From Candidatus Omnitrophota bacterium (GTDB taxonomy: Bacteria; Omnitrophota; Omnitrophia; Omnitrophales; Aquincolibacteriaceae), in contig JAUYMS010000028.1 of NCBI GenBank assembly GCA_030698625.1, positions 3,854 through 67,853 of the forward strand: 64,000 bases of DNA, read 5' to 3'. Below the pieces are notes generated by a model, which was given only the letters and a program-made list of their open reading frames with translations, was not told the origin of the DNA and ran no database searches. This document shows positions 1 to 64,000 of the stretch, one piece after another. The translations under genes and the position numbers were made by a program. The first letter of the stretch is position 1. Each line of letters starts with the position of its first letter.

Positions 1-821
1 AGGAAGCGATTGCCACAGTGATTGATAGCGTCCGGAATGCGCTAAAGGGCACATCCCACACCTATGAGCTCCTTGTTGTGGATGATTGCTCGGACGATAA
101 GACCGTTGAGATCGCCGCGTCGAAGGGCGTGAAGGTCATTCGGCGGCGGATGAGAGGCGGTTCTGGATCCTCCCGCCGAACGGGTATCCGGGAATCGCAA
201 GGAGCGATCATCGTCATGCTTGATGCCGACGGCTCTTACGAAGCAGGAGATATTCCGCGGTTACTCGAATATTTCCCGGAGTACGACCAGGTTAATGGCG
301 CTAGAACAAGCGAGCAGGGTACGTTGAAGCTTCTGCGCACGCCGGCGAAGTGGATCATTCGAAAGCTCGCGTGTTATTTAACAAGCCAGAACATACCGGA
401 TTTGAATACCGGACTCAAGGCGTTCAAAAAAGATATCATGAAAAAGTACCTATGGGTACTCCCTGATGGGTTCTCATGCGTCACGACGATGACTCTGGCG
501 TTTCTAGCTAATGGCTTTGCCGTAAAATATATCCCTACGACGTATCACAAGCGGATAGGCAAATCGAAGTTTCATCCGGTAAAAGACACCGCTTCATACC
601 TCAATACAGTTGTTCGTATGGTGATGTACTTCAAACCCTTACGTGTTTTCATGCCCTTGGCTTTCGGGCTGCTTGCCTTTGGGCTGATTAAATCTGTTTT
701 GAGTCTTGTCTATACCTCGACGATTCAGGAGTCGGATATCATTATCATTATGACTGCTGTACTTCTTGGTGCCGTTGGGCTCCTCGCAGATTTGATTGTC
801 GCCTACCAGAATCGTGACTAG
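1..821 (+). CDS. GT2 glycosyltransferase with C-terminal TM helices, GtrB/CsbB-like; 5' end lies upstream of the window
   Basis: Reading frame is open to nt 1 with no upstream stop. Motifs LLVVDDCSDDKT and MLDADGSY(E) are GT2 DxD-type. The hydrophobic C-terminus (MPLAFGLLAFGLI..LGAVGLLADLIV) is typical of polyprenyl-phosphate hexose synthases. Confidence 0.8.
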   Translation, partial: EAIATVIDSVRNALKGTSHTYELLVVDDCSDDKTVEIAASKGVKVIRRRMRGGSGSSRRTGIRESQGAIIVMLDADGSYEAGDIPRLLEYFPEYDQVNGARTSEQGTLKLLRTPAKWIIRKLACYLTSQNIPDLNTGLKAFKKDIMKKYLWVLPDGFSCVTTMTLAFLANGFAVKYIPTTYHKRIGKSKFHPVKDTASYLNTVVRMVMYFKPLRVFMPLAFGLLAFGLIKSVLSLVYTSTIQESDIIIIMTAVLLGAVGLLADLIVAYQNRD

Positions 822-3141
822 ACGCTTCAAAGACTCCTTCGCCATTACTCTCATCATTGCCGCGATCGCGGTGGTGTTCTATGATCTCTTGACCCTGGAT
901 CAGGCCTTTCTTAGCGGGGATCACCGCGAACAGCAATATCCCTGGGCGTTTATATTTCAGGAGGCTCTGAGGGGCGGGCATCTACCGTGGTGGACACGTG
1001 CCATTCATTGCGGATTTCCAATCCTTGCGGAGGGGCAGATCGGTGCTTTTTACCCGGTCAACATCCTGTTCTACGCGCTCTTGCCCATCAAGTGGGCATA
1101 CAACTACAGCATTCTATTCCATTATGTCGTCGGCGGGCTGCTGTTCTACGCATACCTGCGTCGGTCTGGGCGTTCCACAGAAGCATCCTTTATCGCGGCC
1201 GTTATTTTCCTTTTTGGTTCCAGTCAAGGGGGATACTTTTATTATAATTACATCTCTCAGAAAGTAGTTATTTGGCTCCCGCTGACTCTTCTATTGATAG
1301 ATCGCCTGCGTGAGAGGAAGCAGGCGCTGGATGCGTTTCTGCTGTCGTTAGTATTTGCCTTACAGATATTTGGCGGGTATCTCCAAGTGGCGATTTACTC
1401 TGTTCTTTATTCATCAATCTATTTCCTTTTCTTCTGGTTTCGTGAGCGAAGCACGAAAGTGGTCCTCCTTTTTACGGCATCGGGGTTGCTGGCTATCTTT
1501 TTTTCGCTAGTCCAACTGCTGCCGACGCTTGAGCTTGCACTTCTCTCATCGCGAGCCGAGGCAGTGAAAGGGATAGCGTATCTGGGATCCGCTACACCCA
1601 TGGCCTGGCTAACGCTGTTTTTCCCGTCCTGGGATTCCTTCCTTAGGTCGGAGTTTTACGTGGGCATTTTGGGCCTATTTTTCGCAATCATGAGTTTTTC
1701 GGGAGAGAGGGATACAAAGCGTAATTTTTTTGTTTTCGGAGCAGCCCTTTTCTTTCTGCTGGCGTTGGGGCAGTACAGCCCCCTTTATGTGGGTATCGTG
1801 GAGATGACCGGGTTTAATGGGTTTCGCACTCCCATTAAATTTCTTTTTTTTGTGACTTTTTCAATGGGGGTCTTGGCGGCTTATGGCTGGGATTCATTTT
1901 TCCAGGAAACTCGAAGGGTGGGGGCGCTGAAGTCGTATCGTTTCTTTGTGATTGTGGTGGGCGCCATGGTCCTCGCTCCTCCGGTCATTGAGTTTGTCCT
2001 CACGGCTTTCCGAGAGACCTTTCTCCCGGTACTCAAGGATTATGTAACTGACCATATATTCGGAAGGCCGGGCCATCACCATTCGTTGGAACATTATATG
2101 AGTCAGGCGGTTTCTTTCTATGACAGTACAATTGATATGGTGACGCTTAAGAATAAATACACATTGAGTGCGTGGCTGTCGCTGGTAGTTGGTTTGGTGG
2201 TCGCGCTAGGGATGGGCCGAGCCGGTTTTAAATCGGTCCGCGGGGTACAGCTCCTGTGCACGTTACTTCTCTTTGTGGACCTGTTCTTTTATGGTTTTAA
2301 CAGCATCAAGCCGAACTATATGCCGTTCGATAGTATCGGGGACAAAAGGGGAGAATCCGCGATTGTCGACGAAATAAAGAAGGATCCGGGTCTGTTCAGA
2401 ATAAGCGAGGTCTACGGCGAGTTGTGGCATAACGACGTCTACCCGATGGTGCCTAGCTCTAATATGCTCCACGGGATCGATGATGTCGGGGCATACTCTC
2501 CGCTCGCCATGAAGGATTACGGTGCCTTCTTGAAGGGCTGGGCCTATGTCAATGATTCCCTCTCTGTCAATTTTGTGACGGCCGACGGTGTTCTTGCTAA
2601 TCTCGAGCGGCTGAGTTTGTTGAACGTGAAGTATATTCAGTCGACCGTTCCGTTGGAACATGAGGATCTGACTCTCTTGATGACCGACAAGGATGTCTTG
2701 CTGTATAGGAATGATGCGGTCCGCTCGCGAGCGCTATTCGCCCCGGGGATGAGAGGGCCGTCGAGTTTGGACCAGATCATGAAAGCGCGTCTTATCGATA
2801 TTCCGATCGAAAGTTATGAGAATCAGCGGGTCCGCATACAATTCGAGGCCGTAACCGACGGTCTTTTCTTGCTCTCAGACATGGCCTATCCGAATTGGGG
2901 GGTGCGTGTGAACGGTGCGGATTCAGCTGTTCTGAAATGGGCCGGTCTATTTCGCGCCGTGGAGGTTCGGCGGGGCGTAAACGACATCGTCTTTGAGTAC
3001 ACGCCGAGACTTTACCGATCCGTGGGTTTGGCGGCAGCGATGACGGCTATCTTGCTGAGCCTGTTCTTTTTGTCTCGATCAGTTCCTGCTTATACGCGAA
3101 GGTTGACGGCCGAGGTTAAAGGCCGGGGGGCAATCGGATGA
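796..3141 (+). CDS. YfhO-family GT-C membrane glycosyltransferase, 781 aa
   Basis: Many predicted TM helices. N-terminal YfhO-like block 'W...GFPILAEGQIGAFYPVNILFY' with a large C-terminal periplasmic domain. Overlaps the upstream GT2 by 26 nt. Confidence 0.7.
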   Translation: MSPTRIVTRRFKDSFAITLIIAAIAVVFYDLLTLDQAFLSGDHREQQYPWAFIFQEALRGGHLPWWTRAIHCGFPILAEGQIGAFYPVNILFYALLPIKWAYNYSILFHYVVGGLLFYAYLRRSGRSTEASFIAAVIFLFGSSQGGYFYYNYISQKVVIWLPLTLLLIDRLRERKQALDAFLLSLVFALQIFGGYLQVAIYSVLYSSIYFLFFWFRERSTKVVLLFTASGLLAIFFSLVQLLPTLELALLSSRAEAVKGIAYLGSATPMAWLTLFFPSWDSFLRSEFYVGILGLFFAIMSFSGERDTKRNFFVFGAALFFLLALGQYSPLYVGIVEMTGFNGFRTPIKFLFFVTFSMGVLAAYGWDSFFQETRRVGALKSYRFFVIVVGAMVLAPPVIEFVLTAFRETFLPVLKDYVTDHIFGRPGHHHSLEHYMSQAVSFYDSTIDMVTLKNKYTLSAWLSLVVGLVVALGMGRAGFKSVRGVQLLCTLLLFVDLFFYGFNSIKPNYMPFDSIGDKRGESAIVDEIKKDPGLFRISEVYGELWHNDVYPMVPSSNMLHGIDDVGAYSPLAMKDYGAFLKGWAYVNDSLSVNFVTADGVLANLERLSLLNVKYIQSTVPLEHEDLTLLMTDKDVLLYRNDAVRSRALFAPGMRGPSSLDQIMKARLIDIPIESYENQRVRIQFEAVTDGLFLLSDMAYPNWGVRVNGADSAVLKWAGLFRAVEVRRGVNDIVFEYTPRLYRSVGLAAAMTAILLSLFFLSRSVPAYTRRLTAEVKGRGAIG

Positions 3142-3242
3142 AGAATTGGATAATTGTGATTTGGGCGTTCAGCGTAATCCTGGTGTATTGCTGGAATATG
3201 TGGGTGAATAAGGTTGCGGAATCCGTGGGAGGGTTGCTGTGA
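3138..3242 (+). CDS. Candidate 34-aa hydrophobic micro-protein (MKNWIIVIWAFSVILVYCWNMWVNKVAESVGGLL)
   Basis: Found by manual translation. Its ATG overlaps the YfhO stop (ATGA at 3138-3141) and its TGA overlaps the GTG of the next gene (GTGA at 3239-3242). It is a single TM helix. Below the 60-aa cutoff of the ORF track. Confidence 0.3.
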   Translation: MKNWIIVIWAFSVILVYCWNMWVNKVAESVGGLL

Positions 3243-5092
3243 TTCTGTGGTTTGCAATGCCAGCTGTGACCTTCCTGTGTTTTAGTGCGGGGCGCCTGTG
3301 CATCACGAGATGGCGGATTACAATGGAGAAAGACGAGCAGGTGCTTTTCGGGACAGCGGTCGGCATGGGGATGCTTTCTTACGGCGTGCTTCTCCTCGGC
3401 CTTATGGGGCAACTCCGCCTGGTTTCTCTATGCGGATTGCTGATCGTTTTGTTGATTATGAGCGCGATGAACTGGGGACATTCCTGGGCGGCACTGAAAA
3501 GGGCGGTTGCCTTGTGGGAACCTAAAGCTCATCCGTGGAATACGGCTATTTTTTTAGGCAGCGGCCTATGTCTTGCGACTGCCTTTTTGGGCGTTCTTGC
3601 TCCGGAGACGACTAATGATTCTCTATGTTATCACCTCCATTTACCTAAACTTTTTTTAGTCTCGGGCACCATAGGGCCAATCCCGTACGAAGTGAATTCG
3701 TTGTTCCCGTTTTTTATGGAGATGCTTTATACGGCGGGATTGACTGTGGGAGGAGAGGCCCTTTCTAAGTATTTTCATTTCTTGACCGGAATCTTGGCAG
3801 CCATGGCAGTGCTGGTATACGCCCGTCGATACACTTCACGAGTCTATGCCTGGTGGGCGGCGCTGCTGTTTCTAACTACGCCCGGAATTATTAACCAGTT
3901 GTCTACGACTTACGTCGATGTTGGCCTGACATGCTACGGCGTACTTGCGTTGTACGGATACCTGCGTTGGCGTGAGACTCGTGAAACGAGCTGGGCCGTC
4001 CTCGCGGGGATGTGTGCCGGTTTTATGCTGAGCATCAAGTACCTGGCATTGATTGCGTGTCTCGGGATGGGCTTGTTGCTGATCTATGAATTAATTCGAA
4101 GGCGGCAGCTCCTGCGTGGGCTTATCTCGGTCATTCCGTGGTTCTTGATTCCGATGTGTCTGTGTGCGGGCTATTGGTATGTGCGTGCTTATGTGGAGCT
4201 GGGTAACCCCGTCTACCCGTATTTTTATTCGATCTTTAAAGCCGGGGATCCAACGATCCATTACAACGATATCGGTGTTTCGAAGAATATCCTTTCTTTT
4301 GTAGCGGTGCCGTGGCTAATGACCATGCGCCCGGATATTTTTGAAGGTTTTGGCGTGCAGATCGGACCCGGATATTTAGCGTTTCTGCCTTTGGCGTTCA
4401 TGTCGCGGAGCAAGATTCCAAATGCGGGGAGCTTGGCCTTTTTTAGTCTTTTCTATCTCGTGTGCTGGTTTTTCCTGGGGCAGAGCTTGAGATTTCTCTA
4501 CCCCATCCTGCCGGTCCTGGCAATGCTGATGGCGGGTGGTTTTGCCTACAGCTCTTCATTGGGCAATGTAGGGCGTTGGGTTCCGGCCATGGTGGCAGCT
4601 GTGATATGGATTCATGCGGGAGTTGCTTTCTATCATCATCGAAGCATTTATCAAGTCGCGCTGGGGCTTGAATCAGGCACTGAGTATCTCAGCAAGCGTG
4701 AGCGGAGTTTTGACGTCGCGCAATGGGTAAATAAGAACTTGGATGCAGACAGCAGAATCATGAACGTTGACGAGACTCACATGTACCACTTCGAACGGCC
4801 GATTGTACGCGAGATCGTCTATGCCGGCCGTACCGAATATTATGAGGGGGCCGAGTCGGCCGCGGATGTGGTTCGGCGTCTTCTGGCAGATGGTTTTACA
4901 CATATTCTGGACGTGAGTCGTCCGAGCGATGGGAGTCACTCCGGGCAGTCTCCTTTCCGGCTGCCCCGCCTTCTTCGGGAAGGGCAAAAGGAGCTTGCCC
5001 TTCATTTGGATCTCCTCTACACTCATGCGTTTAGAGAGGACTCTGGCGAGGCGGTGCGATACCGCCTGTATTATCTGAATCCCAGTATCTGA
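3239..5092 (+). CDS. PMT/ArnT-like GT-C membrane glycosyltransferase (GT39/GT83-like), 617 aa
   Basis: Polytopic membrane protein with a PMT_2-like hydrophobic architecture and a soluble C-terminal domain. GTG start. An alternative ATG at 3257 is possible. Confidence 0.6.
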   Translation: MILWFAMPAVTFLCFSAGRLCITRWRITMEKDEQVLFGTAVGMGMLSYGVLLLGLMGQLRLVSLCGLLIVLLIMSAMNWGHSWAALKRAVALWEPKAHPWNTAIFLGSGLCLATAFLGVLAPETTNDSLCYHLHLPKLFLVSGTIGPIPYEVNSLFPFFMEMLYTAGLTVGGEALSKYFHFLTGILAAMAVLVYARRYTSRVYAWWAALLFLTTPGIINQLSTTYVDVGLTCYGVLALYGYLRWRETRETSWAVLAGMCAGFMLSIKYLALIACLGMGLLLIYELIRRRQLLRGLISVIPWFLIPMCLCAGYWYVRAYVELGNPVYPYFYSIFKAGDPTIHYNDIGVSKNILSFVAVPWLMTMRPDIFEGFGVQIGPGYLAFLPLAFMSRSKIPNAGSLAFFSLFYLVCWFFLGQSLRFLYPILPVLAMLMAGGFAYSSSLGNVGRWVPAMVAAVIWIHAGVAFYHHRSIYQVALGLESGTEYLSKRERSFDVAQWVNKNLDADSRIMNVDETHMYHFERPIVREIVYAGRTEYYEGAESAADVVRRLLADGFTHILDVSRPSDGSHSGQSPFRLPRLLREGQKELALHLDLLYTHAFREDSGEAVRYRLYYLNPSI

Positions 5093-5100
5093 AAGGACTT

Positions 5101-6405
5101 ATGAAGGTTGCACTTATTGATCTGAAGGAGAGCCGTAACGGCTGTAATAATAAGGACAAGGCAGGCGGTTTCGGCAACAAGTCACACGGCGAAGATCTGA
5201 TCTCTCGCATTTATGCTTATTTTAAGCATAGTCAAGTCGATGTTCCCGTAATGCACTTTGGCTATATGGCCGCTATCTTTCGCCAGCATGGGCATACAGT
5301 CAAATTCTACGATGCAGAGCCCGAGGACGAGGAACTGGTCATCATGGCTTCCTCGATCGTTGGTTATGACGAAGAACTCTCGTTTGCTCGCCGCATCCAA
5401 AAGCCCGGCAGGAAGATCGGTTTCATCAACGCATTTGCCACTGTGAAGCCGGAGATCTTTCTCAATGCGTCAGACTTTGTGATTAAGGGGGAACCGGAGC
5501 AGGCCACGATTGAAATTGCCAAAGGGAACGTGAAGCCAGAGGGGGTGATTGACAGCGCCTTGATCTTTGACCTCGAGAGTCTTCCGTTTCCGGACTGGGA
5601 TGGTTTTCCTGTTTCCCGGTACGGCTATTACCCGGTCTTGAAGAAGAAACCGCTTATTTCTATCCTCACGAGCCGGGGCTGTTCGTTTGACTGCAGCTAT
5701 TGTCCGTATATGGTCACTCAGACGGAAAGGTGGCGCAGGCGTTCCGCCAAGCATGTCTGCGATGAAATTGAATACCTTCAAAAGAAGTACAAGGTGCGCA
5801 GCCTCGTTTTCCGCGACATCATGTACACCCAAAGCAAACAGCGCGCCATTCAGATTTCTGAGGAGATCATTCGGCGCGGAATTCGCGTCGAGTGGAGTTG
5901 TGAAACTCGAGCCGATTGCTTGGAAGAGGATACACTGAGACTACTCCACCGGTCGGGGCTGCGAGTTATTCACTTAGGGATCGAGTCGCCAGAGGATCAG
6001 ATCGTCAAAGATTCGGGACGCATCCCAATCAAAGAGATGCAACAGGAGAAGATCGTGCGGCTGTGCGAGAAGATCGGAATCGACGTTATCGGATTTTATA
6101 TCCTCGGCTTTGTCGCGGACACTCAGAAATCCATGCGGCGAACGATTGATTACGCCAAACATTTGAATACGCCTCTGGCGCAGTTCGATGTCATGACGCC
6201 GTATCCCGGTACAAAATTCTATGATGAGATGAGGGACCGTATCTTGAGCCACAATTGGAAGGAATACACAACCCATCATCCGGTCGTTCGACTGGATAAT
6301 GTCTCTCACGAAGAAGTGCTCGACTTCAAGAATCGCGCTTACCGGGAGTATTATTTTCGGTCGAGTTGGATGCTCAAGCACGGACTGAAGACCGTCCTCG
6401 GATAA
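5101..6405 (+). CDS. B12-binding domain radical SAM protein
   Basis: CxxxCxxC radical SAM cluster motif 'SRGCSFDCSYCPY'. N-terminal Rossmann-like B12-binding region. The fold is class B radical SAM. Confidence 0.8.
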   Translation: MKVALIDLKESRNGCNNKDKAGGFGNKSHGEDLISRIYAYFKHSQVDVPVMHFGYMAAIFRQHGHTVKFYDAEPEDEELVIMASSIVGYDEELSFARRIQKPGRKIGFINAFATVKPEIFLNASDFVIKGEPEQATIEIAKGNVKPEGVIDSALIFDLESLPFPDWDGFPVSRYGYYPVLKKKPLISILTSRGCSFDCSYCPYMVTQTERWRRRSAKHVCDEIEYLQKKYKVRSLVFRDIMYTQSKQRAIQISEEIIRRGIRVEWSCETRADCLEEDTLRLLHRSGLRVIHLGIESPEDQIVKDSGRIPIKEMQQEKIVRLCEKIGIDVIGFYILGFVADTQKSMRRTIDYAKHLNTPLAQFDVMTPYPGTKFYDEMRDRILSHNWKEYTTHHPVVRLDNVSHEEVLDFKNRAYREYYFRSSWMLKHGLKTVLG

Positions 6406-6419
6406 GCGGAGAGATCACC

Positions 6420-7322
6420 ATGATTGCAATCACCGGAGCCACAGGCTTCATCGGTGTGCATCTTATCAAGGCCCTGCAGGAAAGGGGGGTGGCGTTTCGC
6501 TGCCTCGTCCGCGCTAATTCCACTAGGGTGAGCCAAGTAAAGGCTCTGACCGAGCATGTCGTCCAGGTCGACTACAGTCGACCCGAGACTTTGCGTAAAG
6601 CGTTTACGGGGTGCGATGTCCTTGTACATGCCTTGGGTCTCATTAACGGGAGTGAGGAAGAACTGCGCGAGGCCAATATTGAGTGCCCGCGCAGAGTGTT
6701 TGAGGCCGCAACGAAGGCCTCGGTCGAGCGCGTTGTTTTTATCAGCTCCGTAGCCGCTTTGAGACGGCATGGACCCTATGGCGTGACCAAGTCCGAGGGT
6801 GAGGATGTGCTGAGGAGTTCCGGGATTCCCTACATCATTCTACGTCCGGCATACGTTTATGGGGTGGGTGACGAAAACAATACGGCTCTGATGCTGCGAA
6901 CCTTAAAACGATTCCCGGTGATCCCTGTACTGGGAGGCGGGCAGTTCCGGTTACAGCCCGTGTACGTCGACGACGTCTGCGATCTGATCGTTCAAGCGCT
7001 CAGATGCAAAACCTGGAATCGGGCGTACACGGTTGCAGGACCGGAACAGATTACATTGTGGTCCATGCTGAAGTTGCTTGCCGGAGGTCTCGGGGTGAGT
7101 CGACTTCTTGTACCGATCCCGCTAAAACCGGTTCAGGCGTTGATGCGTTTTTATCTTCGCTTTTTTCCCGAGACCAAGCTCCCGGCCAAGCAGATACTCG
7201 AGTTGGATAAACACGAGGCCTTTGATATCTCAGAGACACAATCGAATTTTAATTTTAAGCCCCGGCCTTTTCGCGAAGGGGTTGAGGGGATGTTTACCGG
7301 CGACCTATGTGCGGCATTGTAG
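6420..7322 (+). CDS. NAD(P)-binding NmrA/NDUFA9-like SDR, sugar epimerase/reductase family
   Basis: Motif 'IAITGATGFIGVHLIKAL' GxxGxxG. Start chosen at ATG 6420 with upstream GGAGAG. Confidence 0.7.
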   Translation: MIAITGATGFIGVHLIKALQERGVAFRCLVRANSTRVSQVKALTEHVVQVDYSRPETLRKAFTGCDVLVHALGLINGSEEELREANIECPRRVFEAATKASVERVVFISSVAALRRHGPYGVTKSEGEDVLRSSGIPYIILRPAYVYGVGDENNTALMLRTLKRFPVIPVLGGGQFRLQPVYVDDVCDLIVQALRCKTWNRAYTVAGPEQITLWSMLKLLAGGLGVSRLLVPIPLKPVQALMRFYLRFFPETKLPAKQILELDKHEAFDISETQSNFNFKPRPFREGVEGMFTGDLCAAL

Positions 7323-9223
7323 GCTATTTTACTCCTGATCCCAAACAGGCCGACGGCTCTTTTTTGGCCGCGATGAATGAAACTCTAGTGCACCGGGGCC
7401 CCGATGCTTCGGGGTTGCTTCGACGACCGCATGCGGGTTTGGCGATGCGGCGTTTGAAGGTCATTGATCTCGAGACCGGAGACCAGCCGATTTCAAGCGA
7501 ATCCGGATCCTGCCATATTGTTTTCAACGGGGAGATATACAATTTCCGGGAGTTGCGGGACCGTCTTGAAAAGAAAGGGCATCATTTCCGAACTCGGTCT
7601 GATACGGAGGTTTTGCTACACGCCTACGTTGAGAAACGCGAAAAGTGTCTCGATGATCTCAATGGCATGTTTGCCTTTGCCGTCTACGATGAGAAAGATA
7701 AGAGCCTATTTGTGGCTCGAGACCGGCTTGGAATTAAGCCGCTCTTTTATGCGGAGACAGACAAAGGACTGGTCTTTGCTTCCGAGCTGAAGGCCTTTCT
7801 GGCTTGCCCGTGGATTTCCTGTGAACTTGATCTGCAAGCGCTTTCCCATTTTCTGAGCTTGAATTATTTGCCCCCTCCGTGGACACCCCTTAAGGGAATA
7901 AGACAATTGCTGCCGGGTCACTGGATGCGTGTTCAGGCCGACAAAGTTGAGGTGAAATCCTACTGGGAGATTCCGCTTGAAGAGAACCGTGACATCTCGG
8001 AGCGGGAGGCCGTCACAGAAATTACACGCCTTTTGCATCGCTCCATCGAAAGGCAGTTGATTGCCGATGTGCCCGTAGGCGCTTTCCTCAGCGGGGGGAT
8101 GGACTCAAGCACTCTGGTTGCTCTCATTAAAGAGCATCGGCACGATAAGATTAAAACCTTTTCGGTGGGCTTTGAAGACCCGGTCTATGACGAGACGCCT
8201 TATGCGAGGGAAGTGGCAAAGTACTTTGGCACCGAGCACTATGAAATGCTCTGTAAACCAGAAGATGTGAGCCGCTCTTTATCCCGCATTGCCTTTCAGG
8301 CGGACAACCTGTTGGCGGACCAGGCAGCCCTGCCTCTGTATCATGTCTCGCAATTGGCTAAACAGCATGTGACGGTCGCCTTGTCGGGTGATGGGGGTGA
8401 CGAATTATTTGTCGGATACCCGACATTTCATGCTGACCATTATCACTCTTTGTATACTCGTTTGCCGCGGTTCTTGCGGAAGAATGTGATCGAGGCCGGA
8501 ATACGGGCCCTGCCGGCCTCGACAGGAAAGCTCAGTTGGGACTATCGCGCCAAGAAATTTATTCAGGCGGGCGACATGTCTCGAGAGAAGGCGCATTACT
8601 GGTGGCGAACTATTTTTACGACCGACGAAAAGGAAAGCATTCTCACCGAGGCAGCGTGGCGTGCCATCCCCGACAAAGATGCCTTCGGGCTTTATGCCGA
8701 ATACTTTAACAGATCGACGGGCTCCAGTTTTGTGAATCGCGCTCTTTATGCGGACCAAAAGGTATGGCTGCCCGGCAATAACCTTTGTAAGGTAGATACC
8801 ATGTCGATGGCCCATGGGTTGGAAGCGCGTGTTCCCTTCCTGGATCACGAGTTGGTCGAAACCGTCGCGCGCCTGCCGGCCGAGATGAAGTTTCGCGGCC
8901 GCATATTGAAGTACCTGCTCAAGAAAGCGATGAAGGGCCGCCTACCCGAATCAATTATCAAGAGACGGAAGGCCGGATGGCATATGCCCATTGCCGGCTG
9001 GTTGCGGGGGCCCATGGCGGGTTATGCTCAGGATTTACTCCTACAGCAGAAGACGCCGGTCCATGGGCTATTTAAACAAGATGCGCTTGCGGCATTGATT
9101 CGAGAACATCGTGTCGGCAGGCATAATCACGCCTTCAAGATATGGGGACTTCTGGTTTTGAATCATTGGTCGGGCCAGTTCTTAAGCAAGCAGCAGGTCG
9201 GGCAGGCGGTGAGTGCGTCATGA
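7307..9223 (+). CDS. asnB: Asparagine synthase (glutamine-hydrolysing)-like amidotransferase
   Basis: N-terminal 'MCGIVGYF' with the class II glutamine amidotransferase Cys2. Central PP-loop 'SGGMDSS'. Length 638 aa. Confidence 0.85.
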   Translation: MCGIVGYFTPDPKQADGSFLAAMNETLVHRGPDASGLLRRPHAGLAMRRLKVIDLETGDQPISSESGSCHIVFNGEIYNFRELRDRLEKKGHHFRTRSDTEVLLHAYVEKREKCLDDLNGMFAFAVYDEKDKSLFVARDRLGIKPLFYAETDKGLVFASELKAFLACPWISCELDLQALSHFLSLNYLPPPWTPLKGIRQLLPGHWMRVQADKVEVKSYWEIPLEENRDISEREAVTEITRLLHRSIERQLIADVPVGAFLSGGMDSSTLVALIKEHRHDKIKTFSVGFEDPVYDETPYAREVAKYFGTEHYEMLCKPEDVSRSLSRIAFQADNLLADQAALPLYHVSQLAKQHVTVALSGDGGDELFVGYPTFHADHYHSLYTRLPRFLRKNVIEAGIRALPASTGKLSWDYRAKKFIQAGDMSREKAHYWWRTIFTTDEKESILTEAAWRAIPDKDAFGLYAEYFNRSTGSSFVNRALYADQKVWLPGNNLCKVDTMSMAHGLEARVPFLDHELVETVARLPAEMKFRGRILKYLLKKAMKGRLPESIIKRRKAGWHMPIAGWLRGPMAGYAQDLLLQQKTPVHGLFKQDALAALIREHRVGRHNHAFKIWGLLVLNHWSGQFLSKQQVGQAVSAS

Positions 9224-10143
9224 GTGAGACTCAGATGCAGACGGGGCGCATGGACTGGGTCCGGGAGTATTTGAAGGAGCTGCCTCATTGCCCGCTGTGC
9301 CATGGCCGTGGCGCAACGCCGTTGCTGGAATTAGGACCCTTGCGAGTTTGGCGCTGCAAAGATTGCAGATTGATGTATTTGAACCCATGTCTTTTTCCCG
9401 ACGAACAGAAAATGATTTTTTCCTCACCCGATTTCCTAACCCGTGTCAGCGAGTTCTTCGCGGATTATTATCAAGGCGAAACTTGGAACACTCCGCGGAC
9501 CCTAGCGGTTTATAACGGCGTGATGCGGGAGTTGGCCTCTTTGTTTCCGGCGAAAGGGAAAATTGTCGACATCGGGTGCGGCCGCGGCGCTTTTTTGAAG
9601 GCGGCGAAGGCCGGCGGGTGGACCGCTAGCGGAGTCGAACCCAACTTTGATGATGCTGAACACTTGCGGCGTGATCATGATATTGAAGTATTCCAAGGCG
9701 ACTTTTTTGAAGCCGCGCTTCCTGAGTCAGGATTCGATGTGGTTTCCATGTGGGATCTCATAGAGCATGTCCCCGAGCCGGGTGATTGGGTAAGGCGCTG
9801 TGCCAAACTACTCAGGCCGGGCGGCGCTCTCTTGCTGGCTACTCCGAATCATTTTAGCTTCTTAGATTTTCTGGCGTTCACGTCGTATCGTCTTAGCTTC
9901 GGAAATTTTTCTTACGCTTTGGAGAAGCTTTATACCGTCGATCATACCCTTTACCTGACACAGCATACCTTAAGGGACCTCTTTGAGCGCTCGGGGTTTA
10001 CCGTAGTTAAGACAATTAAGGTCAATACGGATCTGAGCCGCTATGCGATGGGCCCTTTGTTTCGCGGTATTGCGGAGGGATTGCTGGCGGTTGGCGGCCT
10101 GATGCAGCTTCACAATCGCGTGATAATGATTGCTATTAAATGA
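9220..10143 (+). CDS. Zn-ribbon class I SAM methyltransferase (paralog 1 of 3)
   Basis: N-terminal 'CPLCHG...CKDCRLMYLNP' four-Cys ribbon. SAM motif I 'VDIGCGRGAF'. Start at ATG 9220 (ATGA overlap with asnB). Confidence 0.8.
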   Translation: MSETQMQTGRMDWVREYLKELPHCPLCHGRGATPLLELGPLRVWRCKDCRLMYLNPCLFPDEQKMIFSSPDFLTRVSEFFADYYQGETWNTPRTLAVYNGVMRELASLFPAKGKIVDIGCGRGAFLKAAKAGGWTASGVEPNFDDAEHLRRDHDIEVFQGDFFEAALPESGFDVVSMWDLIEHVPEPGDWVRRCAKLLRPGGALLLATPNHFSFLDFLAFTSYRLSFGNFSYALEKLYTVDHTLYLTQHTLRDLFERSGFTVVKTIKVNTDLSRYAMGPLFRGIAEGLLAVGGLMQLHNRVIMIAIK

Positions 10144-10164
10144 TCAGTTTTCGGTCGGGTGAGG

Positions 10165-10193
10165 TTGACTTTTTTTCAGCCCGCTGTTAGAGT
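10165..10193 (+). promoter_or_regulatory. Sigma70-like promoter TTGACT-N17-TAGAGT
   Basis: Read in the 59-bp gap 10144..10202 upstream of the epimerase gene. Confidence 0.4.
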
Positions 10194-10202
10194 GTTGCCC
10201 TT

Positions 10203-11231
10203 ATGCCCCAACAATCACAAGCCAATCAGCAGACTTTAACCCCCGAACAGACCTACTTCACAGGCAAGCAGATCCTTGTAACCGGAGGCGCTGGGTTCCT
10301 GGGTAGTTTTCTATCTGAGGATCTTGTTGCCTGCGGTGCCAAAGTCACGATTTTTGACCGCTTCACTCACGGGCGAAGCCGTGTGCGGGGTCTCGAGAGC
10401 CATGAGTCGGTGGAGGTCATTCAGGGCAATGTGCAAAATTACAAAGAGCTTGTGCGTGCCGTTCGGGGTAAGGACTTAATCTGGCATTTGGCGGGTAACA
10501 CGGATATTCCTGCGGGACTTCGCGACACGAGTCTTGATCTGAAGGACGGCATCATTGCGACGCAAAATGTGCTGGAGGCCATGCGTGAGGCCGGTGTGAT
10601 GAAACTAGCTTTTCCTTCCTCGGGTGCCATCTACGGAGAACAGACATCCGGATTGCGCCGTGAAGATAAGGGCCCGACCCTCCCGATATCCCTTTACGGT
10701 GCGGGCAAGGTTTCCTGCGAAGCGTTTATAAGCGCTTATGCGCACTTATTTGATATTCAAGCATGGATCTTCCGCTTCGGCAATGTTATCAGCGGACGCA
10801 TTACGCACGGCGCTATCCGTGATTTTATCCGTAAGCTGCGTGCGAATCCGAAAGAGCTGGAAGTTCTTGGTGACGGGACTCAGACGAAGAGCTATCTCCT
10901 GGCGGAGGAATGTATCGAGGGTATGCGTTATACCATAGCGCACACAAACATTGAGGACGGCGCGGGCTTCTGCCACCTCTACAATCTCGGTGCTCCCGAC
11001 GAAACGGCTGTGCTCGACATTGCAAAGATCGTTATCGGGGAAATGGGCCTGCCGGGCTGCACGATCAAACTGAAGGGCGGAGAGCGCGGGTGGAGAGGCG
11101 ATCAAGCCAAGATTGCGCTCGACATCTCAAAGCTCCGCGCTTTCGGATGGGAACCCAAACACTCCTCCGATGATGCCGTGCGGATTTCCGTACGCCGGAT
11201 GATTGAGCAGAAGGGGATTGAGGATGAATAA
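10203..11231 (+). CDS. NAD-dependent sugar epimerase/dehydratase (extended SDR)
   Basis: 'ILVTGGAGFLGSFL' motif and YxxxK 'YGAGK'. Confidence 0.8.
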   Translation: MPQQSQANQQTLTPEQTYFTGKQILVTGGAGFLGSFLSEDLVACGAKVTIFDRFTHGRSRVRGLESHESVEVIQGNVQNYKELVRAVRGKDLIWHLAGNTDIPAGLRDTSLDLKDGIIATQNVLEAMREAGVMKLAFPSSGAIYGEQTSGLRREDKGPTLPISLYGAGKVSCEAFISAYAHLFDIQAWIFRFGNVISGRITHGAIRDFIRKLRANPKELEVLGDGTQTKSYLLAEECIEGMRYTIAHTNIEDGAGFCHLYNLGAPDETAVLDIAKIVIGEMGLPGCTIKLKGGERGWRGDQAKIALDISKLRAFGWEPKHSSDDAVRISVRRMIEQKGIEDE

Positions 11232-12543
11232 GGTCTGTGTCGCAGGTCTGTGGCATTTGGGGCTCGTAAGCGCGGCGACGCTCGCGGAGCTGGGTTTTCG
11301 TGTGACAGGCTTCGAGGCCGATACTCCGAAAATTGAGAATTTGCGTCAGGGAAAGCTCCCGCTTTATGAGCCCGGGTTGGAGGAGCTCGTCAGCGCTCAC
11401 CTTAAGAAGTCTTCGCTCCAGTTCGAAGATGACCCTGTCCGGGCCGTGAGCCAGGCGCAGGTCGTACTGATTACCTTTGATACTCCGGTTGATGACGAAG
11501 ACCGCGTGGACCTATCTGAGTTAGACAGCACCATCACACTAATCACGCCGCATCTGGATAAGAATGCGGTTGTGATTATTCATAGTCAGGTTCCCGTCGG
11601 TACGTCCGAGCGATGGCAAGTTGAGATCGACACAAAACGCCCCGGGGCGAGTATTGACGTCGTGTGTAGTCCCGAAAATTTGAGGTTGGGATGCGCCTTG
11701 GAACTTTACAAGAAGCCCGACATGATTGTCGTGGGAAGTGATTCGGAGCGCGCTCGAAAGAAGGCTGCGACATTCTTCGCTTTTTTTGATGCTCAAAAGA
11801 TTTATGTTTCACGGCGTACGGCTGAAATGGCTAAGCATGCCCTGAATGTTTTTTTTGCGACGAGTATCAGTTTTGCCAATCAGCTCGGAAACCTGTGCGA
11901 TCAAGTGGGCGCTGACGGCATGGAGATCGCGAGGATCTTGAAAGCAGACGGCCGTATCGGAAAACGGGCACAGGTAAGGCCGGGGCTGGGATTTGCCGGG
12001 GCTACCCTTGCGCGGGACCTTCGAGCCTTGCAGCGCTTGGGACATGAGGTCGGCGAGCCAACGCCGTTGATTGATGCGGTTCTTGACATTAACCAGCGCC
12101 AGACAGAGCGTGTGGTCCGGCTGATAGCACAGTATTTTGAAGGGGATATGCGGGGGAAGGTGGTCACGGTTCTGGGCTTAACGTACAAGCCGGGGACCAG
12201 TACGTTGAGGCGTTCTGCGGCACTCGAAATTATCCAGAAATTGCAGAACTTGGGAGCCGAAGTGCGGGCTCACGATCCGAAGGCTGACATTGGCGAGTAC
12301 TCGGGTAAGGTCCCTTTTGAATTTATCCGGGATCCCTATGAAGCGGTAGCCGGCGCTCATGCAATCTTGCTCACGACGGAATGGCCGGAGTATCGAGATC
12401 TCGACTTCGCAAAGATTCGCGAACGCATGAGCGGGGCTGTGATTCTTGATGCAAAAAACCATCTGGATGCAAAAAAAATCCGTGAGAAGGGTTTCGTCTA
12501 CCTGGAACTAGGGCGAGGGCAGTTAGCCGGGGAGAAAGTATGA
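11224..12543 (+). CDS. UDP-sugar 6-dehydrogenase, UDP-glucose/GDP-mannose dehydrogenase family
   Basis: N-terminal 'KVCVAGLWHLGLVSAATLAELGF' Rossmann fold. Central and C-terminal dehydrogenase domains. Start at ATG 11224. Confidence 0.8.
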   Translation: MNKVCVAGLWHLGLVSAATLAELGFRVTGFEADTPKIENLRQGKLPLYEPGLEELVSAHLKKSSLQFEDDPVRAVSQAQVVLITFDTPVDDEDRVDLSELDSTITLITPHLDKNAVVIIHSQVPVGTSERWQVEIDTKRPGASIDVVCSPENLRLGCALELYKKPDMIVVGSDSERARKKAATFFAFFDAQKIYVSRRTAEMAKHALNVFFATSISFANQLGNLCDQVGADGMEIARILKADGRIGKRAQVRPGLGFAGATLARDLRALQRLGHEVGEPTPLIDAVLDINQRQTERVVRLIAQYFEGDMRGKVVTVLGLTYKPGTSTLRRSAALEIIQKLQNLGAEVRAHDPKADIGEYSGKVPFEFIRDPYEAVAGAHAILLTTEWPEYRDLDFAKIRERMSGAVILDAKNHLDAKKIREKGFVYLELGRGQLAGEKV

Positions 12544-13559
12544 TGAGGGTCGGAATTGTCGGAGCGGGATTGCAGACCAAACGCCGTGCGCCGGTGTTTT
12601 CTCAGTCGAAAGACGCGGAGCTTGTGGTTATCTCAGCGGAGCATGAAGAGCACGCGAAGGCCATGGCGGAACAATTTAATTGCGAGTTTGCGCGGGGATG
12701 GGATTGGGTGGGCGAACGCGACGATTTGGATGTGATCCTAGTGTGCACGCCTCCCGATTTACATGAGAAAATCTCGATATTGGCGATGCGCACGGGCAAG
12801 CACGTGCTGTGTGAAAAGCCGCTTGCGCGCACGTTGGAAGAATGCCGGAACATGATAGCCGTCTCGAAGGAGACGGGCAAGGTGTTGAAATGTGGTTTTA
12901 ACCACCGCCATCACCCTGCCGTCTTAGAAGCCAAGCGGCAAGTTGATGCGGGCAAGATCGGCAAGCCGCTTTTTGCGCGAAGCCGCTACGGGATTATCGG
13001 TATGCCGGGCCGCGAGAAGGAATGGCGTGCGGATCCGGCGCGTGCCAGCGGCGGCCATCTGATGGAGCAGGGGATTCACGCGGTGGATTTGTCCCGGTGG
13101 TTCCTCGGAGATTTCCAGGAAGTGGCCTGTTTTCGGGAGACTCAGTATTGGTCCTTCGGTGACCTCGAAGACAACGCTTTCATGATGCTGAGAGGAAACG
13201 AGGGGCGCATGGCGTCGATCCATACTTCGCTCCTGCAATGGAAGAATCTGTTTTCCCTCGAGATCTACGGCGAAGAAGGGTATTTTGAGATCGAGGGGCT
13301 TGGGGGCTCTTATGGCACCGAAAAACTGCACTATTGTCCGAAGCACTATGACAGGCCCTTTGAGGTGCAGACGACCGAGTTCCGCGGAGGAGATACGTCG
13401 TGGCAGTTGGAGTGGGACGAATTTGTTGCCGCCATCAACGAAGATCGTGAACCCTTAGGGAGCGCGTTTGACGGGATGGAGGCGATGCGTCTTGTTTTTG
13501 AAGGTTATCGCTTTTCGGATGAACAGTCAGCGCGTCGGTCGGCGAACCCTGTTAGCTAG
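12540..13559 (+). CDS. Gfo/Idh/MocA-family oxidoreductase, WbpB-like candidate UDP-sugar 3-dehydrogenase
   Basis: 'MRVGIVGAGLQ' N-terminal Rossmann fold and conserved 'EKP' motif 'HVLCEKPLA'. Confidence 0.75.
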   Translation: MMRVGIVGAGLQTKRRAPVFSQSKDAELVVISAEHEEHAKAMAEQFNCEFARGWDWVGERDDLDVILVCTPPDLHEKISILAMRTGKHVLCEKPLARTLEECRNMIAVSKETGKVLKCGFNHRHHPAVLEAKRQVDAGKIGKPLFARSRYGIIGMPGREKEWRADPARASGGHLMEQGIHAVDLSRWFLGDFQEVACFRETQYWSFGDLEDNAFMMLRGNEGRMASIHTSLLQWKNLFSLEIYGEEGYFEIEGLGGSYGTEKLHYCPKHYDRPFEVQTTEFRGGDTSWQLEWDEFVAAINEDREPLGSAFDGMEAMRLVFEGYRFSDEQSARRSANPVS

Positions 13560-14168
13560 TCTTCTCTTTTCAATTGCGGCGATCTTCCGAGCCGCCTCCC
13601 AAAGATCCTTCACGATGTAGTCGGGTTTTGCGCCTTTTTTTTCCATGAGCCTCAACCAATCCAACTTAACTTGACCGACTAATAGGGTCGTGCAGCCGGC
13701 TCGCTTTCCTGCCTGGATATCATTGATGCCGTCCCCAACCATATAGGAAGTCCTTAGGTCGATATTAAGATCGCGTGCCGCTTGTTTCAAAAGCCCCGGT
13801 TTAGGTTTGCGGCAGGGGCAATTCCTACGCAGGCGCCCATAACCTTTGGTAGGATGACAGACGCAGTAATAGATTCCGTCGAGGGCGGCCCCCTCTTTCT
13901 TGAGCAGTCGCACCATCTTTCGGGTGATATCGTTCAAGGCTTTTTCGGTGAAATGCCGCATGGCCAATCCGGGTTGGTTTGAGGCGATGACGGCCTTTAG
14001 ACCGATACAGTTTAGTCGCCGTACGGCTTTAGCTGCGTGCGGCAGGAGCCGGAATTGTTTTGCGGTGAAGGGTGTCTCTATGATTCCCATCTCTTCATGG
14101 AAGATAATATCGTTGATGACGCCGTCACGATCGAGAAAAACCGCACTCGACTTCTGGTTAACTGACAT
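13527..14168 (-). CDS. gmhB: D-glycero-D-manno-heptose 1,7-bisphosphate phosphatase (HAD, histidinol-phosphatase-like)
   Basis: 'VFLDRDGVIN' HAD motif I. Zn-binding 'CVCHP..CPCRKPKPG' typical of GmhB. Start chosen at the internal Met (MSVNQKS). Confidence 0.75.
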   Translation of the reverse strand: MSVNQKSSAVFLDRDGVINDIIFHEEMGIIETPFTAKQFRLLPHAAKAVRRLNCIGLKAVIASNQPGLAMRHFTEKALNDITRKMVRLLKKEGAALDGIYYCVCHPTKGYGRLRRNCPCRKPKPGLLKQAARDLNIDLRTSYMVGDGINDIQAGKRAGCTTLLVGQVKLDWLRLMEKKGAKPDYIVKDLWEAARKIAAIEKRRLANRVRRPTR

Positions 14169-14880
14169 GCGTTCTCCTGCTCGTGCGCAGAAGCTTCTCC
14201 CGCACATTGGCAAGTCCGTCGGGTGTGCCGACGTCGAGAGGAGGTTCGGCGATCGGGTAGGCCTGCAGGCCGCCCTCTGCGGCAATTTTCGCGAGTACAT
14301 CGACTTCGAGCGAAAACTTCACGTCGGATTCGAAATAGTCAAACAGGGCCTTCGAGAACAGCTTGATCCCGCTATCGACATAATCCTTGCCGGCCGGGTT
14401 TATATAATCGTAGGCCTCAATGATGCGGCGATCCTCGGACAATTTTACATTGCTGCGAAATAAGGGCGGCGAGTTCCTCCAGCATGCGAGCAAGCCGATA
14501 AAACGAGACGCATCAAACCGGTCATCAAAATCGCGGTAATCAAGTGTGAGATAATTATCACCGCTGACGACAAAGAATCGGTCATGTAAAAGCCCTCGTG
14601 CCTGCTTGATTGCCCCGCCGGTGCCGAGCAGCTCCTTTTCAAAGGAATATTGAATCTTATAGCCCCACGCTGATCCGTCAGCAAAATACTCTTGGATTTT
14701 GTCGGCTCGGTGGCCGACGCATAGCACGAAATTCTTTATGCCGTAACTGCCTAAATGATCAAGCAGCCACTCGAGAAAAGGCTTATCGCCGACGGGCACC
14801 ATAGGTTTCGGCAGGTCCCGGGTAATGTCGCCGAGTCGGGTACCCAATCCGCCGGCTAAGATTAAGGCTTGCTCAGTCAC
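14158..14880 (-). CDS. hddC: D-glycero-alpha-D-manno-heptose 1-phosphate guanylyltransferase-like sugar nucleotidyltransferase
   Basis: 'LILAGGLGTRLGDITRDLPKPMVPV' nucleotidyltransferase signature. Sits in an operon with gmhA, gmhB and hddA. Confidence 0.7.
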   Translation of the reverse strand: MTEQALILAGGLGTRLGDITRDLPKPMVPVGDKPFLEWLLDHLGSYGIKNFVLCVGHRADKIQEYFADGSAWGYKIQYSFEKELLGTGGAIKQARGLLHDRFFVVSGDNYLTLDYRDFDDRFDASRFIGLLACWRNSPPLFRSNVKLSEDRRIIEAYDYINPAGKDYVDSGIKLFSKALFDYFESDVKFSLEVDVLAKIAAEGGLQAYPIAEPPLDVGTPDGLANVREKLLRTSRRTHVS

Positions 14881-14883
14881 GTG

Positions 14884-15534
14884 CTAGGCGAGAGTTTTCG
14901 TTCCCTGCCAAGCGTTGAGAAACTCCTGGATGGTCAACTCTGTTTGGGGGTGATAAGCCAGGGCAGGGAAGAATTTGTAGGGAACTGTGATAATGTCGGC
15001 GCCCGCCAAGGCGGCGTCATTAATCTGGGTGAGCAGGCGGATGCTCCCCACGATAATTTTGGTGGTGAAATTACTTTGTTTGAACAGCTGTGCCGACTGA
15101 CGGATGACATCCAACCCGTCATGGCCCAGATCCGAGATGCGGGAATAGAAGATGCTTGCATAAGTTGCACCCGCACTGGCCGCCAACATCGCCTGATTGA
15201 CTGTCATGATGGCCGTGACATTTGTCTTGATTCCCTTATTCTTGAGAACGCTTGCAGCTTCAAGGCCGGCTGGCGACATCGGCAGCTTGACGACAATGTG
15301 TTTGCTCCACGCCGCAAGCTTCTGGGCTTCGATAATCATTTCGGCGGGGTCATTGGTCGTCACTTCAACGCTCAGAGGTCCGGAGACGATCTCAAGAATC
15401 TCCTCGACACGCGTGCGCAGATCAACACCCTCCTTGGCGAAGATCTTGGGGTTGGTGGTCACGCCGCGTATAACACCCCAGCGTGCGATTTCGCGTATCT
15501 CGTCAATATTGGCCGTATCGATAAAAAGTTCCAT
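14884..15534 (-). CDS. tal: Transaldolase / fructose-6-phosphate aldolase family (short type)
   Basis: 'MELFIDTANIDEIREI..GVTTNP' motif. About 216 aa, matching short transaldolases. Confidence 0.8.
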   Translation of the reverse strand: MELFIDTANIDEIREIARWGVIRGVTTNPKIFAKEGVDLRTRVEEILEIVSGPLSVEVTTNDPAEMIIEAQKLAAWSKHIVVKLPMSPAGLEAASVLKNKGIKTNVTAIMTVNQAMLAASAGATYASIFYSRISDLGHDGLDVIRQSAQLFKQSNFTTKIIVGSIRLLTQINDAALAGADIITVPYKFFPALAYHPQTELTIQEFLNAWQGTKTLA

Positions 15535-15552
15535 GGGTCTCTCCTTTAGGGG

Positions 15553-16194
15553 TTATGCCGAGGCGCAGGTGGTGATTCGCGATTCGGCTCCCTCGGTGGA
15601 TGCGATTTTCTCGATCAGACGGTTACAGACCAAATGACCGAGGGCCAAGTGAAAACTTTCGACATGCTGAGTGTTATGAAAGGGGACGGTAACGCAGATG
15701 TCGCAGATTTCCTTCATGACACCTCCGTCGTAGCCGCTAAAGCCGATGGTTTTCACGCCGTGTTCCTTGGCGATGAGATAAGCTTTCAGAAGATTCTGCG
15801 ACCACATGCCTGCTTTGTCTTTGCCGGAGCCGCCGTGCGCACTGAAGCCGACGAGTGTGTCGCCGGGCTCGATAAAATTGAGCATTTGTTCGGAGTAGAG
15901 ATTGTCGAATCCGTTATCGTTGACGAGCGCCGTCGTTAGAGCCATGTTGTCGGTCAAGCCGATGACCTTGAATCTCTTCTTGCCGGGCAGGGCTGTGCAC
16001 TTGCCGAAATCATTAACGAGATGCGAAGCGGTCGAACCGGAGCCGCCATTTCCCATCAGGTACATGCGTTTACCGTTTGCCCAGGTTCCGTAGACAGCGT
16101 CGATGATCTGATCGATCTTGTCACGGTCGAGGGTGTCGACGATGGATTTCATTTCACTCAAATATTGATCGATGTAATCACGGTTTGTTTTCAC
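15553..16194 (-). CDS. gmhA: SIS-domain sedoheptulose-7-phosphate isomerase (copy 1)
   Basis: 'MYLMGNGGSGSTASH' SIS motif. Length 213 aa. Confidence 0.8.
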   Translation of the reverse strand: MKTNRDYIDQYLSEMKSIVDTLDRDKIDQIIDAVYGTWANGKRMYLMGNGGSGSTASHLVNDFGKCTALPGKKRFKVIGLTDNMALTTALVNDNGFDNLYSEQMLNFIEPGDTLVGFSAHGGSGKDKAGMWSQNLLKAYLIAKEHGVKTIGFSGYDGGVMKEICDICVTVPFHNTQHVESFHLALGHLVCNRLIEKIASTEGAESRITTCASA

Positions 16195-16226
16195 TCGGTT
16201 TCTCCTTTAATTTACGCCTACTGGTT

Positions 16227-17252
16227 CTAGACCAGAGCCGCTTTGGTATGTTTGTTCCGGATTCCGTCATCGACGAGTACCGTCGTGCCGGTAAAATCAA
16301 ATGAGAACTTGAGTTCTTCCAGTTCCTCGGCGGCCATAGCTTCGCGCAATCTCTGCCGGTTGACCGGGTCGGAAGAGTGAAGCATGAGATATCCGCCGCC
16401 GCCGGCGCCTATGATCTTGCCCGCACTCGCACCGTTGTCCAGGGCCGTTTCGTAGAGGCGGTGAATACGTCCGTTTGAAACCATGTCGGAAAGCTTCTGT
16501 TTTGCTTCCCAATGCTCGCGCAGGAAATCGGCATAGCGGTCAATCTCTCCTGTGCGAAGAATCTCCTCGATCTGGATTCCGAGATTCTTAATTCTGTGAA
16601 GATTGTCCAGCGTCCGGGTTTCTTTTTTTACGCCTCGAACCAGTGCCTGCTGAACCTTGAAGGAGTTTCTTTTGATGCCGGTATAGAAGAGAAGGATGTC
16701 ATTTTCGAGGCGATCGATGGATTCGTGCGAAATTTGAACGGGGCTCACAACAACGCCGCCGCCCGGCTCAAAGACCATGCGTGAGATTCCGCCGAAAGCC
16801 GCAATGTACTGATCCTGCTTGCCGCCGGCTTCGGCCAGAATTTCGCGCTCAATGCGACATGCCATGTGTGCAATCTCGTATTGGGTCATGCGCAGACCCT
16901 TGTGGGCCGCCAATGCCGCGATGAGACCGACCGTAAAACTGCTCGAACTGCCAAGTCCCGTGTCCGAGGGGACATCGGCAAAAGAAATAATTTCGATGCC
17001 TGTATCCTTGATGCGGAACAGTTTCATGGCTTCTCGGACTACCGGATGCTGAACTTCATCGGCCGTGTTGACGATTTCGCGCTTGGAGTAACAAATGCGG
17101 ATACTCTTATCAAAACTGCTGTGGATGACAATATAGATATACTGATCTAGTGCCGCGCTTACGACGTAGCCGCCGAACTGCTCGTAATATTCCTTTACGT
17201 CAGTACCGCCGCCGCCGAGACAAATCCGGAGTGGTGTACGAGTGATGATCAT
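16227..17252 (-). CDS. hddA: GHMP kinase, D-glycero-alpha-D-manno-heptose 7-phosphate kinase-like
   Basis: GHMP motif 'PSDTGLGSSSSF'. Start chosen at the internal ATG (MIITRTPLRI). Confidence 0.7.
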   Translation of the reverse strand: MIITRTPLRICLGGGGTDVKEYYEQFGGYVVSAALDQYIYIVIHSSFDKSIRICYSKREIVNTADEVQHPVVREAMKLFRIKDTGIEIISFADVPSDTGLGSSSSFTVGLIAALAAHKGLRMTQYEIAHMACRIEREILAEAGGKQDQYIAAFGGISRMVFEPGGGVVVSPVQISHESIDRLENDILLFYTGIKRNSFKVQQALVRGVKKETRTLDNLHRIKNLGIQIEEILRTGEIDRYADFLREHWEAKQKLSDMVSNGRIHRLYETALDNGASAGKIIGAGGGGYLMLHSSDPVNRQRLREAMAAEELEELKFSFDFTGTTVLVDDGIRNKHTKAALV

Positions 17253-17401
17253 ATGGCTGGGTATTATATCGGCGCGATTCGGAGGTTGTAAAGCGGTTAT
17301 TTTTGTAATCCATGTAGGCACAATATCTTACGATGATGCTGTAAGTTATTTAAAACAATGCGCTTAGCTCGATATAAAGCTGAATGGCCCCTTAATAAGG
17401 G

Positions 17402-17429
17402 TTGATTCTCGCCTAAATTTCTCTAAAAT
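17402..17429 (+). promoter_or_regulatory. Sigma70-like promoter TTGATT-N16-TAAAAT in the divergent intergenic region
   Basis: Lies in the AT-rich 188-bp divergent gap 17253..17440 between hddA (-) and the GT2 gene (+). Confidence 0.4.
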
Positions 17430-17440
17430 GTGAGCAATCT

Positions 17441-18181
17441 ATGAAGCCCTTTGTCATGCTCCCTACGTATAATGAAAGCGAGAATATCGCTCTTTTAATT
17501 GAGCAGATATTACGCGTATGCCCAAGTTGCCAGATCGTCGTCGTCGATGACGATTCCCCGGATGGGACATGGCGGATTGTGGAAGAGATTCGCGAGAGGG
17601 ATTCCAGGGTGCACCTAGTGCACCGCAAGAGCAATCGCGGCCGCGGTATTTCGGGGATTAAGGGGTTTCTTTATGCCCTCGACCACGGTGCGGATGCGGT
17701 TCTGGAAATGGACGCCGATTTTTCGCATGACCCATCTTATTTGCCGCACTTCTTTTCTTCAATTCAAGAATATGATGTGGTCTCCGGTTCAAGGTTCGTG
17801 CAGGGCGGTCGCGATGCCGACCGGGGATGGCTGCGGCAAAGGATTACCTACTTTGCTAATTTATATATACGTATCGTATTGCGCATTCAGCTTACCGACT
17901 GCAGTTCGGGGTTCCGTTGTTATCGCCGTGAAGTCTTGCAGAATTTGAATCTCCCCTCCATGGTCTCGATTGGCCCGTCGATCGTGCAGGAAATGCTCTT
18001 GCGGGCATGTCAATTGGGATACGATGTTTTGGAAATTCCCATTGAGTTCCGTGACCGCCAGAGGGGAAAGACAAAACTGACCTATCGGCATTTGATCAAC
18101 GGATTTCGGATGGTTTTGAAATTGCGTTTTTCAAAACCGCGGAAAAAACTCAAAGAGGGATCCCCTGAGGTTCCGGTATGA
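17441..18181 (+). CDS. GT2 glycosyltransferase, DPM1-like polyprenyl-phosphate hexose synthase (no TM tail)
   Basis: 'VMLPTYNESENI', 'VVVDDDSPDGT' and 'DADFSHDP' motifs. Length 246 aa. Confidence 0.8.
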   Translation: MKPFVMLPTYNESENIALLIEQILRVCPSCQIVVVDDDSPDGTWRIVEEIRERDSRVHLVHRKSNRGRGISGIKGFLYALDHGADAVLEMDADFSHDPSYLPHFFSSIQEYDVVSGSRFVQGGRDADRGWLRQRITYFANLYIRIVLRIQLTDCSSGFRCYRREVLQNLNLPSMVSIGPSIVQEMLLRACQLGYDVLEIPIEFRDRQRGKTKLTYRHLINGFRMVLKLRFSKPRKKLKEGSPEVPV

Positions 18182-19164
18182 AAGAAGTTGATATTCGCCC
18201 GGCTCATCTTGCCGATGAGTGTCAGAAGCTGTTCGAGAAGGAGTCCCGCTCAATGCTTCAAAGCGAAAGAGACTTCGTGGAAGTCTCTTGCCCTGCGTGT
18301 TCATCGGTATCGGGCGCTCTGGACTTCACGAAAGGGGGATATCAATTTAAAAAATGCGCCGAGTGCCGTACGGTTTACGTTAGTCCCCGGCCGACGGCAG
18401 AGATGCTGGGGGAGTATTACCGGAATAATGCGGCGGCCCATTTCTGGCAAACCCATATTTTTCCTCAAACGGAGAAGGCCCGGTTGCAAGGCATTCACAG
18501 GCCGCGCATCGACTTGGTGCTTAATGAAGCCGATAAGAATGGGGCGGGTGGAGAGGTCTTTGTAGAGGTCGGCGCGGGCTCAGGTATTTTTGGCCGCGAG
18601 CTGGCGAAGCGGAACCGCTTCAAAAAAGTAGTTTTGATTGAACCCGGGCCTATGAATCTTGAGAGTTCGGGGGTGATTGAGGTGATTAACTCGTCAATCG
18701 AGGAAGTTAACGTGGATCTGAAGGCGGATATGGCGGTCAACTTCGAGTTGATCGAACACCTGTTTTCGCCCGATGATTTTCTGAGCAACATTAGTCGCTC
18801 ATTGAATCCGGGAGGCCTTTTTTTATTTACGACACCCAATATGGAGGGATTGGAACTGTTGACCCTCTATGAAAAGTCGCCGGGCCTAGTAGCGCCGAAT
18901 CATCTGAATAATTTCAATCGGGACTCGATCCGGACGCTGGTTGAGCGGAACGGATTCGAGGTTGTCAGTGTGAGTACTCCCGGAGAGCTCGACTGCGATA
19001 TAGTCAGAAATAAACACCTTGAGGGCGTCATTGACCTCTCAACCCAGCCTTTCTTAAAGCACGTTCTTATCGATAGGCCCGAAGACTGTTTGGGTGCATT
19101 TCAACAATTTCTGAAAGAATCAGGGTTGTCTTCACATATGATGGTTGTGGTGAGGAAGCCATAA
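18178..19164 (+). CDS. Zn-ribbon class I SAM methyltransferase (paralog 2 of 3)
   Basis: 'CPACSS...CAECRTVYVSPRP' ribbon and 'VEVGAGSGIFG' SAM motif. C-terminal 'GLSSHMMVV' is shared with paralog 3. Confidence 0.8.
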   Translation: MKEVDIRPAHLADECQKLFEKESRSMLQSERDFVEVSCPACSSVSGALDFTKGGYQFKKCAECRTVYVSPRPTAEMLGEYYRNNAAAHFWQTHIFPQTEKARLQGIHRPRIDLVLNEADKNGAGGEVFVEVGAGSGIFGRELAKRNRFKKVVLIEPGPMNLESSGVIEVINSSIEEVNVDLKADMAVNFELIEHLFSPDDFLSNISRSLNPGGLFLFTTPNMEGLELLTLYEKSPGLVAPNHLNNFNRDSIRTLVERNGFEVVSVSTPGELDCDIVRNKHLEGVIDLSTQPFLKHVLIDRPEDCLGAFQQFLKESGLSSHMMVVVRKP

Positions 19165-19251
19165 TGGATGCCGCCCGAAAAGCGGTATTAGATCCGGTCG
19201 TGGAGCGTTAAGCTTCCCTCACAGACCCCCCTAGAATTTCTAGCGACACGT

Positions 19252-20841
19252 ATGTCCATCCCTAAGCTCTCGCGATTTCTTCCCGGTCTGATCATCAGCG
19301 CAAGCGTCGGTATTCGCTTAGCAGGAATAACAAGGCCCCTATTGGGGAATTTTGCGGTCTACGGATCGGCACAAGCGATGATCGCGCGGTTTTTTTTGGA
19401 AGGTCCGTTCTCGAGTCTTCTGTATCCGCGTATTAATGTGCTGGTCAACGGAGAGCCGTCTCTTATTCTGCTCTACTATCCGATTAGTTCACTCATCGCA
19501 GCTGCTATGCATACGCTCTTCGGCGGCTCTCTGGATGTGTGGGGCAGGCTTCAAGCCGTCGTGTTCTTTGGCTTGGCGGCGGCATTCCTTTATCGATTAA
19601 TTAGGAAAGTTGCGGATGAAAAAATGGCGGTCGCAGGTTTGACTGCCTTCTGCCTCTTTCCGCTCACGATTATCTACGGGCAGAGCTTTCAAAATGAGAT
19701 GGCTACCATCTTTTTCAGTGTGGGTTTCTTTTGGTACTGGTTACGTCTCGTCGAAACGGGAAAAAAATACCACATTCTCACTGCGGCGATGATGCTGACC
19801 GGAGTTCTTCTGACGCGTCCGAATAATCTATATCTCCTGCTGCCGGCTCTCTATCTGGCGCTGATAAAGGGAAATAAGATTTCTATGGGGCGATTGCTGT
19901 TCTTTAGACTCGTGCCGTGCTTGCTCTTGAGCGCGGTCATCCCGGCCTTATGGTATTTTCATGTCTGGCGGGTATCGGTCGAAGAAAGTAATATTTACAG
20001 CACGATGTTTGCCCAGTTGATGGTGCGGTCGAGCTTTGTGAATCCAATCATTTTGACGGCCGACTATTACAAGAAGCTGTTCGATATGCTGGTAACTATG
20101 TCGTTTACCCCGATAGGTTTCACTCTCTTTGTGGCCGGATGTTTTCTGGCGATCCCCAGATGGCGCGAGGCCGGCTTTTTTGTGCTCTGGTGTCTGGCGT
20201 TTCTCGGTAGCTCCTTGCTCATTCCGAGGAAACTAATTGACCACGAGTTCTATCTGCTGCATTTTGTAACAGCCGGAGCCCCCCTTGTCGGGTTGGGGTT
20301 TTGTGCGATTGCGAGCATGTTTGGGCGTGAAATGCGCGGGCGAGGGGTGTTGCTTGGCTTTTTTTTGCTGTTGGCACTGGGCATGACAATGCGCTATGCC
20401 GCGCATCCTGCATTTAAGACTCCTGCCAGTGAAAGGCATTTCATCGAATTGGCCCAGAAGGTGAATTCGTTAACGGAGAAAGCGAGAAGTCGAATCGTCT
20501 TTCAGGGGACTCATACGCTTTTGTACTATTCGGATCGCTACGGGTGGGGGTTTCACCTAAACCGGACCGGTGATATCGGGGATTACTATAAGCATATGAA
20601 TTGGCAAAAGCTCTCAGAGGAAGAGAGAGGAGCTCGCAACGAGGCGCGCCGTGAAGCAACCACGGATCTTGAATATCTGAGGGAGCATGAGGGGGCAACT
20701 CATTTTGTGGTAACGGATCTTGGCGAGTTTTACACGGATGCCAAGTTTGCCGACCATATGCACCAAACCTACCAGACCCTCTTTGTCGACAAAGAAGTCG
20801 GCATCATCTTTTCTCTAAGTTCTGAAGCCGTATCGCCTTAG
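19252..20841 (+). CDS. ArnT/PMT-like GT-C membrane glycosyltransferase (GT83-like), 529 aa
   Basis: More than 10 predicted TM helices. N-terminal region resembles 4-amino-4-deoxy-L-arabinose transferase-like proteins. Confidence 0.6.
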   Translation: MSIPKLSRFLPGLIISASVGIRLAGITRPLLGNFAVYGSAQAMIARFFLEGPFSSLLYPRINVLVNGEPSLILLYYPISSLIAAAMHTLFGGSLDVWGRLQAVVFFGLAAAFLYRLIRKVADEKMAVAGLTAFCLFPLTIIYGQSFQNEMATIFFSVGFFWYWLRLVETGKKYHILTAAMMLTGVLLTRPNNLYLLLPALYLALIKGNKISMGRLLFFRLVPCLLLSAVIPALWYFHVWRVSVEESNIYSTMFAQLMVRSSFVNPIILTADYYKKLFDMLVTMSFTPIGFTLFVAGCFLAIPRWREAGFFVLWCLAFLGSSLLIPRKLIDHEFYLLHFVTAGAPLVGLGFCAIASMFGREMRGRGVLLGFFLLLALGMTMRYAAHPAFKTPASERHFIELAQKVNSLTEKARSRIVFQGTHTLLYYSDRYGWGFHLNRTGDIGDYYKHMNWQKLSEEERGARNEARREATTDLEYLREHEGATHFVVTDLGEFYTDAKFADHMHQTYQTLFVDKEVGIIFSLSSEAVSP

Positions 20842-20856
20842 CGGAGAGCCAAGTGC

Positions 20857-20890
20857 CTGTCCTGACACTGTCCTGACATCTTATGACATC
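20857..20890. repeat. Tandem 11-bp direct repeat (ctgtcctgaca x2) giving three TGACA half-sites spaced 11 and 10 bp
   Basis: Read directly from the sequence: TGACA at 20863, 20874 and 20884. Located immediately upstream of the promoter -35. Confidence 0.6.
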
Positions 20891-20902
20891 TAATGAATAG
20901 TG

Positions 20903-20931
20903 TTGACCAGTGCCAATGCAGATGCTATTTT
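20903..20931 (+). promoter_or_regulatory. Sigma70-like promoter TTGACC-N17-TATTTT
   Basis: Lies in the 120-bp gap, the largest one on the + strand, ahead of the HTH gene and pse operon. Confidence 0.45.
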
Positions 20932-20962
20932 ACACGAAACTAACCAGAAGTAGGTCCTAGCG

Positions 20963-21265
20963 ATGGAAATCAAAGAGAACGAAATCTATACCCCGAAGGA
21001 AACCCAGGGGTTGCTTAAAGTCAGCGCGAGCACGATGACGCGCCTGATCAAAAGCGGTCTCATTCGTACGGCGAAGGTCGGAAAGCAATATCGCATCATG
21101 GGAAAAGAAATTTTGCGCATGCTGTCTCCCGAATTAGAGGACACGGTGGGCATGTTGTACAACAAGGGGAGGAATTGGGCTCATGAGAATCCCCGGCCGG
21201 AAAAGGCCCCTGAGTCGACTGCAAAAAAACTAAGCGGAGGAAACAGCAATGAATTGGAAAGATAA
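20963..21265 (+). CDS. Excisionase/MerR-family helix-turn-helix DNA-binding protein, 100 aa
   Basis: 'TPKETQGLLKVSASTMTRLIKSGLIRTAKVGKQYRI' HTH_17-type motif. Overlaps pseB by 17 nt. Confidence 0.65.
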   Translation: MEIKENEIYTPKETQGLLKVSASTMTRLIKSGLIRTAKVGKQYRIMGKEILRMLSPELEDTVGMLYNKGRNWAHENPRPEKAPESTAKKLSGGNSNELER

Positions 21266-22235
21266 AGTAGTTCTTATCACGGGCGGAACGGGGTCGTTCG
21301 GACAGAAGTTCGTGAAGACGATGCTCGAACAGTATCACCCTAAAAAGATCGTTATATTTAGCCGTGACGAACTCAAGCAGTTCGAAATGAGCCAGCGCAT
21401 CAATCACGCAAGCGTGCGTTATTTTATCGGAGACGTCCGCGACGTCGAACGGTTAAGGCGCGCTTTTTTCGGAGTGGATATCGTGGTTCATGCCGCGGCT
21501 CTGAAACAGGTCCCGTCATGTGAATATAACCCGTTCGAAGCGATCAAGACGAATGTCATCGGCGCTGAGAATGTGATTACGGCAGCTATTGACCGGGGCG
21601 TAAAAAAGGTGATCGCCCTGAGCACCGATAAAGCCGCAAACCCGATCAACCTTTACGGAGCGACAAAACTTTGTTCGGATAAACTTTTTATTGCAGGGAA
21701 TGCTTATGCCGGTGATCAGCCTACGCGTTTTAGCGTGGTTCGTTACGGAAATGTTATCGGATCGCGCGGAAGTGTTATCCCCGTGTTTAAGAAGAAGAGA
21801 GCTGAGGGGATGATTCCCATTACGGATGAGAGGATGACACGCTTCTGGATCACGCTGGAAAAGGGTGTCGAATTTGTGATTAAGTGTTTTGACATCATGC
21901 ATGGCGGCGAGCTTTTTATCCCCAAGATTCCCAGTATGCAGATTCTGAGTTTGAAACGGGCCATTGCACCCGAGTGTGCGCATACGGTTACCGGAATTAG
22001 GCCGGGAGAAAAGCTGCACGAGGTCCTACTGCCTACCGAGGAGGCGCATCGCGCGATTGAATTTGATGACATGTATGTTGTTGAGCCCAATTTCGAATGG
22101 TGGAAACCCGGTAATCACAGCGGCGGTAAGAAAATACCGGAAGATTTTGAATACCGCAGCAACACGAATGCCGATTGGTTATCGGAAGACGAACTCAAAC
22201 GCTGGCTAGAGGAATCTGACGCAAGTCATGGCTAA
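21249..22235 (+). CDS. pseB: UDP-N-acetylglucosamine 4,6-dehydratase (inverting), FlaA1/PseB-type
   Basis: Near-collinear similarity to H. pylori FlaA1 as I recall it: 'ITGGTGSFG', 'IFSRDELKQ', 'IGDVRD', 'ALSTDKAANPINLYGATKLCSDKLF', 'VVRYGNV.GSRGSV.P'. Confidence 0.9.
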   Translation: MNWKDKVVLITGGTGSFGQKFVKTMLEQYHPKKIVIFSRDELKQFEMSQRINHASVRYFIGDVRDVERLRRAFFGVDIVVHAAALKQVPSCEYNPFEAIKTNVIGAENVITAAIDRGVKKVIALSTDKAANPINLYGATKLCSDKLFIAGNAYAGDQPTRFSVVRYGNVIGSRGSVIPVFKKKRAEGMIPITDERMTRFWITLEKGVEFVIKCFDIMHGGELFIPKIPSMQILSLKRAIAPECAHTVTGIRPGEKLHEVLLPTEEAHRAIEFDDMYVVEPNFEWWKPGNHSGGKKIPEDFEYRSNTNADWLSEDELKRWLEESDASHG

Positions 22236-23385
22236 AAGCCTACTGCCTTACGGCAAGCAGTGGATTGACAAAGACGACGTTCGGGGCGTGGTGCGCACGC
22301 TGCAATCCGATTTCATCACGCAGGGCCCGCGTATTGAGGAGTTCGAAAGACGGATCGCTGATTTTTGCGGGGCTCGATACGCGGTGGCATATTCGAGCGG
22401 TACTGCCGCGCTTCACGCCGCTTCTTATGCGATTGACCTTGGTCAGGGCGACGAGGCGATCACGTCGCCGATCAGCTTTATTGGGACTGCTAATGCCATC
22501 GTTTTCCAGCGTGCGCGTCCGGTTTTTGCCGATATCGAGCTCGACACGGTCAATCTTGATCCGAGTGAGGTCGAGAAAAGGATCACTTCACGCACGAAGG
22601 CCATTTTTGCCGTTGATTTCGCGGGCCATCCGGCCCCGCTCAGAGAACTCAAGCGTATCGCGAAAGCAAAAGGGCTCTATGTTGTCGAAGACGCGGCGCA
22701 TGCGCTAGGTGCGAAATATCACGGGCGTCGCGTTGGGGCATTGAGTGACATCTCCATTTTTAGCTTTCATCCGGTCAAGCATATCACGACAGGCGAAGGA
22801 GGCATGGCGCTGACAAACAACGCGAAATTGTGCCGCCGCCTGAGGTTGTTCAGAAATCACGGCATGGTTCGAAGCGATGAGCTTTCCGAAAAGCACGGGC
22901 CGTGGTACTACGCCATGGAAGACCTTGGGTACAACTACCGGGTGAGTGACATTCAATGTGCTTTGGGATTATCACAGTTCCGAAAAGTGGAGCGCTTTTT
23001 GAGATTACGCAGAAAATTGGCGGCTTCTTATCTTAAAAAGTTGAAGGGTGTGAGCGGGATCATCTTGCCGAAAGAGAAGATGGGGATTGAATCCTCCTAC
23101 CATCTCTTCGTGATTCAACTGAAGACGGCGCTTAAAGCACAGAGGCGTATTCTGTTTGAGGAGATGCGCCGTCGCGGCATCGGTGTGAACGTCCACTATA
23201 TTCCGATACACCTTCAACCCTATTATATTAAAAACTTTGCTTATAAAGCGGGAGACTATCCGAACGCCGAACTGTATTACTCTCGGGCATTGACATTGCC
23301 TTTGTTCCCCGCCATGCGTGAACGGGACGTAGACCAGGTCGTTCAGGTGCTTGTGAAAAGCCTGGCCGGGCTAAGGAGCGCCTAG
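22228..23385 (+). CDS. pseC: DegT/DnrJ/EryC1 PLP aminotransferase, UDP-4-keto-6-deoxy sugar transaminase
   Basis: DegT-family architecture with a conserved Lys region. Positioned directly after pseB. Confidence 0.8.
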   Translation: MAKSLLPYGKQWIDKDDVRGVVRTLQSDFITQGPRIEEFERRIADFCGARYAVAYSSGTAALHAASYAIDLGQGDEAITSPISFIGTANAIVFQRARPVFADIELDTVNLDPSEVEKRITSRTKAIFAVDFAGHPAPLRELKRIAKAKGLYVVEDAAHALGAKYHGRRVGALSDISIFSFHPVKHITTGEGGMALTNNAKLCRRLRLFRNHGMVRSDELSEKHGPWYYAMEDLGYNYRVSDIQCALGLSQFRKVERFLRLRRKLAASYLKKLKGVSGIILPKEKMGIESSYHLFVIQLKTALKAQRRILFEEMRRRGIGVNVHYIPIHLQPYYIKNFAYKAGDYPNAELYYSRALTLPLFPAMRERDVDQVVQVLVKSLAGLRSA

Positions 23386-24872
23386 TGATGGGCGCAATAC
23401 TTTTACGTGCAGACGGTAACGCTCATATTGGGGTGGGGCACCTTATGCGGTGCCGCGCATTAGCGGAAGCCGCGAGCGTGCAGGGGATTCGCGCCTCGAT
23501 CGCGTCCGCTGACGATAGGACGGATGTTCCTGTTCTTCGTGTGAATGCGGCAAGCGGCACGGACAAGGACGCCAAGGCGACGATCGGTCTCGCGCGGCAG
23601 TGCGAATCATCGTGGATTGTCGTTGACGGTTATCAGTTTGGGGCCGGCTACCAGCGCGCTCTTAAAGATGCGGGGCTTTCGGTTCTCGTAATGGATGACG
23701 GAGGGCATTCGGAACATTATTCCGCGGACGTTATCGTGAATGCGAATGTGCATGCACACGATGACTTTTATCGCAGCCGTGAGCCTTACACGAAATTGTT
23801 GCTTGGCACGCGTTACGTTTTTATGCGGCAGGAGTTTCTAGAGTTCCGGAGGCAACGTAAGGCGCGTGGCAGTGTGAAGCGCGTCCTTGTGACGCTAGGC
23901 GGGGGCGACGCACCCAATGCCACGCTCGCTGTGCTGTTGGCGCTTAGCAAAATCACGAAGATGGACTTCGAAGTTGTTGTCGCGATCGGGCCCGAGAATC
24001 CTCATCGCGAGAGTTTGGAAGCCTTTGCTGCCGAAAGTGCTTTGGACGTGAAGCTTGAATCGGGCTTGAATCAAATGGCGCGTTTAATGGCTGAGTCAGA
24101 CATCGCTATCGCGGGTGCCGGATCAACGAGTTGGGAATTGGCATACATGGGCGTACCGCAATTGGCGGTGGTGATAGCGGAGAATCAACGTCCTGTTGCC
24201 GAGGAGCTGGAACGTCTTGGGGTTGTCATGAGGCTCGGGGATACTAGGGATCTCAAGGGCGAGGCTACCGCAAAAAAAATCGCCGAAGTATTCGGAGACG
24301 ATGGGATCCGGGAGCAGATGCGCCTTCGAGGGACGGCGCTTGTCGACGGATTAGGGGTAAGGCGGGTGCTGGCTGAAATGGGGCTCGGGGAGTTTTCGTT
24401 GAGACGAGCGCGTCCCGATGACTGCGAACATCTCTATGAGTGGAATAATCAGGCGGATGTGCGGGCCGTCTCATTTTCGACGGATCCTATTCCTTACGAG
24501 AGTCACCGGAAATGGTTTGCTGCAAAATTGAGTGATCCGGCATGTCGGATCTATATTGCCTTGGATCGCCAGGGTGCGCGAATGGGCCAGGTTCGTTATG
24601 AAATCAGCGGAAATGAAGCCGAAGTCGCCATCGTGGTGGATTCGCGTTATCGAGGCAAGCAGTACGGGGCTCTCATGATAGAACGTGCCACCCAAATTGT
24701 CAGAGCGGAGGGCGCAATCGAAATCGTTCACGCTTATATAAGGGGTGATAATGAAAAATCGAGCGGTGCTTTCCGTGCCGCCGGGTTCGTCGACGCGGGA
24801 AAGGTGAGTATTAAAGGCTGTGAGGCGGCGCACTATCTATATGAAAAGCAAAATATTACCGCAGGCATCTAA
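23385..24872 (+). CDS. Fusion of PseG-like UDP-sugar hydrolase (N-terminal) and GNAT N-acetyltransferase PseH-like (C-terminal)
   Basis: N-terminal 'ILLRADGNAHIGVGHLMRCRALAEA' is the PseG signature. The C-terminal ~170 aa is a GNAT fold 'EWNNQADVRAVSF...RYRGKQYG'. Confidence 0.7.
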   Translation: MMGAILLRADGNAHIGVGHLMRCRALAEAASVQGIRASIASADDRTDVPVLRVNAASGTDKDAKATIGLARQCESSWIVVDGYQFGAGYQRALKDAGLSVLVMDDGGHSEHYSADVIVNANVHAHDDFYRSREPYTKLLLGTRYVFMRQEFLEFRRQRKARGSVKRVLVTLGGGDAPNATLAVLLALSKITKMDFEVVVAIGPENPHRESLEAFAAESALDVKLESGLNQMARLMAESDIAIAGAGSTSWELAYMGVPQLAVVIAENQRPVAEELERLGVVMRLGDTRDLKGEATAKKIAEVFGDDGIREQMRLRGTALVDGLGVRRVLAEMGLGEFSLRRARPDDCEHLYEWNNQADVRAVSFSTDPIPYESHRKWFAAKLSDPACRIYIALDRQGARMGQVRYEISGNEAEVAIVVDSRYRGKQYGALMIERATQIVRAEGAIEIVHAYIRGDNEKSSGAFRAAGFVDAGKVSIKGCEAAHYLYEKQNITAGI

Positions 24873-25914
24873 GATCCATATAGGCGGACGACGGATAGGT
24901 CCGGGGGAACCCGTCTATATTGTGGCCGAGATGTCTGCGAACCATCATCAAGATTATGAGGAGGCCGTAAACATTCTGCGTGCGGCTAAAGACGCCGGAG
25001 CGGATGCCGTGAAAATCCAGACTTATACGGCTGATACGATTACCCTCCGTTCGGACAAAGATTTTTTTCGCCTTAGCGGCGGGACTCTTTGGGATGGGCG
25101 TCAGCTTCACGACCTTTATCGCGAGGCCTATACTCCGTGGGAGTGGCAGCCCAGACTTAAAGCCATCGCGGAGGAGATCGGCCTGGATCTTTTTTCGGCG
25201 GCATTTGATCCGACCGCTGTCGAATTTTTGGAAAATATGGGCGTGCCTGTACACAAGGTTGCATCCTTTGAAATTGTAGATATCCCGCTCATTCGGTGCA
25301 TGGCTCGAACAGGAAAGCCTCTAATTATTTCAACAGGCATGGCCTCCCGTGAAGAAATTGGGGAGGCCGTGGAGGCTGCCCGCCAAAGCGGTGCTGTGGA
25401 AATCGCCATTTTGAAATGCACCAGCGCTTATCCGGCCCCGCCAGCAGAAATGAATCTTTTGGCCATTCCCGATTTGGCAGCTGCCTTTGAGGTGCCTGTA
25501 GGGCTTTCCGATCACACCCTCGGGATTACCGTCCCGGTGGCAGGCGTAACTTTGGGAGCGTGCATTGTTGAAAAGCATCTGACGATGACACGCTCAAAGC
25601 CGGGGCCGGATTCCGCCTTTTCTCTAGAACCTCATGAATTTAAATACATGGTAGATGCAATTCGGACCGCCGAAAAGTCGCTAGGGCGGGCGGACGCTTT
25701 GCCGAGTGAGCGTGAGCTTCCGATGCGCTCGCTCAGGCGCTCTCTCTTTGTGGTTGCCGATGTAAAGGCCGGAGATTTGATTACCGAAAGGAATGTTCGT
25801 TCCATTCGGCCTGGGTATGGACTTCACACGCGCCACATGGGCGAGGTGATCGGCAGACGAGCCGTGCGCGATCTTGAAAAAGGGACTCCGTTGGCATGGG
25901 AGATGCTGACATGA
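24841..25914 (+). CDS. pseI: Pseudaminic acid synthase, NeuB family with C-terminal SAF domain
   Basis: 'IGGRRIGPGEPVYIVAEMSANHHQD' NeuB N-terminus. Start moved to ATG 24841. Confidence 0.85.
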   Translation: MKSKILPQASKIHIGGRRIGPGEPVYIVAEMSANHHQDYEEAVNILRAAKDAGADAVKIQTYTADTITLRSDKDFFRLSGGTLWDGRQLHDLYREAYTPWEWQPRLKAIAEEIGLDLFSAAFDPTAVEFLENMGVPVHKVASFEIVDIPLIRCMARTGKPLIISTGMASREEIGEAVEAARQSGAVEIAILKCTSAYPAPPAEMNLLAIPDLAAAFEVPVGLSDHTLGITVPVAGVTLGACIVEKHLTMTRSKPGPDSAFSLEPHEFKYMVDAIRTAEKSLGRADALPSERELPMRSLRRSLFVVADVKAGDLITERNVRSIRPGYGLHTRHMGEVIGRRAVRDLEKGTPLAWEMLT

Positions 25915-26477
25915 GCATCCTAAGCGAAACTCAGAATAAATTGCGCGGCAAAAAGTTCAATCTGCGCCCGCTAGTCGTCGCAGACGTTTCGGACGCATAT
26001 ATAGGCTGGCTCAATGACCCGGTTGTGAATCAGTTTCTTGAAGCAAGATTTTCAAAACAGAGCACCGAAACGGCGCGTGCCTATGTTGCGGGTTATTACG
26101 AGGGTGGCGAGAAATATATTTGGGGAATTTATCCTCAAGGATCTAAAGACTTCATCGGAACGGCGACGCTTAGTGAGATTCGACCGGAGCACGGATGGGG
26201 AGAAATCGGACTGCTGATCGGAGATAAGCTTTTTTGGGGCAAAAATGCTTCAACGGAGGCGCTGGATTTAGTCGTCAAGTTCGGTTTTCAGGTCTTGAAG
26301 CTCCGGCGGCTCACCGGGGGCAGTTACGCACCAAATCTTGGTATGAACTTTACTTTTAAGCGTTGCGGTTTCCGCTGCGAGGCGAAATTGGTTCGGGCCT
26401 ATCGGCTAGGCGAGAATCAGTACGTCGACGGTTACCGTTGGGGCTTGTTGGCAGAGGAATGGAGGGAACGCAAGTGA
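25911..26477 (+). CDS. GNAT-family N-acyltransferase (RimL-like)
   Basis: GNAT fold motifs. ATGA overlap with pseI. Confidence 0.7.
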   Translation: MSILSETQNKLRGKKFNLRPLVVADVSDAYIGWLNDPVVNQFLEARFSKQSTETARAYVAGYYEGGEKYIWGIYPQGSKDFIGTATLSEIRPEHGWGEIGLLIGDKLFWGKNASTEALDLVVKFGFQVLKLRRLTGGSYAPNLGMNFTFKRCGFRCEAKLVRAYRLGENQYVDGYRWGLLAEEWRERK

Positions 26478-28270
26478 ACGCCATATTCGATGCCCTCAAG
26501 CCGACGCCTGCGTCCTATCTAAAAGCAGAACGGGAGATTTCGACGGGAAAGGAGGGCTCGCTCAGGCATGTGCGCGTTGCCGTGCTTGGGACTTTCACGA
26601 CAAACTATTTGAAGCCTTATCTTACTGTAGAGGGCGCGCGCCGCGGATTGTCGATTGATGCCTATTTCGGTCCGTTTAACCAAATGGAGCAGGAAACCCT
26701 TGATGAATCGAGTGCGCTCTATCAGTTCGACCCCGACGTTGTGATTGTTGCCTCGCGCCTGGAAGAAATGACGCCCGATCTGGTAAACCGGTTCTTGAAG
26801 TTAAGCGCAGAGGAAATCGATGCTCTCGGTGAGCGTTCTCTGGAGCGCTTACGGGCGCTTCTGCAGGCTGTGCGGCAGAAGACGGCCGCCACAGTTCTTC
26901 TATTTAACTTTGCGCCGCCGTCGCTGCTCAACGCGGGTCTGGCAGATGCGGGAATGGTAGATTCGCAGACCGCTGTGATTTCGCGGCTCAACGGGAGCTT
27001 GGCGCGAGTGGCCGGAAGTCTGAGCGGGGTTTTTGTTTTTGATTTGGCTCGCGTCATTACCGAGGTCGGGATTCGGAGGGCATTTGATGCCAAGCTCTGG
27101 CATATGGCACGACTCCCGTTTAGCGTGGATGCCCAGATTGCGATCGGGGAGCGTTTGGCTCGTACAATTCGTGCTGCGGTTTTGCCGCCGTGTAAATGTC
27201 TCGCCGTCGATCTGGATAATACGCTATGGGGCGGTGTGGTTGGGGAGGACGGCCTCGGAGGGATTGCGCTCGGAGATGAATGCCCGGGCAATGCTTATAA
27301 GGATTTCCAGCGCGAATTGCTTTCTCTGCGCGATCGCGGCGTGTTGTTGGCTATTGCGAGCAAGAATAACGAGGACGACGCGCTGGCCGTATTCGACAAA
27401 CACCCGGACTGTCTTTTAAAGCGAGAGCATTTTGCTGCAACGCAGATTCACTGGGGGGATAAGGCGGAAAGTTTGCTTGCGATTGCTCAGGAACTCAATT
27501 TGGGGCTCGACTCGGTGGCGTTCCTCGATGACAGCCCTGCAGAAAGGGAGTGGGTGCGCATGAAAATGCCGGAAGTCCTGGTCTTGGATTTTCCGGCAGG
27601 ACCGCCGACTTTTCGAACGATCGAGGAGTCGGGTGCCTTTGACCAACTTGTCATATCCGGAGAGGATCGAGAGAGGACGATTTTTTACCAGCGCGAGAGT
27701 GAAAGGTCGAAGCTGCAAACCCAAAGTGTTTCATTAGAAGAATTCCTGGGGGACCTCGATATTACGGTATCCATCGGTCAAGTGGATAACGATACGCTGC
27801 CTCGCGTCGCTCAGCTCGTAGGAAAGACAAATCAATTCAATCTGACCACGCGGCGGCATACCGAAGGGGCCATTTCAGACATGCTTAGCCGGGGTTGCAT
27901 CGCGCTTTGGATGCGCGTTAAGGACCGCTTCGGTGACTACGGACTGGTGGGGGTTGCGTTGGCGATGCCGTTAACAGCAAAGCGTTGGGAAATTGATACG
28001 TTTCTACTCAGCTGCCGCATGATCGGACGCCGCGCCGAAGATGCGCTTCTGGCTGTTCTGATCAGGCAGATTAGCGCCCGGGGAGGGGAAGTGGTTGAGG
28101 GGGTGTATATCCCCACAGCCAAGAATGCGCAGGTTAAAGCCTTTTTCCCCGCACGCGGCTTTCGGGTATGTGGGACGGAAACCGACCGCTGGGAGTGGGA
28201 TCTTTCTCAGGGGAGCTATCTCGCGCCGGATCTTTTGAAAGTGAGATTTGATGATGAGTCCGATGACTGA
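26459..28270 (+). CDS. FkbH-like HAD-superfamily (IIIC) domain protein
   Basis: 'CLAVDLDNTLWGGVVGEDG' HAD motif I typical of FkbH. About 600 aa with a C-terminal GNAT-like domain. Confidence 0.75.
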   Translation: MEGTQVNAIFDALKPTPASYLKAEREISTGKEGSLRHVRVAVLGTFTTNYLKPYLTVEGARRGLSIDAYFGPFNQMEQETLDESSALYQFDPDVVIVASRLEEMTPDLVNRFLKLSAEEIDALGERSLERLRALLQAVRQKTAATVLLFNFAPPSLLNAGLADAGMVDSQTAVISRLNGSLARVAGSLSGVFVFDLARVITEVGIRRAFDAKLWHMARLPFSVDAQIAIGERLARTIRAAVLPPCKCLAVDLDNTLWGGVVGEDGLGGIALGDECPGNAYKDFQRELLSLRDRGVLLAIASKNNEDDALAVFDKHPDCLLKREHFAATQIHWGDKAESLLAIAQELNLGLDSVAFLDDSPAEREWVRMKMPEVLVLDFPAGPPTFRTIEESGAFDQLVISGEDRERTIFYQRESERSKLQTQSVSLEEFLGDLDITVSIGQVDNDTLPRVAQLVGKTNQFNLTTRRHTEGAISDMLSRGCIALWMRVKDRFGDYGLVGVALAMPLTAKRWEIDTFLLSCRMIGRRAEDALLAVLIRQISARGGEVVEGVYIPTAKNAQVKAFFPARGFRVCGTETDRWEWDLSQGSYLAPDLLKVRFDDESDD

Positions 28271-28505
28271 AGACAGGCTTTGCCGGGTCCTTGCCGAAGT
28301 ATTCGGTGTGCCGGCGGAACAGATTAACGAAGACAGCAGCCCGGATACCATCGAGAATTGGGATTCCGCATCGCATATCAATATGATCTTGTCTCTTGAA
28401 TCGGAGTTCGATGTGAAGCTGACCCCCGAGCATGCCATGGAGATGTTGTCGGTAAAGCTCATTCGGATGATTTTGGAAGAGCTCGGGGTTAAAGATTTCA
28501 AATGA
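28248..28505 (+). CDS. Acyl carrier protein
   Basis: 85 aa. 'ENWDSASHINMILSLE' phosphopantetheine-attachment Ser context. Confidence 0.7.
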   Translation: MMMSPMTEDRLCRVLAEVFGVPAEQINEDSSPDTIENWDSASHINMILSLESEFDVKLTPEHAMEMLSVKLIRMILEELGVKDFK

Positions 28506-29683
28506 AGACAGCCGTCCGGTCACAATATGAAGTAGGCCAGGTATTTCGGACCAGCATCGATGTGGACCAGAAACTGGTCGAACGGTTTGCCGATTTTTCC
28601 GGCGACCGTAATCCGCTTCATATGGACGCAGGCGAAGCTCAGTCTTACGGGTATGCGCGCAGGGTTGCGCACGGGGGAATCCTCATCGCCTTTTTATCAA
28701 AACTGATCGGTATGGAAATCCCCGGACCGGGAGCGGTGTGGATGAACCAGCAGGTGGATTGGACAAGTCCGGTGTTTGTCGGAGATGTCGTGGAATTGGC
28801 TGTGACCGTCGAGAAAATATCGACCGGCGCGGGAATGCTTACGCTGGATGTCACGGCGGCAAATCAGAAAGGGAAGACGGTTATGAAAGGGAAAGCGAAT
28901 GTTAAGGTTGCGGAAAAGATCGAGCAGAAAAGTGCTCAAAAAAAAAGCGTGAAGACGGCCCTCGTAACGGGTAGCGGCCGCGGTATCGGCGCAGAGATAG
29001 CTCGCAAACTGGCGGCAAGCGGGGTGAAGGTTATCGTCAATTGTCGCAAGTCGGTTCACGAGGCTGAGGGGGTTCAGCAGGAGATCAGGGCCTTGGGCGG
29101 CACAGCGGAAGTGATGCAGGCAGATCTCTCGGACTATGCGCAGACGGAAGCGATGATCGATAGCATTATTAAGCAATTCGGTAGTTTGGATATTGTGGTG
29201 CATGGCGCGTCGCCTATGGTCACTCCGGCGATGGCCGATCAAGTGACGCAGGAGCGGCTCGATCATTTTTTTAGGGCTTATGTCGGAGGGGCCAGGAGTC
29301 TTGTCGCAAAGGCGGCGCCTGCGATGGCGGAGAGAAAATTTGGGCGCTTCATTTTCTTGGGAACGTCGTTCATGTTTGGAATCCCTCCGGCAGGCATGAG
29401 TGCTTACGTTACCGCAAAGGAAGCCTTGTGGGGATATGTGAAGTGTCTGGCCGCAGATCTCGGGCCGTCGGGCATTACATCCAATATGGTCTCTCCGAGC
29501 ATGACGGTCACTGATTTTACCGCCGATATTCCGGCTCGCATGAAAGAGCTCGAGGCACGGAAGAGTCCGATGCGACGCATGGCTTCCGTGGCAGATACCG
29601 CAGCAGCCGTGGTTTTCTTGGCGGGCGAGGATGCGTCTTATATTAACGGCAGCAATCTGCCGGTCACCGGAGGGCCCATTTGA
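28502..29683 (+). CDS. MaoC-like hot-dog dehydratase fused to FabG-like SDR reductase
   Basis: N-terminal hot-dog region 'GDRNPLHMD...'. C-terminal 'ALVTGSGRGIGAEIARKLAASG' SDR. Confidence 0.75.
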   Translation: MKTAVRSQYEVGQVFRTSIDVDQKLVERFADFSGDRNPLHMDAGEAQSYGYARRVAHGGILIAFLSKLIGMEIPGPGAVWMNQQVDWTSPVFVGDVVELAVTVEKISTGAGMLTLDVTAANQKGKTVMKGKANVKVAEKIEQKSAQKKSVKTALVTGSGRGIGAEIARKLAASGVKVIVNCRKSVHEAEGVQQEIRALGGTAEVMQADLSDYAQTEAMIDSIIKQFGSLDIVVHGASPMVTPAMADQVTQERLDHFFRAYVGGARSLVAKAAPAMAERKFGRFIFLGTSFMFGIPPAGMSAYVTAKEALWGYVKCLAADLGPSGITSNMVSPSMTVTDFTADIPARMKELEARKSPMRRMASVADTAAAVVFLAGEDASYINGSNLPVTGGPI

Positions 29684-30681
29684 GCCAAGCTATCGAGCAA
29701 ACCAGGGTACTGGTAAGCGGTTGCGGATCGATCGGTAAGCGGCATATCGCAAACTTGCAAGCGCTGGGGCTCTCCGCGATTACGGCAGTAGACCCGGATA
29801 AGAGCGCTTGCATGGAGGCCGAGCGAAAACTTGGCGTCCGGATAGCGGTCTCTTTTGAGGAAGCTCTTCGGGAGCGGCCCGACATTGTTGTCGTGGCCAG
29901 CCCCAATCACGTGCACATGGAACAGGCATTGCAAGCGGCGAAGGTTGGCGCGGACCTTTTCATCGAGAAACCTCTATCTCATGAAATGACCGGTGTCAAC
30001 GAGCTCTTGACTTACGTGGAGCAGAACCGGCTTGTGGGTATGGTGGGTTGCAATATGCGTTTTCATCCGGCGATCTCGAAGATAAAAGAGGTCCTGTCCG
30101 AGCAAAAACTAGGCAAGGTCTATTCCGTTCAAGCCGAGTTTGGCTTTTATTTGCCATGGTGGAGGCCGGGCAAGGACTACCGTGAAAATTACGGCGCCAG
30201 AAAAAGGACGGGCGGAGGTGTGATTCTTGATGCCATCCATGAAATCGATGCCTTGTGGTGGTTTTTTGGCCCCGTTCGCCAGGCAATGACGTTGTCGCAG
30301 AAGCAAAGTGATCTCGAAATTGAAACTGAGGACGTGGCGGAAATCTCGCTCAGGTTTGCAAACGGTGTGCTGGGGCATATTCACCTGGACTATCTTAACC
30401 GCCATTATGCACGTAACCTTAAAATTATCGGCAAGCAGGGGACGCTCGAGTGGGACTGGAACCAGGAATTCATACGGATCTTTCGCGAAGGGGACAGCCC
30501 GGCCGAGGAGTATGCGGTGCCCGCTCGTGAGAACCCGAACGAAATGTATCGTGATGAAATGCGCCATTTTCTCAGCTGCGTGGCAGAAAGAAAAACTACG
30601 ATTTGTCCGATTGAGGATGCGGCTGAAGTTCTGAGCGTGGCGATGTCGGCAAAAAGATCTTCAGAGATGGTACCGCAATGA
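29680..30681 (+). CDS. Gfo/Idh/MocA-family oxidoreductase
   Basis: 'VLVSGCGSIGKRHI' Rossmann fold and 'EKPL' motif. Confidence 0.75.
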   Translation: MSQAIEQTRVLVSGCGSIGKRHIANLQALGLSAITAVDPDKSACMEAERKLGVRIAVSFEEALRERPDIVVVASPNHVHMEQALQAAKVGADLFIEKPLSHEMTGVNELLTYVEQNRLVGMVGCNMRFHPAISKIKEVLSEQKLGKVYSVQAEFGFYLPWWRPGKDYRENYGARKRTGGGVILDAIHEIDALWWFFGPVRQAMTLSQKQSDLEIETEDVAEISLRFANGVLGHIHLDYLNRHYARNLKIIGKQGTLEWDWNQEFIRIFREGDSPAEEYAVPARENPNEMYRDEMRHFLSCVAERKTTICPIEDAAEVLSVAMSAKRSSEMVPQ

Positions 30682-31523
30682 AAAAGAGTATTTTTGTCCA
30701 GGCCCGGATGGGATCAAGCCGATTGCCCGGAAAGGTGATGGCGGATCTCTTCGGGCGCCCGCTTCTCGAGCGTCTGGTGGAGCGGCTGCGGCGATCGACG
30801 AGCGCAGATCAAGTGGTGGTGCTTACTAGCAGTGCGGAAGCGGATCAAGCGATTGAGGACTTGGCATATGCAATGGACGTTCCCGTTTTCCGGGGCGACG
30901 AAGATGATGTGTTAGACCGTTATTTTCAAGCGGCAAAGAAGTTTCAGCCGGATGCCATTATCCGCGTCACAGGGGATTGCCCTCTGATTGACCCAAGAGT
31001 CATTGACCAGGTTGCGTCTTTTTTTGAAACGGAAGACCGGGATTATGTGAGCAATATCCTTATCCCGACTTTTCCCGACGGGTTGGATGTGGAGATTTTT
31101 AGGATTGAGGCGCTCGAGAGCTGCTGGCGTAACGCGCGGGAAAAGTACCAGCGCGAGCATGTGACGTCGTACTTCTACGAAAACCCGGACCTCTTTCGTC
31201 TGGCTAATTTCCGGTCCCCTGTCGATCGTTCCGCTATGCGCTGGCTAGTCGACGAGGCTCCGGATCTCGTGTTTGTGCGAAAAGTGTATGAGCGTCTTTA
31301 TCCGGATAACGCAACATTTTTATACGCCGACATTCTTGCCCTTTTGGACCGCGAGCCGGAATTACAGACATTGAATGCGCACCTGCGCAGGAACGAAGGA
31401 TTTTTTAAGAGTAAAGACGGAGCGTCGGCCCATGCGGCGGAAGATGCGCGTTCCGGCTGGGCGCGCTATATCCAAGAAATTATGCAGAAAAAGGGATGTG
31501 AGCTATATGAATCTGTCGGTTGA
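30678..31523 (+). CDS. pseF: CMP-nonulosonic acid cytidylyltransferase (acylneuraminate cytidylyltransferase / SpsF family)
   Basis: 'VQARMGSSRLPGKVMADLFGRPLL' N-terminal signature. Confidence 0.75.
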   Translation: MKKSIFVQARMGSSRLPGKVMADLFGRPLLERLVERLRRSTSADQVVVLTSSAEADQAIEDLAYAMDVPVFRGDEDDVLDRYFQAAKKFQPDAIIRVTGDCPLIDPRVIDQVASFFETEDRDYVSNILIPTFPDGLDVEIFRIEALESCWRNAREKYQREHVTSYFYENPDLFRLANFRSPVDRSAMRWLVDEAPDLVFVRKVYERLYPDNATFLYADILALLDREPELQTLNAHLRRNEGFFKSKDGASAHAAEDARSGWARYIQEIMQKKGCELYESVG

Positions 31524-32799
31524 CGGGTTGAAGGAATCGGTTGCGTTGTGGAAAAAGGCCGCGGACTTGATCCCCGCAGGAACCCAAACGCTCAGTAAGG
31601 CGCCCAATCAATTTGTTGAAGGGGTTTACCCGAAATTCATCGAGCGGGGTAAGGGAAGCCATGTCTGGGATGTTGACGGTAACGAGTATATCGATTACCC
31701 GTTATCACTAGGCGCTGTTTTACTGGGTCACTGCTACCCGGTGGTGGATAAGGCGATTACAGACCAGCTGAAGAAGGGGATCGTTTTTTCGTTGATGCAC
31801 CGGTTGGAAGGTGAAGTCGCCGAGCGGGTTCGCGCGCTGGTTCCTTGTGCCGAGCAGGTGCGGTTTTCAAAGACAGGCTCGGAGGTGACTACGGCGGCCG
31901 TGCGTGTTGCGCGTGCGGCGACGGGCCGTAAGAAGATTGCCTACTGCGGGTATCACGGATGGCATGATTGGTATGCCGTGACCACCACACGTTCCAAGGG
32001 GATTCTTCCCGAACTTTCGGAGTACATGCTCCCTTTTACCTATAACGACATTACGACACTGGAAAGGATTTTTCAGGAGAACCCCGATGAGATTGCGGCG
32101 ATCATCATGGAGCCGGTTGGGCTTGAGGCCCCGAAAGGGGATTTTCTTAACAGTGTCCAGAAATTGACGAAACAACACGGCAGTCTGCTTATCTTTGACG
32201 AAATGATCACGGGTTTCCGCATGGCGAGGGGCGGGGCCCAAGAATATTATGGAATAACCGCGGACCTGGCGACCTTCGGGAAGTCGGTTGCCAACGGAAT
32301 GCCGCTCAGTATCTTGGCGGGTAGGAAGCAATTCATGAAAGAATGCGAAGAGATCTTTTTTTCCACAACATTCGGAGGCGAGGCATTATCTCTGGCGGCT
32401 GCGCGTGCGGTCTTGGATGAGATCGTTGAAAAGCCAGTGGTGGCTCATCTGTGGACTCAGGGGAGGAAATTAAAAGACGGTTTTGCACAACTTGCGGCGG
32501 AAACCGGAGTGCAAGCCGCGTTTTCAGGGTTTCCGGTTCGGCAGTTTCAGGTATTTAGGGATGCTGAGGGCGAAATCTCTACAATTCATAAAGCTCTGTT
32601 CTGGCAGGAAACGATCAAGCGTGGTGTGCTTTTCGGAAACGCTCAAATGATTTCATATTCGCATTCTGACGAAGACATCAAACGCACTCTGGAAGTGTGC
32701 GGAGAAGCCCTGCATGTTGTAGGGTGCGCCGAAAGAGAAGGCCGTTTGGAAACGGCTATGGAAGGAAAACTTCCTACAGAGATATTCAGAAAGCCCTGA
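31507..32799 (+). CDS. Class III PLP aminotransferase (glutamate-1-semialdehyde aminomutase-like)
   Basis: The signature region of glutamate-1-semialdehyde aminomutase-type class III PLP aminotransferases ('YCGYHGWHDWY'). Internal ATG 31507 chosen as start. Confidence 0.7.
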   Translation: MNLSVDGLKESVALWKKAADLIPAGTQTLSKAPNQFVEGVYPKFIERGKGSHVWDVDGNEYIDYPLSLGAVLLGHCYPVVDKAITDQLKKGIVFSLMHRLEGEVAERVRALVPCAEQVRFSKTGSEVTTAAVRVARAATGRKKIAYCGYHGWHDWYAVTTTRSKGILPELSEYMLPFTYNDITTLERIFQENPDEIAAIIMEPVGLEAPKGDFLNSVQKLTKQHGSLLIFDEMITGFRMARGGAQEYYGITADLATFGKSVANGMPLSILAGRKQFMKECEEIFFSTTFGGEALSLAAARAVLDEIVEKPVVAHLWTQGRKLKDGFAQLAAETGVQAAFSGFPVRQFQVFRDAEGEISTIHKALFWQETIKRGVLFGNAQMISYSHSDEDIKRTLEVCGEALHVVGCAEREGRLETAMEGKLPTEIFRKP

Positions 32800-32806
32800 G
32801 GAATTC

Positions 32807-33418
32807 ATGATAGCGATTATTGATTATGAAATGGGAAATTTAAAGTCGGTGGCAAATGCCTTTAAGGCCGTGGGTGTTGAGCCCTGCATTACACGTGATC
32901 CGTCTGAGCTTTCAGCGGCGGATCGGATTGTTTTGCCGGGGGTTGGCGCATTCGGCAACGGAATGGAGCGGCTTCGACGATTGGGTTTTGTCAGGGCCTT
33001 GGAGGAAAACGTCCGAGAGAAAAAGAAACCCTTCTTGGGTATTTGCCTTGGGATGCAGCTTCTGGCAACCAAAGGTTTTGAGTTCGGAGAGCATGCAGGG
33101 CTGGGCTGGATTGAGGGAGAGGTCCGCAGACTCGAATCCCCGGACTTGCCCGTGCCGCATGTCGGATGGAATGACGTGGCTGTCACACAGTCGTCGCCGC
33201 TGCTCGAGGGGATAGGCGATAAAGCCGACTTCTATTTTGTTCACAGTTATCATTTCGAAGCAGCGCAACCCGATAGCGTTACAGCCACTTGTGAGTACGG
33301 TCAACGCTTCGCAGCGAGCGTGAGCCATGGGAATATCTTTGGGGTCCAGTTTCATCCCGAGAAGAGTCAGAAGGCCGGTAAACATTTGCTCGAAAACTTC
33401 CTGAGGATCAGCGCGTGA
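32807..33418 (+). CDS. HisH-like class I glutamine amidotransferase subunit
   Basis: 'MIAIIDYEMGNLKSV' plus the Cys-His-Glu triad context. Sits in a sugar locus, not a his operon. Confidence 0.8.
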   Translation: MIAIIDYEMGNLKSVANAFKAVGVEPCITRDPSELSAADRIVLPGVGAFGNGMERLRRLGFVRALEENVREKKKPFLGICLGMQLLATKGFEFGEHAGLGWIEGEVRRLESPDLPVPHVGWNDVAVTQSSPLLEGIGDKADFYFVHSYHFEAAQPDSVTATCEYGQRFAASVSHGNIFGVQFHPEKSQKAGKHLLENFLRISA

Positions 33419-34236
33419 AGAAAAACCGTTTAATCCCTGTACTCCTTTTGAAGAACGGCTGGCTGGTACAGAGCAAATCATTCCAGCGTTATCAGAATCT
33501 AGGCGACCCGATTACATCTGTTCGGCGCCTGAGTAATTGGGCGTCAGACGAGCTCATCTTTTTGGATATGACGCGAGAGGGAGGCTATGACATGCGTCGG
33601 GATGACAAAGGCCACCCGAATCGGCATGATATCCTGGAGATTATCGAAGACGTTTCTAAGGAATGCCTAATGCCGATTGCAATCGGCGGGCGCATTAGAA
33701 CGCTTACGGATATTATGGTAAGGCTGGCGTCGGGCGCCGACAAGGTTTGCGTTAATACGAAACCGTTGGAGGACCCCGCGTTTATTACCGAAGCCGCGAG
33801 GGAATATGGGTCCCAATGCATTATCATTTCGATCGACGCGAAGGTTTCGGGCGAGGGGCGGTGGGAGGTCTATAAGGACGGCGGCAAGGTCGCGACAGGA
33901 CGGGACCCGGAGTCTTGGGCACGTGAAGTGGAATCGCGCGGTGCCGGCGAAATTCTGATCAATTGTATTGACCGCGACGGTGCGCGTACCGGCTACGATC
34001 TGGATCTCGTAGGCCGCGTCAGTGATGCCGTGAGTATTCCGGTGATTGCCATGGGCGGCGTTGGGGAGTGGGAGCATTTTGCCGAAGCGCTGAGCCGCAC
34101 AAAGGCGGATGCGGTCGCGGCTGCGAACATCTTTCATTACTATGATCAGAGCGTCTATTTGGCAAAGAAGTACCTGCACGACCGGAACTTCAACGTGCGC
34201 GCTCCGGACCTCATACCCGTTGAAGTGACAACGTGA
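33415..34236 (+). CDS. HisF-like cyclase/synthase subunit
   Basis: 'LIPVLLLKNGWLVQSKSF' (beta/alpha)8 HisF-like N-terminus. Confidence 0.8.
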   Translation: MKKNRLIPVLLLKNGWLVQSKSFQRYQNLGDPITSVRRLSNWASDELIFLDMTREGGYDMRRDDKGHPNRHDILEIIEDVSKECLMPIAIGGRIRTLTDIMVRLASGADKVCVNTKPLEDPAFITEAAREYGSQCIIISIDAKVSGEGRWEVYKDGGKVATGRDPESWAREVESRGAGEILINCIDRDGARTGYDLDLVGRVSDAVSIPVIAMGGVGEWEHFAEALSRTKADAVAAANIFHYYDQSVYLAKKYLHDRNFNVRAPDLIPVEVTT

Positions 34237-35273
34237 CTTCGATAACAGATCCCAAGCCTAACGATGCATGCGCCCCGCTCCGGGAGTCCGCTATTCGCGC
34301 TCCGGAACTCAGGCCGGAGGCACTCGAGTGCCAGGAAAGAGACCGTCAGTTCCTGCTTGCACAGCAGCACCGCTTTGCCGAAGTCGCTTGCCCTGCTTGT
34401 GAAAGTGACAAAAAGACGATCAAGTTTATTAAGGCCGATTTTCATTATTGCAGCTGCTCTGACTGTGCGACCGTGTATATCAGCCCGAGGCCGAGCGCTG
34501 AGCTCTTGGAAGAGTTTTATTCAATTTCAGAGAATTACATTTATTGGAATAAATATATTTTTCCCGACTCCGAGAAGGTCAGACGCGAGCAGATCTTCAT
34601 ACCGCGCGTCAATCGGATTCTGGACATTTGCCGTAAATACAGCGTCGGAAGGGAAGCTATTATGGAAGTGGGGGCGGGCTTTGGCATCTTCTGCGAAGAG
34701 ATGATAAAAAAGAGACAGTTTGAGCGGGTCATCGCCGTCGAGCCTACAGCAGATCTTGCGGCGACATGCCGGTCCAGAGGTCTCGATGTGTTGAATCTGC
34801 CGGTCGAGAAGGTTCAACTTCCAGAGCGCTCACTGGACGTCGTGGTGAGCTTCGAAGTGATCGAGCATCTTTTTTCACCGCGCGACTTCGTAAGGGCTGC
34901 GGCCCGGTTTCTGAAGCCGAAGGGTTTGTTTATTCTTACTTGTCCTAATATTATGGGGTTTGAAACACAAGTCGCGGGCCCTGCGACATGCACCTTTCAC
35001 TACGAACATTTGAATTATTTTCATCCCGGCTCAGTTTCCCGGCTTCTGGCGGATGTCGGGTTCAAGATTCACGAGATCCTGACGCCCGGCGAATTGGATG
35101 TGCAGGTCGTGAAACGTGTTTTTGATTCGGGCGATATCACACTCGAGGATAACCGGTTCTTCCGGATGCTCCTCAGCTCAGGCCGGGATGAAACGCTTAA
35201 CGCATTTCAGCGTTTCCTAGCCGAGAACGGTCTTTCGTCTCATATGTGGATAGTGGCTTCGCGTAATAATTAA
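34233..35273 (+). CDS. Zn-ribbon class I SAM methyltransferase (paralog 3 of 3)
   Basis: 'CPACESD...CSDCATVYISPRP' and 'MEVGAGFGIF'. C-terminal 'GLSSHMWIVASR'. Confidence 0.8.
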   Translation: MTSITDPKPNDACAPLRESAIRAPELRPEALECQERDRQFLLAQQHRFAEVACPACESDKKTIKFIKADFHYCSCSDCATVYISPRPSAELLEEFYSISENYIYWNKYIFPDSEKVRREQIFIPRVNRILDICRKYSVGREAIMEVGAGFGIFCEEMIKKRQFERVIAVEPTADLAATCRSRGLDVLNLPVEKVQLPERSLDVVVSFEVIEHLFSPRDFVRAAARFLKPKGLFILTCPNIMGFETQVAGPATCTFHYEHLNYFHPGSVSRLLADVGFKIHEILTPGELDVQVVKRVFDSGDITLEDNRFFRMLLSSGRDETLNAFQRFLAENGLSSHMWIVASRNN

Positions 35274-35282
35274 GGAGATTCC

Positions 35283-36425
35283 ATGCGTTATTGCAAACGT
35301 TGTGTTTACCCGGAAGTGGCTGTTAACCTTTATTTTGACGAGGACGGGATTTGCAGTGCATGCCGGACATTTGAAAAATTCGAGGCCCTGACGGACGATT
35401 TTTGGATTGAGCGCAAGAAAAAGTTCGAAAGGCTTCTAGAAGAGGCTCGCAGGACCAAATCGATCTACGACTGTATTATTCCGGTCAGCGGCGGCAAGGA
35501 CAGCTATTACCAGACCCATAAGATGGTTACTGAATACGGCCTGAAGCCGCTTTTGGTGACTTATCACGGCAATAATTTCCTGACCGAGGGAGATTATAAC
35601 CGCGACCGCATGCGGCAAGTCTTCGACGCCGATCATTTAGTTTTTGGGCCGAGCGTTCACGTGCTGAAGAAGCTCAACCGCCTATGCTTCCGCAAGATGG
35701 GGGATATGAATTGGCATGCTCACTGCGGCATCTTCACGGTGCCGATTCAGATGGCCGTGCGCTTCGGTGTACCCCTCGTGATATGGGGAGAAACGAATTG
35801 GGACATCTCGGGAATGTACGAACCTGAGGATTTCGTTGAGTTCAGCGCTCGCGTTCGCCACGAGCATGATCTTCGCGGATTCGAATGGTATGACATGATG
35901 AATGACTCTTCCGAAAAGCTGACTGAAAAAGACATGCTGTGGGCCCAGTATCCGTCAGACGAGGAAATTCTGAAGGTGGGAGTTCGGGGGCTCTATGTCG
36001 GAAATTTCTTCAAGTGGGACCCAAACTGGCACGCAAAGATGATTCAGGAAAGGTATGGGTGGAAGCCGATCGAGGGGGTCTTCGAGCGCACGTATCGTTC
36101 GTTTTCAAATCTGGACGACCGCTATGAAAACGGCGCGCACGATTTGCTGAAATATATCAAGTTCGGCTATGGACGTGCCTCTGACCATGGGTCAAAGGAT
36201 ATTCGCATGGGTTATATGACGCGCGAGGAGGGGATCGAAAAAATTCGAAAACATGACCACATCATCCCGAGCGACCTTGATTATTGGTTGGAATATGTGG
36301 GTATGAAGAAGGAGTTGTTTTGGGAAATCGCAAACTCATTTCGCGACAGCCGAGTGTGGCGCCAAGAAGACGGCGTGTGGGTAAAAGATAATATTTGGGA
36401 TGAGGTCGCTTCTGCTGCTAAATGA
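35283..36425 (+). CDS. N-acetyl sugar amidotransferase (PP-loop ATPase; WbpG/WbuZ/PseA-like)
   Basis: N-terminal 'CKRCVYPE....CSAC' Zn ribbon and PP-loop 'IPVSGGKDS'. Confidence 0.8.
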   Translation: MRYCKRCVYPEVAVNLYFDEDGICSACRTFEKFEALTDDFWIERKKKFERLLEEARRTKSIYDCIIPVSGGKDSYYQTHKMVTEYGLKPLLVTYHGNNFLTEGDYNRDRMRQVFDADHLVFGPSVHVLKKLNRLCFRKMGDMNWHAHCGIFTVPIQMAVRFGVPLVIWGETNWDISGMYEPEDFVEFSARVRHEHDLRGFEWYDMMNDSSEKLTEKDMLWAQYPSDEEILKVGVRGLYVGNFFKWDPNWHAKMIQERYGWKPIEGVFERTYRSFSNLDDRYENGAHDLLKYIKFGYGRASDHGSKDIRMGYMTREEGIEKIRKHDHIIPSDLDYWLEYVGMKKELFWEIANSFRDSRVWRQEDGVWVKDNIWDEVASAAK

Positions 36426-38347
36426 GTACACCCGTTAAGTATTACTTTCTAGAAACGTGCTCGCCGCGCTTTACGGAACGGGATGCGAAAGTAATCTCGC
36501 TTACGCCGCAGGTGTCCTACGAGCTTGGCCGGCGTGGTATTCCTTACCGGATCCTGGAAGACTTCTATAGTGAGCGGGATCTACGCAGCGGGGAAGACGA
36601 GTATTTTACTGACCAACTTAACTGGTTTAAGCGATTCGATGCTTTTTTGGGAGAGCACATCGCCTGGTCTTCGAGCGACAGATGTGCGCTGGCGCGTACC
36701 CACTACGACCACCTAAAGTATTTCGTCGACACCATCATCATTCAATCCTACATCTTATCGAAAGTGATTGCGTCGATTGCTCCCGAAAATCCCTCGATCG
36801 AATATATCAAGGCATCGTACTTGAGCGAGCGTAAGCAGACCATGGAGCAATTCCGATACGGGGAGCAATCAACTTTGTTCGCTGAGCTCATGCCCTATGT
36901 TTGCAAGAAATTTCCGAATGTGAAGTTTACGGTTACCTGCGAAGAAGTGACTCCTTCGGACAAGGCAAGCACAACCCCCGGGACAGTCCCTGGATGGTTT
37001 GAGGCCGGCATGCAATACGTCAAGGAGCGCGTTCGAGCCGTTTACTATCCGCTGAAATATCGCTCGTCGTCAAGTGGTGGATCGCCTGCGAATAATCTGC
37101 GTTGTCTCTTCATCCATACGGGGAGCAGGCATCTCGACCCGGTGATCCGCCAATTAATCGGAGCTGGTGCTGTAGTCTATGGCCTGAATGGCGATGCGGC
37201 CTATCGCTTGGACTGTATCCGTCCCGGGCCAAACGATAAGATCAACGCAGCGCAACAGGATGAGTTGAGCGGTGATCTGAAGCGGCAATGCGAGGCGGCC
37301 TCTCGGGAATTGTTCGGAGGAGAAGCCGAGATTGTAAGGTGGATAGAAAATCGATGCGGGCTCCAACTGCGAGACTTTTTACGACCTTACCTCACGGCCT
37401 TTGTGAAAGATGCCCTCTCGGAGACCCTGAAGTTGGCGAACGCATTCAAGCATTTCTACGAGGAAAGGAACATCACTCATGTTTTTAGTCACACCGGCTC
37501 GGATAAGCACTCCCGCGCGGGGATTTTAGGTGCGAAAATGGTTGAGGGCACTATGTCGGTGGGGATACAGCACGGTTGTGAAATATTCGAGGACAAGGTC
37601 TGGGATATTAGGGATATTGATACTTTTGATCATTATCTGGCGACAGACGATTATTCGCAGGAAAAATTCAGGAAGTCCCTGGAGTTTGACTATGTGGGTC
37701 ACCACCGCATCGAGCAGTCGTCGCATTATCTTCAGAGTATTAAGGCGCGGCACGCGGCACTTCCGAGGAGACGGGGATCCGCGAGGAAGTGTTTCCTCTA
37801 TCTGCCGTCCAAGCTGTCCGTACACCGGCGCTGTTTTAACAGCATGGTTTATCCGGTTCTGTGGTACTACGAGTTTCAAAAGAATCTCTTAGATTTTATG
37901 GGAAGCCAGGCCGCGGAATACGACTTCATTTACAAACAAGCCCCTGCGAGGAATCCGTATGCCAAGGAATCCGTTATACGCTATTTACACGACCGTCAAT
38001 TTAGTAACATTAGGGTGGAAACGGCACCTCCCGTTGAATTCTTCAACACCGTAGACGGGGTTATCATGGACCGTGCCACGACAGCCTTTTTTGAAGCGGC
38101 TGTTTGCAACGTCCCGACTCTGGTCATCTATCCTTCTTTCATGGGCGAGATCATCAATGAAATGACAAGCGCGGAAAATAGGCGATGCACCGCGTCATTT
38201 TCTTCCTGGGAAGAAGCCTTTCGGAACATCGCGGAGTTCATCAGAGAGCCCTCGCGTAGACATACCCCTAAACTCAGCCTCACGAAGGACAGTGTCGTGG
38301 ATGCCGTAGCGAAGATGTCGGCAAATATCCTGGGATCCTCTGTGTAG
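36422..38347 (+). CDS. Hypothetical 641-aa soluble protein, candidate glycosyltransferase (GT-B-like C-terminal half)
   Basis: No motif I can assign confidently. Sits between pse/acetamidino genes and the flippase. The C-terminal 'VIMDRATTAFFEAAVCNVPTLVIYPSF' resembles GT-B / capsule-synthesis family donor-binding segments. Confidence 0.4.
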   Translation: MSTPVKYYFLETCSPRFTERDAKVISLTPQVSYELGRRGIPYRILEDFYSERDLRSGEDEYFTDQLNWFKRFDAFLGEHIAWSSSDRCALARTHYDHLKYFVDTIIIQSYILSKVIASIAPENPSIEYIKASYLSERKQTMEQFRYGEQSTLFAELMPYVCKKFPNVKFTVTCEEVTPSDKASTTPGTVPGWFEAGMQYVKERVRAVYYPLKYRSSSSGGSPANNLRCLFIHTGSRHLDPVIRQLIGAGAVVYGLNGDAAYRLDCIRPGPNDKINAAQQDELSGDLKRQCEAASRELFGGEAEIVRWIENRCGLQLRDFLRPYLTAFVKDALSETLKLANAFKHFYEERNITHVFSHTGSDKHSRAGILGAKMVEGTMSVGIQHGCEIFEDKVWDIRDIDTFDHYLATDDYSQEKFRKSLEFDYVGHHRIEQSSHYLQSIKARHAALPRRRGSARKCFLYLPSKLSVHRRCFNSMVYPVLWYYEFQKNLLDFMGSQAAEYDFIYKQAPARNPYAKESVIRYLHDRQFSNIRVETAPPVEFFNTVDGVIMDRATTAFFEAAVCNVPTLVIYPSFMGEIINEMTSAENRRCTASFSSWEEAFRNIAEFIREPSRRHTPKLSLTKDSVVDAVAKMSANILGSSV

Positions 38348-38349
38348 TC

Positions 38350-39882
38350 ATGAAGACATCAAGCGGTGGTCGCGCGCGAATCGCCAAGGATGCGGGTTTG
38401 TATCTAGCCGGATCTTATGGCGCTCAGTTCTTTGATATCATTAACGGAATTCTTATCCGGCGATTTCTCGGACCGGAGAATATGGGCATCTGGGCGTTCC
38501 TTCAGGTAATTTTGAATTACGCGAAGCATTCGGCGCTGGGTGTTACGGCGGCAACATCAAGAGATGTGCCGTATTACCGCCGCAAAGGTGAAAATGACAA
38601 GGCCGAACGCGTTAAGAACATGGTGTTTAGTTTCACGGTTGTTACAGCTACGTTAGCCGGGCTGGGGGTTATCGTCTATGCGTTGATGAATCGAGATAAA
38701 TATGATACCCCATTCTTTTTCGGCCTTGTGGTAATAGGAATCCTTATCGTCTTGCAGCGTCTGTTTAATCTCCACATAGTTCTGCTGCGCGCCCTCAAGG
38801 AATTTGCATTCGCCTCTACGGCCAATGTTTGTTCTAGTGTGCTTACGGTCCTGTTCACGGTGAGTTTGGTTTGGCGTTTCGGGCTCTATGGTCTTTTTGC
38901 AGGGCTTATCTTGAACTATATCCTGATGATTGCCGGCATCAGCATTAAATCGGGAATTCGTTTCCGTTTTATTTTCCGATTCGGGGAGTTGTCTCCGATA
39001 TTTAGCCTTGGTTTTGCCATGTTGGTATACGGTGTACTCACAACGATTTTGATGAGTGTGGACCGTATCATGATTACGAAGTATATGGGTTTTGAGGCTC
39101 TCGGGATTTACAGTATCGCGCTGATGGCGGGCAATTATCTTTTTAGTTTGCCGACAATGCTGGCCGTGGCTTTCTCCCCGTATTTACAAGAGGCCTATGC
39201 GGAAAGAGATGTCGCGAAGGATCTGGAGAAATTCCTCGTGGTGCCGACACTGGTGATTGGGTATCTTTTTCCGTGCCTCATCGCTCTTGTGTGGGTGGTG
39301 TCGGACTGGCTCATTCCGTTGCTTTTGCCCGCCTATGTCGCCGGCATTCCTGCCCTTAAGTGTCTTATCCTAAGCAGCTTTTTTCGAGGCCTCTTGCACC
39401 CGTTTCTTTCTTTTTTTGTGACAGTTCGAAAACACTGGCACCTATGCCCTATCCAGGGATTTCTGGCACTCTTATGCTTCGGGCTGACTTGGGCCTTTAT
39501 GAAGAGCGGGATGGGATTGCTGGGGGTGGCTCTCGCAAGCGTGATTACGTACGGATTGGGGTTTGGGCTTATTTCGGCCTATTGCTATCGGCGAATCCAG
39601 TCTTTGAAGAAGGCTCTTGGGATTTACATCAGGATATTCGGTGTGTTTGTTTATTTTTCGGGCGCACTGTACCTCATGGACTCTTATGCACAGACTTTTC
39701 CTCCGACGATACTTCGGTTTTCTTTGCAGTTTGCAGTGTTCATGGTGCTGATGCTGCCGTGGATATTTCTGGCGGAGAGGGAAACGAAAGCCTTAACGAC
39801 GCTAAGGGCGGTTGTGAAGAGTTGGCTCGAGAAGCGTGCTAACCGGGGAAACCCTTCAGTTCCGAACGAAGAAAGTCAATAA
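38350..39882 (+). CDS. Wzx-like oligosaccharide flippase (polysaccharide biosynthesis protein, MOP superfamily)
   Basis: About 14 predicted TM helices. N-terminal 'RIAKDAGLYLAGSYGAQF' is typical of Wzx proteins. Confidence 0.75.
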   Translation: MKTSSGGRARIAKDAGLYLAGSYGAQFFDIINGILIRRFLGPENMGIWAFLQVILNYAKHSALGVTAATSRDVPYYRRKGENDKAERVKNMVFSFTVVTATLAGLGVIVYALMNRDKYDTPFFFGLVVIGILIVLQRLFNLHIVLLRALKEFAFASTANVCSSVLTVLFTVSLVWRFGLYGLFAGLILNYILMIAGISIKSGIRFRFIFRFGELSPIFSLGFAMLVYGVLTTILMSVDRIMITKYMGFEALGIYSIALMAGNYLFSLPTMLAVAFSPYLQEAYAERDVAKDLEKFLVVPTLVIGYLFPCLIALVWVVSDWLIPLLLPAYVAGIPALKCLILSSFFRGLLHPFLSFFVTVRKHWHLCPIQGFLALLCFGLTWAFMKSGMGLLGVALASVITYGLGFGLISAYCYRRIQSLKKALGIYIRIFGVFVYFSGALYLMDSYAQTFPPTILRFSLQFAVFMVLMLPWIFLAERETKALTTLRAVVKSWLEKRANRGNPSVPNEESQ

Positions 39883-40882
39883 TAAGCCGCGTCACTTCCG
39901 CATGGCCGCTGCTATTGAGATGGGTGTCCAGGGGAAAGTAAAGAGTTCCATAATCCTCCCTGGTCCTAAAAACTCTCCAAAGACTTAGTAGCGGGATAGT
40001 CCTGCTCGCGGCGTAGCGCTCCAAATAGGTATGCGTCAGGAATTGTTCGGGTTTGAGTATCTCCTCACGGCGGGGGATGTAGATAATGGCGAATTGAATG
40101 CCTCTGCTATCGGTAAAGCCTTTGATGCGCTCAAGCCACTCTGCTGTAGCGGCAAATTCCGTGTCGGTGATTGTGTACGGGATAACGAAATTGCGCTTGA
40201 AGTTTACGACGAACGCATAGAGGGCGCTTCGGCCATAGAAAAGATGATCAAGCGTTTGGCTGATCCGGCCAAACGCCCGATAGAAAAATGAAAGAAATGG
40301 CGACGGATTATAGTGGTTTGTCTTATCAAGGGCCTTCTGAAAGTTGTCTTGAATGTCATTCTGGAAAAAACAGAGCACTACGGAATCCGGGGAGTACTTG
40401 ATCCCTTCTGACTGCAGAAAACGAAATTCATCGGCAGTTGACGAACCGGGCGCGCCGCCGTTGATAGCTTCGCCGTAGGCCGCGATCTTCTTGTTGACCC
40501 CCGCCACAAAAGTTTGGTGTTCCTCTACGCCCGTTCCGTAGGTGAATGAATCTCCGAGAAACAGGATGCGGTAGCGTGAAGGCGACTTTTCGTAGGGCGT
40601 CTCGGGATTTCGCAACCCTTTGGTGTTAATGCCGACCGTCATTTCGTACTCGCGTCTTTTGACGACTGCCTGGCTGCCCGGGATATTCCATTCTCCGAGA
40701 GTCGGGTGCTTGCCGAAAGTCGGCTGTGACGAGGGATGGCGGATGTTGAATTGATGATTGAGGAATTCGCTGCGCGCCGGCGAAGGGAATATTCGAAAAG
40801 CAATTTCGAGGAAAAGAATGAATATCAGCGTTGAAATTGCGGCTGCGGTGATGTTATTCGCTATTTTCGTTTTTGTGCTCAT
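39839..40882 (-). CDS. Membrane-anchored SGNH/GDSL hydrolase (paralog 1 of 3)
   Basis: N-terminal TM helix. 'ILFLGDSFTYG' block I. C-terminal 'DTHLNSSGH' DxxH block V. Confidence 0.7.
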   Translation of the reverse strand: MSTKTKIANNITAAAISTLIFILFLEIAFRIFPSPARSEFLNHQFNIRHPSSQPTFGKHPTLGEWNIPGSQAVVKRREYEMTVGINTKGLRNPETPYEKSPSRYRILFLGDSFTYGTGVEEHQTFVAGVNKKIAAYGEAINGGAPGSSTADEFRFLQSEGIKYSPDSVVLCFFQNDIQDNFQKALDKTNHYNPSPFLSFFYRAFGRISQTLDHLFYGRSALYAFVVNFKRNFVIPYTITDTEFAATAEWLERIKGFTDSRGIQFAIIYIPRREEILKPEQFLTHTYLERYAASRTIPLLSLWRVFRTREDYGTLYFPLDTHLNSSGHAEVTRLIIDFLRSELKGFPG

Positions 40883-43368
40883 GCCGCTATTTTTTTCCGC
40901 CCCGCTTTTTTCCGCTTCGTAGTTTTTGACGCCCATAGAAAGAGGCATGCGCTGACGACCAGTCCCGCGCCGTACGGCACCCGCGGGAATGGATCGAGAT
41001 AAAAACGGACGACATGATTACCGGGTGGAACACGGACGGCCCTAAAGGCGTGATAGGCAATGTAGAGCGGTGTGTCCCTGCCGTCAAGAGTGCTTTTCCA
41101 GCCCGGATGATAGGTGTCTGTGAGGACAAGGATCCTTTCATCGTCTGTGTGAACTTCAACTTCAACTCGGTGGGGGGTGTACTCGGCGATCGTCACCTTA
41201 TCCTCGGCTGAGAGCGCCTTGGAACTGATTGCGGGGGCGTTTTTACCTTCGAGTATGGCTACTTCTCGCGGATCAGTGCTGCTGTCTTCGAGCCATGCCA
41301 ATGATTGAGCCGCATCTCGCGCGACGGCGGACTCGGCAACCAGAAATGCGCGGTCCAGTGCATTCCGGTTCTGGTAAACGAGAAATTCCGTGTCTTCAAA
41401 AACGGGAGTGCGCCCCGGGAGAATATCGGGCTTTGTTGTTATGACGTATTTCACGTTAAGTAGATCTGCGAGCTGATCATCGTACTGGTAAATGTCATGA
41501 AGGCGGATGGTATCAATCGCCTCATTGTGCGCAAGCAGTTTGAAGACATCGCTGTAGCGCCTTAGCGTCAGCGCTTGATACCCGTGAACGGAAGACAGGC
41601 CATGCACTAACTGCTGATCCGCGGGAAGGAACTGGGTGTGCCCCCAGGGGAAACCGACCTCGTCCCTGGGTTTCAAGGAGAGGAAGCGGAAGTATGACGC
41701 GTCTTGTTTGAGAAAGGCGATCGTTGGGTTGACGGGATACGCAGTGTTACGCGGCACGAGAGTGTTGAACGGGAGGGGGTGGGCCACAAAGCCATCCCAT
41801 ATCACCATTCCAAAGAAAACAATACCAAGTACGAGTCTTGGGGCCTTCCGTTTTTTGAAAGTCACAAACAGAACAGTGCCTGCCCCGTAGAGGATAAGCG
41901 GTACGAATATAGCCGGGGATCGCCAGTTTGCCCATGTCTCGAGCCATAGGAGAAAGTCAGTTATGCGCTCACGGTAAAAACTCTCGGTCTGTTGATAAGC
42001 GCCGCGCGTCATGATGAAGCCGAGCGTCTTTTCATGGAGAGCTTCGAGCGCAAAAGAATTAATAGCCATAACGATAAGATCCTTGATCAGAAAAAACGCG
42101 AGGAGGATCAAGAGAAATCTTGCGAATCGCCTCACCCAAGTTGCGGCCAGGGTATGCGGTGAACTTGTAACCGTGATACTGTTCATAAAGGCGGCCATGC
42201 CGGCGGCCGCAAGAATGGGTATCGTGACGGTCGTGAGCACAGTCATCCGTTGCGTGTTGATGAGCATGTTGACGAGCGGGATATCACGCAAGAGCGGCAA
42301 GATAAATACCTCGCCGCCCAGCACATAAGCGAGTGTGGCAAGAAAGGTAATCCAGTGCGGCAGCAGCCACGCGGTGATCTTGCGGGCAGACCAGGCGCAG
42401 CAAATAAAGAAAGCGGCAAACAGCCCCGGGTACCAGAAGTCGTGCAGACGGATCTTCCGCCCTGACATTGCAACGCCGATCGCTTGCATGAGCCGATCAT
42501 GAATGTGAGGGGATTGGATTGAATGGTGTGTCAGAAAGTCCGGAAATAGTACGGTTAAAAGACTGAAAGGACTGATGAAAAGCGGGGTCGTTTCCGCCAA
42601 CGTCTCGCGCGTCGAGTTTAATCCCACGACGCCGAGAATATAGGTCCGAAACCACACCACGGATAGAAACGTCACTATGTAAGTTAACGCATAGAAGAAT
42701 AGCTGCCGTCTGCCGCCCGCCGACTCATCATTTGATTGCAGAATCCGAATAAAGAAGTAGACGGTAGCGATGGGGATGAGATAAATAGGGTAATTGGCAT
42801 GGGAGCCCAGGAAGAGCAAGGCAGTGCTTGCTGTGGCGAGAAGTAAATAACGCGTCCTTCTGGTTTCGATGAGGCACTCGAAGAAGAGCAGCACCAACGG
42901 GAATAAGAAGAGTTGAATCTGGGGTTCCACGAGACAATCGGTGACCCATTCCGATCGCATGAAAAGAATGGCTCCAAAGAGACTCGCGATGCGGTGCCCT
43001 GTCATTCGCGATAAGTAGGCATACATGCAGAGTCCGGCGAGGAGATACGTCAAAATGAAAATAAGAAACCAAGCGGTTTCCGTCTGAAACAATAGAATGA
43101 GCGGCATAAACAAAAGCCAGGCGGGATTCGATACAGCCGTGTCCGCCATGTTGCCGGCCACCGATCCTGTGACCCACCACACGGGGAAATGGCCGGCCAA
43201 TGCCCAACGCTTGAAATAGGCCATGGCAGGGTAGGACATGAATCGCCCGTCCGTATGTAGCGGCATCGTCCCGGAAACGATCGGCTCCCAGAACACGACA
43301 AGAGAGACAGCCGCTAGCACGACGAGGCTCAGCGCAAGTTCGTAGGATTTTTTGGTGGAATGGCTCAT
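40879..43368 (-). CDS. YfhO-family GT-C membrane glycosyltransferase (second copy), 829 aa
   Basis: Polytopic N-terminal half with a YfhO-like block 'FPVWWVTGSVAGNMADTAVSNPAW'. Large C-terminal periplasmic domain. Paralogous in architecture to 796..3141. Confidence 0.65.
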   Translation of the reverse strand: MSHSTKKSYELALSLVVLAAVSLVVFWEPIVSGTMPLHTDGRFMSYPAMAYFKRWALAGHFPVWWVTGSVAGNMADTAVSNPAWLLFMPLILLFQTETAWFLIFILTYLLAGLCMYAYLSRMTGHRIASLFGAILFMRSEWVTDCLVEPQIQLFLFPLVLLFFECLIETRRTRYLLLATASTALLFLGSHANYPIYLIPIATVYFFIRILQSNDESAGGRRQLFFYALTYIVTFLSVVWFRTYILGVVGLNSTRETLAETTPLFISPFSLLTVLFPDFLTHHSIQSPHIHDRLMQAIGVAMSGRKIRLHDFWYPGLFAAFFICCAWSARKITAWLLPHWITFLATLAYVLGGEVFILPLLRDIPLVNMLINTQRMTVLTTVTIPILAAAGMAAFMNSITVTSSPHTLAATWVRRFARFLLILLAFFLIKDLIVMAINSFALEALHEKTLGFIMTRGAYQQTESFYRERITDFLLWLETWANWRSPAIFVPLILYGAGTVLFVTFKKRKAPRLVLGIVFFGMVIWDGFVAHPLPFNTLVPRNTAYPVNPTIAFLKQDASYFRFLSLKPRDEVGFPWGHTQFLPADQQLVHGLSSVHGYQALTLRRYSDVFKLLAHNEAIDTIRLHDIYQYDDQLADLLNVKYVITTKPDILPGRTPVFEDTEFLVYQNRNALDRAFLVAESAVARDAAQSLAWLEDSSTDPREVAILEGKNAPAISSKALSAEDKVTIAEYTPHRVEVEVHTDDERILVLTDTYHPGWKSTLDGRDTPLYIAYHAFRAVRVPPGNHVVRFYLDPFPRVPYGAGLVVSACLFLWASKTTKRKKAGRKKIAA

Positions 43369-43459
43369 GGTGATAACTGTAACGGCAGATGATACTTGAT
43401 TCGATCGGGAACCTCAAGAACATGTGGTCAAGGTGGGATTTGACTCCTATAATAAAAAG

Positions 43460-44683
43460 ATGAAAAAAGCCGAAAAGAACAGTACCCGGAACTGGATGCT
43501 CCTCGCGGCGGCTGTCGTCGCTCCACTCCTAATTGCTGAAATTGCATTGCACGGGTTTATCCCGGCAGCAGATCGGCCGGAGGCTTTTGCTCATCAGTTA
43601 AGCGAAAACCCCAAACTCTTTTATGATCCTGTGCCGAGAGCGAGTCGGGAAGTCACCTATTTTGAGGGGACCGTGGATGAGACCGCGGTCCGTTATGAGA
43701 TCAATGCGGCCGGTTTCCGGGATCGGGATTATTCGGTCAAGCCGCCTAGCGGCGTGGAGCGAATTGTTTTTCTTGGAGATTCGATTGTTTTTGGTTTTTC
43801 AGTAGACGGGCACGACGCTATGCCTAAACAGCTGGAACAGCGATTTCGGGATCATGATGATGCGACGCAAGTTCTTAATATGGGGGTATCGGGTTATGAC
43901 ACCGAGCAGGAGGTGGAATTTTTTAAGGTCAAAGGCGCCGCGTATGAACCGGATCTGGTTGTTGTGGGGTACGCATTGAATGATGCCCGTTATGCCTCGT
44001 GGGAACTCGATGTCTTACGGAATAATTGGGAGGCATTTGTCCGGCAGCCTGCGACGAACATTCGAACAAAGACCCTAGCATTCCTATTCAAAAACTCCCG
44101 AATCCTCGATCTTCTCAACCGACAATTTCATATTCAGAAGAGGGCATCATTCCTTCAGGCCTATCCGCTACTGTTTGATTTCGTTGAGGAGAAGTACTTG
44201 AGTCAGCGAGATCCGGAAGGGAGCCCGTATCGCCGTTTGGAAGCACTCATACAGCAAGAGGCGACTCGCCTGGGGACACCCGAACCGGCTCTCAACTACA
44301 TGATGCAGGGCATCGGTTTCCGTAATGAGAATCCTGTATTCTCATCGCACTGGCAGTTGAGTGAAGCCGCTTTTCGGGATCTGGCCCAGTTGTCGAAAGA
44401 GCGGGGGTTTGGCGTTGCGGTGGTACTATGGCCGCTCATGAGTTCCATGGCGACGTATCCGCTGGGTCCCTTGCATCAGTTTTTGCGAGTTAAGTTGGAG
44501 GCGATGGGCTTTGAAGTCATTGACCCGAAAGACTATCTGCAAGAACTCTGGATGAGTCATGGCGATAAATTGAGTCTCGACGGTATCCATTTTACACCCT
44601 GGGCGAATGAGAAAATCTCGAACTTCCTTTATCCCCGAATAAGAGACATTCTGAGGGCTCAAGCCTCAGATAATGATGGCTAG
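43460..44683 (+). CDS. Membrane-anchored SGNH/GDSL hydrolase (paralog 2 of 3)
   Basis: 'IVFLGDSIVFG' block I and 'DGIHFT' block V with an N-terminal TM helix. The alternative start 43424 was not preferred. Confidence 0.65.
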   Translation: MKKAEKNSTRNWMLLAAAVVAPLLIAEIALHGFIPAADRPEAFAHQLSENPKLFYDPVPRASREVTYFEGTVDETAVRYEINAAGFRDRDYSVKPPSGVERIVFLGDSIVFGFSVDGHDAMPKQLEQRFRDHDDATQVLNMGVSGYDTEQEVEFFKVKGAAYEPDLVVVGYALNDARYASWELDVLRNNWEAFVRQPATNIRTKTLAFLFKNSRILDLLNRQFHIQKRASFLQAYPLLFDFVEEKYLSQRDPEGSPYRRLEALIQQEATRLGTPEPALNYMMQGIGFRNENPVFSSHWQLSEAAFRDLAQLSKERGFGVAVVLWPLMSSMATYPLGPLHQFLRVKLEAMGFEVIDPKDYLQELWMSHGDKLSLDGIHFTPWANEKISNFLYPRIRDILRAQASDNDG

Positions 44684-44765
44684 GCCAGTTATTAGTCGTA
44701 AGGCTTTATGATTAATAGGCTTATGACGCCGGCATGAAGCGCCTAAATGGTCGAATAAGGGGTCC

Positions 44766-44794
44766 TTTACAGCCCTCAAGATTTCCTGTAAAAT
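44766..44794 (+). promoter_or_regulatory. Sigma70-like promoter TTTACA-N17-TAAAAT
   Basis: Lies in the 212-bp gap before the epimerase gene. Confidence 0.4.
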
Positions 44795-44831
44795 ACGTCG
44801 CTTCAAGCATTTATCGCAGATTTCGCGGGTC

Positions 44832-44845
44832 GGTGAGTGCTCACC
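44832..44845. promoter_or_regulatory. Perfect inverted repeat GGTGAG-TG-CTCACC between promoter and start codon
   Basis: Seen directly in the sequence. No T-run follows, so it looks like an operator or leader hairpin rather than a terminator. Confidence 0.35.
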
Positions 44846-44895
44846 CCGAAGCGTTGTGAATTCCCGCCAAAATACCGTAAGGAGCTCAAAGGATT

Positions 44896-45909
44896 TTGAG
44901 AATGCAGAATTGTCTTGTTACAGGTGGTGCAGGTTTTATTGGAAGTCATTTGGTAGAGCGCTTGTTGCGTGACGGTCACCGAGTGACTGTGCTGGATAAC
45001 CTTAGTACAGGTCGCCTGAGCAATCTGTCGTTTGCGCAAGATAATACCTCTCTGACTTTTCATCAACAGGATGTCGCGGAGGCGTCTGCCATTGAGGGGT
45101 TCTTCAGCGGAGTTGATTGGGTGTTTCACTTGGCGGCGTTAGCAGATATTGTCCCGTCGATAGAGCGGCCGCTTGATTACCATCGCGCGAATGTCGACGG
45201 TACGGTTGCTGTGCTGGAAGCTTCGCGAAAGGCGGGAGTTAAAAGATTCGTCTACACGGCGTCATCTTCCTGTTACGGCATCCCCGATAAATACCCTACT
45301 CCCGAGTCCGCGCCTATTCGTCCCCAATACCCCTATGCCCTAACCAAATACATCGGCGAGACGACAGCGATGCACTGGACGCAGGTATACGGGTTGCCCG
45401 TTGTGTCTCTGCGGCTCTTTAACGTTTATGGACCGCGGTCGCGGACATCAGGAACATATGGCGCCGTATTTGGAGTGTTTTTGGCCCAGAAGCTTGCCGG
45501 TAAGCCATTTACGGTTGTTGGTGACGGAAAACAAACGAGGGACTTCACTTTTGTCTCGGATGTGGTTGATGCCTTCGTCGCAGCGGCGGCTTCAGATAAG
45601 TCCGGTGAGATCTTGAACATTGGTTCGGGCAATACGTACAGCGTTAATCTTCTGGTGAGTCTCCTGGGCGGAGAGGTTGTTTATATTCCCAAGCGCCCAG
45701 GGGAGCCCGACTGCACGTTTGCGGACACGGCAAGGATCCGCGACGTGCTCTCATGGACTCCGCGAGTCAGTTTTGAAGAGGGCGTCCAAGTGATGCTCGA
45801 CAATATCGAATGTTGGCGGGAGGCCCCTGTCTGGAACGAGTCGTCCATCGCTGAAGCGACACGGGGTTGGTTCCAATATCTTAGTCCCGAAGGAGCTTCG
45901 AAGCAATGA
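44896..45909 (+). CDS. NAD-dependent sugar epimerase/dehydratase (UDP-glucuronate decarboxylase / 4-epimerase-like)
   Basis: 'CLVTGGAGFIGSHLVERL' motif and YxxxK 'YALTK'. Confidence 0.8.
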   Translation: MRMQNCLVTGGAGFIGSHLVERLLRDGHRVTVLDNLSTGRLSNLSFAQDNTSLTFHQQDVAEASAIEGFFSGVDWVFHLAALADIVPSIERPLDYHRANVDGTVAVLEASRKAGVKRFVYTASSSCYGIPDKYPTPESAPIRPQYPYALTKYIGETTAMHWTQVYGLPVVSLRLFNVYGPRSRTSGTYGAVFGVFLAQKLAGKPFTVVGDGKQTRDFTFVSDVVDAFVAAAASDKSGEILNIGSGNTYSVNLLVSLLGGEVVYIPKRPGEPDCTFADTARIRDVLSWTPRVSFEEGVQVMLDNIECWREAPVWNESSIAEATRGWFQYLSPEGASKQ

Positions 45910-47447
45910 CCACCAAACTGGAAATTATTAAAGAAAAGATTTTCGAGATCGACCGCATCGATGGCGAACTGGATGCAGCGCGTAGCCAAGGGAAAAAGGT
46001 CGTGCAATGCCACGGGGTTTTTGACCTTCTTCACATCGGTCATATTCGGCACTTAAACAGGGCCAAGAAGATGGGGGATGTGCTCGTTGTTTCGATTACG
46101 CCGGACCGCTTTGTGAACAAGGGCCCCCACCGCCCCGCGTTTCCGGACCAATTGCGCGCGGAGGCTATTGCCGCGCTCGACTGTGTCGACTATGTCGTGA
46201 TCAACAACTGGCCCAAGGCAATTGAAGCAATCAAGCTCATCAAGCCGGATATGTACGTCAAAGGACGTGACTACCGTGATGCGGCCAAGGATCACACCGG
46301 CGGAATTTTGGAAGAAGAGTCGGCCGTGCAATCGATCGGCGGCAAGCTCGTCTTCACCGATGAGATTGAGTTCAGTTCCACAAGCCTGATCAATCAGCAC
46401 CTCGGCGTTTTTCCGAAAGAAGTCACGCAGTATCTGACCGATTTTGCCAAGCGCTATTCCTCAGACGATGTGATCGGATTTATCAAGCAAGAGCAGCCCC
46501 TTAAGGTCCTGGTAATCGGTGAGGCCATTGTCGACGAGTATCAGTATTGTGAAGCCATCGGGAAGTCATCGAAAGAGCCCATGCTTGCGGTTAAGCGTCT
46601 TTCGACGGAAAAATTTGCGGGGGGTATCTTGGCGGTTGCCAATCACGTCGCGAATTTCTGCGATGAAGTCGGCCTTGTCACAATGCTGGGCACGAGGCAT
46701 TCTCAGGAAGAGTTTATCCGAGAGAAGATGAACGAGAAAATCCACAATGTGTTCCTCTATCGAGAGGATTCGCCCACGATTGTGAAGCGCCGCTTTGTGG
46801 AGAGCTACTTCTTTACGAAGATGATGGAACTCTATGAGATTAACGATGGCTTGCTCACAGTTGAAGACAATCGCGCACTTTGCAAAGCCCTTGAGGCCGA
46901 GGTTCCTAGGTATGACGTTGTGATCGTTGTTGATTTCGGGCATGGCCTGATGAGTTCGGACGCGGTTAAAGTTATTTGCGATAAAGCCAAGTTTTTGGCC
47001 GTTAACGCGCAGTCGAATGCCGGCAATATCGGATACCAGACGATTTTAAAATACCCTCGAGCGGATTATATTTGCATGGCCGAGAATGAGATTCGAATGG
47101 AAGCGCGTGACCGGCGAGGTGACCTGAGACAGATGATTATCGACTTAGCGAAGAAAGTTAAATGTGAGCGTATTACGGTGACCCGCGGTAAAAACGGGTG
47201 TTTGTGCTATTGCCGTGAGGAAGGTTTTTCGGAAGTCCCGGCATTTGCCGGCCAAGTACTTGACCGCATGGGTGCGGGCGATTCATTTCTTTCGCTGACC
47301 TCGGGGTTGGTTGCCCGAAAAGTGCCCACCGAAGTTGTGGGCTTTGTTGGGAATGTAACTGGGGCACAAGCGGTGGCTACGGTGGGCCATCGGCGTTCCG
47401 TGGAACGTGCGCCGCTTTTTAAGCACATCGAATCATTGCTGAAGTAA
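45906..47447 (+). CDS. Bifunctional cytidylyltransferase-like nucleotidyltransferase (N-terminal) and PfkB sugar kinase (C-terminal); HldE-like with reversed domain order
   Basis: N-terminal 'CHGVFDLLHIGHIRHL' H/TxGH motif. C-terminal PfkB 'GAGDSF' signature. Confidence 0.7.
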   Translation: MTTKLEIIKEKIFEIDRIDGELDAARSQGKKVVQCHGVFDLLHIGHIRHLNRAKKMGDVLVVSITPDRFVNKGPHRPAFPDQLRAEAIAALDCVDYVVINNWPKAIEAIKLIKPDMYVKGRDYRDAAKDHTGGILEEESAVQSIGGKLVFTDEIEFSSTSLINQHLGVFPKEVTQYLTDFAKRYSSDDVIGFIKQEQPLKVLVIGEAIVDEYQYCEAIGKSSKEPMLAVKRLSTEKFAGGILAVANHVANFCDEVGLVTMLGTRHSQEEFIREKMNEKIHNVFLYREDSPTIVKRRFVESYFFTKMMELYEINDGLLTVEDNRALCKALEAEVPRYDVVIVVDFGHGLMSSDAVKVICDKAKFLAVNAQSNAGNIGYQTILKYPRADYICMAENEIRMEARDRRGDLRQMIIDLAKKVKCERITVTRGKNGCLCYCREEGFSEVPAFAGQVLDRMGAGDSFLSLTSGLVARKVPTEVVGFVGNVTGAQAVATVGHRRSVERAPLFKHIESLLK

Positions 47448-47459
47448 AGGGAGAACCCA

Positions 47460-48071
47460 ATGGATTTTCAGTATCTGCCGATCACGAATTACCTTCGGCG
47501 TCTTGGGGAAATTGCCTTATGGACGGAGGTGAACGCCGGTGCGGGAGAGAACACGAATGCTATTTCGCTGGATGACGGCTCGAAGCGGGCGGTGCAGATG
47601 ATTCTGGACGCCAAGTTTGGGCAATCGAAGATCATGCTGGTCGGTAACGGTGGAAGTGCCGCGATCGTCAGTCACATGCAAAACGATCTCTGCGATTCCG
47701 TCAAAGCCCGGGCGATGGTCTTTAACGAGCCGCCTTTCTTGACTGCCGTATCGAATGACCACGGATACGCGACGTTTTTTGAAGACGCTGTGAAACTCTG
47801 GGCAGAGCCCGGAGATGTACTGATTGCAATCAGCAGCTCAGGGAAGTCCGAGAATATTCTGCGCGCGGTGCGTGCGGCTCGGGCCAAAGATTCAGAAGTG
47901 ATCACCCTGTCGGGATTCGATGAGAAGAACCCGCTAAGAAGTTTGGGTGACCTCAACTTTTATGTGCCTGCAAATGAATACGGTATTGTCGAAACGGCGC
48001 ACGGAATCCTATGCCACTATATGAGCGACGCTGCTCTGGCAGCTTTAAACGTGCCGAGGCCGGTCGCTTAA
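47460..48071 (+). CDS. gmhA: SIS-domain phosphoheptose isomerase (copy 2)
   Basis: 'IMLVGNGGSAAIVSH' SIS motif. Confidence 0.7.
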   Translation: MDFQYLPITNYLRRLGEIALWTEVNAGAGENTNAISLDDGSKRAVQMILDAKFGQSKIMLVGNGGSAAIVSHMQNDLCDSVKARAMVFNEPPFLTAVSNDHGYATFFEDAVKLWAEPGDVLIAISSSGKSENILRAVRAARAKDSEVITLSGFDEKNPLRSLGDLNFYVPANEYGIVETAHGILCHYMSDAALAALNVPRPVA

Positions 48072-48073
48072 GC

Positions 48074-49102
48074 ATGAGAAAGTTCCAAGAAATACTGGTC
48101 ACGGGTGGGGCTGGATACGTCGGCGCGCGGTTAGTGCCTAAGCTCCTCAAACGCGGCTATAAGGTGCGCGTCCTTGACCTGTATCTTTTTGGCGAAGGAT
48201 TCTGGCCGGAGTGGGATGGATCCGCAAAACTGACCGAAATCAAAGGGGATTTGCGGGATACGGAAACGGTCCGCCGGGCGGTTCAAAGATGTGATGCGGT
48301 CATCCATTTAGCGTGCATTTCAAATGACCCAAGCTTCGAGTTAAACCCGGATCTCGGGCGCTCCATCAATTACGATGCTTTTCGACCGCTCGTGACCATG
48401 AGCCGGGATGCGGGTGTGAAACGGTTTATCTACGCGTCTTCCTCGAGCGTATACGGAATCAGTGACCGCCCAAACGTGACCGAAGATCACCCGCTTAAGC
48501 CGCTCACAGATTACAGCAAGTATAAAGCGCTCTGCGAAGAGATTCTTGCCGAGTACGAGAGCCCCGACTTTACAACGGTGGTTCTGAGGCCGGCGACGGT
48601 TTGCGGGTATTCGCCCAGGCAACGCCTCGACTTAACGGTGAATATTTTGACGAATCACGCTGTGCATAACGGCAAGATTAAAGTTTTTGGCGGAGAGCAG
48701 CTGCGCCCCAATATCCACATTGAGGACCTTACGGACCTGTATGTTCAATTGTTGGAACTACCTGCTGAAAAGGTGGCGGGTAAGACGTACAACGCGGGTT
48801 ACGAAAATCAAAAGGTGAAGGACATTGCGATGGCTGTCAGCAGCGTGGTTCGTGCAATGATACCGGAGCGCTCAGACCTCGCAATAGAGACAACACCGAC
48901 TGACGACAATCGCTCGTATCACATTTCTTCTGCAAAAATAAAGGGCGAGTTGGGATTTGCCCCCAAGAGGACCATCGAAGATGCGGTCAAGGATTTAGTG
49001 GCTGCTTTCCAGGCAGGCAAAATTCCGAATGCGATGACGGACAGCCGCTATTTTAATATCAAGACCATGCAGGAAAGCGTACTGGCGCAGCCGCAGTCAT
49101 GA
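48074..49102 (+). CDS. NAD-dependent sugar epimerase/dehydratase
   Basis: 'ILVTGGAGYVGARLV' motif. Internal ATG start chosen. Confidence 0.75.
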   Translation: MRKFQEILVTGGAGYVGARLVPKLLKRGYKVRVLDLYLFGEGFWPEWDGSAKLTEIKGDLRDTETVRRAVQRCDAVIHLACISNDPSFELNPDLGRSINYDAFRPLVTMSRDAGVKRFIYASSSSVYGISDRPNVTEDHPLKPLTDYSKYKALCEEILAEYESPDFTTVVLRPATVCGYSPRQRLDLTVNILTNHAVHNGKIKVFGGEQLRPNIHIEDLTDLYVQLLELPAEKVAGKTYNAGYENQKVKDIAMAVSSVVRAMIPERSDLAIETTPTDDNRSYHISSAKIKGELGFAPKRTIEDAVKDLVAAFQAGKIPNAMTDSRYFNIKTMQESVLAQPQS

Positions 49103-50067
49103 AAACGCATCCCTCTATCGAATTATATCGCGAAATGTTGCGCATTCGGCGCGTCGAAGAACGTATTGCCGAGCTCTATCCGGAGCAGGAAATCCGCTGC
49201 CCTGTCCATTTGTGTATCGGCCAAGAGGGTGTGGCTGTCGGCGTATCTGCAAACCTGAAGCCCCAAGATTATGTCCTCAGCGGCCATCGTTCGCACGGGC
49301 ATTACTTAGCACGCGGCGGAAACTTGAAGGCCATGATGGCAGAGCTGTGGGGCAAGGTTACGGGTTGCTGTCAGGGTAAGGGCGGCTCGATGCACTTGAT
49401 TGATTTGTCGGTCGGATTTCTGGCATCGACGCCGATTGTGGCCAGTACGATTCCGATCGCCGTCGGCGCCGCCTTGGGTTCGGTGATGAAGAACGAGGAT
49501 CGTGTCACGGTCGTGTACTTTGGCGAAGCCGCGACTGAGGAGGGCACGTTCCACGAAGCGGCTAATTATGCGGTCTTGAAGAAGTTGCCCGTGGTTTTTG
49601 TTTGCGAAAATAACCTTTATTCTGTCTATTCGCCGTTGGAAGTACGCCAACCGCCCGAACGCTCCCTCGTCGAGTTAGCGCGGGGCCACGGAATGGAAAG
49701 TCACTGGGAAGATGGCAACGATGTCCTTGCGGTGAAACGCTTGAGTGAACACGCCATCGATCATGCCCGCGCGGGTAAAGGTCCCAGCCTTCTGGAGTTT
49801 TCGACCTACCGTTGGTATGAGCACTGCGGTCCGAATCTTGATAACCATATCGGTTATCGCACGGAAGAAGAATTCCTCACATGGAAGAAGACTTGCCCCC
49901 TTTTGAAGTTAAGAGAGTCTTTACTTGCTGAAGGGATTTGTGCTGAGCCGGATCTGTCGTTGATCGAAGAAGATTTGAAGGCTGAAATTGATGACGCAGT
50001 TCGGTTTGCAAAAGAAAGCCCGTTTGGTGAAGAAGATTTGGCCTATCAACATATCTATGCAACCTGA
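49099..50067 (+). CDS. Thiamine-diphosphate-dependent dehydrogenase E1 alpha subunit
   Basis: TPP motif region 'GQEGVAVG...YRSHGH...GKGGSMH'. Confidence 0.8.
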   Translation: MKTHPSIELYREMLRIRRVEERIAELYPEQEIRCPVHLCIGQEGVAVGVSANLKPQDYVLSGHRSHGHYLARGGNLKAMMAELWGKVTGCCQGKGGSMHLIDLSVGFLASTPIVASTIPIAVGAALGSVMKNEDRVTVVYFGEAATEEGTFHEAANYAVLKKLPVVFVCENNLYSVYSPLEVRQPPERSLVELARGHGMESHWEDGNDVLAVKRLSEHAIDHARAGKGPSLLEFSTYRWYEHCGPNLDNHIGYRTEEEFLTWKKTCPLLKLRESLLAEGICAEPDLSLIEEDLKAEIDDAVRFAKESPFGEEDLAYQHIYAT

Positions 50068-50075
50068 CGAGCGTC

Positions 50076-51293
50076 ATGCCTGCAGACAAGTTTGATATTG
50101 CGATCATCGGTGGCGGGATCGTCGGGCTGGCGACAGCGCTAAGTCTTGCTAAAAGCCGGCCCGATTTACGGCTGTGCGTGTTTGAGAAGGAAGCATTGAT
50201 CGGGGAGCATCAGACATCGCATAATAGCGGCGTGATTCATTCCGGCATTTATTACGCGCCGGGCTCTTTGAAAGCGAGTCTTTGTGTGAAAGGCGTCGGC
50301 GCGATGATTTCTTTTGCTAAGGAAAACGGCGTGCCCTTTGAGCAGTGCGGGAAAGTTATTGTGGCAACCCGAGAAGAACAGAGACCGAGACTCAGAGCGC
50401 TATTCGAGCGGGGAATAGCAAACGGCGTTCCCGGTCTGCGTATACTTAACCGAACGGAGCTCCTTGAGCTCGAGCCGCATGCTGAAGGACTCGAAGCCAT
50501 TCACTCGCCGACTACCGGCATCATTGATTTTCGAAGGGCGGCCGAAGTCATGGCCGAAAAGTTTAAGGCCGGCGGCGGTAGCGTAGAGACCATGGCGAAA
50601 ATGGTTTCAGCTGAACATACCGGCTCCGAGCTTGTGTTGAAAATAGGCCGGATGGAAATCCGGACAAAGTATTTGATTAATTGCGGCGGTCTTTATTCGG
50701 ACACGATCGCCTTGATGCTCGGGGTTGAGCCGGGCGTGAGGATTATTCCGTTTCGCGGCGAGTACTATCTTATCCGGAATGAAAAGCGGCATTTAGTGAA
50801 GAATCTTATTTACCCGGTTCCAGACCCGGACTTACCTTTTTTGGGTGTTCATCTGACGCGTACAGTGGACGGGAAATTGGAAGCCGGACCGAACGCGATC
50901 CTGGCAACAGCGCGTGAGGGGTATCGGCGATCCGATTGGAAGACCGGAGAGTTTCTTGCAACATTGAGTAGCCCGCATTTTTGGAACATGGCGCGCCGTT
51001 ATTGGAAGACCGGTATTTTGGAGTGTTACCGTGCGGTGAGTAAGCGATCATTTGCGCGAGAGCTGCAAGGTCTGATAAAGGGCATTAGCGAAGATGATCT
51101 GGTGGATGGGCCAAGCGGCGTGCGGGCCCAATGCGTGGCAGAGGATGGCACGCTGGTTCACGATTTCAAGATTGTTGAAGGGCCGCGGTCAATTCACGTT
51201 GTAAACGTACCGTCACCGGCGGCAACGGCATCACTGGCGATCGGGGAGTATATCGCGGGGCTCGGAATTAAATCCTATGACGAGAGAACTTAA
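50076..51293 (+). CDS. FAD-dependent oxidoreductase (L-2-hydroxyglutarate oxidase / DAO family)
   Basis: 'FDIAIIGGGIVGLATA' dinucleotide fold and a 'SGVIHSGIYY' motif typical of this 2-hydroxyacid oxidase (LhgO-type) family. Confidence 0.75.
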   Translation: MPADKFDIAIIGGGIVGLATALSLAKSRPDLRLCVFEKEALIGEHQTSHNSGVIHSGIYYAPGSLKASLCVKGVGAMISFAKENGVPFEQCGKVIVATREEQRPRLRALFERGIANGVPGLRILNRTELLELEPHAEGLEAIHSPTTGIIDFRRAAEVMAEKFKAGGGSVETMAKMVSAEHTGSELVLKIGRMEIRTKYLINCGGLYSDTIALMLGVEPGVRIIPFRGEYYLIRNEKRHLVKNLIYPVPDPDLPFLGVHLTRTVDGKLEAGPNAILATAREGYRRSDWKTGEFLATLSSPHFWNMARRYWKTGILECYRAVSKRSFARELQGLIKGISEDDLVDGPSGVRAQCVAEDGTLVHDFKIVEGPRSIHVVNVPSPAATASLAIGEYIAGLGIKSYDERT

Positions 51294-52338
51294 ATATTTT
51301 CAAGCAATTCGCGAAGCGTTGGACCTGAGTCTGGAGCAGGATCCCTCTGTGTACTTGATGGGGCTGGGTGTGCCGGACCCTAAGGGGATCTTTGGCACGA
51401 CGCTGGGTCTTCAGGAGAAGTATGGCCCGGAGCGCGTGATGGATATGCCGACGGCAGAGAATGGCATGACGGGTGTTGCCCTGGGGTCAGCGATTGCGGG
51501 GATGCGGCCGGTCATGGTTCATCAGCGACTCGACTTCGCACTGCTGGCAGTGGAACAGATCGTGAATCAAGCTGCGAAATGGCATTACATGTTTGCCGGT
51601 AAGAGCTCGGTGCCGATGGTGATTCGATTGGTGATCGGACGAGGTTGGGGCCAAGGGCCGCAACATTCGCAGAGTCTCCAATCGTGGTTTGCTCATGTCC
51701 CGGGTCTCAAGGTTGTTATGCCGGCAACACCTTACGATGCGAAGGGATTAATGCTTTCCAGTATACGGGATGATAACCCGGTCATATTCTTGGAGCATCG
51801 CTGGCTTCACAATATGTTTGGTGCAGTGCCGGAAGGTGATTATGAAGTGCCGATCGGGAGAGCTCATGTTATTCGCGAGGGAAGGGATGTTACGATTGCC
51901 GCAGTGTCGCATATGGTCGTAGAAGCTCTGCAGGCGTCGAAAATGCTGGCAGAAGTAGGTATTGAAGCCGAGGTTGTTGACGTTCGCACCCTGCGTCCCC
52001 TGGATACGGAAACCATCGCAGCCTCGGTGCGTAAGACGCGGCGTATCCTGGTGGCCGATACCGACTGGAAAACAGGCGGCTTCAGCGCTGAAATTGTCTC
52101 ATGGGTGTGTGAAAACCAGTTTGATATCTTGAAGACAGCGCCGAGACGCGTGGCGTTGTCGGATTGCCCCGTGCCGACATCGCAGGTTCTTGCGAATCCT
52201 TGTTACCCACGGCCGGTAGATATTGCGCGCCAGGTATGCGAGATGGTGGGGCAGTCGACAGCGGATATTCAAGTACCCGTTGAATCAAGCGGAATACCGT
52301 TGGACATTCCGGATGCAAGTTTTGCGGGGCCTTTCTAA
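51277..52338 (+). CDS. Thiamine-diphosphate-dependent dehydrogenase E1 beta subunit (transketolase-like Pyr and C-terminal domains)
   Basis: E1-beta-like organisation with no lipoyl or E2 domain nearby. Confidence 0.8.
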   Translation: MTRELKYFQAIREALDLSLEQDPSVYLMGLGVPDPKGIFGTTLGLQEKYGPERVMDMPTAENGMTGVALGSAIAGMRPVMVHQRLDFALLAVEQIVNQAAKWHYMFAGKSSVPMVIRLVIGRGWGQGPQHSQSLQSWFAHVPGLKVVMPATPYDAKGLMLSSIRDDNPVIFLEHRWLHNMFGAVPEGDYEVPIGRAHVIREGRDVTIAAVSHMVVEALQASKMLAEVGIEAEVVDVRTLRPLDTETIAASVRKTRRILVADTDWKTGGFSAEIVSWVCENQFDILKTAPRRVALSDCPVPTSQVLANPCYPRPVDIARQVCEMVGQSTADIQVPVESSGIPLDIPDASFAGPF

Positions 52339-52339
52339 T

Positions 52340-53494
52340 ATGACAACAAGAGCAGCCGATAAAGAGACAGTCTCCGAAACACGACAGGTGCCGTACGTGA
52401 ATATTACGGGACAGCATGCGGGTCTCAAAAAGCAATTGCTCCGGGAATTCGAACGCGTTATCGATAGCGGCCAATTCGTGCTAGGTGAGGATGTGGGGAT
52501 ATTTGAAAAGCGTTTCGCCGAATTGTGCGGTGTTTCGTATGCTGTTGCCGTCAATTCCGGCACAGACGCACTCCTCTTAGCGTTGCGCGTCCTGAAGGTG
52601 GGTGAGGGCGACGAAGTTATTACGGCGCCAAACTCGTTTGTGTCGACGGCGAGTTGCATACGTCTTACCGGTGCGATGCCGGTCTTTGCCGACGTCGGGG
52701 AAGACTACAACATCGATCCCTCCAAGATTGAGGCTGCAATAACTGAGCGCACGAAGGCGATTTTGCCGGTGCATCTTACGGGACGCACTGCCGACATGGA
52801 TGCCATACTCGCGATAGCCAAAAGACATGAGATTCTCGTTGTTGAGGACGCCGCGCAAGCCGTCCTATCGGAATATCGCGGACGTCGCGCGGGTTCCTTC
52901 GGTGTTCTTGGGTGTTTCAGTCTTCATCCGCTAAAAACGCTCAATGCCTGCGGCGACGGCGGAGTTATTACAACAAACGACGAGAGGCTCTACAAACGGC
53001 TTCAGGTTTTACGTAACTTGGGTCTGGAGCATCGCGACGATTGCGTGGTCTGGACGGGGAACTCTCGCTTGGATACGATACAGGCTGCCGCGTTGCTCGT
53101 GAAGATGGACTATCTCGAGGCGTGGACTGCGGGCCGACGGAAGAACGCTGAATTTTATCGGCGTGAACTAGCCGGTGTTGCCGGGGTGCGGTGCCCGGAG
53201 CCGAAGAATCACGAAAGACCGGTGTACCACACGTTCGTGATTCGTGCCGAGCGGCGCGACAACCTCAAAAAGTATTTGGCAGATCAGGGAATCGGCTCGG
53301 CGGTGCATTACCCTGTTCCTATCCATATGCAAACGGTCGCCAAAGATCTTTGTGTGGCTGAGGGCAGTTTGCCTGAGGCCGAGACGCAATCGAAGGAAAT
53401 ATTGAGCCTTCCTGTTTATCCTGAGCTCGGCAAAGAAGACCTCGCCTATGTTGTTTTTTACATAAAAAAATTCTATCGGAGCGAAAATATATGA
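52340..53494 (+). CDS. DegT/DnrJ/EryC1 PLP sugar aminotransferase (tandem copy 1)
   Basis: DegT family. Start at ATG 52340. Confidence 0.8.
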
Positions 53495-54615
53495 GCACAA
53501 AGACAATGCAAGTGAAGTTCTCATATTTGGACCGCCAGTTTGAGAACATCGAGGACTACTTAGACGATATCCGTCAGGTGGTGAAGTCCGGTGATTTTAC
53601 GCTGGGGGTCGCGGTTCGTGAATTCGAGTCACGTTTTGCAAGGCTCTCCGGAGTCGCCCATGCCGTCGGAGTGGGAACGGGAACTGATGCGCTTGCGATG
53701 CCGCTCAAGGTGTTAGGCGTGGGGCCGGGCGACGAGGTGATTACGACGCCGATGACCTTCATCGCGACGGTCGGTGCTATTGCGAAGACGGGCGCCACCC
53801 CGGTTTTTGTTGATAGCGAAGACGGCTTTGTGATTGATCCCGACAAAATTGAGGCTGCTATCACGCCGCGGACAAAGGCGATTCTTCCGGTGCACTATAC
53901 CGGGAATGTGGCTGATATGCCGCGTATTGCGGCAATCGCCCAAAAACACAACCTCCTGATCGTCGAAGATGCCTGCCAATCGATCGCAGGGGCCATCGAC
54001 GGCAAACCGGTGGGCTCCTGGGGAGAGGCCGCAGGATTTAGCCTCCACCCATTGAAGAACTTGAATGTTTGGGGTGACGGGGGAATGATCATTACGCGCT
54101 CCGAAAAGTTGGCCGAACACTTAAGACTTTTTCGTAATCACGGGCTTGTAAATCGTGACGAGGTCTCCCTGTTCGGTTGGAACTGCCGCCTAGACAGTCT
54201 ACAAGCGGCCATCGGCAACCGTCTGATTGACCAGGTCGATTTTATTACCGACGGCCGAATTGCCAATGCCGCTCGTTATGATGACGGGTTGAAGGATTTG
54301 GCTGAATCAATATCCATTCCCGTAAGGCGGCCCGGAGTCAAGCATGTCTACCATCTCTACGTGATACGCGTTACGGAGCGCGATCGGTTGCTTAAGCATC
54401 TAATCGAAAACGGGGTTGAAGCAAAGGTGCACTACCCGATCCCGGTTCATTTGCAGGAGGGGGCCCGATCGCTGGGGTACAAGAAGGGCGACTTCCCTAA
54501 GTGCGAAGAGGATTGTGAGGATATCATTACTTTGCCCGCTCATCAGCATCTGGGCAATGATGAGATTGACTACACGATTGAGCAGGTAAGAAATTTTTAC
54601 AGGGGTAAGTCATGA
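53491..54615 (+). CDS. DegT/DnrJ/EryC1 PLP sugar aminotransferase (tandem copy 2)
   Basis: DegT family and paralogous to copy 1. Confidence 0.8.
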
Positions 54616-55868
54616 CGCTTAGTCTCAGAGAAGCAAGAATACGGAAGAAACAGCCTTATCGGCCGTTACTCGTGAATCTTGCCTTGCTGGTTTTTGTATG
54701 CGTTTTGGCGGTAGGCGCCGCCGAGGGCGTCCTACGCATAACGAAGTCCGTCAATCGCCTTCACAATCGAGCCACGAACATCTTTGATCCGGACATTGGC
54801 TACTACCATGGCCCGAAACAAAGTACGATATTCCGGTTCGAAGGACAGCGAATTCCGTATGGAACCAATAATTTAGGGTTCCGTGATAGGGACAGGGAAG
54901 TCCCCAAACCCGCGGACACTTACCGCGTTTTGTTTCTTGGCGACTCCTTCCTCGAGTCGCCGTGGTTGCCGAGTGAAGCCATTTTCCCGGCGGTTCTTGA
55001 GGAACGCTTCCGGGAGCGTGAGGTCGCTTCGGGCAAAAAGGTTGAATTTCTTAATTTTGGGGTCCTCGGTTATGGAACGGGTGTTCAGTACAATCAGCTT
55101 CTGAAAATAGGCGTTCAAACGGAGCCTGATTTTGTAGCGGTTGCATTCTTCATCAATGACATTTTAGACAACTATACGACTCCTCTTTTGCCGGGCGGCC
55201 GCCCGGATCCCGAATTTCTAGATCCGATCGATTATCACTTGGCTCATTATGCTAAGGATAGTACGGGGGGATGGCGGTTTATTCCGGCAGAGCCGTATCC
55301 GCATCGCGGCGCCGTGCGTACTTTTTTGAATAAGGAATTTCACCTCTATCAGTTTTTGGGAGACAGCTTTCCGGCTCTCAAAAAAGTGCTCCGCCTATTT
55401 GAGCGTAAGGCGCCGGAAGAGCATGTGACCGAAACCTCTGAGCGGAGGCTTGAACCGAACCAAATGTTTAATTTTCTTCAGTCTCCCCCGGTTGAGGTGG
55501 TGATCGGTTGGGAAGCTACCGAGTATATCCTTGGTGAAATGAAATCCTATCTGAGTCTGAAGGGAATCCCGATGATGTTAACCTTCCTGCCACCGGACTA
55601 TCTCCTATCGCGAGAGGCATGGGAAGCGGAAATGAAGGCCAGGGGTCTGAATCCTGACGAAGGGGCTATCGATCTTCCCGAGCAAAAGGTTAAGGCAATT
55701 TGCGAGAAGCTCGACATTGAGTTTGTGAGCCCGACAGCGAAGTTTCGCGCCTCGGGCAAGCAACTTCATTTTAAATCCGACCCTCACTTTAATGCGAGCG
55801 GGCACGCGCTTATGGCAGATGTGATGGAGACTTATTTCCAGAACCGGCTCGCGCCGGGAAGGAAATGA
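54612..55868 (+). CDS. Membrane-anchored SGNH/GDSL hydrolase (paralog 3 of 3)
   Basis: N-terminal TM helix. '[11 protein letters not shown]' block I and 'DPHFNASGH' block V. Confidence 0.7.
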
Positions 55869-56869
55869 ACAACATGGGAAAAGAAACGGTAGCAGTCATA
55901 GGCAGTAATTGTTTCACGGGAAGCCATGTCGTGGATCGTTTGCTGCAAGATAAGGATTTGAGGGGAATCGGTCTGAGCCGGTCGCCCGAAAAAAAGGACT
56001 TCTTCCTGCCATACAAGAGCCGGGCAGAGGCCGACTTCCAGTTCTTCCAAGTGGACTTAAATCGGCAGAGTGAGGAATTGATTCGTATTCTCGATGAGTT
56101 TGAACCGAGCACGGTGATCAATGTAGCGGCTTTAAGTGAAGTGGCACTTAGTAATTTTCAGCCTATGGACTACTTCGATACGAACACGATGGGGGTTGTG
56201 AAGTTGTGCAGCCAACTGCGCGAGCGCTCCTATTTGAAGAGGTATGTCCATATATCGTCTGCGGAAGTCTACGGCAGCTGTCCCGAACCGCTTTTGGAAT
56301 CAGCTCCGTTGAATCCTTCGACGCCGTACGCGGTTTCAAAGGCGGCCGGTGATATGTACCTGCAGACGCTCTACAAGAATTTTGATTTCCCTATGATGCT
56401 AATCCGGTCTACGAATGTCTACGGCCGGCACCAACAGCTTTTCAAGATCATCCCTCGAACGATTATTTATTTGAAGCAGGGGAAGACGCTCGAGCTTCAC
56501 GGCGGCGGAATGGCTGTGAAGACGTGGCTGCATATTCGCGATGTCTCCGAAGGGATTTACCAGGCGATGAAGAAGGGCAAGCCGGGGGAGATCTACCACT
56601 TTGCGGATGCGCACTCTTATACAATTCGGGATCTCGTGGAGCGCATCTGCCGGCTTATGGGCAAGGATTTCTCAGCGTGCACGAAAGACGTGGGCGAGCG
56701 TCTGGGGCAGGATGCGCGCTATGAGCTTGATTACGGAAAGGCGAAGCGGGAACTGGGGTGGCAACCGCGAGTTTCGTTCGAAGAGGGGTTGCGCGAGACC
56801 ATAGAGTGGCTGGAGAATGATCCGAATGAAATCGAAGGAGAGTCCTTGGTGTACGTTCACCAGGCTTAA
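55865..56869 (+). CDS. Extended-SDR sugar nucleotide dehydratase/epimerase with an atypical dinucleotide motif
   Basis: 'VAVIGSNCFTGSHVVDRL' replaces the canonical GGAGFIGS, while YxxxK is still present. Confidence 0.7.
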   Translation: MNNMGKETVAVIGSNCFTGSHVVDRLLQDKDLRGIGLSRSPEKKDFFLPYKSRAEADFQFFQVDLNRQSEELIRILDEFEPSTVINVAALSEVALSNFQPMDYFDTNTMGVVKLCSQLRERSYLKRYVHISSAEVYGSCPEPLLESAPLNPSTPYAVSKAAGDMYLQTLYKNFDFPMMLIRSTNVYGRHQQLFKIIPRTIIYLKQGKTLELHGGGMAVKTWLHIRDVSEGIYQAMKKGKPGEIYHFADAHSYTIRDLVERICRLMGKDFSACTKDVGERLGQDARYELDYGKAKRELGWQPRVSFEEGLRETIEWLENDPNEIEGESLVYVHQA

Positions 56870-56877
56870 GGAGCGTT

Positions 56878-57636
56878 ATGGAACTTGGTCTTGAAGGAAA
56901 AACGGCATTAATAGTGGGCGCAAGCCGCGGCATCGGACGGGCCGCAGCAATAACGCTCGCACAATACGGTGCGCAGATTACTGCGGTTGCCCGCTCGAAA
57001 GACGCACTGACCTCCCTGATCACAGGGCTTGGCGGAGAGGCCAAAGGACATTTGGGTATCGCCAAGGATCTCATGCCGGCAGAGGGTCCCGCAGAGATTC
57101 TCAGACAGTTGCAGGAAATGGGGCGCGACATCGACATTGTCATCCACTGTTTGGGCGGAACGCTCGGAGTCAAAGAACCGTTTTGTGACCCGGAGGCATG
57201 GCGCCGGGTTTTTCGTCTAAACCTTGATATTGCCGTAGAACTTAACCGTTATCTTATTCCGTTGATGCAGAAAAGAAAATGGGGCCGTGCCCTGCACGTC
57301 TCGTCAATCGCGGCAACGCTCACGCGAGGCTCTCTGGCATATTGTGCTGCAAAGGCTGCGTTGAATGCGTATGCGAGAAATCTCGGCTGCACGGTTGCCA
57401 GCGACGGTGTCGTGATTTCTGCTTTAATGCCGGGGGCGGTTCGATTCGACGATAATCCATGGGATAAGCTCTCAAAAGAGAAGCCCGAGCAGGCGGCGGC
57501 GTATCTGGAAGAGCGAATGGCGATCAAACGTTTTGCCAAGCCCGAGGAAATATCGGATTTTATTGCCTTTATGTGTTCCGAAAAGGCGGAGTTTGCGACG
57601 GGTGCCGTCGTGCCGATTGACGGGGGTTCGTGGTGA
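56878..57636 (+). CDS. Classical SDR oxidoreductase
   Basis: 'ALIVGASRGIGRAAA' motif. Confidence 0.75.
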   Translation: MELGLEGKTALIVGASRGIGRAAAITLAQYGAQITAVARSKDALTSLITGLGGEAKGHLGIAKDLMPAEGPAEILRQLQEMGRDIDIVIHCLGGTLGVKEPFCDPEAWRRVFRLNLDIAVELNRYLIPLMQKRKWGRALHVSSIAATLTRGSLAYCAAKAALNAYARNLGCTVASDGVVISALMPGAVRFDDNPWDKLSKEKPEQAAAYLEERMAIKRFAKPEEISDFIAFMCSEKAEFATGAVVPIDGGSW

Positions 57637-57655
57637 AGGTGTCTCTGTGGTGAAA

Positions 57656-58576
57656 ATGAAGACAAAACGGCAGCTGGGTATTTGCGACAGCCGCCTTGCA
57701 AGTTCAATACTTGGCGATTTTCTGATCTTGTTGGAGGAGCTCCAGATTAATTCGGCAATTCGTCAGATAGAGGCGCCGACTGATATTGCCATTCTCGGGG
57801 ATAATCCCGGATCGGATTTTCTCGCGATGGCGAAGGGTTTCAATGGAGTAGGGGAAATCTTTGTGCTTGCGTCCTATCGGGAACTCGAGGCCTTGATGGC
57901 CGAATCGGTCTATGAATACACTCCCTGGCCGGGGCTCGGCCCTGAGGGGGTATCGGGTTATCAATATGGCTATACGCTCTTCATCCAGGATTATTTCGGA
58001 AAGACGGGCGCAATTCCCTCGCTTGCACTCAAACCGGAATATCGCACTTGGGCGTGTGATTGGCTTAGGGAACAGGCCGGTTCCGTGAACACTATTGCCG
58101 TTCACCTGAAGAATAAGATCCGGCCTTCGGGGAAACCCGACTGGTACAACGCCCGGTTGGACGAATGGGAGACATTTTTTAGAACGATTCGCGGCCGTTA
58201 TGATGTGAAGTTCATCCTGGTTGGTAATGAAAGGGTGCCCGATGGGATTCGTAATCTCGAGAATATAATCGTGACGCACGAATGCGGCGGTACGATATTG
58301 AAAGACCTGGCTTTAATTGAGAACACACAGGCCTTTATGGGGGTTGCCAGCGGGCCCTGCCAGATGGCCATGTTTGGCCGACGGCCCTATGTTATTTTCA
58401 AGAACCCCGAACGGCATGTCGACCGGATGTTTGAAGAGCTCGGGAACCGGAATCAGTACGTTTTTGCTGCGCCCACGCAGAGATTTTTGCGGCGCTTCGA
58501 AACGAGTGCGACGTTGCTCGAAGAATTCGAAGCTGTTTATGCCGGCATTGAGACCACCGTTACACAAGGAAATTAA
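57656..58576 (+). CDS. Candidate GT9-like (heptosyltransferase family) glycosyltransferase
   Basis: C-terminal 'FMGVASGPCQMAMFGRRPYVIF' resembles the GT9 'DSGPMHLAAALG.P.VALFG' segment. Start chosen at ATG 57656. Confidence 0.45.
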   Translation: MKTKRQLGICDSRLASSILGDFLILLEELQINSAIRQIEAPTDIAILGDNPGSDFLAMAKGFNGVGEIFVLASYRELEALMAESVYEYTPWPGLGPEGVSGYQYGYTLFIQDYFGKTGAIPSLALKPEYRTWACDWLREQAGSVNTIAVHLKNKIRPSGKPDWYNARLDEWETFFRTIRGRYDVKFILVGNERVPDGIRNLENIIVTHECGGTILKDLALIENTQAFMGVASGPCQMAMFGRRPYVIFKNPERHVDRMFEELGNRNQYVFAAPTQRFLRRFETSATLLEEFEAVYAGIETTVTQGN

Positions 58577-58577
58577 T

Positions 58578-59426
58578 ATGACAAACAGTCAAGAAAAACG
58601 CTTTACCGATAAGGTCGTCGCAGTTACGGGTAGTGCTCGAGGCATCGGTAAGAACATTGCGGCTGCATTTGCCGGAGAAGGCGCCTTTGTTTTTATTTGC
58701 GATATAAACACGGAAATGGGGAAGGCGACCGAAGACGAGTTTCGCAATCGCGGTCTGGCCTGTGAGTACCTGAAAGTGGATTTAGCCAAGAGCGGTGCTG
58801 CGGCAAAAATGGTGCAAGAGATCGTAAAGCGGAAAGGCTGTTTGGATGTGCTCGTCAACAATGCGCGCTCACGGCATCGTGTTTCGATGCTGGAAGAGAC
58901 CGAAGAATCCTGGGAGCAAGGGATGGCCGTTACCCTCAAAGGGGCATTTTTCGCCTCCCAGGAAGCGATCCGGGTCATGTCCGAAAGGTCCGGCGGCAGC
59001 ATTGTCAACATCAGCTCGGTGATGGCGGAAATGACATGCCATGAATCGCCCGTTTATCACATTGCGAAGGCCGGCGTGTCGCATATGACCCGTTACTTTG
59101 CAACTCATGGATCACCGCTGGGCGTGCGCGTCAATGCGGTTGTGCCGGGTTTCATCGTCCAGGACGAAAATCGCGAACGTTACGCCGGAACAGATAACAA
59201 AAGTTACCGGGAGGTCGGCGAATTCACGCATCCGGTGCGCACCGTAGGCAAATCGGATGATGTCGCTTACGCCGTGCTTTTCCTTGCCTCGACCGAGTCG
59301 TGTTTTATCACGGGGCAATGCCTCGTCGTCGACGGCGGCGCGACATTGCAGGAACAAAACAGCTTGATACATCGGTTTTCAAAAACGGGGCATGAGGGAC
59401 TTGAGAAGGCGGGCAAACGCATATGA
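58578..59426 (+). CDS. Classical SDR oxidoreductase (FabG-like)
   Basis: 'VVAVTGSARGIGKNIA' motif and YxxxK. Confidence 0.75.
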   Translation: MTNSQEKRFTDKVVAVTGSARGIGKNIAAAFAGEGAFVFICDINTEMGKATEDEFRNRGLACEYLKVDLAKSGAAAKMVQEIVKRKGCLDVLVNNARSRHRVSMLEETEESWEQGMAVTLKGAFFASQEAIRVMSERSGGSIVNISSVMAEMTCHESPVYHIAKAGVSHMTRYFATHGSPLGVRVNAVVPGFIVQDENRERYAGTDNKSYREVGEFTHPVRTVGKSDDVAYAVLFLASTESCFITGQCLVVDGGATLQEQNSLIHRFSKTGHEGLEKAGKRI

Positions 59427-60106
59427 CGGAAACGGGCAGCAAAATCGGACGTGAAATTAATTTGATGGACCGGTATCCGAGAAGTAAGCGGCCGATCGAC
59501 GAGCGGGCAATGCTAATCACCGAAGAGCATCGAAAGATAGCTCGCCGCTTTGAAAAGGATTTTTTCGACGGCGACCGCCTCTATGGATATGGAGGATATC
59601 GTTACCACCCGCGTTTTTGGAAGGAAACCGTGATGCGCTTCCGCGACTTTTACGGTTTGAAGCCCGATGCGGCGGTACTGGACGTGGGATGCGGTAAAGG
59701 CTTTATGCTCCATGATTTTAAGGAGTTGATGCCCGATATGACGGTTGCGGGAATTGATGTTTCGGAATACGCCATCGAGAATGCGATGGAGACGATGAAG
59801 CCGTATGTGCGTGTGGGGAATGCTAAAGACTTGCCTTACGAAGAAAACTCCTTTGATTTGGTGATTTCGATTAATACGGTGCACAACCTGCCGCCGGAGG
59901 AATGTAAGCGATCGCTCAGGGAGCTCGCGAGAGTATCACGTGCCCATGCATTTATCATTGTCGATGCTTGGAGAAATGACGCCGAGAGAGACAGCATGAT
60001 GAAGTGGAATTTGACGGCACTTACCTACAGCCATGCCGATGACTGGAAGAAACTCTTCCGAGAGGCCGGATACGGCGGCGATTATTATTGGTTTATCGCC
60101 GAATGA
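59423..60106 (+). CDS. Class I SAM-dependent methyltransferase
   Basis: SAM motif I 'VLDVGCGKGFM'. Confidence 0.75.
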   Translation: MTETGSKIGREINLMDRYPRSKRPIDERAMLITEEHRKIARRFEKDFFDGDRLYGYGGYRYHPRFWKETVMRFRDFYGLKPDAAVLDVGCGKGFMLHDFKELMPDMTVAGIDVSEYAIENAMETMKPYVRVGNAKDLPYEENSFDLVISINTVHNLPPEECKRSLRELARVSRAHAFIIVDAWRNDAERDSMMKWNLTALTYSHADDWKKLFREAGYGGDYYWFIAE

Positions 60107-60116
60107 GCCGAGGAAA

Positions 60117-61937
60117 ATGACACAAACTACAGCAAATCCCAATATTTCGCACGAGGCACTCAAGGCTTACGGAGAGTTTATAGCCGGGCTCAAGATCCGC
60201 AGGCCCAAAGAGCTTGTTCTCATCAATCCGCAGCTTGTGCCGGAGGGGGCATTTGATCCGCTTGTGGCCCGTAACCGGGGCTATTATGCGTTCCCGCCGG
60301 TAGGCCTGTTATATATCGCGGCAGTTGCCAAGAAGGTGCACCCAGAACTCAAGGTGCGCATCGTCGATCTTAATCTTGAAGTCTTGCGCCGCGCTCAGCG
60401 GGACGATTTTCGCTATGATGTTTGGAAGGACATCATTGCCGATGTCTTGAATTCCTGTGAGGCCCCTCATGTGGGAGTGACATGCATGTTCGGTGCCACG
60501 AAACCCATATTTCTTGAAGTGACACGCTGGTTACGCGAAGAATTCCCCGACTATCCGATTTTAGCCGGGGGTGTTCAGGCGACCTACGATGCGGTCGAGC
60601 TTTTGGAAAGTAATTGCTGTGATCTTCTGTTTCGGAGAGAGGCCGAAGACCAGTTCTTAAATTATATGCTGAATTTACTCGGTGATGATTCGGTATTTCC
60701 TGTTGGGGCGCTCTTTCGCTTCGACGGAAAGACGTATGAACTCGGCCGTGCCGAGGGGGATCCTCCCGTCGACTGGGATATCAGTGAGTTCTACGAAATG
60801 ATTGATGTGAAGGACTATTACCTGTACGGATCGTTGGCAGCGTTTTCCCGGTATAACGGAGAAGACAAACCGTTCGCTACGGTGCTGACCAATCGGGGAT
60901 GTCGTGCCCGCTGTACTTTTTGCACGGTTCGCGATTTTAACGGGTTTGGTGTCCGCGGACGTCCTATCCAAAGTGTCATCGACGAAATAAAATTTCTTGT
61001 ATCCGAGAAGGGTGTAAAGCAGATTGACTGGTTGGATGATGATTTGCTTTGGGATCCGGCACGGGCCGTTGAACTCTTCAAAGGGTTAGCTGAACAGGTT
61101 CCCGGACTGGAATGGATCTGTAATAACGGGTTGATTTCGGCCGCGGTTACCGACGAGATCATGGAGTGGATGGTCAAATCAGGCCTCAGAGCATTTAAGA
61201 TTGGAATCGAATCGGGTAATGATGAGATGCTGCATAAGATCAAGAAGCCCACGACGAAGGTGAAGCTGCGGCAAGGGCGAGCCTTGTATAGAAAATACCC
61301 TGAGGTATTTGTGAGTGCCAACTTGATCGTGGGATTTCCGAATGAAACATTTTCGCAGATGCTCGACACATTCAATTTTGCCAATGAACTGAAATGGGAT
61401 TGGTCAAGTTTTTACATTTGCCAGCCGCTGAAGGGCACTGAGATGTTTTCCGCATTTCAGGCATTAGGAGATGACCGTACCGAGGTCGAAAGTTATGACA
61501 AGACGCTCAACCCGGGCCGCGCGGCGGCCCGAGGCGAATTCGGATACCGTTTCAAGGAGGGGGGAGAGGTGGTGGCGACCGGACGTGATGTGTTTAAGCT
61601 GCCGCCGGACTTGATCCCGAGCCAAGAGCAAAACAAGGAGATTTGGTTTGCGTTCAACTTGGTTGCCAATTTTTTGGAAAACTTCAATTTCGGGCCGGGG
61701 GGGAATCCAAAAAAAATCGTCAAATGGTTAGAGTCGATTGCTCATGCCTATCCGTACGATGCGTCGATGTGTGCCGGATTGGCGAAGGGTTATAGCCTCC
61801 TGGGCCGCGTGGATCGCGAGCGGTTTTACCGCGAAAAATTTATCGAGATCCTTCGGGAGTCGTCTTATTGGCAGAAGCGGACCAAGGAATTTCCGGAGCT
61901 TCTTGAAATGGCGGATGTGCCCGCGGTGATGTTGTGA
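60117..61937 (+). CDS. B12-binding domain radical SAM protein (second copy)
   Basis: 'NRGCRARCTFCTV' CxxxCxxC and an N-terminal B12-binding-like domain. Start at ATG 60117. Confidence 0.8.
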   Translation: MTQTTANPNISHEALKAYGEFIAGLKIRRPKELVLINPQLVPEGAFDPLVARNRGYYAFPPVGLLYIAAVAKKVHPELKVRIVDLNLEVLRRAQRDDFRYDVWKDIIADVLNSCEAPHVGVTCMFGATKPIFLEVTRWLREEFPDYPILAGGVQATYDAVELLESNCCDLLFRREAEDQFLNYMLNLLGDDSVFPVGALFRFDGKTYELGRAEGDPPVDWDISEFYEMIDVKDYYLYGSLAAFSRYNGEDKPFATVLTNRGCRARCTFCTVRDFNGFGVRGRPIQSVIDEIKFLVSEKGVKQIDWLDDDLLWDPARAVELFKGLAEQVPGLEWICNNGLISAAVTDEIMEWMVKSGLRAFKIGIESGNDEMLHKIKKPTTKVKLRQGRALYRKYPEVFVSANLIVGFPNETFSQMLDTFNFANELKWDWSSFYICQPLKGTEMFSAFQALGDDRTEVESYDKTLNPGRAAARGEFGYRFKEGGEVVATGRDVFKLPPDLIPSQEQNKEIWFAFNLVANFLENFNFGPGGNPKKIVKWLESIAHAYPYDASMCAGLAKGYSLLGRVDRERFYREKFIEILRESSYWQKRTKEFPELLEMADVPAVML

Positions 61938-62830
61938 CGGTAAAACATTTAGGCCGCATCGCGGTCATTGGGGCATCGGGACTGATCGGGAGCGCCGTGA
62001 TGCGGTATTTCGAAGGGCGCCGAGGAGTCGACGCCAGCGGGTACTCATCAACGGATATTGACCTGCGTAAAGCGGAGAGCGTAGAGATCCTCGGGCGACT
62101 TGCGGATGAGGATACGACGCTGCTTATCGTTTCCGGCGTAATTTCAGATAAGAGCGGTGACCATGTCGCCAATTTTGCGGCCAACGTAGAAATGGCCGTC
62201 CATGTGGCGAGTTTTCTGGAGAACCACCGGGTGCGCAAATGCGTTTATTTCGGCGCCTTTTCCGTTTACGGTGATCATCAAACGAACCTGGCGATAGACG
62301 AACAGACGGCGGTGTCTCCTTCGACCTATTATGCCTTGGGCAAATACGCGTCTGAGCGCTTGATTCAGAATGCGGCTCAAAACAGCGGAAGTCCTTTCCT
62401 GGGATTACGGATTTCACGCGTGTACGGCCCCGGAGTTCAATATGCCAGTTACGGACCGGCTGCCTTTATTCGATCGATTCTGGAGTCCGGGAGAGTTCAG
62501 ATATACGGTCAGGGGGAAGAGACGCGGGAGATGGTTTACTTGGACGATCTCTGCAGGGCTGTCGGCGGATTGTTGGAAGCCGATGGCGCTGGGATCTATA
62601 ATCTAACAAGCGGCAAGAGTCCAAACTTTTCACGTGTCCTGGAAATCATAAGAGACATCATTCCTGATCCCTTTGATGTGGAGAGCGTAAACAGGACACG
62701 CCCTCTTGTGGACCAGCGCTGTAGCGGCGAGAAGTTGAATTCTATAATGCCGAATTTCAGGTGGACATCTTTCGAGGATGGTTTGAAGGCGACTTATGAC
62801 TATTATGCGGGGATCCGTCATGTCGCGTGA
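61934..62830 (+). CDS. NAD(P)-dependent sugar epimerase/reductase (SDR)
   Basis: 'IAVIGASGLIGSAV' motif. GTG start overlapping the upstream TGA. Confidence 0.7.
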   Translation: MTVKHLGRIAVIGASGLIGSAVMRYFEGRRGVDASGYSSTDIDLRKAESVEILGRLADEDTTLLIVSGVISDKSGDHVANFAANVEMAVHVASFLENHRVRKCVYFGAFSVYGDHQTNLAIDEQTAVSPSTYYALGKYASERLIQNAAQNSGSPFLGLRISRVYGPGVQYASYGPAAFIRSILESGRVQIYGQGEETREMVYLDDLCRAVGGLLEADGAGIYNLTSGKSPNFSRVLEIIRDIIPDPFDVESVNRTRPLVDQRCSGEKLNSIMPNFRWTSFEDGLKATYDYYAGIRHVA

Positions 62831-63860
62831 AACAAAGGCCGCAGTATTATGTGAACTGGGGAAACCTTTGCAGTTGATGTCGCTTACACTTCCCTCGTTG
62901 AAGCCGGGGCAGGTTCTCGTCGAGATGGCTTACAGCGGCGTATGTCACACACAGCTTCTGGAGGCTCGCGGAAGGCGAGGGCTGGATCCGCATTTGCCGC
63001 ATACTCTGGGACATGAGGGCGCGGGAACGGTGTGTGAAATCGGGCCTGGGGTCGAGAAGGTGAAGCCCGGTGACCGCGTAGTCCTGACTTGGATTAAAGG
63101 GCAAGGACAGGATGTGCCGTCCACCCAGTATAAAAGTGACATGGGACGCGTGAATTCAGGCGCCATCAGTACATTTATGCGCCATACTGTTACGTGCGAA
63201 AATCGGCTGATTCCGATTCCGGAGACAATGCCGCTCAGGGAAGCTGCGCTGCTTGGCTGTGCCGTTCCCACCGGCAGCGGCATTATTCACAATGCGGCGC
63301 AGGTAAACAGTGGCAGCACGATCGCCGTTTTTGGAATCGGCGGTATCGGATTAAGCGTCATTCTGGCGGCAAAGGCAACTGCTCCTAAAATGCTGATTGC
63401 CGTCGATGTAGTCGACGCGAAGCTTCGGCATGCGACACAACTCGGGGCAACGCATGAAATTAATGCCGCCAAGGTTGAGGCGTTGGCGGTCCTGCGGGAA
63501 CTCACCGGAGGGCGGGGCGTCGACTATGCGATCGAAGCGGCCGGCCGGCGCGTGACAATGGAAACAGCCTTCTCTTCGGTAAGGGAGCAGGGCGGTTTAT
63601 GTGTTATTGCCGGAAATCTTCCGCACGGGGAACGGATATCGATTGACCCCTTTGATCTCATTAAGGGCAAGCGGGTGATCGGAACCTGGGGAGGGGAAAC
63701 CTCTCCGGATCGGGACATTCCGAAGTACGTTGAGCGTTATCTGGCGCGGGAATTAGATCTGGAATCACTCATTACCCATGAGTATTCGTTAGATCAAGCC
63801 AATCAGGCCCTAGACGATCTCGAAGAGGGAAAGGTCGGGCGGGGAATAATTAAATTTTAG
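62820..63860 (+). CDS. Zinc-dependent medium-chain alcohol dehydrogenase-family oxidoreductase
   Basis: 'GVCHTQL...GHEGAG' Zn-binding motifs and a 'GIGGIG' Rossmann fold. Confidence 0.8.
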   Translation: MSRETKAAVLCELGKPLQLMSLTLPSLKPGQVLVEMAYSGVCHTQLLEARGRRGLDPHLPHTLGHEGAGTVCEIGPGVEKVKPGDRVVLTWIKGQGQDVPSTQYKSDMGRVNSGAISTFMRHTVTCENRLIPIPETMPLREAALLGCAVPTGSGIIHNAAQVNSGSTIAVFGIGGIGLSVILAAKATAPKMLIAVDVVDAKLRHATQLGATHEINAAKVEALAVLRELTGGRGVDYAIEAAGRRVTMETAFSSVREQGGLCVIAGNLPHGERISIDPFDLIKGKRVIGTWGGETSPDRDIPKYVERYLARELDLESLITHEYSLDQANQALDDLEEGKVGRGIIKF

Positions 63861-63873
63861 GCGGATATTGTTT

Positions 63874-64000
63874 GTGACTTATCAATCGAGTCCAGAAATT
63901 TCTTTTATAGTTCCGTGTTACAACGAAGCGGGTAATATTGCTTCGACGCTGGAAACAATTATGACATTCATGAAAGATCATGATTGTTTGTATGAAATCC
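63874..64000 (+). CDS. GT2 glycosyltransferase, 5' fragment that continues beyond the window end
   Basis: Manual translation gives 'SFIVPCYNEAGNIASTLETI', the classic GT2 N-terminus. GTG start at 63874. Confidence 0.5.
   Translation, partial: MTYQSSPEISFIVPCYNEAGNIASTLETIMTFMKDHDCLYEI

Follow-up and report, generated by a model that had tools for sequence, protein, structure and literature searches.

We analysed a gene that encodes a bifunctional fusion of two enzymes and lies in an operon within a 64-kb surface-glycan island (hereafter "the window", meaning the whole 64-kb stretch of DNA analysed; Table 1). The fusion protein consists of an HxGH nucleotidyltransferase (NT) domain (approximately residues 1–170), a helical linker (approximately residues 171–196), and a PfkB kinase domain (residues 197–513). 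A Pfam search placed CTP_transf_like (PF01467) at residues 36–160 (nt 46011–46385; 57.3 bits, cut-off 21) and PfkB (PF00294) at residues 200–499 (nt 46503–47402; 57.2 bits, cut-off 25.8). By gathering score, the protein is a member of the PfkB carbohydrate kinase superfamily, and its top 50 Foldseek matches were all ribokinase-fold kinases; gathering score and H43xGH46 together define the other half as a cytidylyltransferase-like HxGH nucleotidyltransferase. An earlier, preliminary description of this DNA had placed the fusion and the adjoining SIS gene at 45906-48071, where both open reading frames do lie, and had called the fusion HldE-like, with the NT domain first and the kinase second, as the domain search bore out. 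Start and stop codons that overlap or nearly abut point to a single operon: the SDR1 stop overlaps the start codon of the fusion gene (ATGA), and the likely SDR2 start, ATG 48074, lies 2 nt past the SIS stop, a longer open reading frame from 48011 overlapping the SIS gene.

Table 1. Positions of the genes discussed, numbered from the first nucleotide of the window.
Feature	Position	Strand	Description
GmhB-like HAD phosphatase	13527..14300	-	HAD domain at residues 51-242; true start probably near 14160
Other GmhA-like SIS gene	15553-16194	-	
SDR1	44896..45909	+	Extended SDR, GalE-like NDP-sugar epimerase/reductase; Pfam Epimerase 219 bits
NT-PfkB fusion	45906..47447	+	ATG start, 513 aa; bifunctional, two-enzyme fusion
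GmhA-like SIS isomerase	47460..48071	+	ATG start, 203 aa; ribosome-binding site AGGGAG, 7 nt before the ATG
SDR2	48074..49102	+	Extended SDR, closest to PDB 6VO6/6VO8
E1 alpha	49099..50067	+	ThDP-dependent, PDH/acetoin-dehydrogenase E1-like; E1_dh 236 bits
L-2-hydroxyglutarate oxidase	50076..51293	+	FAD-dependent; NF008726 510.8 bits, full length, above equivalog cut-off 299
E1 beta	51277..52338	+	ThDP-dependent; Transket_pyr 115.6 bits, Transketolase_C 109.7 bits
Sugar aminotransferase 1	52223..53494	+	DegT/DnrJ/EryC1; PF01041 377.7 bits
Sugar aminotransferase 2	53491..54615	+	DegT/DnrJ/EryC1; PF01041 361.9 bits
SDR3	55865..56869	+	NDP-sugar 4,6-dehydratase-like extended SDR; GDP_Man_Dehyd 170 bits
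Proposed GT9-like gene	57656..58576		
Methyltransferase	59423..60106	+	SAM-dependent; Methyltransf_25/11

The domain order is the reverse of that in Escherichia coli HldE, whose PfkB kinase is N-terminal and whose nucleotidyltransferase is C-terminal; BLASTP aligned fusion residues 24–124 to HldE 334–436 and residues 201–494 to HldE 13–299. Both Pfam domains were present in the same order in all of the best 120 homologues (120/120; 61–72% identity), and an exhaustive search returned matches down to 33% identity that were mostly full length and collinear with the fusion. Thus, the inverted-order fusion is a real two-enzyme gene and neither an assembly nor a frameshift artefact. Nor is it a one-off, being one member of a large, uncharacterised family: the collinear family comprised 1,253 representatives at E ≤ 1e-30, from uncultured bacteria of many phyla. 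Motifs kept across the family were H36-G-x-F-D-x-x-H43-x-G-H46, K72-G..R76-P77, and [FY]156-S-S-[ST] in the NT domain and G239-G240, E395 (NxxE), and G456-A-G-D459 in the kinase domain, with H43-I-G-H46 and the three kinase motifs invariant or nearly so in sets of 129 and 25 family members.

Among NCBIfam models, the NT domain scored highest with rfaE_dom_II (108 bits, versus 46 for TagD) and the kinase domain with rfaE_dom_I (107 bits, versus 34, 30, and 24 for iolC, ribokinase, and fructokinase, respectively). Identity to the corresponding domains of E. coli HldE was 43% for the NT domain (domain II) and only 20% for the kinase domain (domain I). A search of PDB sequences with the kinase domain yielded 4e84 at E 2e-10, the next match being at 1e-3. 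With the AlphaFold model of the fusion (pLDDT 90.9), the top seven Foldseek matches were all the heptose kinase HldA (E 1e-22, TMt 0.87, rmsd 2.7 Å), and ribokinases and Pfk-2 began only at 1e-16. The preliminary description had held that kinase specificity residues like those of ribokinase or fructokinase would undo its assignment; judged by sequence and predicted structure, the kinase half is closer to heptose kinases (HldA and HldE domain I) than to any other PfkB subfamily compared, ribokinase and fructokinase included. The fusion scored far below the NCBIfam equivalog cut-offs for HldE (NF008454, 155.4 versus 521 bits; TIGR02198, 107 versus 345; TIGR02199, 108.1 versus 181.5). Two HldE motifs, DYAKG and DPKG, are replaced by the family-invariant residues D-[FY]-G-H-G and N-x-Q-x-N-x-x-N, respectively, and PTITKLR is kept as PT..K.R. 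The HENase hallmark (F/L)XXGXSTT is absent from the fusion, residues 153–160 of which read E-I-E-F-S-S-T-S; across the family, residue 155 is T or V, 156 is F or Y, 157–158 are S-S, and 159 is S or T.

The protein encoded next to the fusion is a GmhA-like SIS isomerase, the second in the window, as the preliminary description had also recognised. It matched SIS_2 in Pfam (53.6 bits, cut-off 27) and GmhA entries in the PDB (E 3e-18); its best NCBIfam matches were GmhA models (79–87 bits, versus 56 for DiaA), below their equivalog cut-offs (TIGR00441, 79 versus 209.45 bits; NF010546, 86.7 versus 276). The protein keeps H61, D94, the S119/S121/S124 loop, and H180 (E. coli GmhA numbering), and the phosphate-binding loop SSSGKS and ND-GY are conserved. 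H61 and H180 are two of the four catalytic/Zn residues; at the other two, E65 and Q172, this protein and all nine related SIS sequences, including all cassette orthologues, have D and E, respectively. Q172 has been reported to be fully conserved among the GmhAs compared (PMC7705670). Both replacements are chemically plausible for catalysis, and isomerase activity is possible.

We counted gene linkage in 36 loci with full flanks from many phyla, and immediate neighbours in 68 loci upstream and 77 loci downstream of the fusion gene. SDR1 or SDR2 was present in 31 of the 36 loci, a SIS-like gene in 21, E1 alpha/beta in 12, and an HAD gene in 9; SIS lay directly downstream of the fusion in 34 out of 77. 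SDR1, whose best PDB match was UDP-glucose 4-epimerase (7ys8, E 1.8e-59), had an orthologue (at least 55% identity) in 16/36 loci and was directly upstream of the fusion in 24/68. SDR2 was the commonest neighbour, with orthologues (at least 50% identity) in 27/36 loci, and was 54–65% identical even beside fusions of just 37–45% identity. Its best PDB match over the full length was 6vo6 (E 4.6e-43, 151 bits; runner-up, 108 bits). Going by the deposited molecule name, 6VO6 and 6VO8 are probably Cj1427, an NDP-heptose C4-dehydrogenase that releases L-2-hydroxyglutarate.

Downstream of SDR2, E1 alpha scored below the NCBIfam equivalog cut-off for PDH E1 alpha (300.7 versus 393.85 bits), with orthologues in 12/36 loci, and E1 beta below the NF006667 cut-off (320.1 versus 321 bits); no E2 or E3 gene was annotated among the neighbours of the pair. 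The L-2-hydroxyglutarate oxidase gene sits between the two E1 genes, and its orthologues adjoin SDR2 in loci L002/L003 and L032 and lie nearby in L050. The domain of aminotransferase 1 begins at residue 69, so its start is probably downstream of 52223; its best NCBIfam matches were 4-keto-sugar 4-aminotransferases (PseC, 245 bits, below cut-off). Paired aminotransferase orthologues were found in 9/36 loci, those of aminotransferase 2 being 60–71% identical in L006, L009-11, L038, L054, L064, and L099. SDR3 resembled dTDP-glucose 4,6-dehydratase (6bi4, E 3.2e-49), scored below the TIGR01181 cut-off (209 versus 365 bits), and had orthologues in 10/36 loci. The methyltransferase also recurs in the cassette (orthologues 40–70% identical in 12/36 loci). 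Locus L017 additionally carries an AP_endonuc_2 TIM-barrel gene. The preliminary description had passed over the Cj1427-like C4-dehydrogenase, the L-2-hydroxyglutarate oxidase, the E1 pair, and the aminotransferases.

It had also proposed a GT9-like gene at 57656..58576, which we could not substantiate: Pfam gave no match at E ≤ 1, NCBIfam gave none, and the best PDB matches were antibody light chains (E at least 0.16). As a candidate GT9 heptosyltransferase, this gene has no detectable similarity to Glyco_transf_9, to any WaaC/WaaF structure, or to anything else, and the genes scanned in the island yielded no GT9 heptosyltransferase. One could read the fusion as a housekeeping HldE that serves the LPS inner core and whose domains are merely swapped, with no special pathway attached: HldE is its best annotation match, JGI calls its homologues "rfaE bifunctional protein", and the phyla that carry it are mostly diderm. 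However, the fusion gene is co-transcribed with sugar-remodelling enzymes inside the island, which among the genes scanned offers no GT9 partner; its linkage to remodelling genes holds across phyla; and a member of the fusion family is present in an MAG of the Alcaligenaceae, which presumably carry canonical heptose genes as a rule. We therefore consider a housekeeping role very unlikely.

A phosphatase gene was found neither in the fusion operon nor in 27 of the 36 loci. The HAD phosphatase listed in Table 1, encoded in the other (GHMP-kinase) operon, is the only GmhB-like one in the window and hence a candidate supplier of this step; it scored 146.4 bits with the beta-type GmhB model NF006506 (cut-off 178) and 71 bits with the alpha-type model. 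Homologous HADs lie inside the cassette in locus L001 and form part of the enzyme itself in P0134, a natural three-domain HAD+NT+PfkB fusion whose HAD part scored 143 bits with the beta-type GmhB model and 66 with the alpha-type in a profile search. In P0207, another natural three-domain fusion (NT+PfkB+SIS), the SIS part matched GmhA by profile search. These proteins tie isomerase and phosphatase to the NT–PfkB family. For all four activities (NT, kinase, SIS, and associated HAD), the best profile matches were beta-type ADP-heptose enzymes, with every score below the curated cut-off.

The scarcity of phosphatase genes would suit a salvage-type activator, in which the kinase takes a free, unphosphorylated sugar, phosphorylates it at the anomeric position, and passes it to the NT domain for direct activation, without need of a phosphatase; HldE is indeed able to turn free mannose into ADP-beta-mannose (PMC10948575). 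We regard such a role as highly improbable, given that HAD–NT–PfkB fusions and in-cassette GmhB-type HADs occur naturally and that the SIS partner has its phosphate-binding SxSGxS loop intact, implying that it acts on a phosphosugar.

Taking these results together, we think it probable, with moderate confidence, that the fusion, together with its neighbours, constitutes a second, beta-type (HldE-like) NDP-heptose module that feeds the remodelling of a 4-keto-heptose. We infer all substrates and products of this route, from the domain content and order, catalytic motifs, family size, linkage, and similarity rankings reported above. The SIS protein would convert sedoheptulose-7-phosphate into heptose-7-phosphate, whose anomeric hydroxyl the C-terminal PfkB domain would phosphorylate, yielding heptose-1,7-bisphosphate. 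A GmhB-type HAD, in the window perhaps the product of 13527-14300 and elsewhere one that the cassette encodes or that is part of the fusion protein, would remove the 7-phosphate, and the N-terminal HxGH domain would join heptose-1-phosphate and an NTP to yield NDP-heptose. The Cj1427-like SDR2 may then oxidise C4 of the NDP-heptose with alpha-ketoglutarate, releasing L-2-hydroxyglutarate, from which the operon's oxidase would regenerate alpha-ketoglutarate; the presence of this oxidase is consistent with L-2-hydroxyglutarate as the SDR2 by-product. Cj1427 itself converts alpha-ketoglutarate to L-2-hydroxyglutarate and GDP-heptose to the 4-keto-heptose (PMC10680097). The E1 pair could add a two-carbon branch at C4 of the NDP-4-keto-heptose, as AviB1/B2 do, E1 alpha/beta-like proteins being a documented route to such branches at C4 of 4-keto-sugars (PMC4425429). 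The two DegT aminotransferases, the 4,6-dehydratase-like SDR, other SDRs, and methyltransferases may diversify the product further.

The NDP-heptose is thus most likely an intermediate, made and then remodelled for the cell surface, and not an end point. Because the C4-dehydrogenase-like SDR, the L-2-hydroxyglutarate oxidase, the E1 pair, and the aminotransferases accompany the fusion, we expect a remodelled product and not plain ADP-heptose. The preliminary description had suggested ADP-heptose or another NDP-heptose; a heptose-type route remains the best reading, but the equivalog scores are far too low and the HENase motif too different to single out ADP-heptose. Several observations count against this best reading. 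No HldE, GmhA, or GmhB equivalog cut-off was reached; the kinase shares just 20% identity with HldE domain I and has HldE motifs replaced; the NT domain departs from the HENase hallmark; the SIS protein carries E65D and Q172E; the phosphatase gene is missing from the operon and most loci, and SDR2 from a quarter of loci; the equation of 6VO6 with Cj1427 is tentative; and the substrate of Cj1427 is GDP-alpha-heptose, not a beta-linked NDP-heptose.

Some of these observations would also fit identical chemistry on a sugar other than D-glycero-D-manno-heptose, such as a heptose stereoisomer or a higher sugar (for example, an octose), possibly CDP- or UDP-activated. The SIS active site departs from characterised GmhAs in every cassette orthologue, the sugar-side motifs of the kinase are unlike those of HldE, and all equivalog scores are sub-threshold. 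There are precedents: HygP, a sedoheptulose-7-phosphate isomerase variant, alters the C2/C3 stereochemistry (altro-heptose) and HldE still takes its product; the LmbR/LmbN pathway applies the same logic to an octose; and, according to accounts of Tang et al., HENases make CDP- and UDP-heptose. Against this, the D/E pair also occurs in the other GmhA-like gene of the window and may be lineage drift, the genes recurring with the fusion yielded no transaldolase and no other enzyme that forms octulose, and the structure closest to SDR2 is probably that of a heptose-specific dehydrogenase. We judge another sugar to be possible but unlikely. The preliminary claim that two nucleotide-heptose routes share this island proved sound in part: a second, different higher-sugar nucleotide set is present (GHMP kinase, SIS, NTP_transferase, and HAD). 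Its earlier assignment to GDP-alpha-heptose is less secure, because the set also holds an FSA/TalC-type transaldolase, with which it matches the GDP-octose pathway of lincomycin in all five activities; it might make an octose and not a heptose.

Returning to the NDP-heptose module that we favour, both catalytic domains of the fusion, PfkB kinase and HxGH nucleotidyltransferase, also occur in E. coli HldE (RfaE) and, split, in Burkholderia HldA/HldC, and the fusion keeps GAGD, GG, NxxE, and HxGH. It differs from HldE in its reversed order, in the family-specific residues at DYAKG, DPKG, and GxSTT, and in its place in a sugar-remodelling operon instead of among LPS core genes. As far as commentaries describe them, the HBEs and HENases of Tang et al. 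(Science 2024) likewise combine isomerase, kinase, phosphatase, and nucleotidyltransferase, with multi-domain fusions in both cases. HENases fall there into three types (NT alone, kinase/NT, and isomerase/kinase/NT) and are given a C-terminal motif, (F/L)XXGXSTT, whose position 5 is Arg in promiscuous enzymes; the NT–kinase, HAD–NT–kinase, and NT–kinase–SIS orders go unmentioned in the two commentaries. In place of that motif, the fusion family has x-x-x-[TV]-[FY]-S-S-[ST], so that the position described as Arg in promiscuous HENases is aromatic. The SIS protein is like GmhA in fold, in the catalytic and loop residues listed above, and in its best PDB and NCBIfam matches, and unlike it in the D/E pair and its sub-cut-off scores.

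By its match to 6VO6, presumably Cj1427, SDR2 may resemble the ping-pong GDP-heptose C4-dehydrogenase of Campylobacter jejuni that uses alpha-ketoglutarate, but its substrate would be a beta-linked NDP-heptose from an HxGH transferase instead of GDP-alpha-heptose. We know of no L-2-hydroxyglutarate oxidase partner described for Cj1427. By description, the E1 genes are comparable to AviB1/AviB2 (avilamycin) and Pau11/Pau12 (paulomycin), PDH-E1-like pairs lacking E2/E3 beside 4-keto-sugar enzymes, whose documented role is to form a two-carbon C4 branch from pyruvate. Whereas those pairs act on hexoses in actinomycete antibiotic clusters, the pair described here comes from uncultured bacteria, lies in a surface-glycan island, and presumably acts on a heptose. 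The L-heptosamine of septacidin arises from ADP-heptose by 4'-oxidation, epimerisation, and 4'-transamination, and the module proposed here would similarly proceed from a beta-type NDP-heptose through C4 oxidation to a DegT-type aminotransferase; the AP_endonuc_2 gene of L017 belongs to the superfamily assigned to the septacidin epimerase SepJ. In septacidin biosynthesis, the oxidation falls to SepI, a GMC flavoenzyme that acts after sugar transfer to adenine, whereas here it would fall to an SDR, presumably acting on the nucleotide sugar.

In the fusion protein, Pfam assigns residues 36-160 to CTP_transf_like (PF01467) and residues 200-499 to PfkB (PF00294); both matches score about 57 bits, comfortably over their gathering scores. 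BLASTP against E. coli HldE (reference sequence from NC_000913) aligned fusion residues 24-124 to HldE 334-436 at 43% identity and residues 201-494 to HldE 13-299 at 20% identity, indicating that the two proteins share homologous domains in opposite order. The preliminary description had proposed such an inverted HldE-like enzyme adjoining a second GmhA-like isomerase. Indeed, both ORFs lie exactly where they had been placed, PF01467 precedes PF00294, in agreement with the BLASTP map, and the next gene encodes a SIS_2 isomerase; a second GmhA-like SIS gene lies on the reverse strand (see table).

Features of the fusion operon, the second sugar-nucleotide operon and the tailoring genes
Feature	Position	Strand	Remark
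HAD	13527 to about 14160	-	GmhB-like
NTP_transferase	14158-14880	-	HddC-like, 132 bits vs cut-off 300
FSA/TalC-type transaldolase	14884-15534	-	230 bits vs cut-off 246
SIS, GmhA-like	15553-16194	-	second such gene in window
GHMP kinase	16227-17321	-	HddA-like, 222 bits vs cut-off 600
FkbH-like protein	26363-28270
MaoC dehydratase + SDR fusion	28502-29683
Class III aminotransferase	31375-32799
HisH/HisF-like glutamine amidotransferase/cyclase pair	32807-34236
SDR1 (extended SDR)	44896-45909
Fusion	45906-47447	+	513 aa ORF
SIS	47460-48071	+	203 aa ORF; SIS_2
SDR2 (extended SDR)	48074-49102
E1 alpha	49099-50067
L-2-hydroxyglutarate oxidase	50076-51293
E1 beta	51277-52338
DegT aminotransferases	52223-53494, 53491-54615
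SDR3 (extended SDR)	55865-56869
Methyltransferase	59423-60106

The same two-domain order recurred in every one of the best 120 of 5,766 fusion homologues (61-72% identity). HMMER, run exhaustively against 1.84 billion cluster representatives, returned 1,253 relatives at E<=1e-30, the best 150 of which were mostly full-length and collinear, with identity down to 33%. Collinear homologues in the thousands rule out a frameshift or misassembly artefact. A named-genome scan with a single sequence gave 11 loci, its search patterns being too specific; in an alignment-based metagenome scan, 571 of 600 candidate stretches proved to belong to the fusion family. The named-genome loci came from Calditrichaeota, Omnitrophota, Gemmatimonadales, Binataceae, Lentisphaerae, Bryobacteraceae, Verrucomicrobia, Planctomycetaceae and Alcaligenaceae, all as MAGs. 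The NCBI entry identical to the fusion (100%), from a 132-kb MAG contig, is titled 'PfkB family carbohydrate kinase [Candidatus Omnitrophota bacterium]'. This reversed family, with its nucleotidyltransferase (NT) domain ahead of PfkB, is large, conserved and seemingly uncharacterised, with no name so far beyond 'PfkB family carbohydrate kinase'.

Judged by sequence, heptose enzymes are the top matches of both the fusion and its SIS neighbor by wide margins, although far under the curated cut-offs. Among NCBIfam models, the HldE equivalog scored 155 bits on the fusion (cut-off 521), rfaE_dom_I scored 107 bits on the kinase domain (cut-off 345; next-best kinase models iolC, 34 bits, and ribokinase, 30 bits) and rfaE_dom_II scored 108 bits on the NT domain (cut-off 181.5; next-best nucleotidyltransferase model TagD, 46 bits). 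The AlphaFold model of the fusion was confident (pLDDT 90.9, pTM 0.84). In a Foldseek search of the PDB, HldA, a heptose-7-phosphate kinase, took all seven top places (E 1e-22, target TM 0.87, rmsd 2.7 A), with ribokinases and Pfk-2 starting at E 1e-16. This ranking argues against a ribokinase- or fructokinase-like kinase, the finding that would have counted against the heptose-type kinase proposed earlier.

Across 129 representatives of the family, the NT motifs (H36-G-x-F-D-x-x-H43-x-G-H46 and K72-G..R76-P77) and the kinase motifs (G239-G240, E395 and G456-A-G-D459) are intact and conserved. Other positions depart from the known enzymes. The HldE motifs DYAKG and DPKG are replaced by D-[FY]-G-H-G and N-x-Q-x-N-x-x-N, respectively. 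Where accounts of the heptose nucleotidyltransferases (HENases; Tang et al., Science 2024) give the hallmark (F/L)XXGXSTT, the fusion family has x-x-x-[TV]-[FY]-S-S-[ST], and an aromatic residue takes the place of the Arg that those accounts ascribe to promiscuous HENases.

The top matches of the adjoining SIS were GmhA models and GmhA crystal structures. The gmhA equivalog of NCBIfam scored 79 bits (cut-off 209) and the next SIS family, DiaA, 56 bits. In E. coli GmhA numbering, the protein keeps H61, D94, the S119/S121/S124 phosphate loop and H180. By contrast, E65 is replaced by Asp and Q172, which PMC7705670 describes as invariant among characterised GmhAs, by Glu. Both substitutions occur in the two SIS proteins of the window, in all cassette orthologues and in the SIS domain of P0207, a three-domain member of the fusion family, and may mark a distinct isomerase subclass. 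HygP, an isomerase variant that alters sugar stereochemistry (PMC10948575), is a precedent for a possible shift of stereochemistry by the D/E variant. Together with the changed kinase and NT motifs, the D/E variant would be compatible with a heptose other than the manno form or with a nucleotide other than ADP.

Two family members have a third domain. P0134 (699 aa; locus L019, 8001-10100) has the order HAD-NT-PfkB, and its HAD part scored 143 bits against beta-type GmhB and 66 against the alpha-type model. P0207 (764 aa; locus L017, 3749-6043) has the order NT-PfkB-SIS, with the SIS part matching GmhA best. The two fusions connect the NT-kinase with an isomerase and with a bisphosphate phosphatase. 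A separate HAD within the cassette of another related locus, L001, likewise favored beta-type GmhB (145 bits) over the alpha type (91 bits). Isomerase, kinase, phosphatase and NT together match the four activities combined in the ADP-heptose pathway, as set out in PMC10948575 and in a commentary on Tang et al. 2024. Around P0207, locus L017 also encodes a NUDIX hydrolase, an aldo-keto reductase, an SDR2 orthologue, a DegT protein, a transketolase, an inositol-monophosphatase-like protein, an S6PP-like HAD and an AP_endonuc_2 TIM-barrel protein, the last from the superfamily in which SepJ, the C5-epimerase of septacidin, is placed.

The genes around the fusion lie close together. The stop codon of SDR1 overlaps the ATG of the fusion, which is preceded by AAGGAG; AGGGAG lies 7 nt ahead of the SIS ATG; SDR2 begins 2 nt past the SIS stop; and E1 alpha overlaps the stop of SDR2. 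Scanning 43300-52400 for sigma-70 promoters and terminators gave counts at shuffle level (6 vs 6.6 and 11 vs 10.5, respectively). We measured linkage by tblastn of window proteins against 96 related loci, 36 of which had full flanks (3 kb or more upstream and 5 kb or more downstream of the fusion). Among these 36, SDR2 orthologues (at least 50% identity) were present in 27, SDR1 or SDR2 in 31 and a SIS-like gene in 21. E1 alpha, E1 beta and the methyltransferase orthologue were each found in 12, the SDR3 orthologue in 10, and the DegT aminotransferases and a GmhB-like HAD in 9 each. Of 77 loci, 34 had SIS directly downstream of the fusion and 17 had SDR2 there. An early sample had made SDR2 a constant companion (14/14), a view we dropped given 27/36 in the larger sample. 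The cassette is a mosaic with a clear core.

SDR2 has its closest solved structure in 6VO6/6VO8 (E 4.6e-43, 151 bits; next best 108). We take 6VO6 to be Campylobacter jejuni Cj1427, with which gene's annotation the deposited molecule name agrees. Cj1427 is a documented GDP-heptose C4-dehydrogenase that turns alpha-ketoglutarate into L-2-hydroxyglutarate (PMC10680097). In this glycan operon, E1 alpha and E1 beta are separated by a gene that passes the L-2-hydroxyglutarate oxidase equivalog (510.8 bits vs cut-off 299). Its orthologues directly adjoin SDR2 in related loci L002/L003 and L032 and lie nearby in L050. This suggests that the oxidase would return L-2-hydroxyglutarate from a Cj1427-type dehydrogenase to alpha-ketoglutarate.

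The E1 alpha/beta pair scored under the PDH cut-offs and had no E2 or E3 partner among the annotated neighbors. Only two routes to a two-carbon C4 branch on a 4-keto sugar have been described, and PDH-E1-like pairs (AviB1/B2 and Pau11/12) are one of them (PMC4425429). A DXS-like condensation in which the pair supplied the SIS ketose was rejected by reasoning, because starting from pyruvate it would give a 1-deoxy-ketose, for which isomerisation to an aldose is impossible. Downstream of the pair follow the two DegT aminotransferases, a 4,6-dehydratase-like SDR, more SDRs, the methyltransferase and a B12-radical SAM enzyme. The last (60033-61937, with a B12-binding domain) is one of two radical SAM enzymes in the island, the other being at 5101-6405, and is a candidate sugar C-methylase. 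Two GDSL/SGNH-like paralogues of about 418 aa (43424-44683 and 54612-55868), each with an N-terminal hydrophobic segment, flank the cassette and may act on the glycan as O-acyl esterases or transferases.

A second sugar-nucleotide operon lies at 13527-17321 on the reverse strand, with every equivalog score under its cut-off. In the lincomycin pathway, the transaldolase LmbR makes octulose-8-P, and the other GDP-octose steps (LmbN/P/K/O) are those of an isomerase, a kinase, a phosphatase and a nucleotidyltransferase, the same five activities as in this operon. With a transaldolase among its genes, the operon may make an NDP-octose instead of GDP-heptose. Of the earlier proposal that GDP-alpha-heptose is made alongside the fusion product, the existence of a second route thus stands, and GDP-alpha-heptose itself is plausible but, given the transaldolase, not established. 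The GT9-like gene proposed at 57656-58576 was not borne out. There, between two SDR genes, overlapping ORFs at 57533-58576 (+) and 57704-58279 (-) gave no Pfam, NCBIfam or PDB similarity; the plus-strand ORF may be an orphan gene or non-coding.

Elsewhere in the island, a nonulosonic-acid (pseudaminic/legionaminic-like) gene set at 21249-25914 comprises a PseB-like Polysacc_synt_2 dehydratase, a DegT aminotransferase, a GT28-C and GNAT fusion (PseG/PseH-like) and a NeuB synthase, with a small HTH_17 gene (20963-21265) ahead of it. Unusual glycan-tailoring genes occupy 26363-36425 (see table); the large ORFs 35283-36425 and 36422-38347 had no Pfam match. Two YfhO-family and two PMT/PMT_2 (GT-C) membrane proteins (796-5092, 19252-20841 and 40879-43368) and a Wzx-like flippase (38350-39882) suggest lipid-linked glycan transfer at the outer face of the membrane.

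Taking these results together, we consider a pathway from S7P through NDP-heptose and C4 oxidation to remodelling somewhat probable. Directly observed are the composition and order of the domains, the retained motifs, the rankings by similarity and the gene linkage; all substrates and products are inferred. SIS would convert S7P to heptose-7-P, the PfkB domain would make heptose-1,7-bisphosphate, a GmhB-type HAD (sole candidate within the window, 13527-14300) would release heptose-1-P, and the HxGH domain would form NDP-heptose with ATP, CTP or UTP as nucleotide donor. SDR2 would then oxidise C4, coupled to L-2-hydroxyglutarate recycling, and branching, amination, deoxygenation and methylation would follow.

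A bolder extension, to which we assign a rather low probability, makes the reversed family a dedicated, widespread source of NDP-beta-heptose distinct from the LPS precursor, maybe with CDP/UDP and/or, through the D/E isomerase, other stereochemistry. Cj1427-like C4 oxidation, with the oxidase recycling the co-substrate, a PDH-E1-like C-branch and amino groups from the aminotransferases would then yield branched amino-heptose (C9) surface sugars, an undescribed class, across many phyla of uncultured bacteria. Beta-linked NDP-heptoses serve as LPS precursors and are also strong agonists of innate immunity. The extension, if true, would give non-ADP beta-heptose nucleotides their first physiological role; were the product plain ADP-heptose, the fusion would be a domain-order variant of modest interest.

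The fusion with its cassette is not categorically new, because all enzyme types here are known and permutations of domain order are common. The plain NT-PfkB, HAD-NT-PfkB and NT-PfkB-SIS orders are absent from the three HENase types as presented in commentaries on Tang et al. 2024. According to one such commentary, the discoverers of CDP- and UDP-heptose regarded their physiological roles as not known and the neighbors of heptose-biosynthesis genes as a possible source of clues. A reversed-architecture family with a conserved downstream remodelling pathway is a clue of that kind. The cassette further suggests that a metabolic repair-type enzyme, L-2-hydroxyglutarate oxidase, may have been recruited as co-substrate recycler in glycan synthesis; we know of no report linking it to recycling for a Cj1427-type dehydrogenase. 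To our knowledge, 4-keto-heptose chemistry is known only for the GDP-alpha-heptoses of Campylobacter capsules, whereas the cassette points to such chemistry on the beta branch.

Follow-up and report, generated by a model that had tools for sequence, protein, structure and literature searches.

Two types of ThDP enzyme are known or proposed to branch keto-sugars in actinomycete antibiotics (PMC4802897, PMC12247030). First, E1alpha/beta-type enzymes, including Plm8/9, AviB1/B2 and that of aldgamycin, transfer a pyruvate-derived two-carbon unit onto C3 or C4 of NDP-keto-sugars, and for KbDH-alpha/beta C2 addition from pyruvate to an NDP-keto-sugar was seen in vitro; second, split transketolases are proposed to add a hydroxyacetyl unit after an oxidoreductase step (PMC4802897, PMC12247030). 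The characterised E1-type branching enzymes appear limited to pyruvate-derived C2 units (PMC12247030). Cj1427 is a ping-pong heptose C4-dehydrogenase that re-oxidises its bound NADH by converting 2-oxoglutarate to L-2-hydroxyglutarate (PMC10680097).

Here, we analysed a 64-kb stretch of DNA (the window) on a 132-kb contig of a metagenome-assembled genome (MAG) from an uncultured Omnitrophota bacterium, in which a surface-sugar gene cluster has genes for E1alpha and E1beta enclosing a gene for the flavoenzyme LhgO. We infer that these three genes act at two distinct steps in a single sugar-nucleotide tailoring pathway. To the whole pathway, with predicted keto-sugar formation by a short-chain dehydrogenase (SDR), two-carbon branching by E1 and closure of a 2-oxoglutarate/L-2-hydroxyglutarate shuttle by LhgO, we assign a probability of roughly 55%.

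Core genes and their coupling

We found three open reading frames (ORFs) on the forward strand at 49099-52338, with family scores far beyond chance; together with their domain matches, these confirm an earlier note that E1alpha and E1beta bracket an FAD gene here. The first encodes E1alpha (49099..50067, 322 aa; PF00676 E1_dh, 236 bits, E = 5e-70), the predicted ThDP-binding subunit of an alpha2beta2-type 2-oxoacid decarboxylase/carboligase, which is matched at 100% by P0001, from an Omnitrophota MAG. The third encodes E1beta (51277..52338, 353 aa; MDP3920158.1), with pyrimidine-binding and C-terminal domains (Transket_pyr, E = 1e-33; Transketolase_C, E = 1e-31). The FAD gene (50076..51293, 405 aa; MDP3920157.1; PF01266 DAO, E = 2e-54) scored 510.8 bits against the NCBIfam L-2-hydroxyglutarate oxidase equivalog NF008726 (cut-off 299) and its product is 43% identical to E. 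coli LhgD over the full length. By this equivalog match the gene is predicted to be LhgO, an FAD-dependent L-2-hydroxyglutarate oxidase/dehydrogenase, which agrees with the 2-hydroxyacid oxidase previously suggested.

The E1alpha/beta pair looks catalytically intact, judging from its residues: E1alpha keeps the active-site His and the ENN-Y motif, E1beta keeps the equivalents of Glu59 and His128, and the Mg motif of E1alpha reads GEA rather than GDG, a D/E interchange that is common across the family. The two are predicted to be E1 subunits yet not those of a PDH complex, as both fall under the PDH equivalog cut-offs in NCBIfam: E1alpha scored 300.7 bits against TIGR03182 PDH E1alpha, 93 bits under the cut-off of 393.85, and E1beta scored 320.1 bits against NF006667, about 1 bit short of 321. 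A domain search detected no lipoyl, 2-oxoacid_dh or Pyr_redox domain in ORFs of at least 150 aa across the 64-kb window, and tblastn with E. coli AceF and Lpd as queries gave no match (E <= 1e-3) in the window and 92 related loci, 1.5 Mb in total, so that the reported lack of E2/E3 extends from the window to its relatives. It is extremely improbable that the pair is an ordinary pyruvate/acetoin dehydrogenase E1, placed in a glycan locus incidentally and served by E2/E3 encoded elsewhere in the genome. The top family matches are indeed PDH E1alpha and E1beta (in the PDB, human PDH E1alpha at 195 bits and G. stearothermophilus PDH E1beta at 245 bits), E1beta misses its subfamily cut-off by a single bit, and the E2/E3 search covered the window and the 92 related loci. 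However, the E1alpha score lies far lower than its own cut-off, the genes overlap those of their sugar-pathway neighbours, and the same E1 subfamily (58-71% identity) recurs within this sugar cassette across many phyla, where it comes straight after the corresponding SDR and lacked E2/E3 in every locus searched.

E1alpha, LhgO and E1beta form a translationally coupled set within a sugar-nucleotide operon of 18 genes, which bears out the earlier description of a glycan locus. E1alpha overlaps the preceding SDR gene by 4 nt, 8 nt separate E1alpha from LhgO, LhgO overlaps E1beta by 17 nt, and the likely ATG of the first aminotransferase gene downstream lies 1 nt past the E1beta stop. The gene order is unusual, as had been remarked: E1alpha lies immediately next to E1beta in ~26 related loci, and LhgO was found to separate the two in just the window and one other locus (L089), while a third (L007) has the same E1alpha-LhgO order on a contig that ends inside the region.

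Upstream genes of the cassette

Four forward-strand genes precede E1alpha. SDR1 (44896..45909), with which the conserved cassette begins, encodes a putative GalE/UXS-like extended SDR (Pfam Epimerase, 219 bits) whose top PDB matches are UDP-hexose 4-epimerases and which recurs at 59-76% identity in 48 of 80 related loci. It is followed by an HldE-like bifunctional enzyme (45906..47447; MDP3920153.1; Pfam CTP_transf_like and PfkB) with a reversed domain order, in which the nucleotidyltransferase is N-terminal and the PfkB sugar kinase C-terminal, and by a GmhA-like SIS-domain sugar-phosphate isomerase (47460..48071; Pfam SIS_2). These were found in 59 and 29 of the 80 related loci, respectively. 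In NCBIfam, the top matches of the former are HldE and its rfaE domains and those of the latter are phosphoheptose isomerases, all under cut-off; on these sub-threshold matches, the pathway sugar is probably a heptose, and GmhB-like phosphatases in two related loci are supporting hints.

The fourth gene, SDR2cj (48074..49102; start taken from the 342-aa NCBI call), encodes a Cj1427-like sugar-nucleotide dehydrogenase, the proposed keto-sugar maker and proposed source of L-2-hydroxyglutarate. Its top PDB match is 6vo6/6vo8 (151 bits, E = 5e-43; next match 108 bits), and it is by far the closest of the window's SDRs to the 6vo6 chain (32% identity over the full length), which maps to a C. jejuni 313-aa SDR cluster. 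SDR2cj has an SSSSVYG motif and the YxxxK, and motif inspection of the protein showed no dehydratase D-E acid pair. Its 32% identity to Cj1427 places it in a paralogous family, as true Cj1427 orthologues share 65-69%; for SDR2cj, reliance on 2-oxoglutarate and C4 as the site of oxidation are thus extrapolated from Cj1427. Directly 3' of SDR2cj lies a DegT gene in 22 of 71 related loci and E1alpha in 10 of 71, as expected if SDR2cj releases a keto-sugar.

E1 and split transketolase across related loci

Across 80 species loci from many phyla, 23 contained E1 only, 37 split transketolase (TK) only, 1 both and 19 neither, many of the last being truncated contigs. When we considered loci complete on both sides, the corresponding numbers were 11, 27, 0 and 7 (Fisher p = 3e-6, ignoring phylogenetic non-independence). 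E1 is a component of a widespread cassette, one cultured carrier being Lusitaniella coriacea LEGE 07167, and is almost mutually exclusive with split transketolase, and this near-perfect exclusion argues for a shared role. E1alpha or TK-N starts no more than 150 nt past the SDR stop in ~20 loci.

Such a shared role might also lie upstream, with the ThDP enzymes supplying a ketose-phosphate (e.g., sedoheptulose-7-phosphate or a deoxy-ketose) to the isomerase, kinase and nucleotidyltransferase and no branching taking place. Transketolase naturally makes sedoheptulose-7-phosphate, split TK is the commoner partner, and the transaldolase/FSA gene (14884-15534) in the window's other heptose operon indicates that such operons can include precursor-supply genes. 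We nonetheless consider this unlikely, since 2-oxo acid decarboxylation by a PDH-type E1 could not yield an isomerisable ketose-phosphate, the C1 hydroxyl needed by a GmhA-type isomerase would be missing from a 1-deoxy product, and E1alpha or TK-N typically directly follows the SDR rather than lying by the isomerase or kinase; the mutual exclusion and the published proposal of an oxidoreductase step followed by split-TK branching likewise point to a common branching role. Split TK could itself supply sedoheptulose-7-phosphate instead, which would weaken the argument that the two enzymes are interchangeable branchers.

By the precedent of the branching E1s, E1alpha/beta without E2/E3 most likely put a C2 branch on a keto-sugar. 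Transfer of a ThDP-bound C2 unit to a sugar, in line with the hydroxyalkyl or acyl transfer raised in the earlier note, is the role best supported by published precedent and by the position of E1 right after the predicted keto-sugar-forming dehydrogenase.

Genomic association of LhgO

LhgO tracks SDR2cj, not E1. Nearly all of its closest homologues (57-61% identity) belong to this cassette, including six of the seven nearest with context examined, whereas LhgO loci at 50-55% identity in soil metagenomes, our negative control, had no cassette genes. Of those six, two are in the window's gene order (L007, L089) and three directly follow the Cj1427-like SDR without E1 (L006, L008, L090). LhgO also accompanies the SDR without any E1 in L075 and L094, and equivalogs take up another cassette position in L075 and L037. 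On contig CAYJSI010000001.1 the cassette is split, with LhgO beside the SDR and HldE-E1alpha-E1beta 37 kb away, and in a Bacillota MAG the operon of a true Cj1427 orthologue (66% identity) includes an LhgO equivalog two genes upstream of the dehydrogenase gene.

The earlier note suggested that the FAD enzyme could make the 2-keto acid of E1. With L-2-hydroxyglutarate as its substrate, E1 would then pass a C4 unit of the succinic-semialdehyde type, or another acyl unit, to a sugar or amino sugar. LhgO does lie physically between the E1 genes and is translationally coupled to each of them, L089 and L007 retain this arrangement although their proteins are only 58-67% identical, and branched-sugar clusters of LPS encode donor suppliers beside the ThDP enzyme, e.g., ErwI/ErwJ by ErwE (PMC9306805). 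This donor role is nevertheless quite unlikely. LhgO occurs with the SDR where E1 is missing or distant, it is absent from ~26 E1 loci, which is most of them, and comparison with these loci revealed no E1alpha or E1beta residue specific to LhgO-linked loci, with identity to the window's subunits at 66-67% with or without LhgO; a C4 donor would also depart from the pyruvate C2 units to which characterised E1-type branchers appear confined (PMC12247030). The previous interpretation is thus supported for an E2/E3-free E1 transferring a ThDP-bound unit in a sugar operon and not supported for the oxidase feeding E1 its substrate. Because Cj1427-type dehydrogenases produce L-2-hydroxyglutarate (PMC10680097), LhgO has a simpler job available: its most likely task is to restore 2-oxoglutarate for nearby SDR2cj rather than to make an E1 donor. 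Of the 80 SDR-centred species loci, only 2 contain LhgO. As an optional accessory, it might be there for general L-2-hydroxyglutarate housekeeping.

Proposed pathway and downstream genes

In the proposed pathway, the HldE-like kinase/nucleotidyltransferase and GmhA-like isomerase would generate an NDP-sugar, probably a heptose, which SDR2cj would oxidise to a keto-sugar, at C4 by homology, with its bound NADH re-oxidised as in Cj1427 by conversion of 2-oxoglutarate to L-2-hydroxyglutarate. LhgO would return this to 2-oxoglutarate and pass the electrons to the respiratory chain or O2, sustaining dehydrogenase turnover and clearing a toxic dead-end metabolite. E1alpha/beta would act as a ThDP carboligase without E2/E3: pyruvate would be decarboxylated, and the hydroxyethyl-ThDP carbanion would attack the sugar ketone, giving a sugar with a two-carbon branch (acetyl or 1-hydroxyethyl) and a tertiary alcohol. 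DegT aminotransferases, reductases, methyltransferases and the radical SAM enzyme may then elaborate the branched sugar.

The genes for such elaboration follow on the forward strand. Directly after E1beta lie two DegT-family PLP aminotransferases (52340..53494, PF01041, 378 bits; 53491..54615, PF01041, 362 bits), the second 73% identical to its L089 counterpart. Next is an SGNH/GDSL-like protein (54612..55868; weak GDSL matches), a possible O-acyl transferase or esterase whose L089 homologue (55% identity) matches Pfam ALGX. With two aminotransferases here, E1alpha/beta might instead make acetyl-ThDP for N- or O-acylation of the DegT amino sugar, the FAD enzyme oxidising hydroxyethyl-ThDP. E1 follows a DegT-DegT pair in ~10 related loci, and a domain search found no GNAT or LbH N-acyltransferase within 44.9-63.9 kb, although one could be encoded elsewhere or the SGNH protein could serve. 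We regard acylation as very unlikely: LhgO matches a soluble 2-hydroxyacid oxidase equivalog over its full length and is also found without any E1, and many E1 loci have no adjacent DegT gene. We also know of no precedent for direct acyl transfer from ThDP to an amine in sugar pathways.

Beyond the SGNH gene, Dh46 (55865..56869; GDP_Man_Dehyd, 170 bits) is an SDR resembling sugar-nucleotide 4,6-dehydratases, with 209 bits against TIGR01181, under cut-off, and an SSAEVYG motif with the GMD-like Glu; it lies directly 3' of E1beta in several related loci. Two classical SDR reductases (adh_short; 56878-57636 and ~58590-59426) flank an ORF of unknown family (~57647-58576) that had no Pfam or PDB match and has a homologue in L001. 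The remaining genes, identified by Pfam and NCBIfam matches, encode a SAM methyltransferase (59423-60106), a B12-binding radical SAM enzyme (60033-61937), an epimerase/reductase SDR (61934-62830) and a Zn-dependent alcohol dehydrogenase (62796-63860). Among the 80 related loci, the methyltransferase recurs in 27, the Zn alcohol dehydrogenase in 18 and the B12 radical SAM enzyme in 6.

A stand-alone E1 pair with an embedded L-2-hydroxyglutarate oxidase

Three same-strand open reading frames occupy window 49099-52338, exactly the limits drawn in the earlier note: E1alpha (49099-50067, 322 aa; E1_dh, PF00676, 236 bits), a DAO-family flavoprotein (50076-51293, 405 aa) and E1beta (51277-52338, 353 aa; Transket_pyr and Transketolase_C, 116 and 110 bits). 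The genes come from a Candidatus Omnitrophota MAG (NCBI proteins MDP3920153-158) and are translationally coupled, both among themselves and to neighboring genes. The flavoprotein matched NF008726, the L-2-hydroxyglutarate oxidase (LhgO) equivalog model, at 510.8 bits (cut-off 299) over model positions 2-388 of 389, and its full-length alignment with E. coli LhgD, 389 aa long, gave 43% identity. In the clustered protein database, it belongs to a cluster represented by a 53-aa fragment, and for this reason a homology search returns a best LhgO identity of 61% although the database does contain the exact protein, MDP3920157.1.

The nearest PDB chains were human PDH E1alpha for E1alpha and Geobacillus PDH E1beta for E1beta. 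Alignment to these chains showed that E1alpha keeps the active-site His and the ENN-Y metal ligands, and that E1beta keeps the equivalents of Glu59 and His128 (Geobacillus numbering). The ThDP/Mg motif of E1alpha, at about residues 142-144, reads GEA where GDG is canonical. Across 100 family members this motif was GDA in 46, GEG in 27, GEA in 21 and GDG in 6; given that all four forms occur, GEA is a tolerated D/E interchange.

The best NCBIfam matches of both subunits were PDH E1 models, which would fit a housekeeping PDH, yet both fell under the curated cut-offs: E1alpha scored 300.7 bits against 393.85 on the PDH E1alpha model, and E1beta scored 320.1 against 321 on a subfamily model and 303.4 against 454 on an equivalog model. 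The absence of E2 and E3 claimed in the earlier note held up, as no lipoyl, E2-catalytic or E3 domain was found in any window ORF of at least 150 aa. Searches by tblastn with AceF and Lpd of E. coli gave 0 matches in the window and 92 related loci (1.5 Mb in total). Scores below the equivalog cut-offs, the lack of E2/E3 in this 1.5 Mb and a conserved sugar-cassette context led us to reject a housekeeping PDH or acetoin dehydrogenase E1, a reading that gene context and scores contradict.

The trio lies in an operon on the plus strand that runs from 44896 to at least 63860. It begins with a GalE/UXS-like SDR, an HldE-like kinase/nucleotidyltransferase, a GmhA-like SIS isomerase and a second SDR, which adjoins E1alpha. 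After E1beta come two DegT aminotransferases, an SGNH/AlgX-like protein, a 4,6-dehydratase-like SDR, an unknown ORF between two short-chain reductases, a methyltransferase, a B12-radical SAM enzyme, an epimerase-like SDR and a Zn-ADH. The heptose-pathway matches in this operon, the best of which were GmhA and HldE domains, were all under the NCBIfam cut-off. The HldE-like protein has its domains in reversed order, and the operon has no phosphatase gene; GmhB-type phosphatases were found in two related loci, L091 (above cut-off) and L030.

A Cj1427-like dehydrogenase upstream of E1alpha

The second SDR (48074-49102) has as its best solved relative the chain in 6vo6/6vo8 (151 bits, E 5e-43; next best, 108 bits), with an alignment that spans its full length, and it is far closer to this chain than is any other SDR in the window. 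We take PDB 6VO6/6VO8 to be Cj1427; consistent with this, the chain falls in a cluster of 313-aa SDRs from C. jejuni. The window SDR carries the motifs SSSSVYG and YSKYK, with the Ser/Tyr/Lys set present. It is not a 4,6-dehydratase, as the acid (D-E) pair is absent. True members of the Cj1427 family form a separate group of 313-aa proteins that share at least 65% identity across Campylobacter, Helicobacter and environmental members. The window SDR is only 32% identical to Cj1427 and is thus a paralogue rather than an orthologue, and we infer from sequence that it works like Cj1427 without being a member of that family.

Cj1427 is a GDP-heptose C4-dehydrogenase that holds its NADH tightly and relies on 2-oxoglutarate to re-oxidise it, with L-2-hydroxyglutarate as the product (PMC10680097). 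This by-product would be an obvious reason for an LhgO gene in the operon. Both enzymes are extended SDRs, Cj1427 in a heptose-type pathway and the window SDR in a probable one, and both are followed by enzymes known or predicted to use a keto-sugar; the window SDR, however, belongs to a separate and very widespread subfamily that is conserved across phyla. For C. jejuni, neither an LhgO gene nor a ThDP-enzyme partner is known to have been described, and the literature searched offered none.

A widespread cassette with alternative ThDP modules

We scanned genomes with the window SDR and recovered 80 species from more than 15 phyla, including cultured cyanobacteria, Azospirillum, Acanthopleuribacter and a Nitrosotalea MAG. 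The gene is part of a cassette; in the window this begins with SDR1 (the first SDR, 44896-45909), the HldE-like gene, the SIS isomerase and the Cj1427-like SDR, and across the loci this last gene is commonly followed by genes for a ThDP enzyme, DegT aminotransferases or both. Hosts are Omnitrophota, Chloroflexota, Planctomycetota, cyanobacteria, Alphaproteobacteria, other phyla and one archaeal MAG. SDR identity was 59-67% throughout these 80 species, which suggests horizontal spread. Two of the SDRs, 64-66% identical to that of the window, are on plasmid pCW1 of Crocosphaera watsonii WH 8501 (L016) and in the Nitrosotalea MAG (L049); plasmid and archaeal occurrence is consistent with wide horizontal transfer, though the latter bin, of an ammonia-oxidising archaeon, may be contaminated.

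The ThDP enzyme of the cassette takes different forms. Among all 80 loci, 23 had E1alpha/beta only, 37 had a split transketolase (TK) only, 1 had both and 19 had neither, many of the last being truncated. When we considered loci with at least 6 kb on both sides, the corresponding numbers were 11, 27, 0 and 7, a near mutual exclusion (Fisher p = 3e-6 for complete loci, phylogeny ignored). This suggests that E1 and split TK are two interchangeable ThDP modules of one cassette. Cultured carriers are known for each: the E1 type occurs in Lusitaniella coriacea LEGE 07167, and the TK type in Crocosphaera watsonii WH 8501 (pCW1), Microcoleus and Azospirillum isscasi.

Both modules take the same place. 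The Cj1427-like SDR is directly upstream of E1alpha in the window and at least 11 related loci, and split TKs, encoded by TK-N and TK-C genes, follow it in a series of loci from L009 to L088 (for example, L075 11033-12786 and L030 12769-14574). E1alpha or TK-N starts at most 150 nt from the SDR stop in about 20 loci. The remaining complete loci have a DegT pair directly after the SDR, and a DegT gene is in this position in 22 of 71 loci. A third ThDP type, an ALS/YerE-like gene of the decarboxylase family, was found near the cassette in L036, L040, L041, L054, L071 and L080. Judged by gene order, the conserved logic appears to be a dehydrogenase that makes a ketone, followed by a ThDP enzyme or an aminotransferase that uses it.

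The oxidase is linked to the dehydrogenase

The earlier note proposed that the oxidase between the E1 subunits could make the 2-keto acid substrate, and that a TPP-bound hydroxyalkyl or acyl unit passes to a sugar or amino-sugar. LhgO does lie between the subunits in three loci, and because of this it may supply such a donor. To set against this, we compared the context of the nearest LhgO homologues (57-61% identity) and found that LhgO and E1 come apart. Gene order around LhgO matches that of the window in L089 and, as far as its contig reaches, in L007. In L008 and L006 the order is SDR1-SIS-SDR-LhgO-GT2-rSAM with no E1 nearby, in L090 it is SDR-LhgO-dehydratase-like-GT2, and in L091, at a contig end, LhgO adjoins a bona fide GmhB phosphatase. 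On contig CAYJSI010000001.1 the cassette is split, with LhgO beside the SDR and HldE-like-E1alpha-E1beta-DegT-DegT 37 kb off. An LhgO equivalog is the first cassette gene in L075, which has a split TK and no E1, and precedes SDR1 in L037.

From the other side, E1alpha and E1beta are directly adjacent without LhgO in about 26 loci, and LhgO is present in only 2 of the 80 species loci centred on the SDR. The E1 subunits of LhgO-containing loci have no residue in common that is missing from other E1s. The synteny on the SDR side, the E1 pairs without LhgO and the lack of an LhgO-specific E1 residue together link LhgO to the dehydrogenase and not to E1, and LhgO as supplier of the E1 donor is accordingly disfavored. 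LhgO is an optional accessory of the cassette.

In a Bacillota MAG (GCA_049324095.1; L094 7591-10942, also L095-L097), one operon encodes both a true Cj1427 orthologue (66% identity) and an LhgO equivalog (331.7 bits; 35% identity to the window LhgO). The LhgO gene is two genes upstream of the orthologue, with an HddA-like heptose kinase between them, and by its predicted gene functions this operon represents an independent link of L-2-hydroxyglutarate oxidation to a heptose C4-dehydrogenase. As a control, a metagenome scan with LhgO yielded only 50-55% identical soil homologues, and cassette genes were present in 0 of the 53 soil-metagenome loci with such homologues. The repeated, position-independent linkage of LhgO to the SDR and to a true Cj1427 orthologue gives indirect support to 2-oxoglutarate recycling by the window SDR.

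Known bacterial enzymes of this type, E. coli LhgD/LhgO (YgaF) and Pseudomonas LhgO, are oxidases or dehydrogenases of glutarate catabolism (PMC6265302, PMC8206213). Published lhgO neighborhoods are csiD(glaH)-lhgO-gabDTP or lhgR-lhgO (PMC8206213), and we also saw the csiD/gab context in E. coli. The window has no csiD/glaH, gabDTP or lhgR. Its LhgO gene belongs to a sugar-nucleotide operon, where L-2-hydroxyglutarate would come from a sugar dehydrogenase instead of from glutarate hydroxylation. If so, glutarate catabolism and metabolite repair would be joined by a third setting in which bacterial L-2-hydroxyglutarate oxidases act physiologically. The linkage also bears on whether the 2-oxoglutarate dependence of Cj1427-type enzymes, seen in vitro, is physiological, and, if the reading proposed below holds, would provide genomic evidence that 2-oxoglutarate is their physiological oxidant.

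Proposed pathway and known sugar-branching systems

In the pathway that we propose, the HldE-like and SIS enzymes would make an NDP-sugar, probably a heptose, which the Cj1427-like SDR would oxidise, probably at C4, with 2-oxoglutarate and release of L-2-hydroxyglutarate; LhgO would return this to 2-oxoglutarate. E1alpha/beta would use pyruvate, and the hydroxyethyl-ThDP carbanion left by its decarboxylation would be joined to the ketone to form a tertiary alcohol with an acetyl branch; the DegT enzymes, reductases, methyltransferases and radical SAM enzyme would tailor the product. The DegT enzymes may also provide 2-oxoglutarate from glutamate. A couple of this kind exists in P. aeruginosa, where WbpB, a dehydrogenase recycled by 2-oxoglutarate, works with the 2-oxoglutarate-producing aminotransferase WbpE. 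The cofactor economy would be the same, with the DegT enzyme that many related loci (22 of 71) encode directly after the SDR as the supplier; WbpB, however, is a GFO/IDH/MocA enzyme and the window dehydrogenase is an SDR, and we know of no dedicated 2-hydroxyglutarate oxidase in the WbpB/WbpE system. Two other roles for the ThDP enzyme can be weighed here. Supply of a sugar precursor is plausible for a transketolase, as found in many of the related loci, but chemically awkward for a PDH-type E1. For E1 as an acyl donor in N-acylation, we know of no precedent.

Sugar branching by enzymes of this make-up is established. E1alpha/beta-type ("alphaKADH2") branchers include AviB1/AviB2 of avilamycin, Plm8/Plm9 of paulomycin, those of aldgamycin and kosinostatin, and KbDH-alpha/beta of kibdelomycin, and they put a pyruvate-derived C2 unit on C3 or C4 of NDP-keto-sugars (PMC4802897, PMC12247030). 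C2 branching by KbDH-alpha/beta has been obtained in vitro, E1-type branchers appear limited to C2 donors, and after branching the branch ketone is reduced, methylated or transaminated (PMC12247030). The window E1 resembles these in gene make-up and context: it is a stand-alone, two-gene PDH-like E1 without E2/E3 in a sugar-nucleotide cluster, adjoining a predicted keto-sugar-forming SDR. The proposed chemistry, a pyruvate C2 carbanion added to a ring ketone, is identical, and the downstream reductase, methyltransferase and aminotransferase genes fit the known post-branch changes. A PDB search with E1alpha had no solved sugar-branching E1 among its matches. The known alphaKADH2 enzymes act in actinomycete secondary metabolism on deoxy-keto-sugars from 4,6-dehydratases; the window system differs in lying in a surface-glycan island of Omnitrophota, with relatives in many other phyla, in an acceptor that probably comes from a Cj1427-like dehydrogenase and a probable heptose, and in the LhgO gene between the subunits.

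The other two ThDP types of the cassette also have counterparts. For miharamycin and amipurimycin biosynthesis, the proposal is that a split TK attaches a hydroxyacetyl branch once an oxidoreductase has acted; the 13 predicted branching TKs were reported as all coming from Streptomycetes, none shown in vitro (PMC12247030). The window itself carries E1 and not TK, but the 37 of 80 loci in which a split TK replaces E1alpha/beta after the same SDR mirror this order of oxidoreductase and split TK. YerE, ErwE and others are decarboxylase-family ThDP enzymes that branch the LPS sugars yersiniose and erwiniose (PMC12247030, PMC9306805). They share with the proposed pathway the addition of a 2-oxo-acid-derived acyl anion to an NDP-4-keto-sugar in a surface glycan, but are single-chain enzymes of the ALS-like superfamily, for which a gene is found in six related loci and not in the window.

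The most far-reaching interpretation, whose probability we put at about 0.4, somewhat short of even odds, is that a horizontally spread surface-glycan cassette makes C-branched higher sugars in two steps. In it, a new subfamily of 2-oxoglutarate-driven C4-dehydrogenases would act first and then E1 (acetyl) or split TK (hydroxyacetyl), with a dedicated LhgO in some lineages forming a 2-oxoglutarate/L-2-hydroxyglutarate shuttle to the respiratory chain. Because E1-type sugar branching is already known, the window system is not a new kind. To our knowledge, E1-type sugar-branching ThDP enzymes are known only from actinomycete antibiotic pathways; if the proposed reading is true, E1-type and TK-type branching would leave those pathways and enter general cell-envelope biology. 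Our literature searches (heptose, transketolase or E1 in glycan clusters; LhgO with nucleotide sugars; Krug et al. 2024 outside their scope) returned no description of the cassette. That study is said to be an in-silico survey of branching ThDP enzymes and may already list such non-actinomycete loci. Within the searchable literature, three features appear to be undescribed: a widespread envelope-glycan cassette outside actinomycetes, a Cj1427-like partner of E1, and the alternation of E1 and split TK together with an embedded LhgO. E1 and TK as alternatives behind one dehydrogenase suggest that a large reservoir of C-branched envelope sugars is still unexplored, and they point to tertiary-alcohol-forming ThDP carboligases, a type sought in biocatalysis.

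The surrounding glycan island

The remainder of the window is a single large glycan island, with pseudaminic-acid-type genes, a second heptose operon, a flippase, and YfhO and PMT-like proteins. The second heptose-activation operon, of GDP-heptose type, is on the minus strand at 13527-17321 and encodes a GmhB-like HAD phosphatase, an HddC-like nucleotidyltransferase, an FSA/transaldolase, a GmhA-like SIS protein and an HddA-like GHMP kinase, all of them best matches below NCBIfam cut-offs. A WbpA/WbpB-like pair, a UDP-sugar 6-dehydrogenase adjoining a GFO/IDH/MocA oxidoreductase, is found at 11203-13559; since the oxidant of WbpB-type enzymes is also 2-oxoglutarate, this pair may give the island another source of 2-hydroxyglutarate.

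A pseudaminic-acid-type nonulosonic acid cluster at 21249-34236 encodes a PseB-like protein, a DegT enzyme, a GT28C+GNAT fusion and NeuB, along with an FkbH-like protein, a MaoC+SDR fusion, a GFO/IDH/MocA oxidoreductase, a CMP-sugar-type cytidylyltransferase, a class-III aminotransferase and a HisH/HisF-like amidotransferase pair. This gene set suggests an unusually N-acylated nonulosonic acid as the predicted product. Three sizeable ORFs (35283-36425, 36422-38347 and about 57647-58576) had no Pfam match, and the last had no PDB sequence match either; in the Chlamydiae locus L001, its homologue is also flanked by reductase genes.

The B12-binding radical SAM enzyme (60033-61937) had its best NCBIfam matches, sub-threshold, to P-methyltransferase families (Sden_1168, PhpK). 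Its homologues recur in related cassettes, and C-methylation of the sugar or the branch is its probable role. Finally, the window encodes three SGNH/GDSL-type proteins (39839-40948 on the minus strand, 43424-44683 and 54612-55868), two YfhO-family membrane proteins (796-3141, and 40879-43368 on the minus strand) and two PMT-like proteins (3239-5092 and 19252-20841), which suggest extracytoplasmic steps of glycan acylation and transfer.
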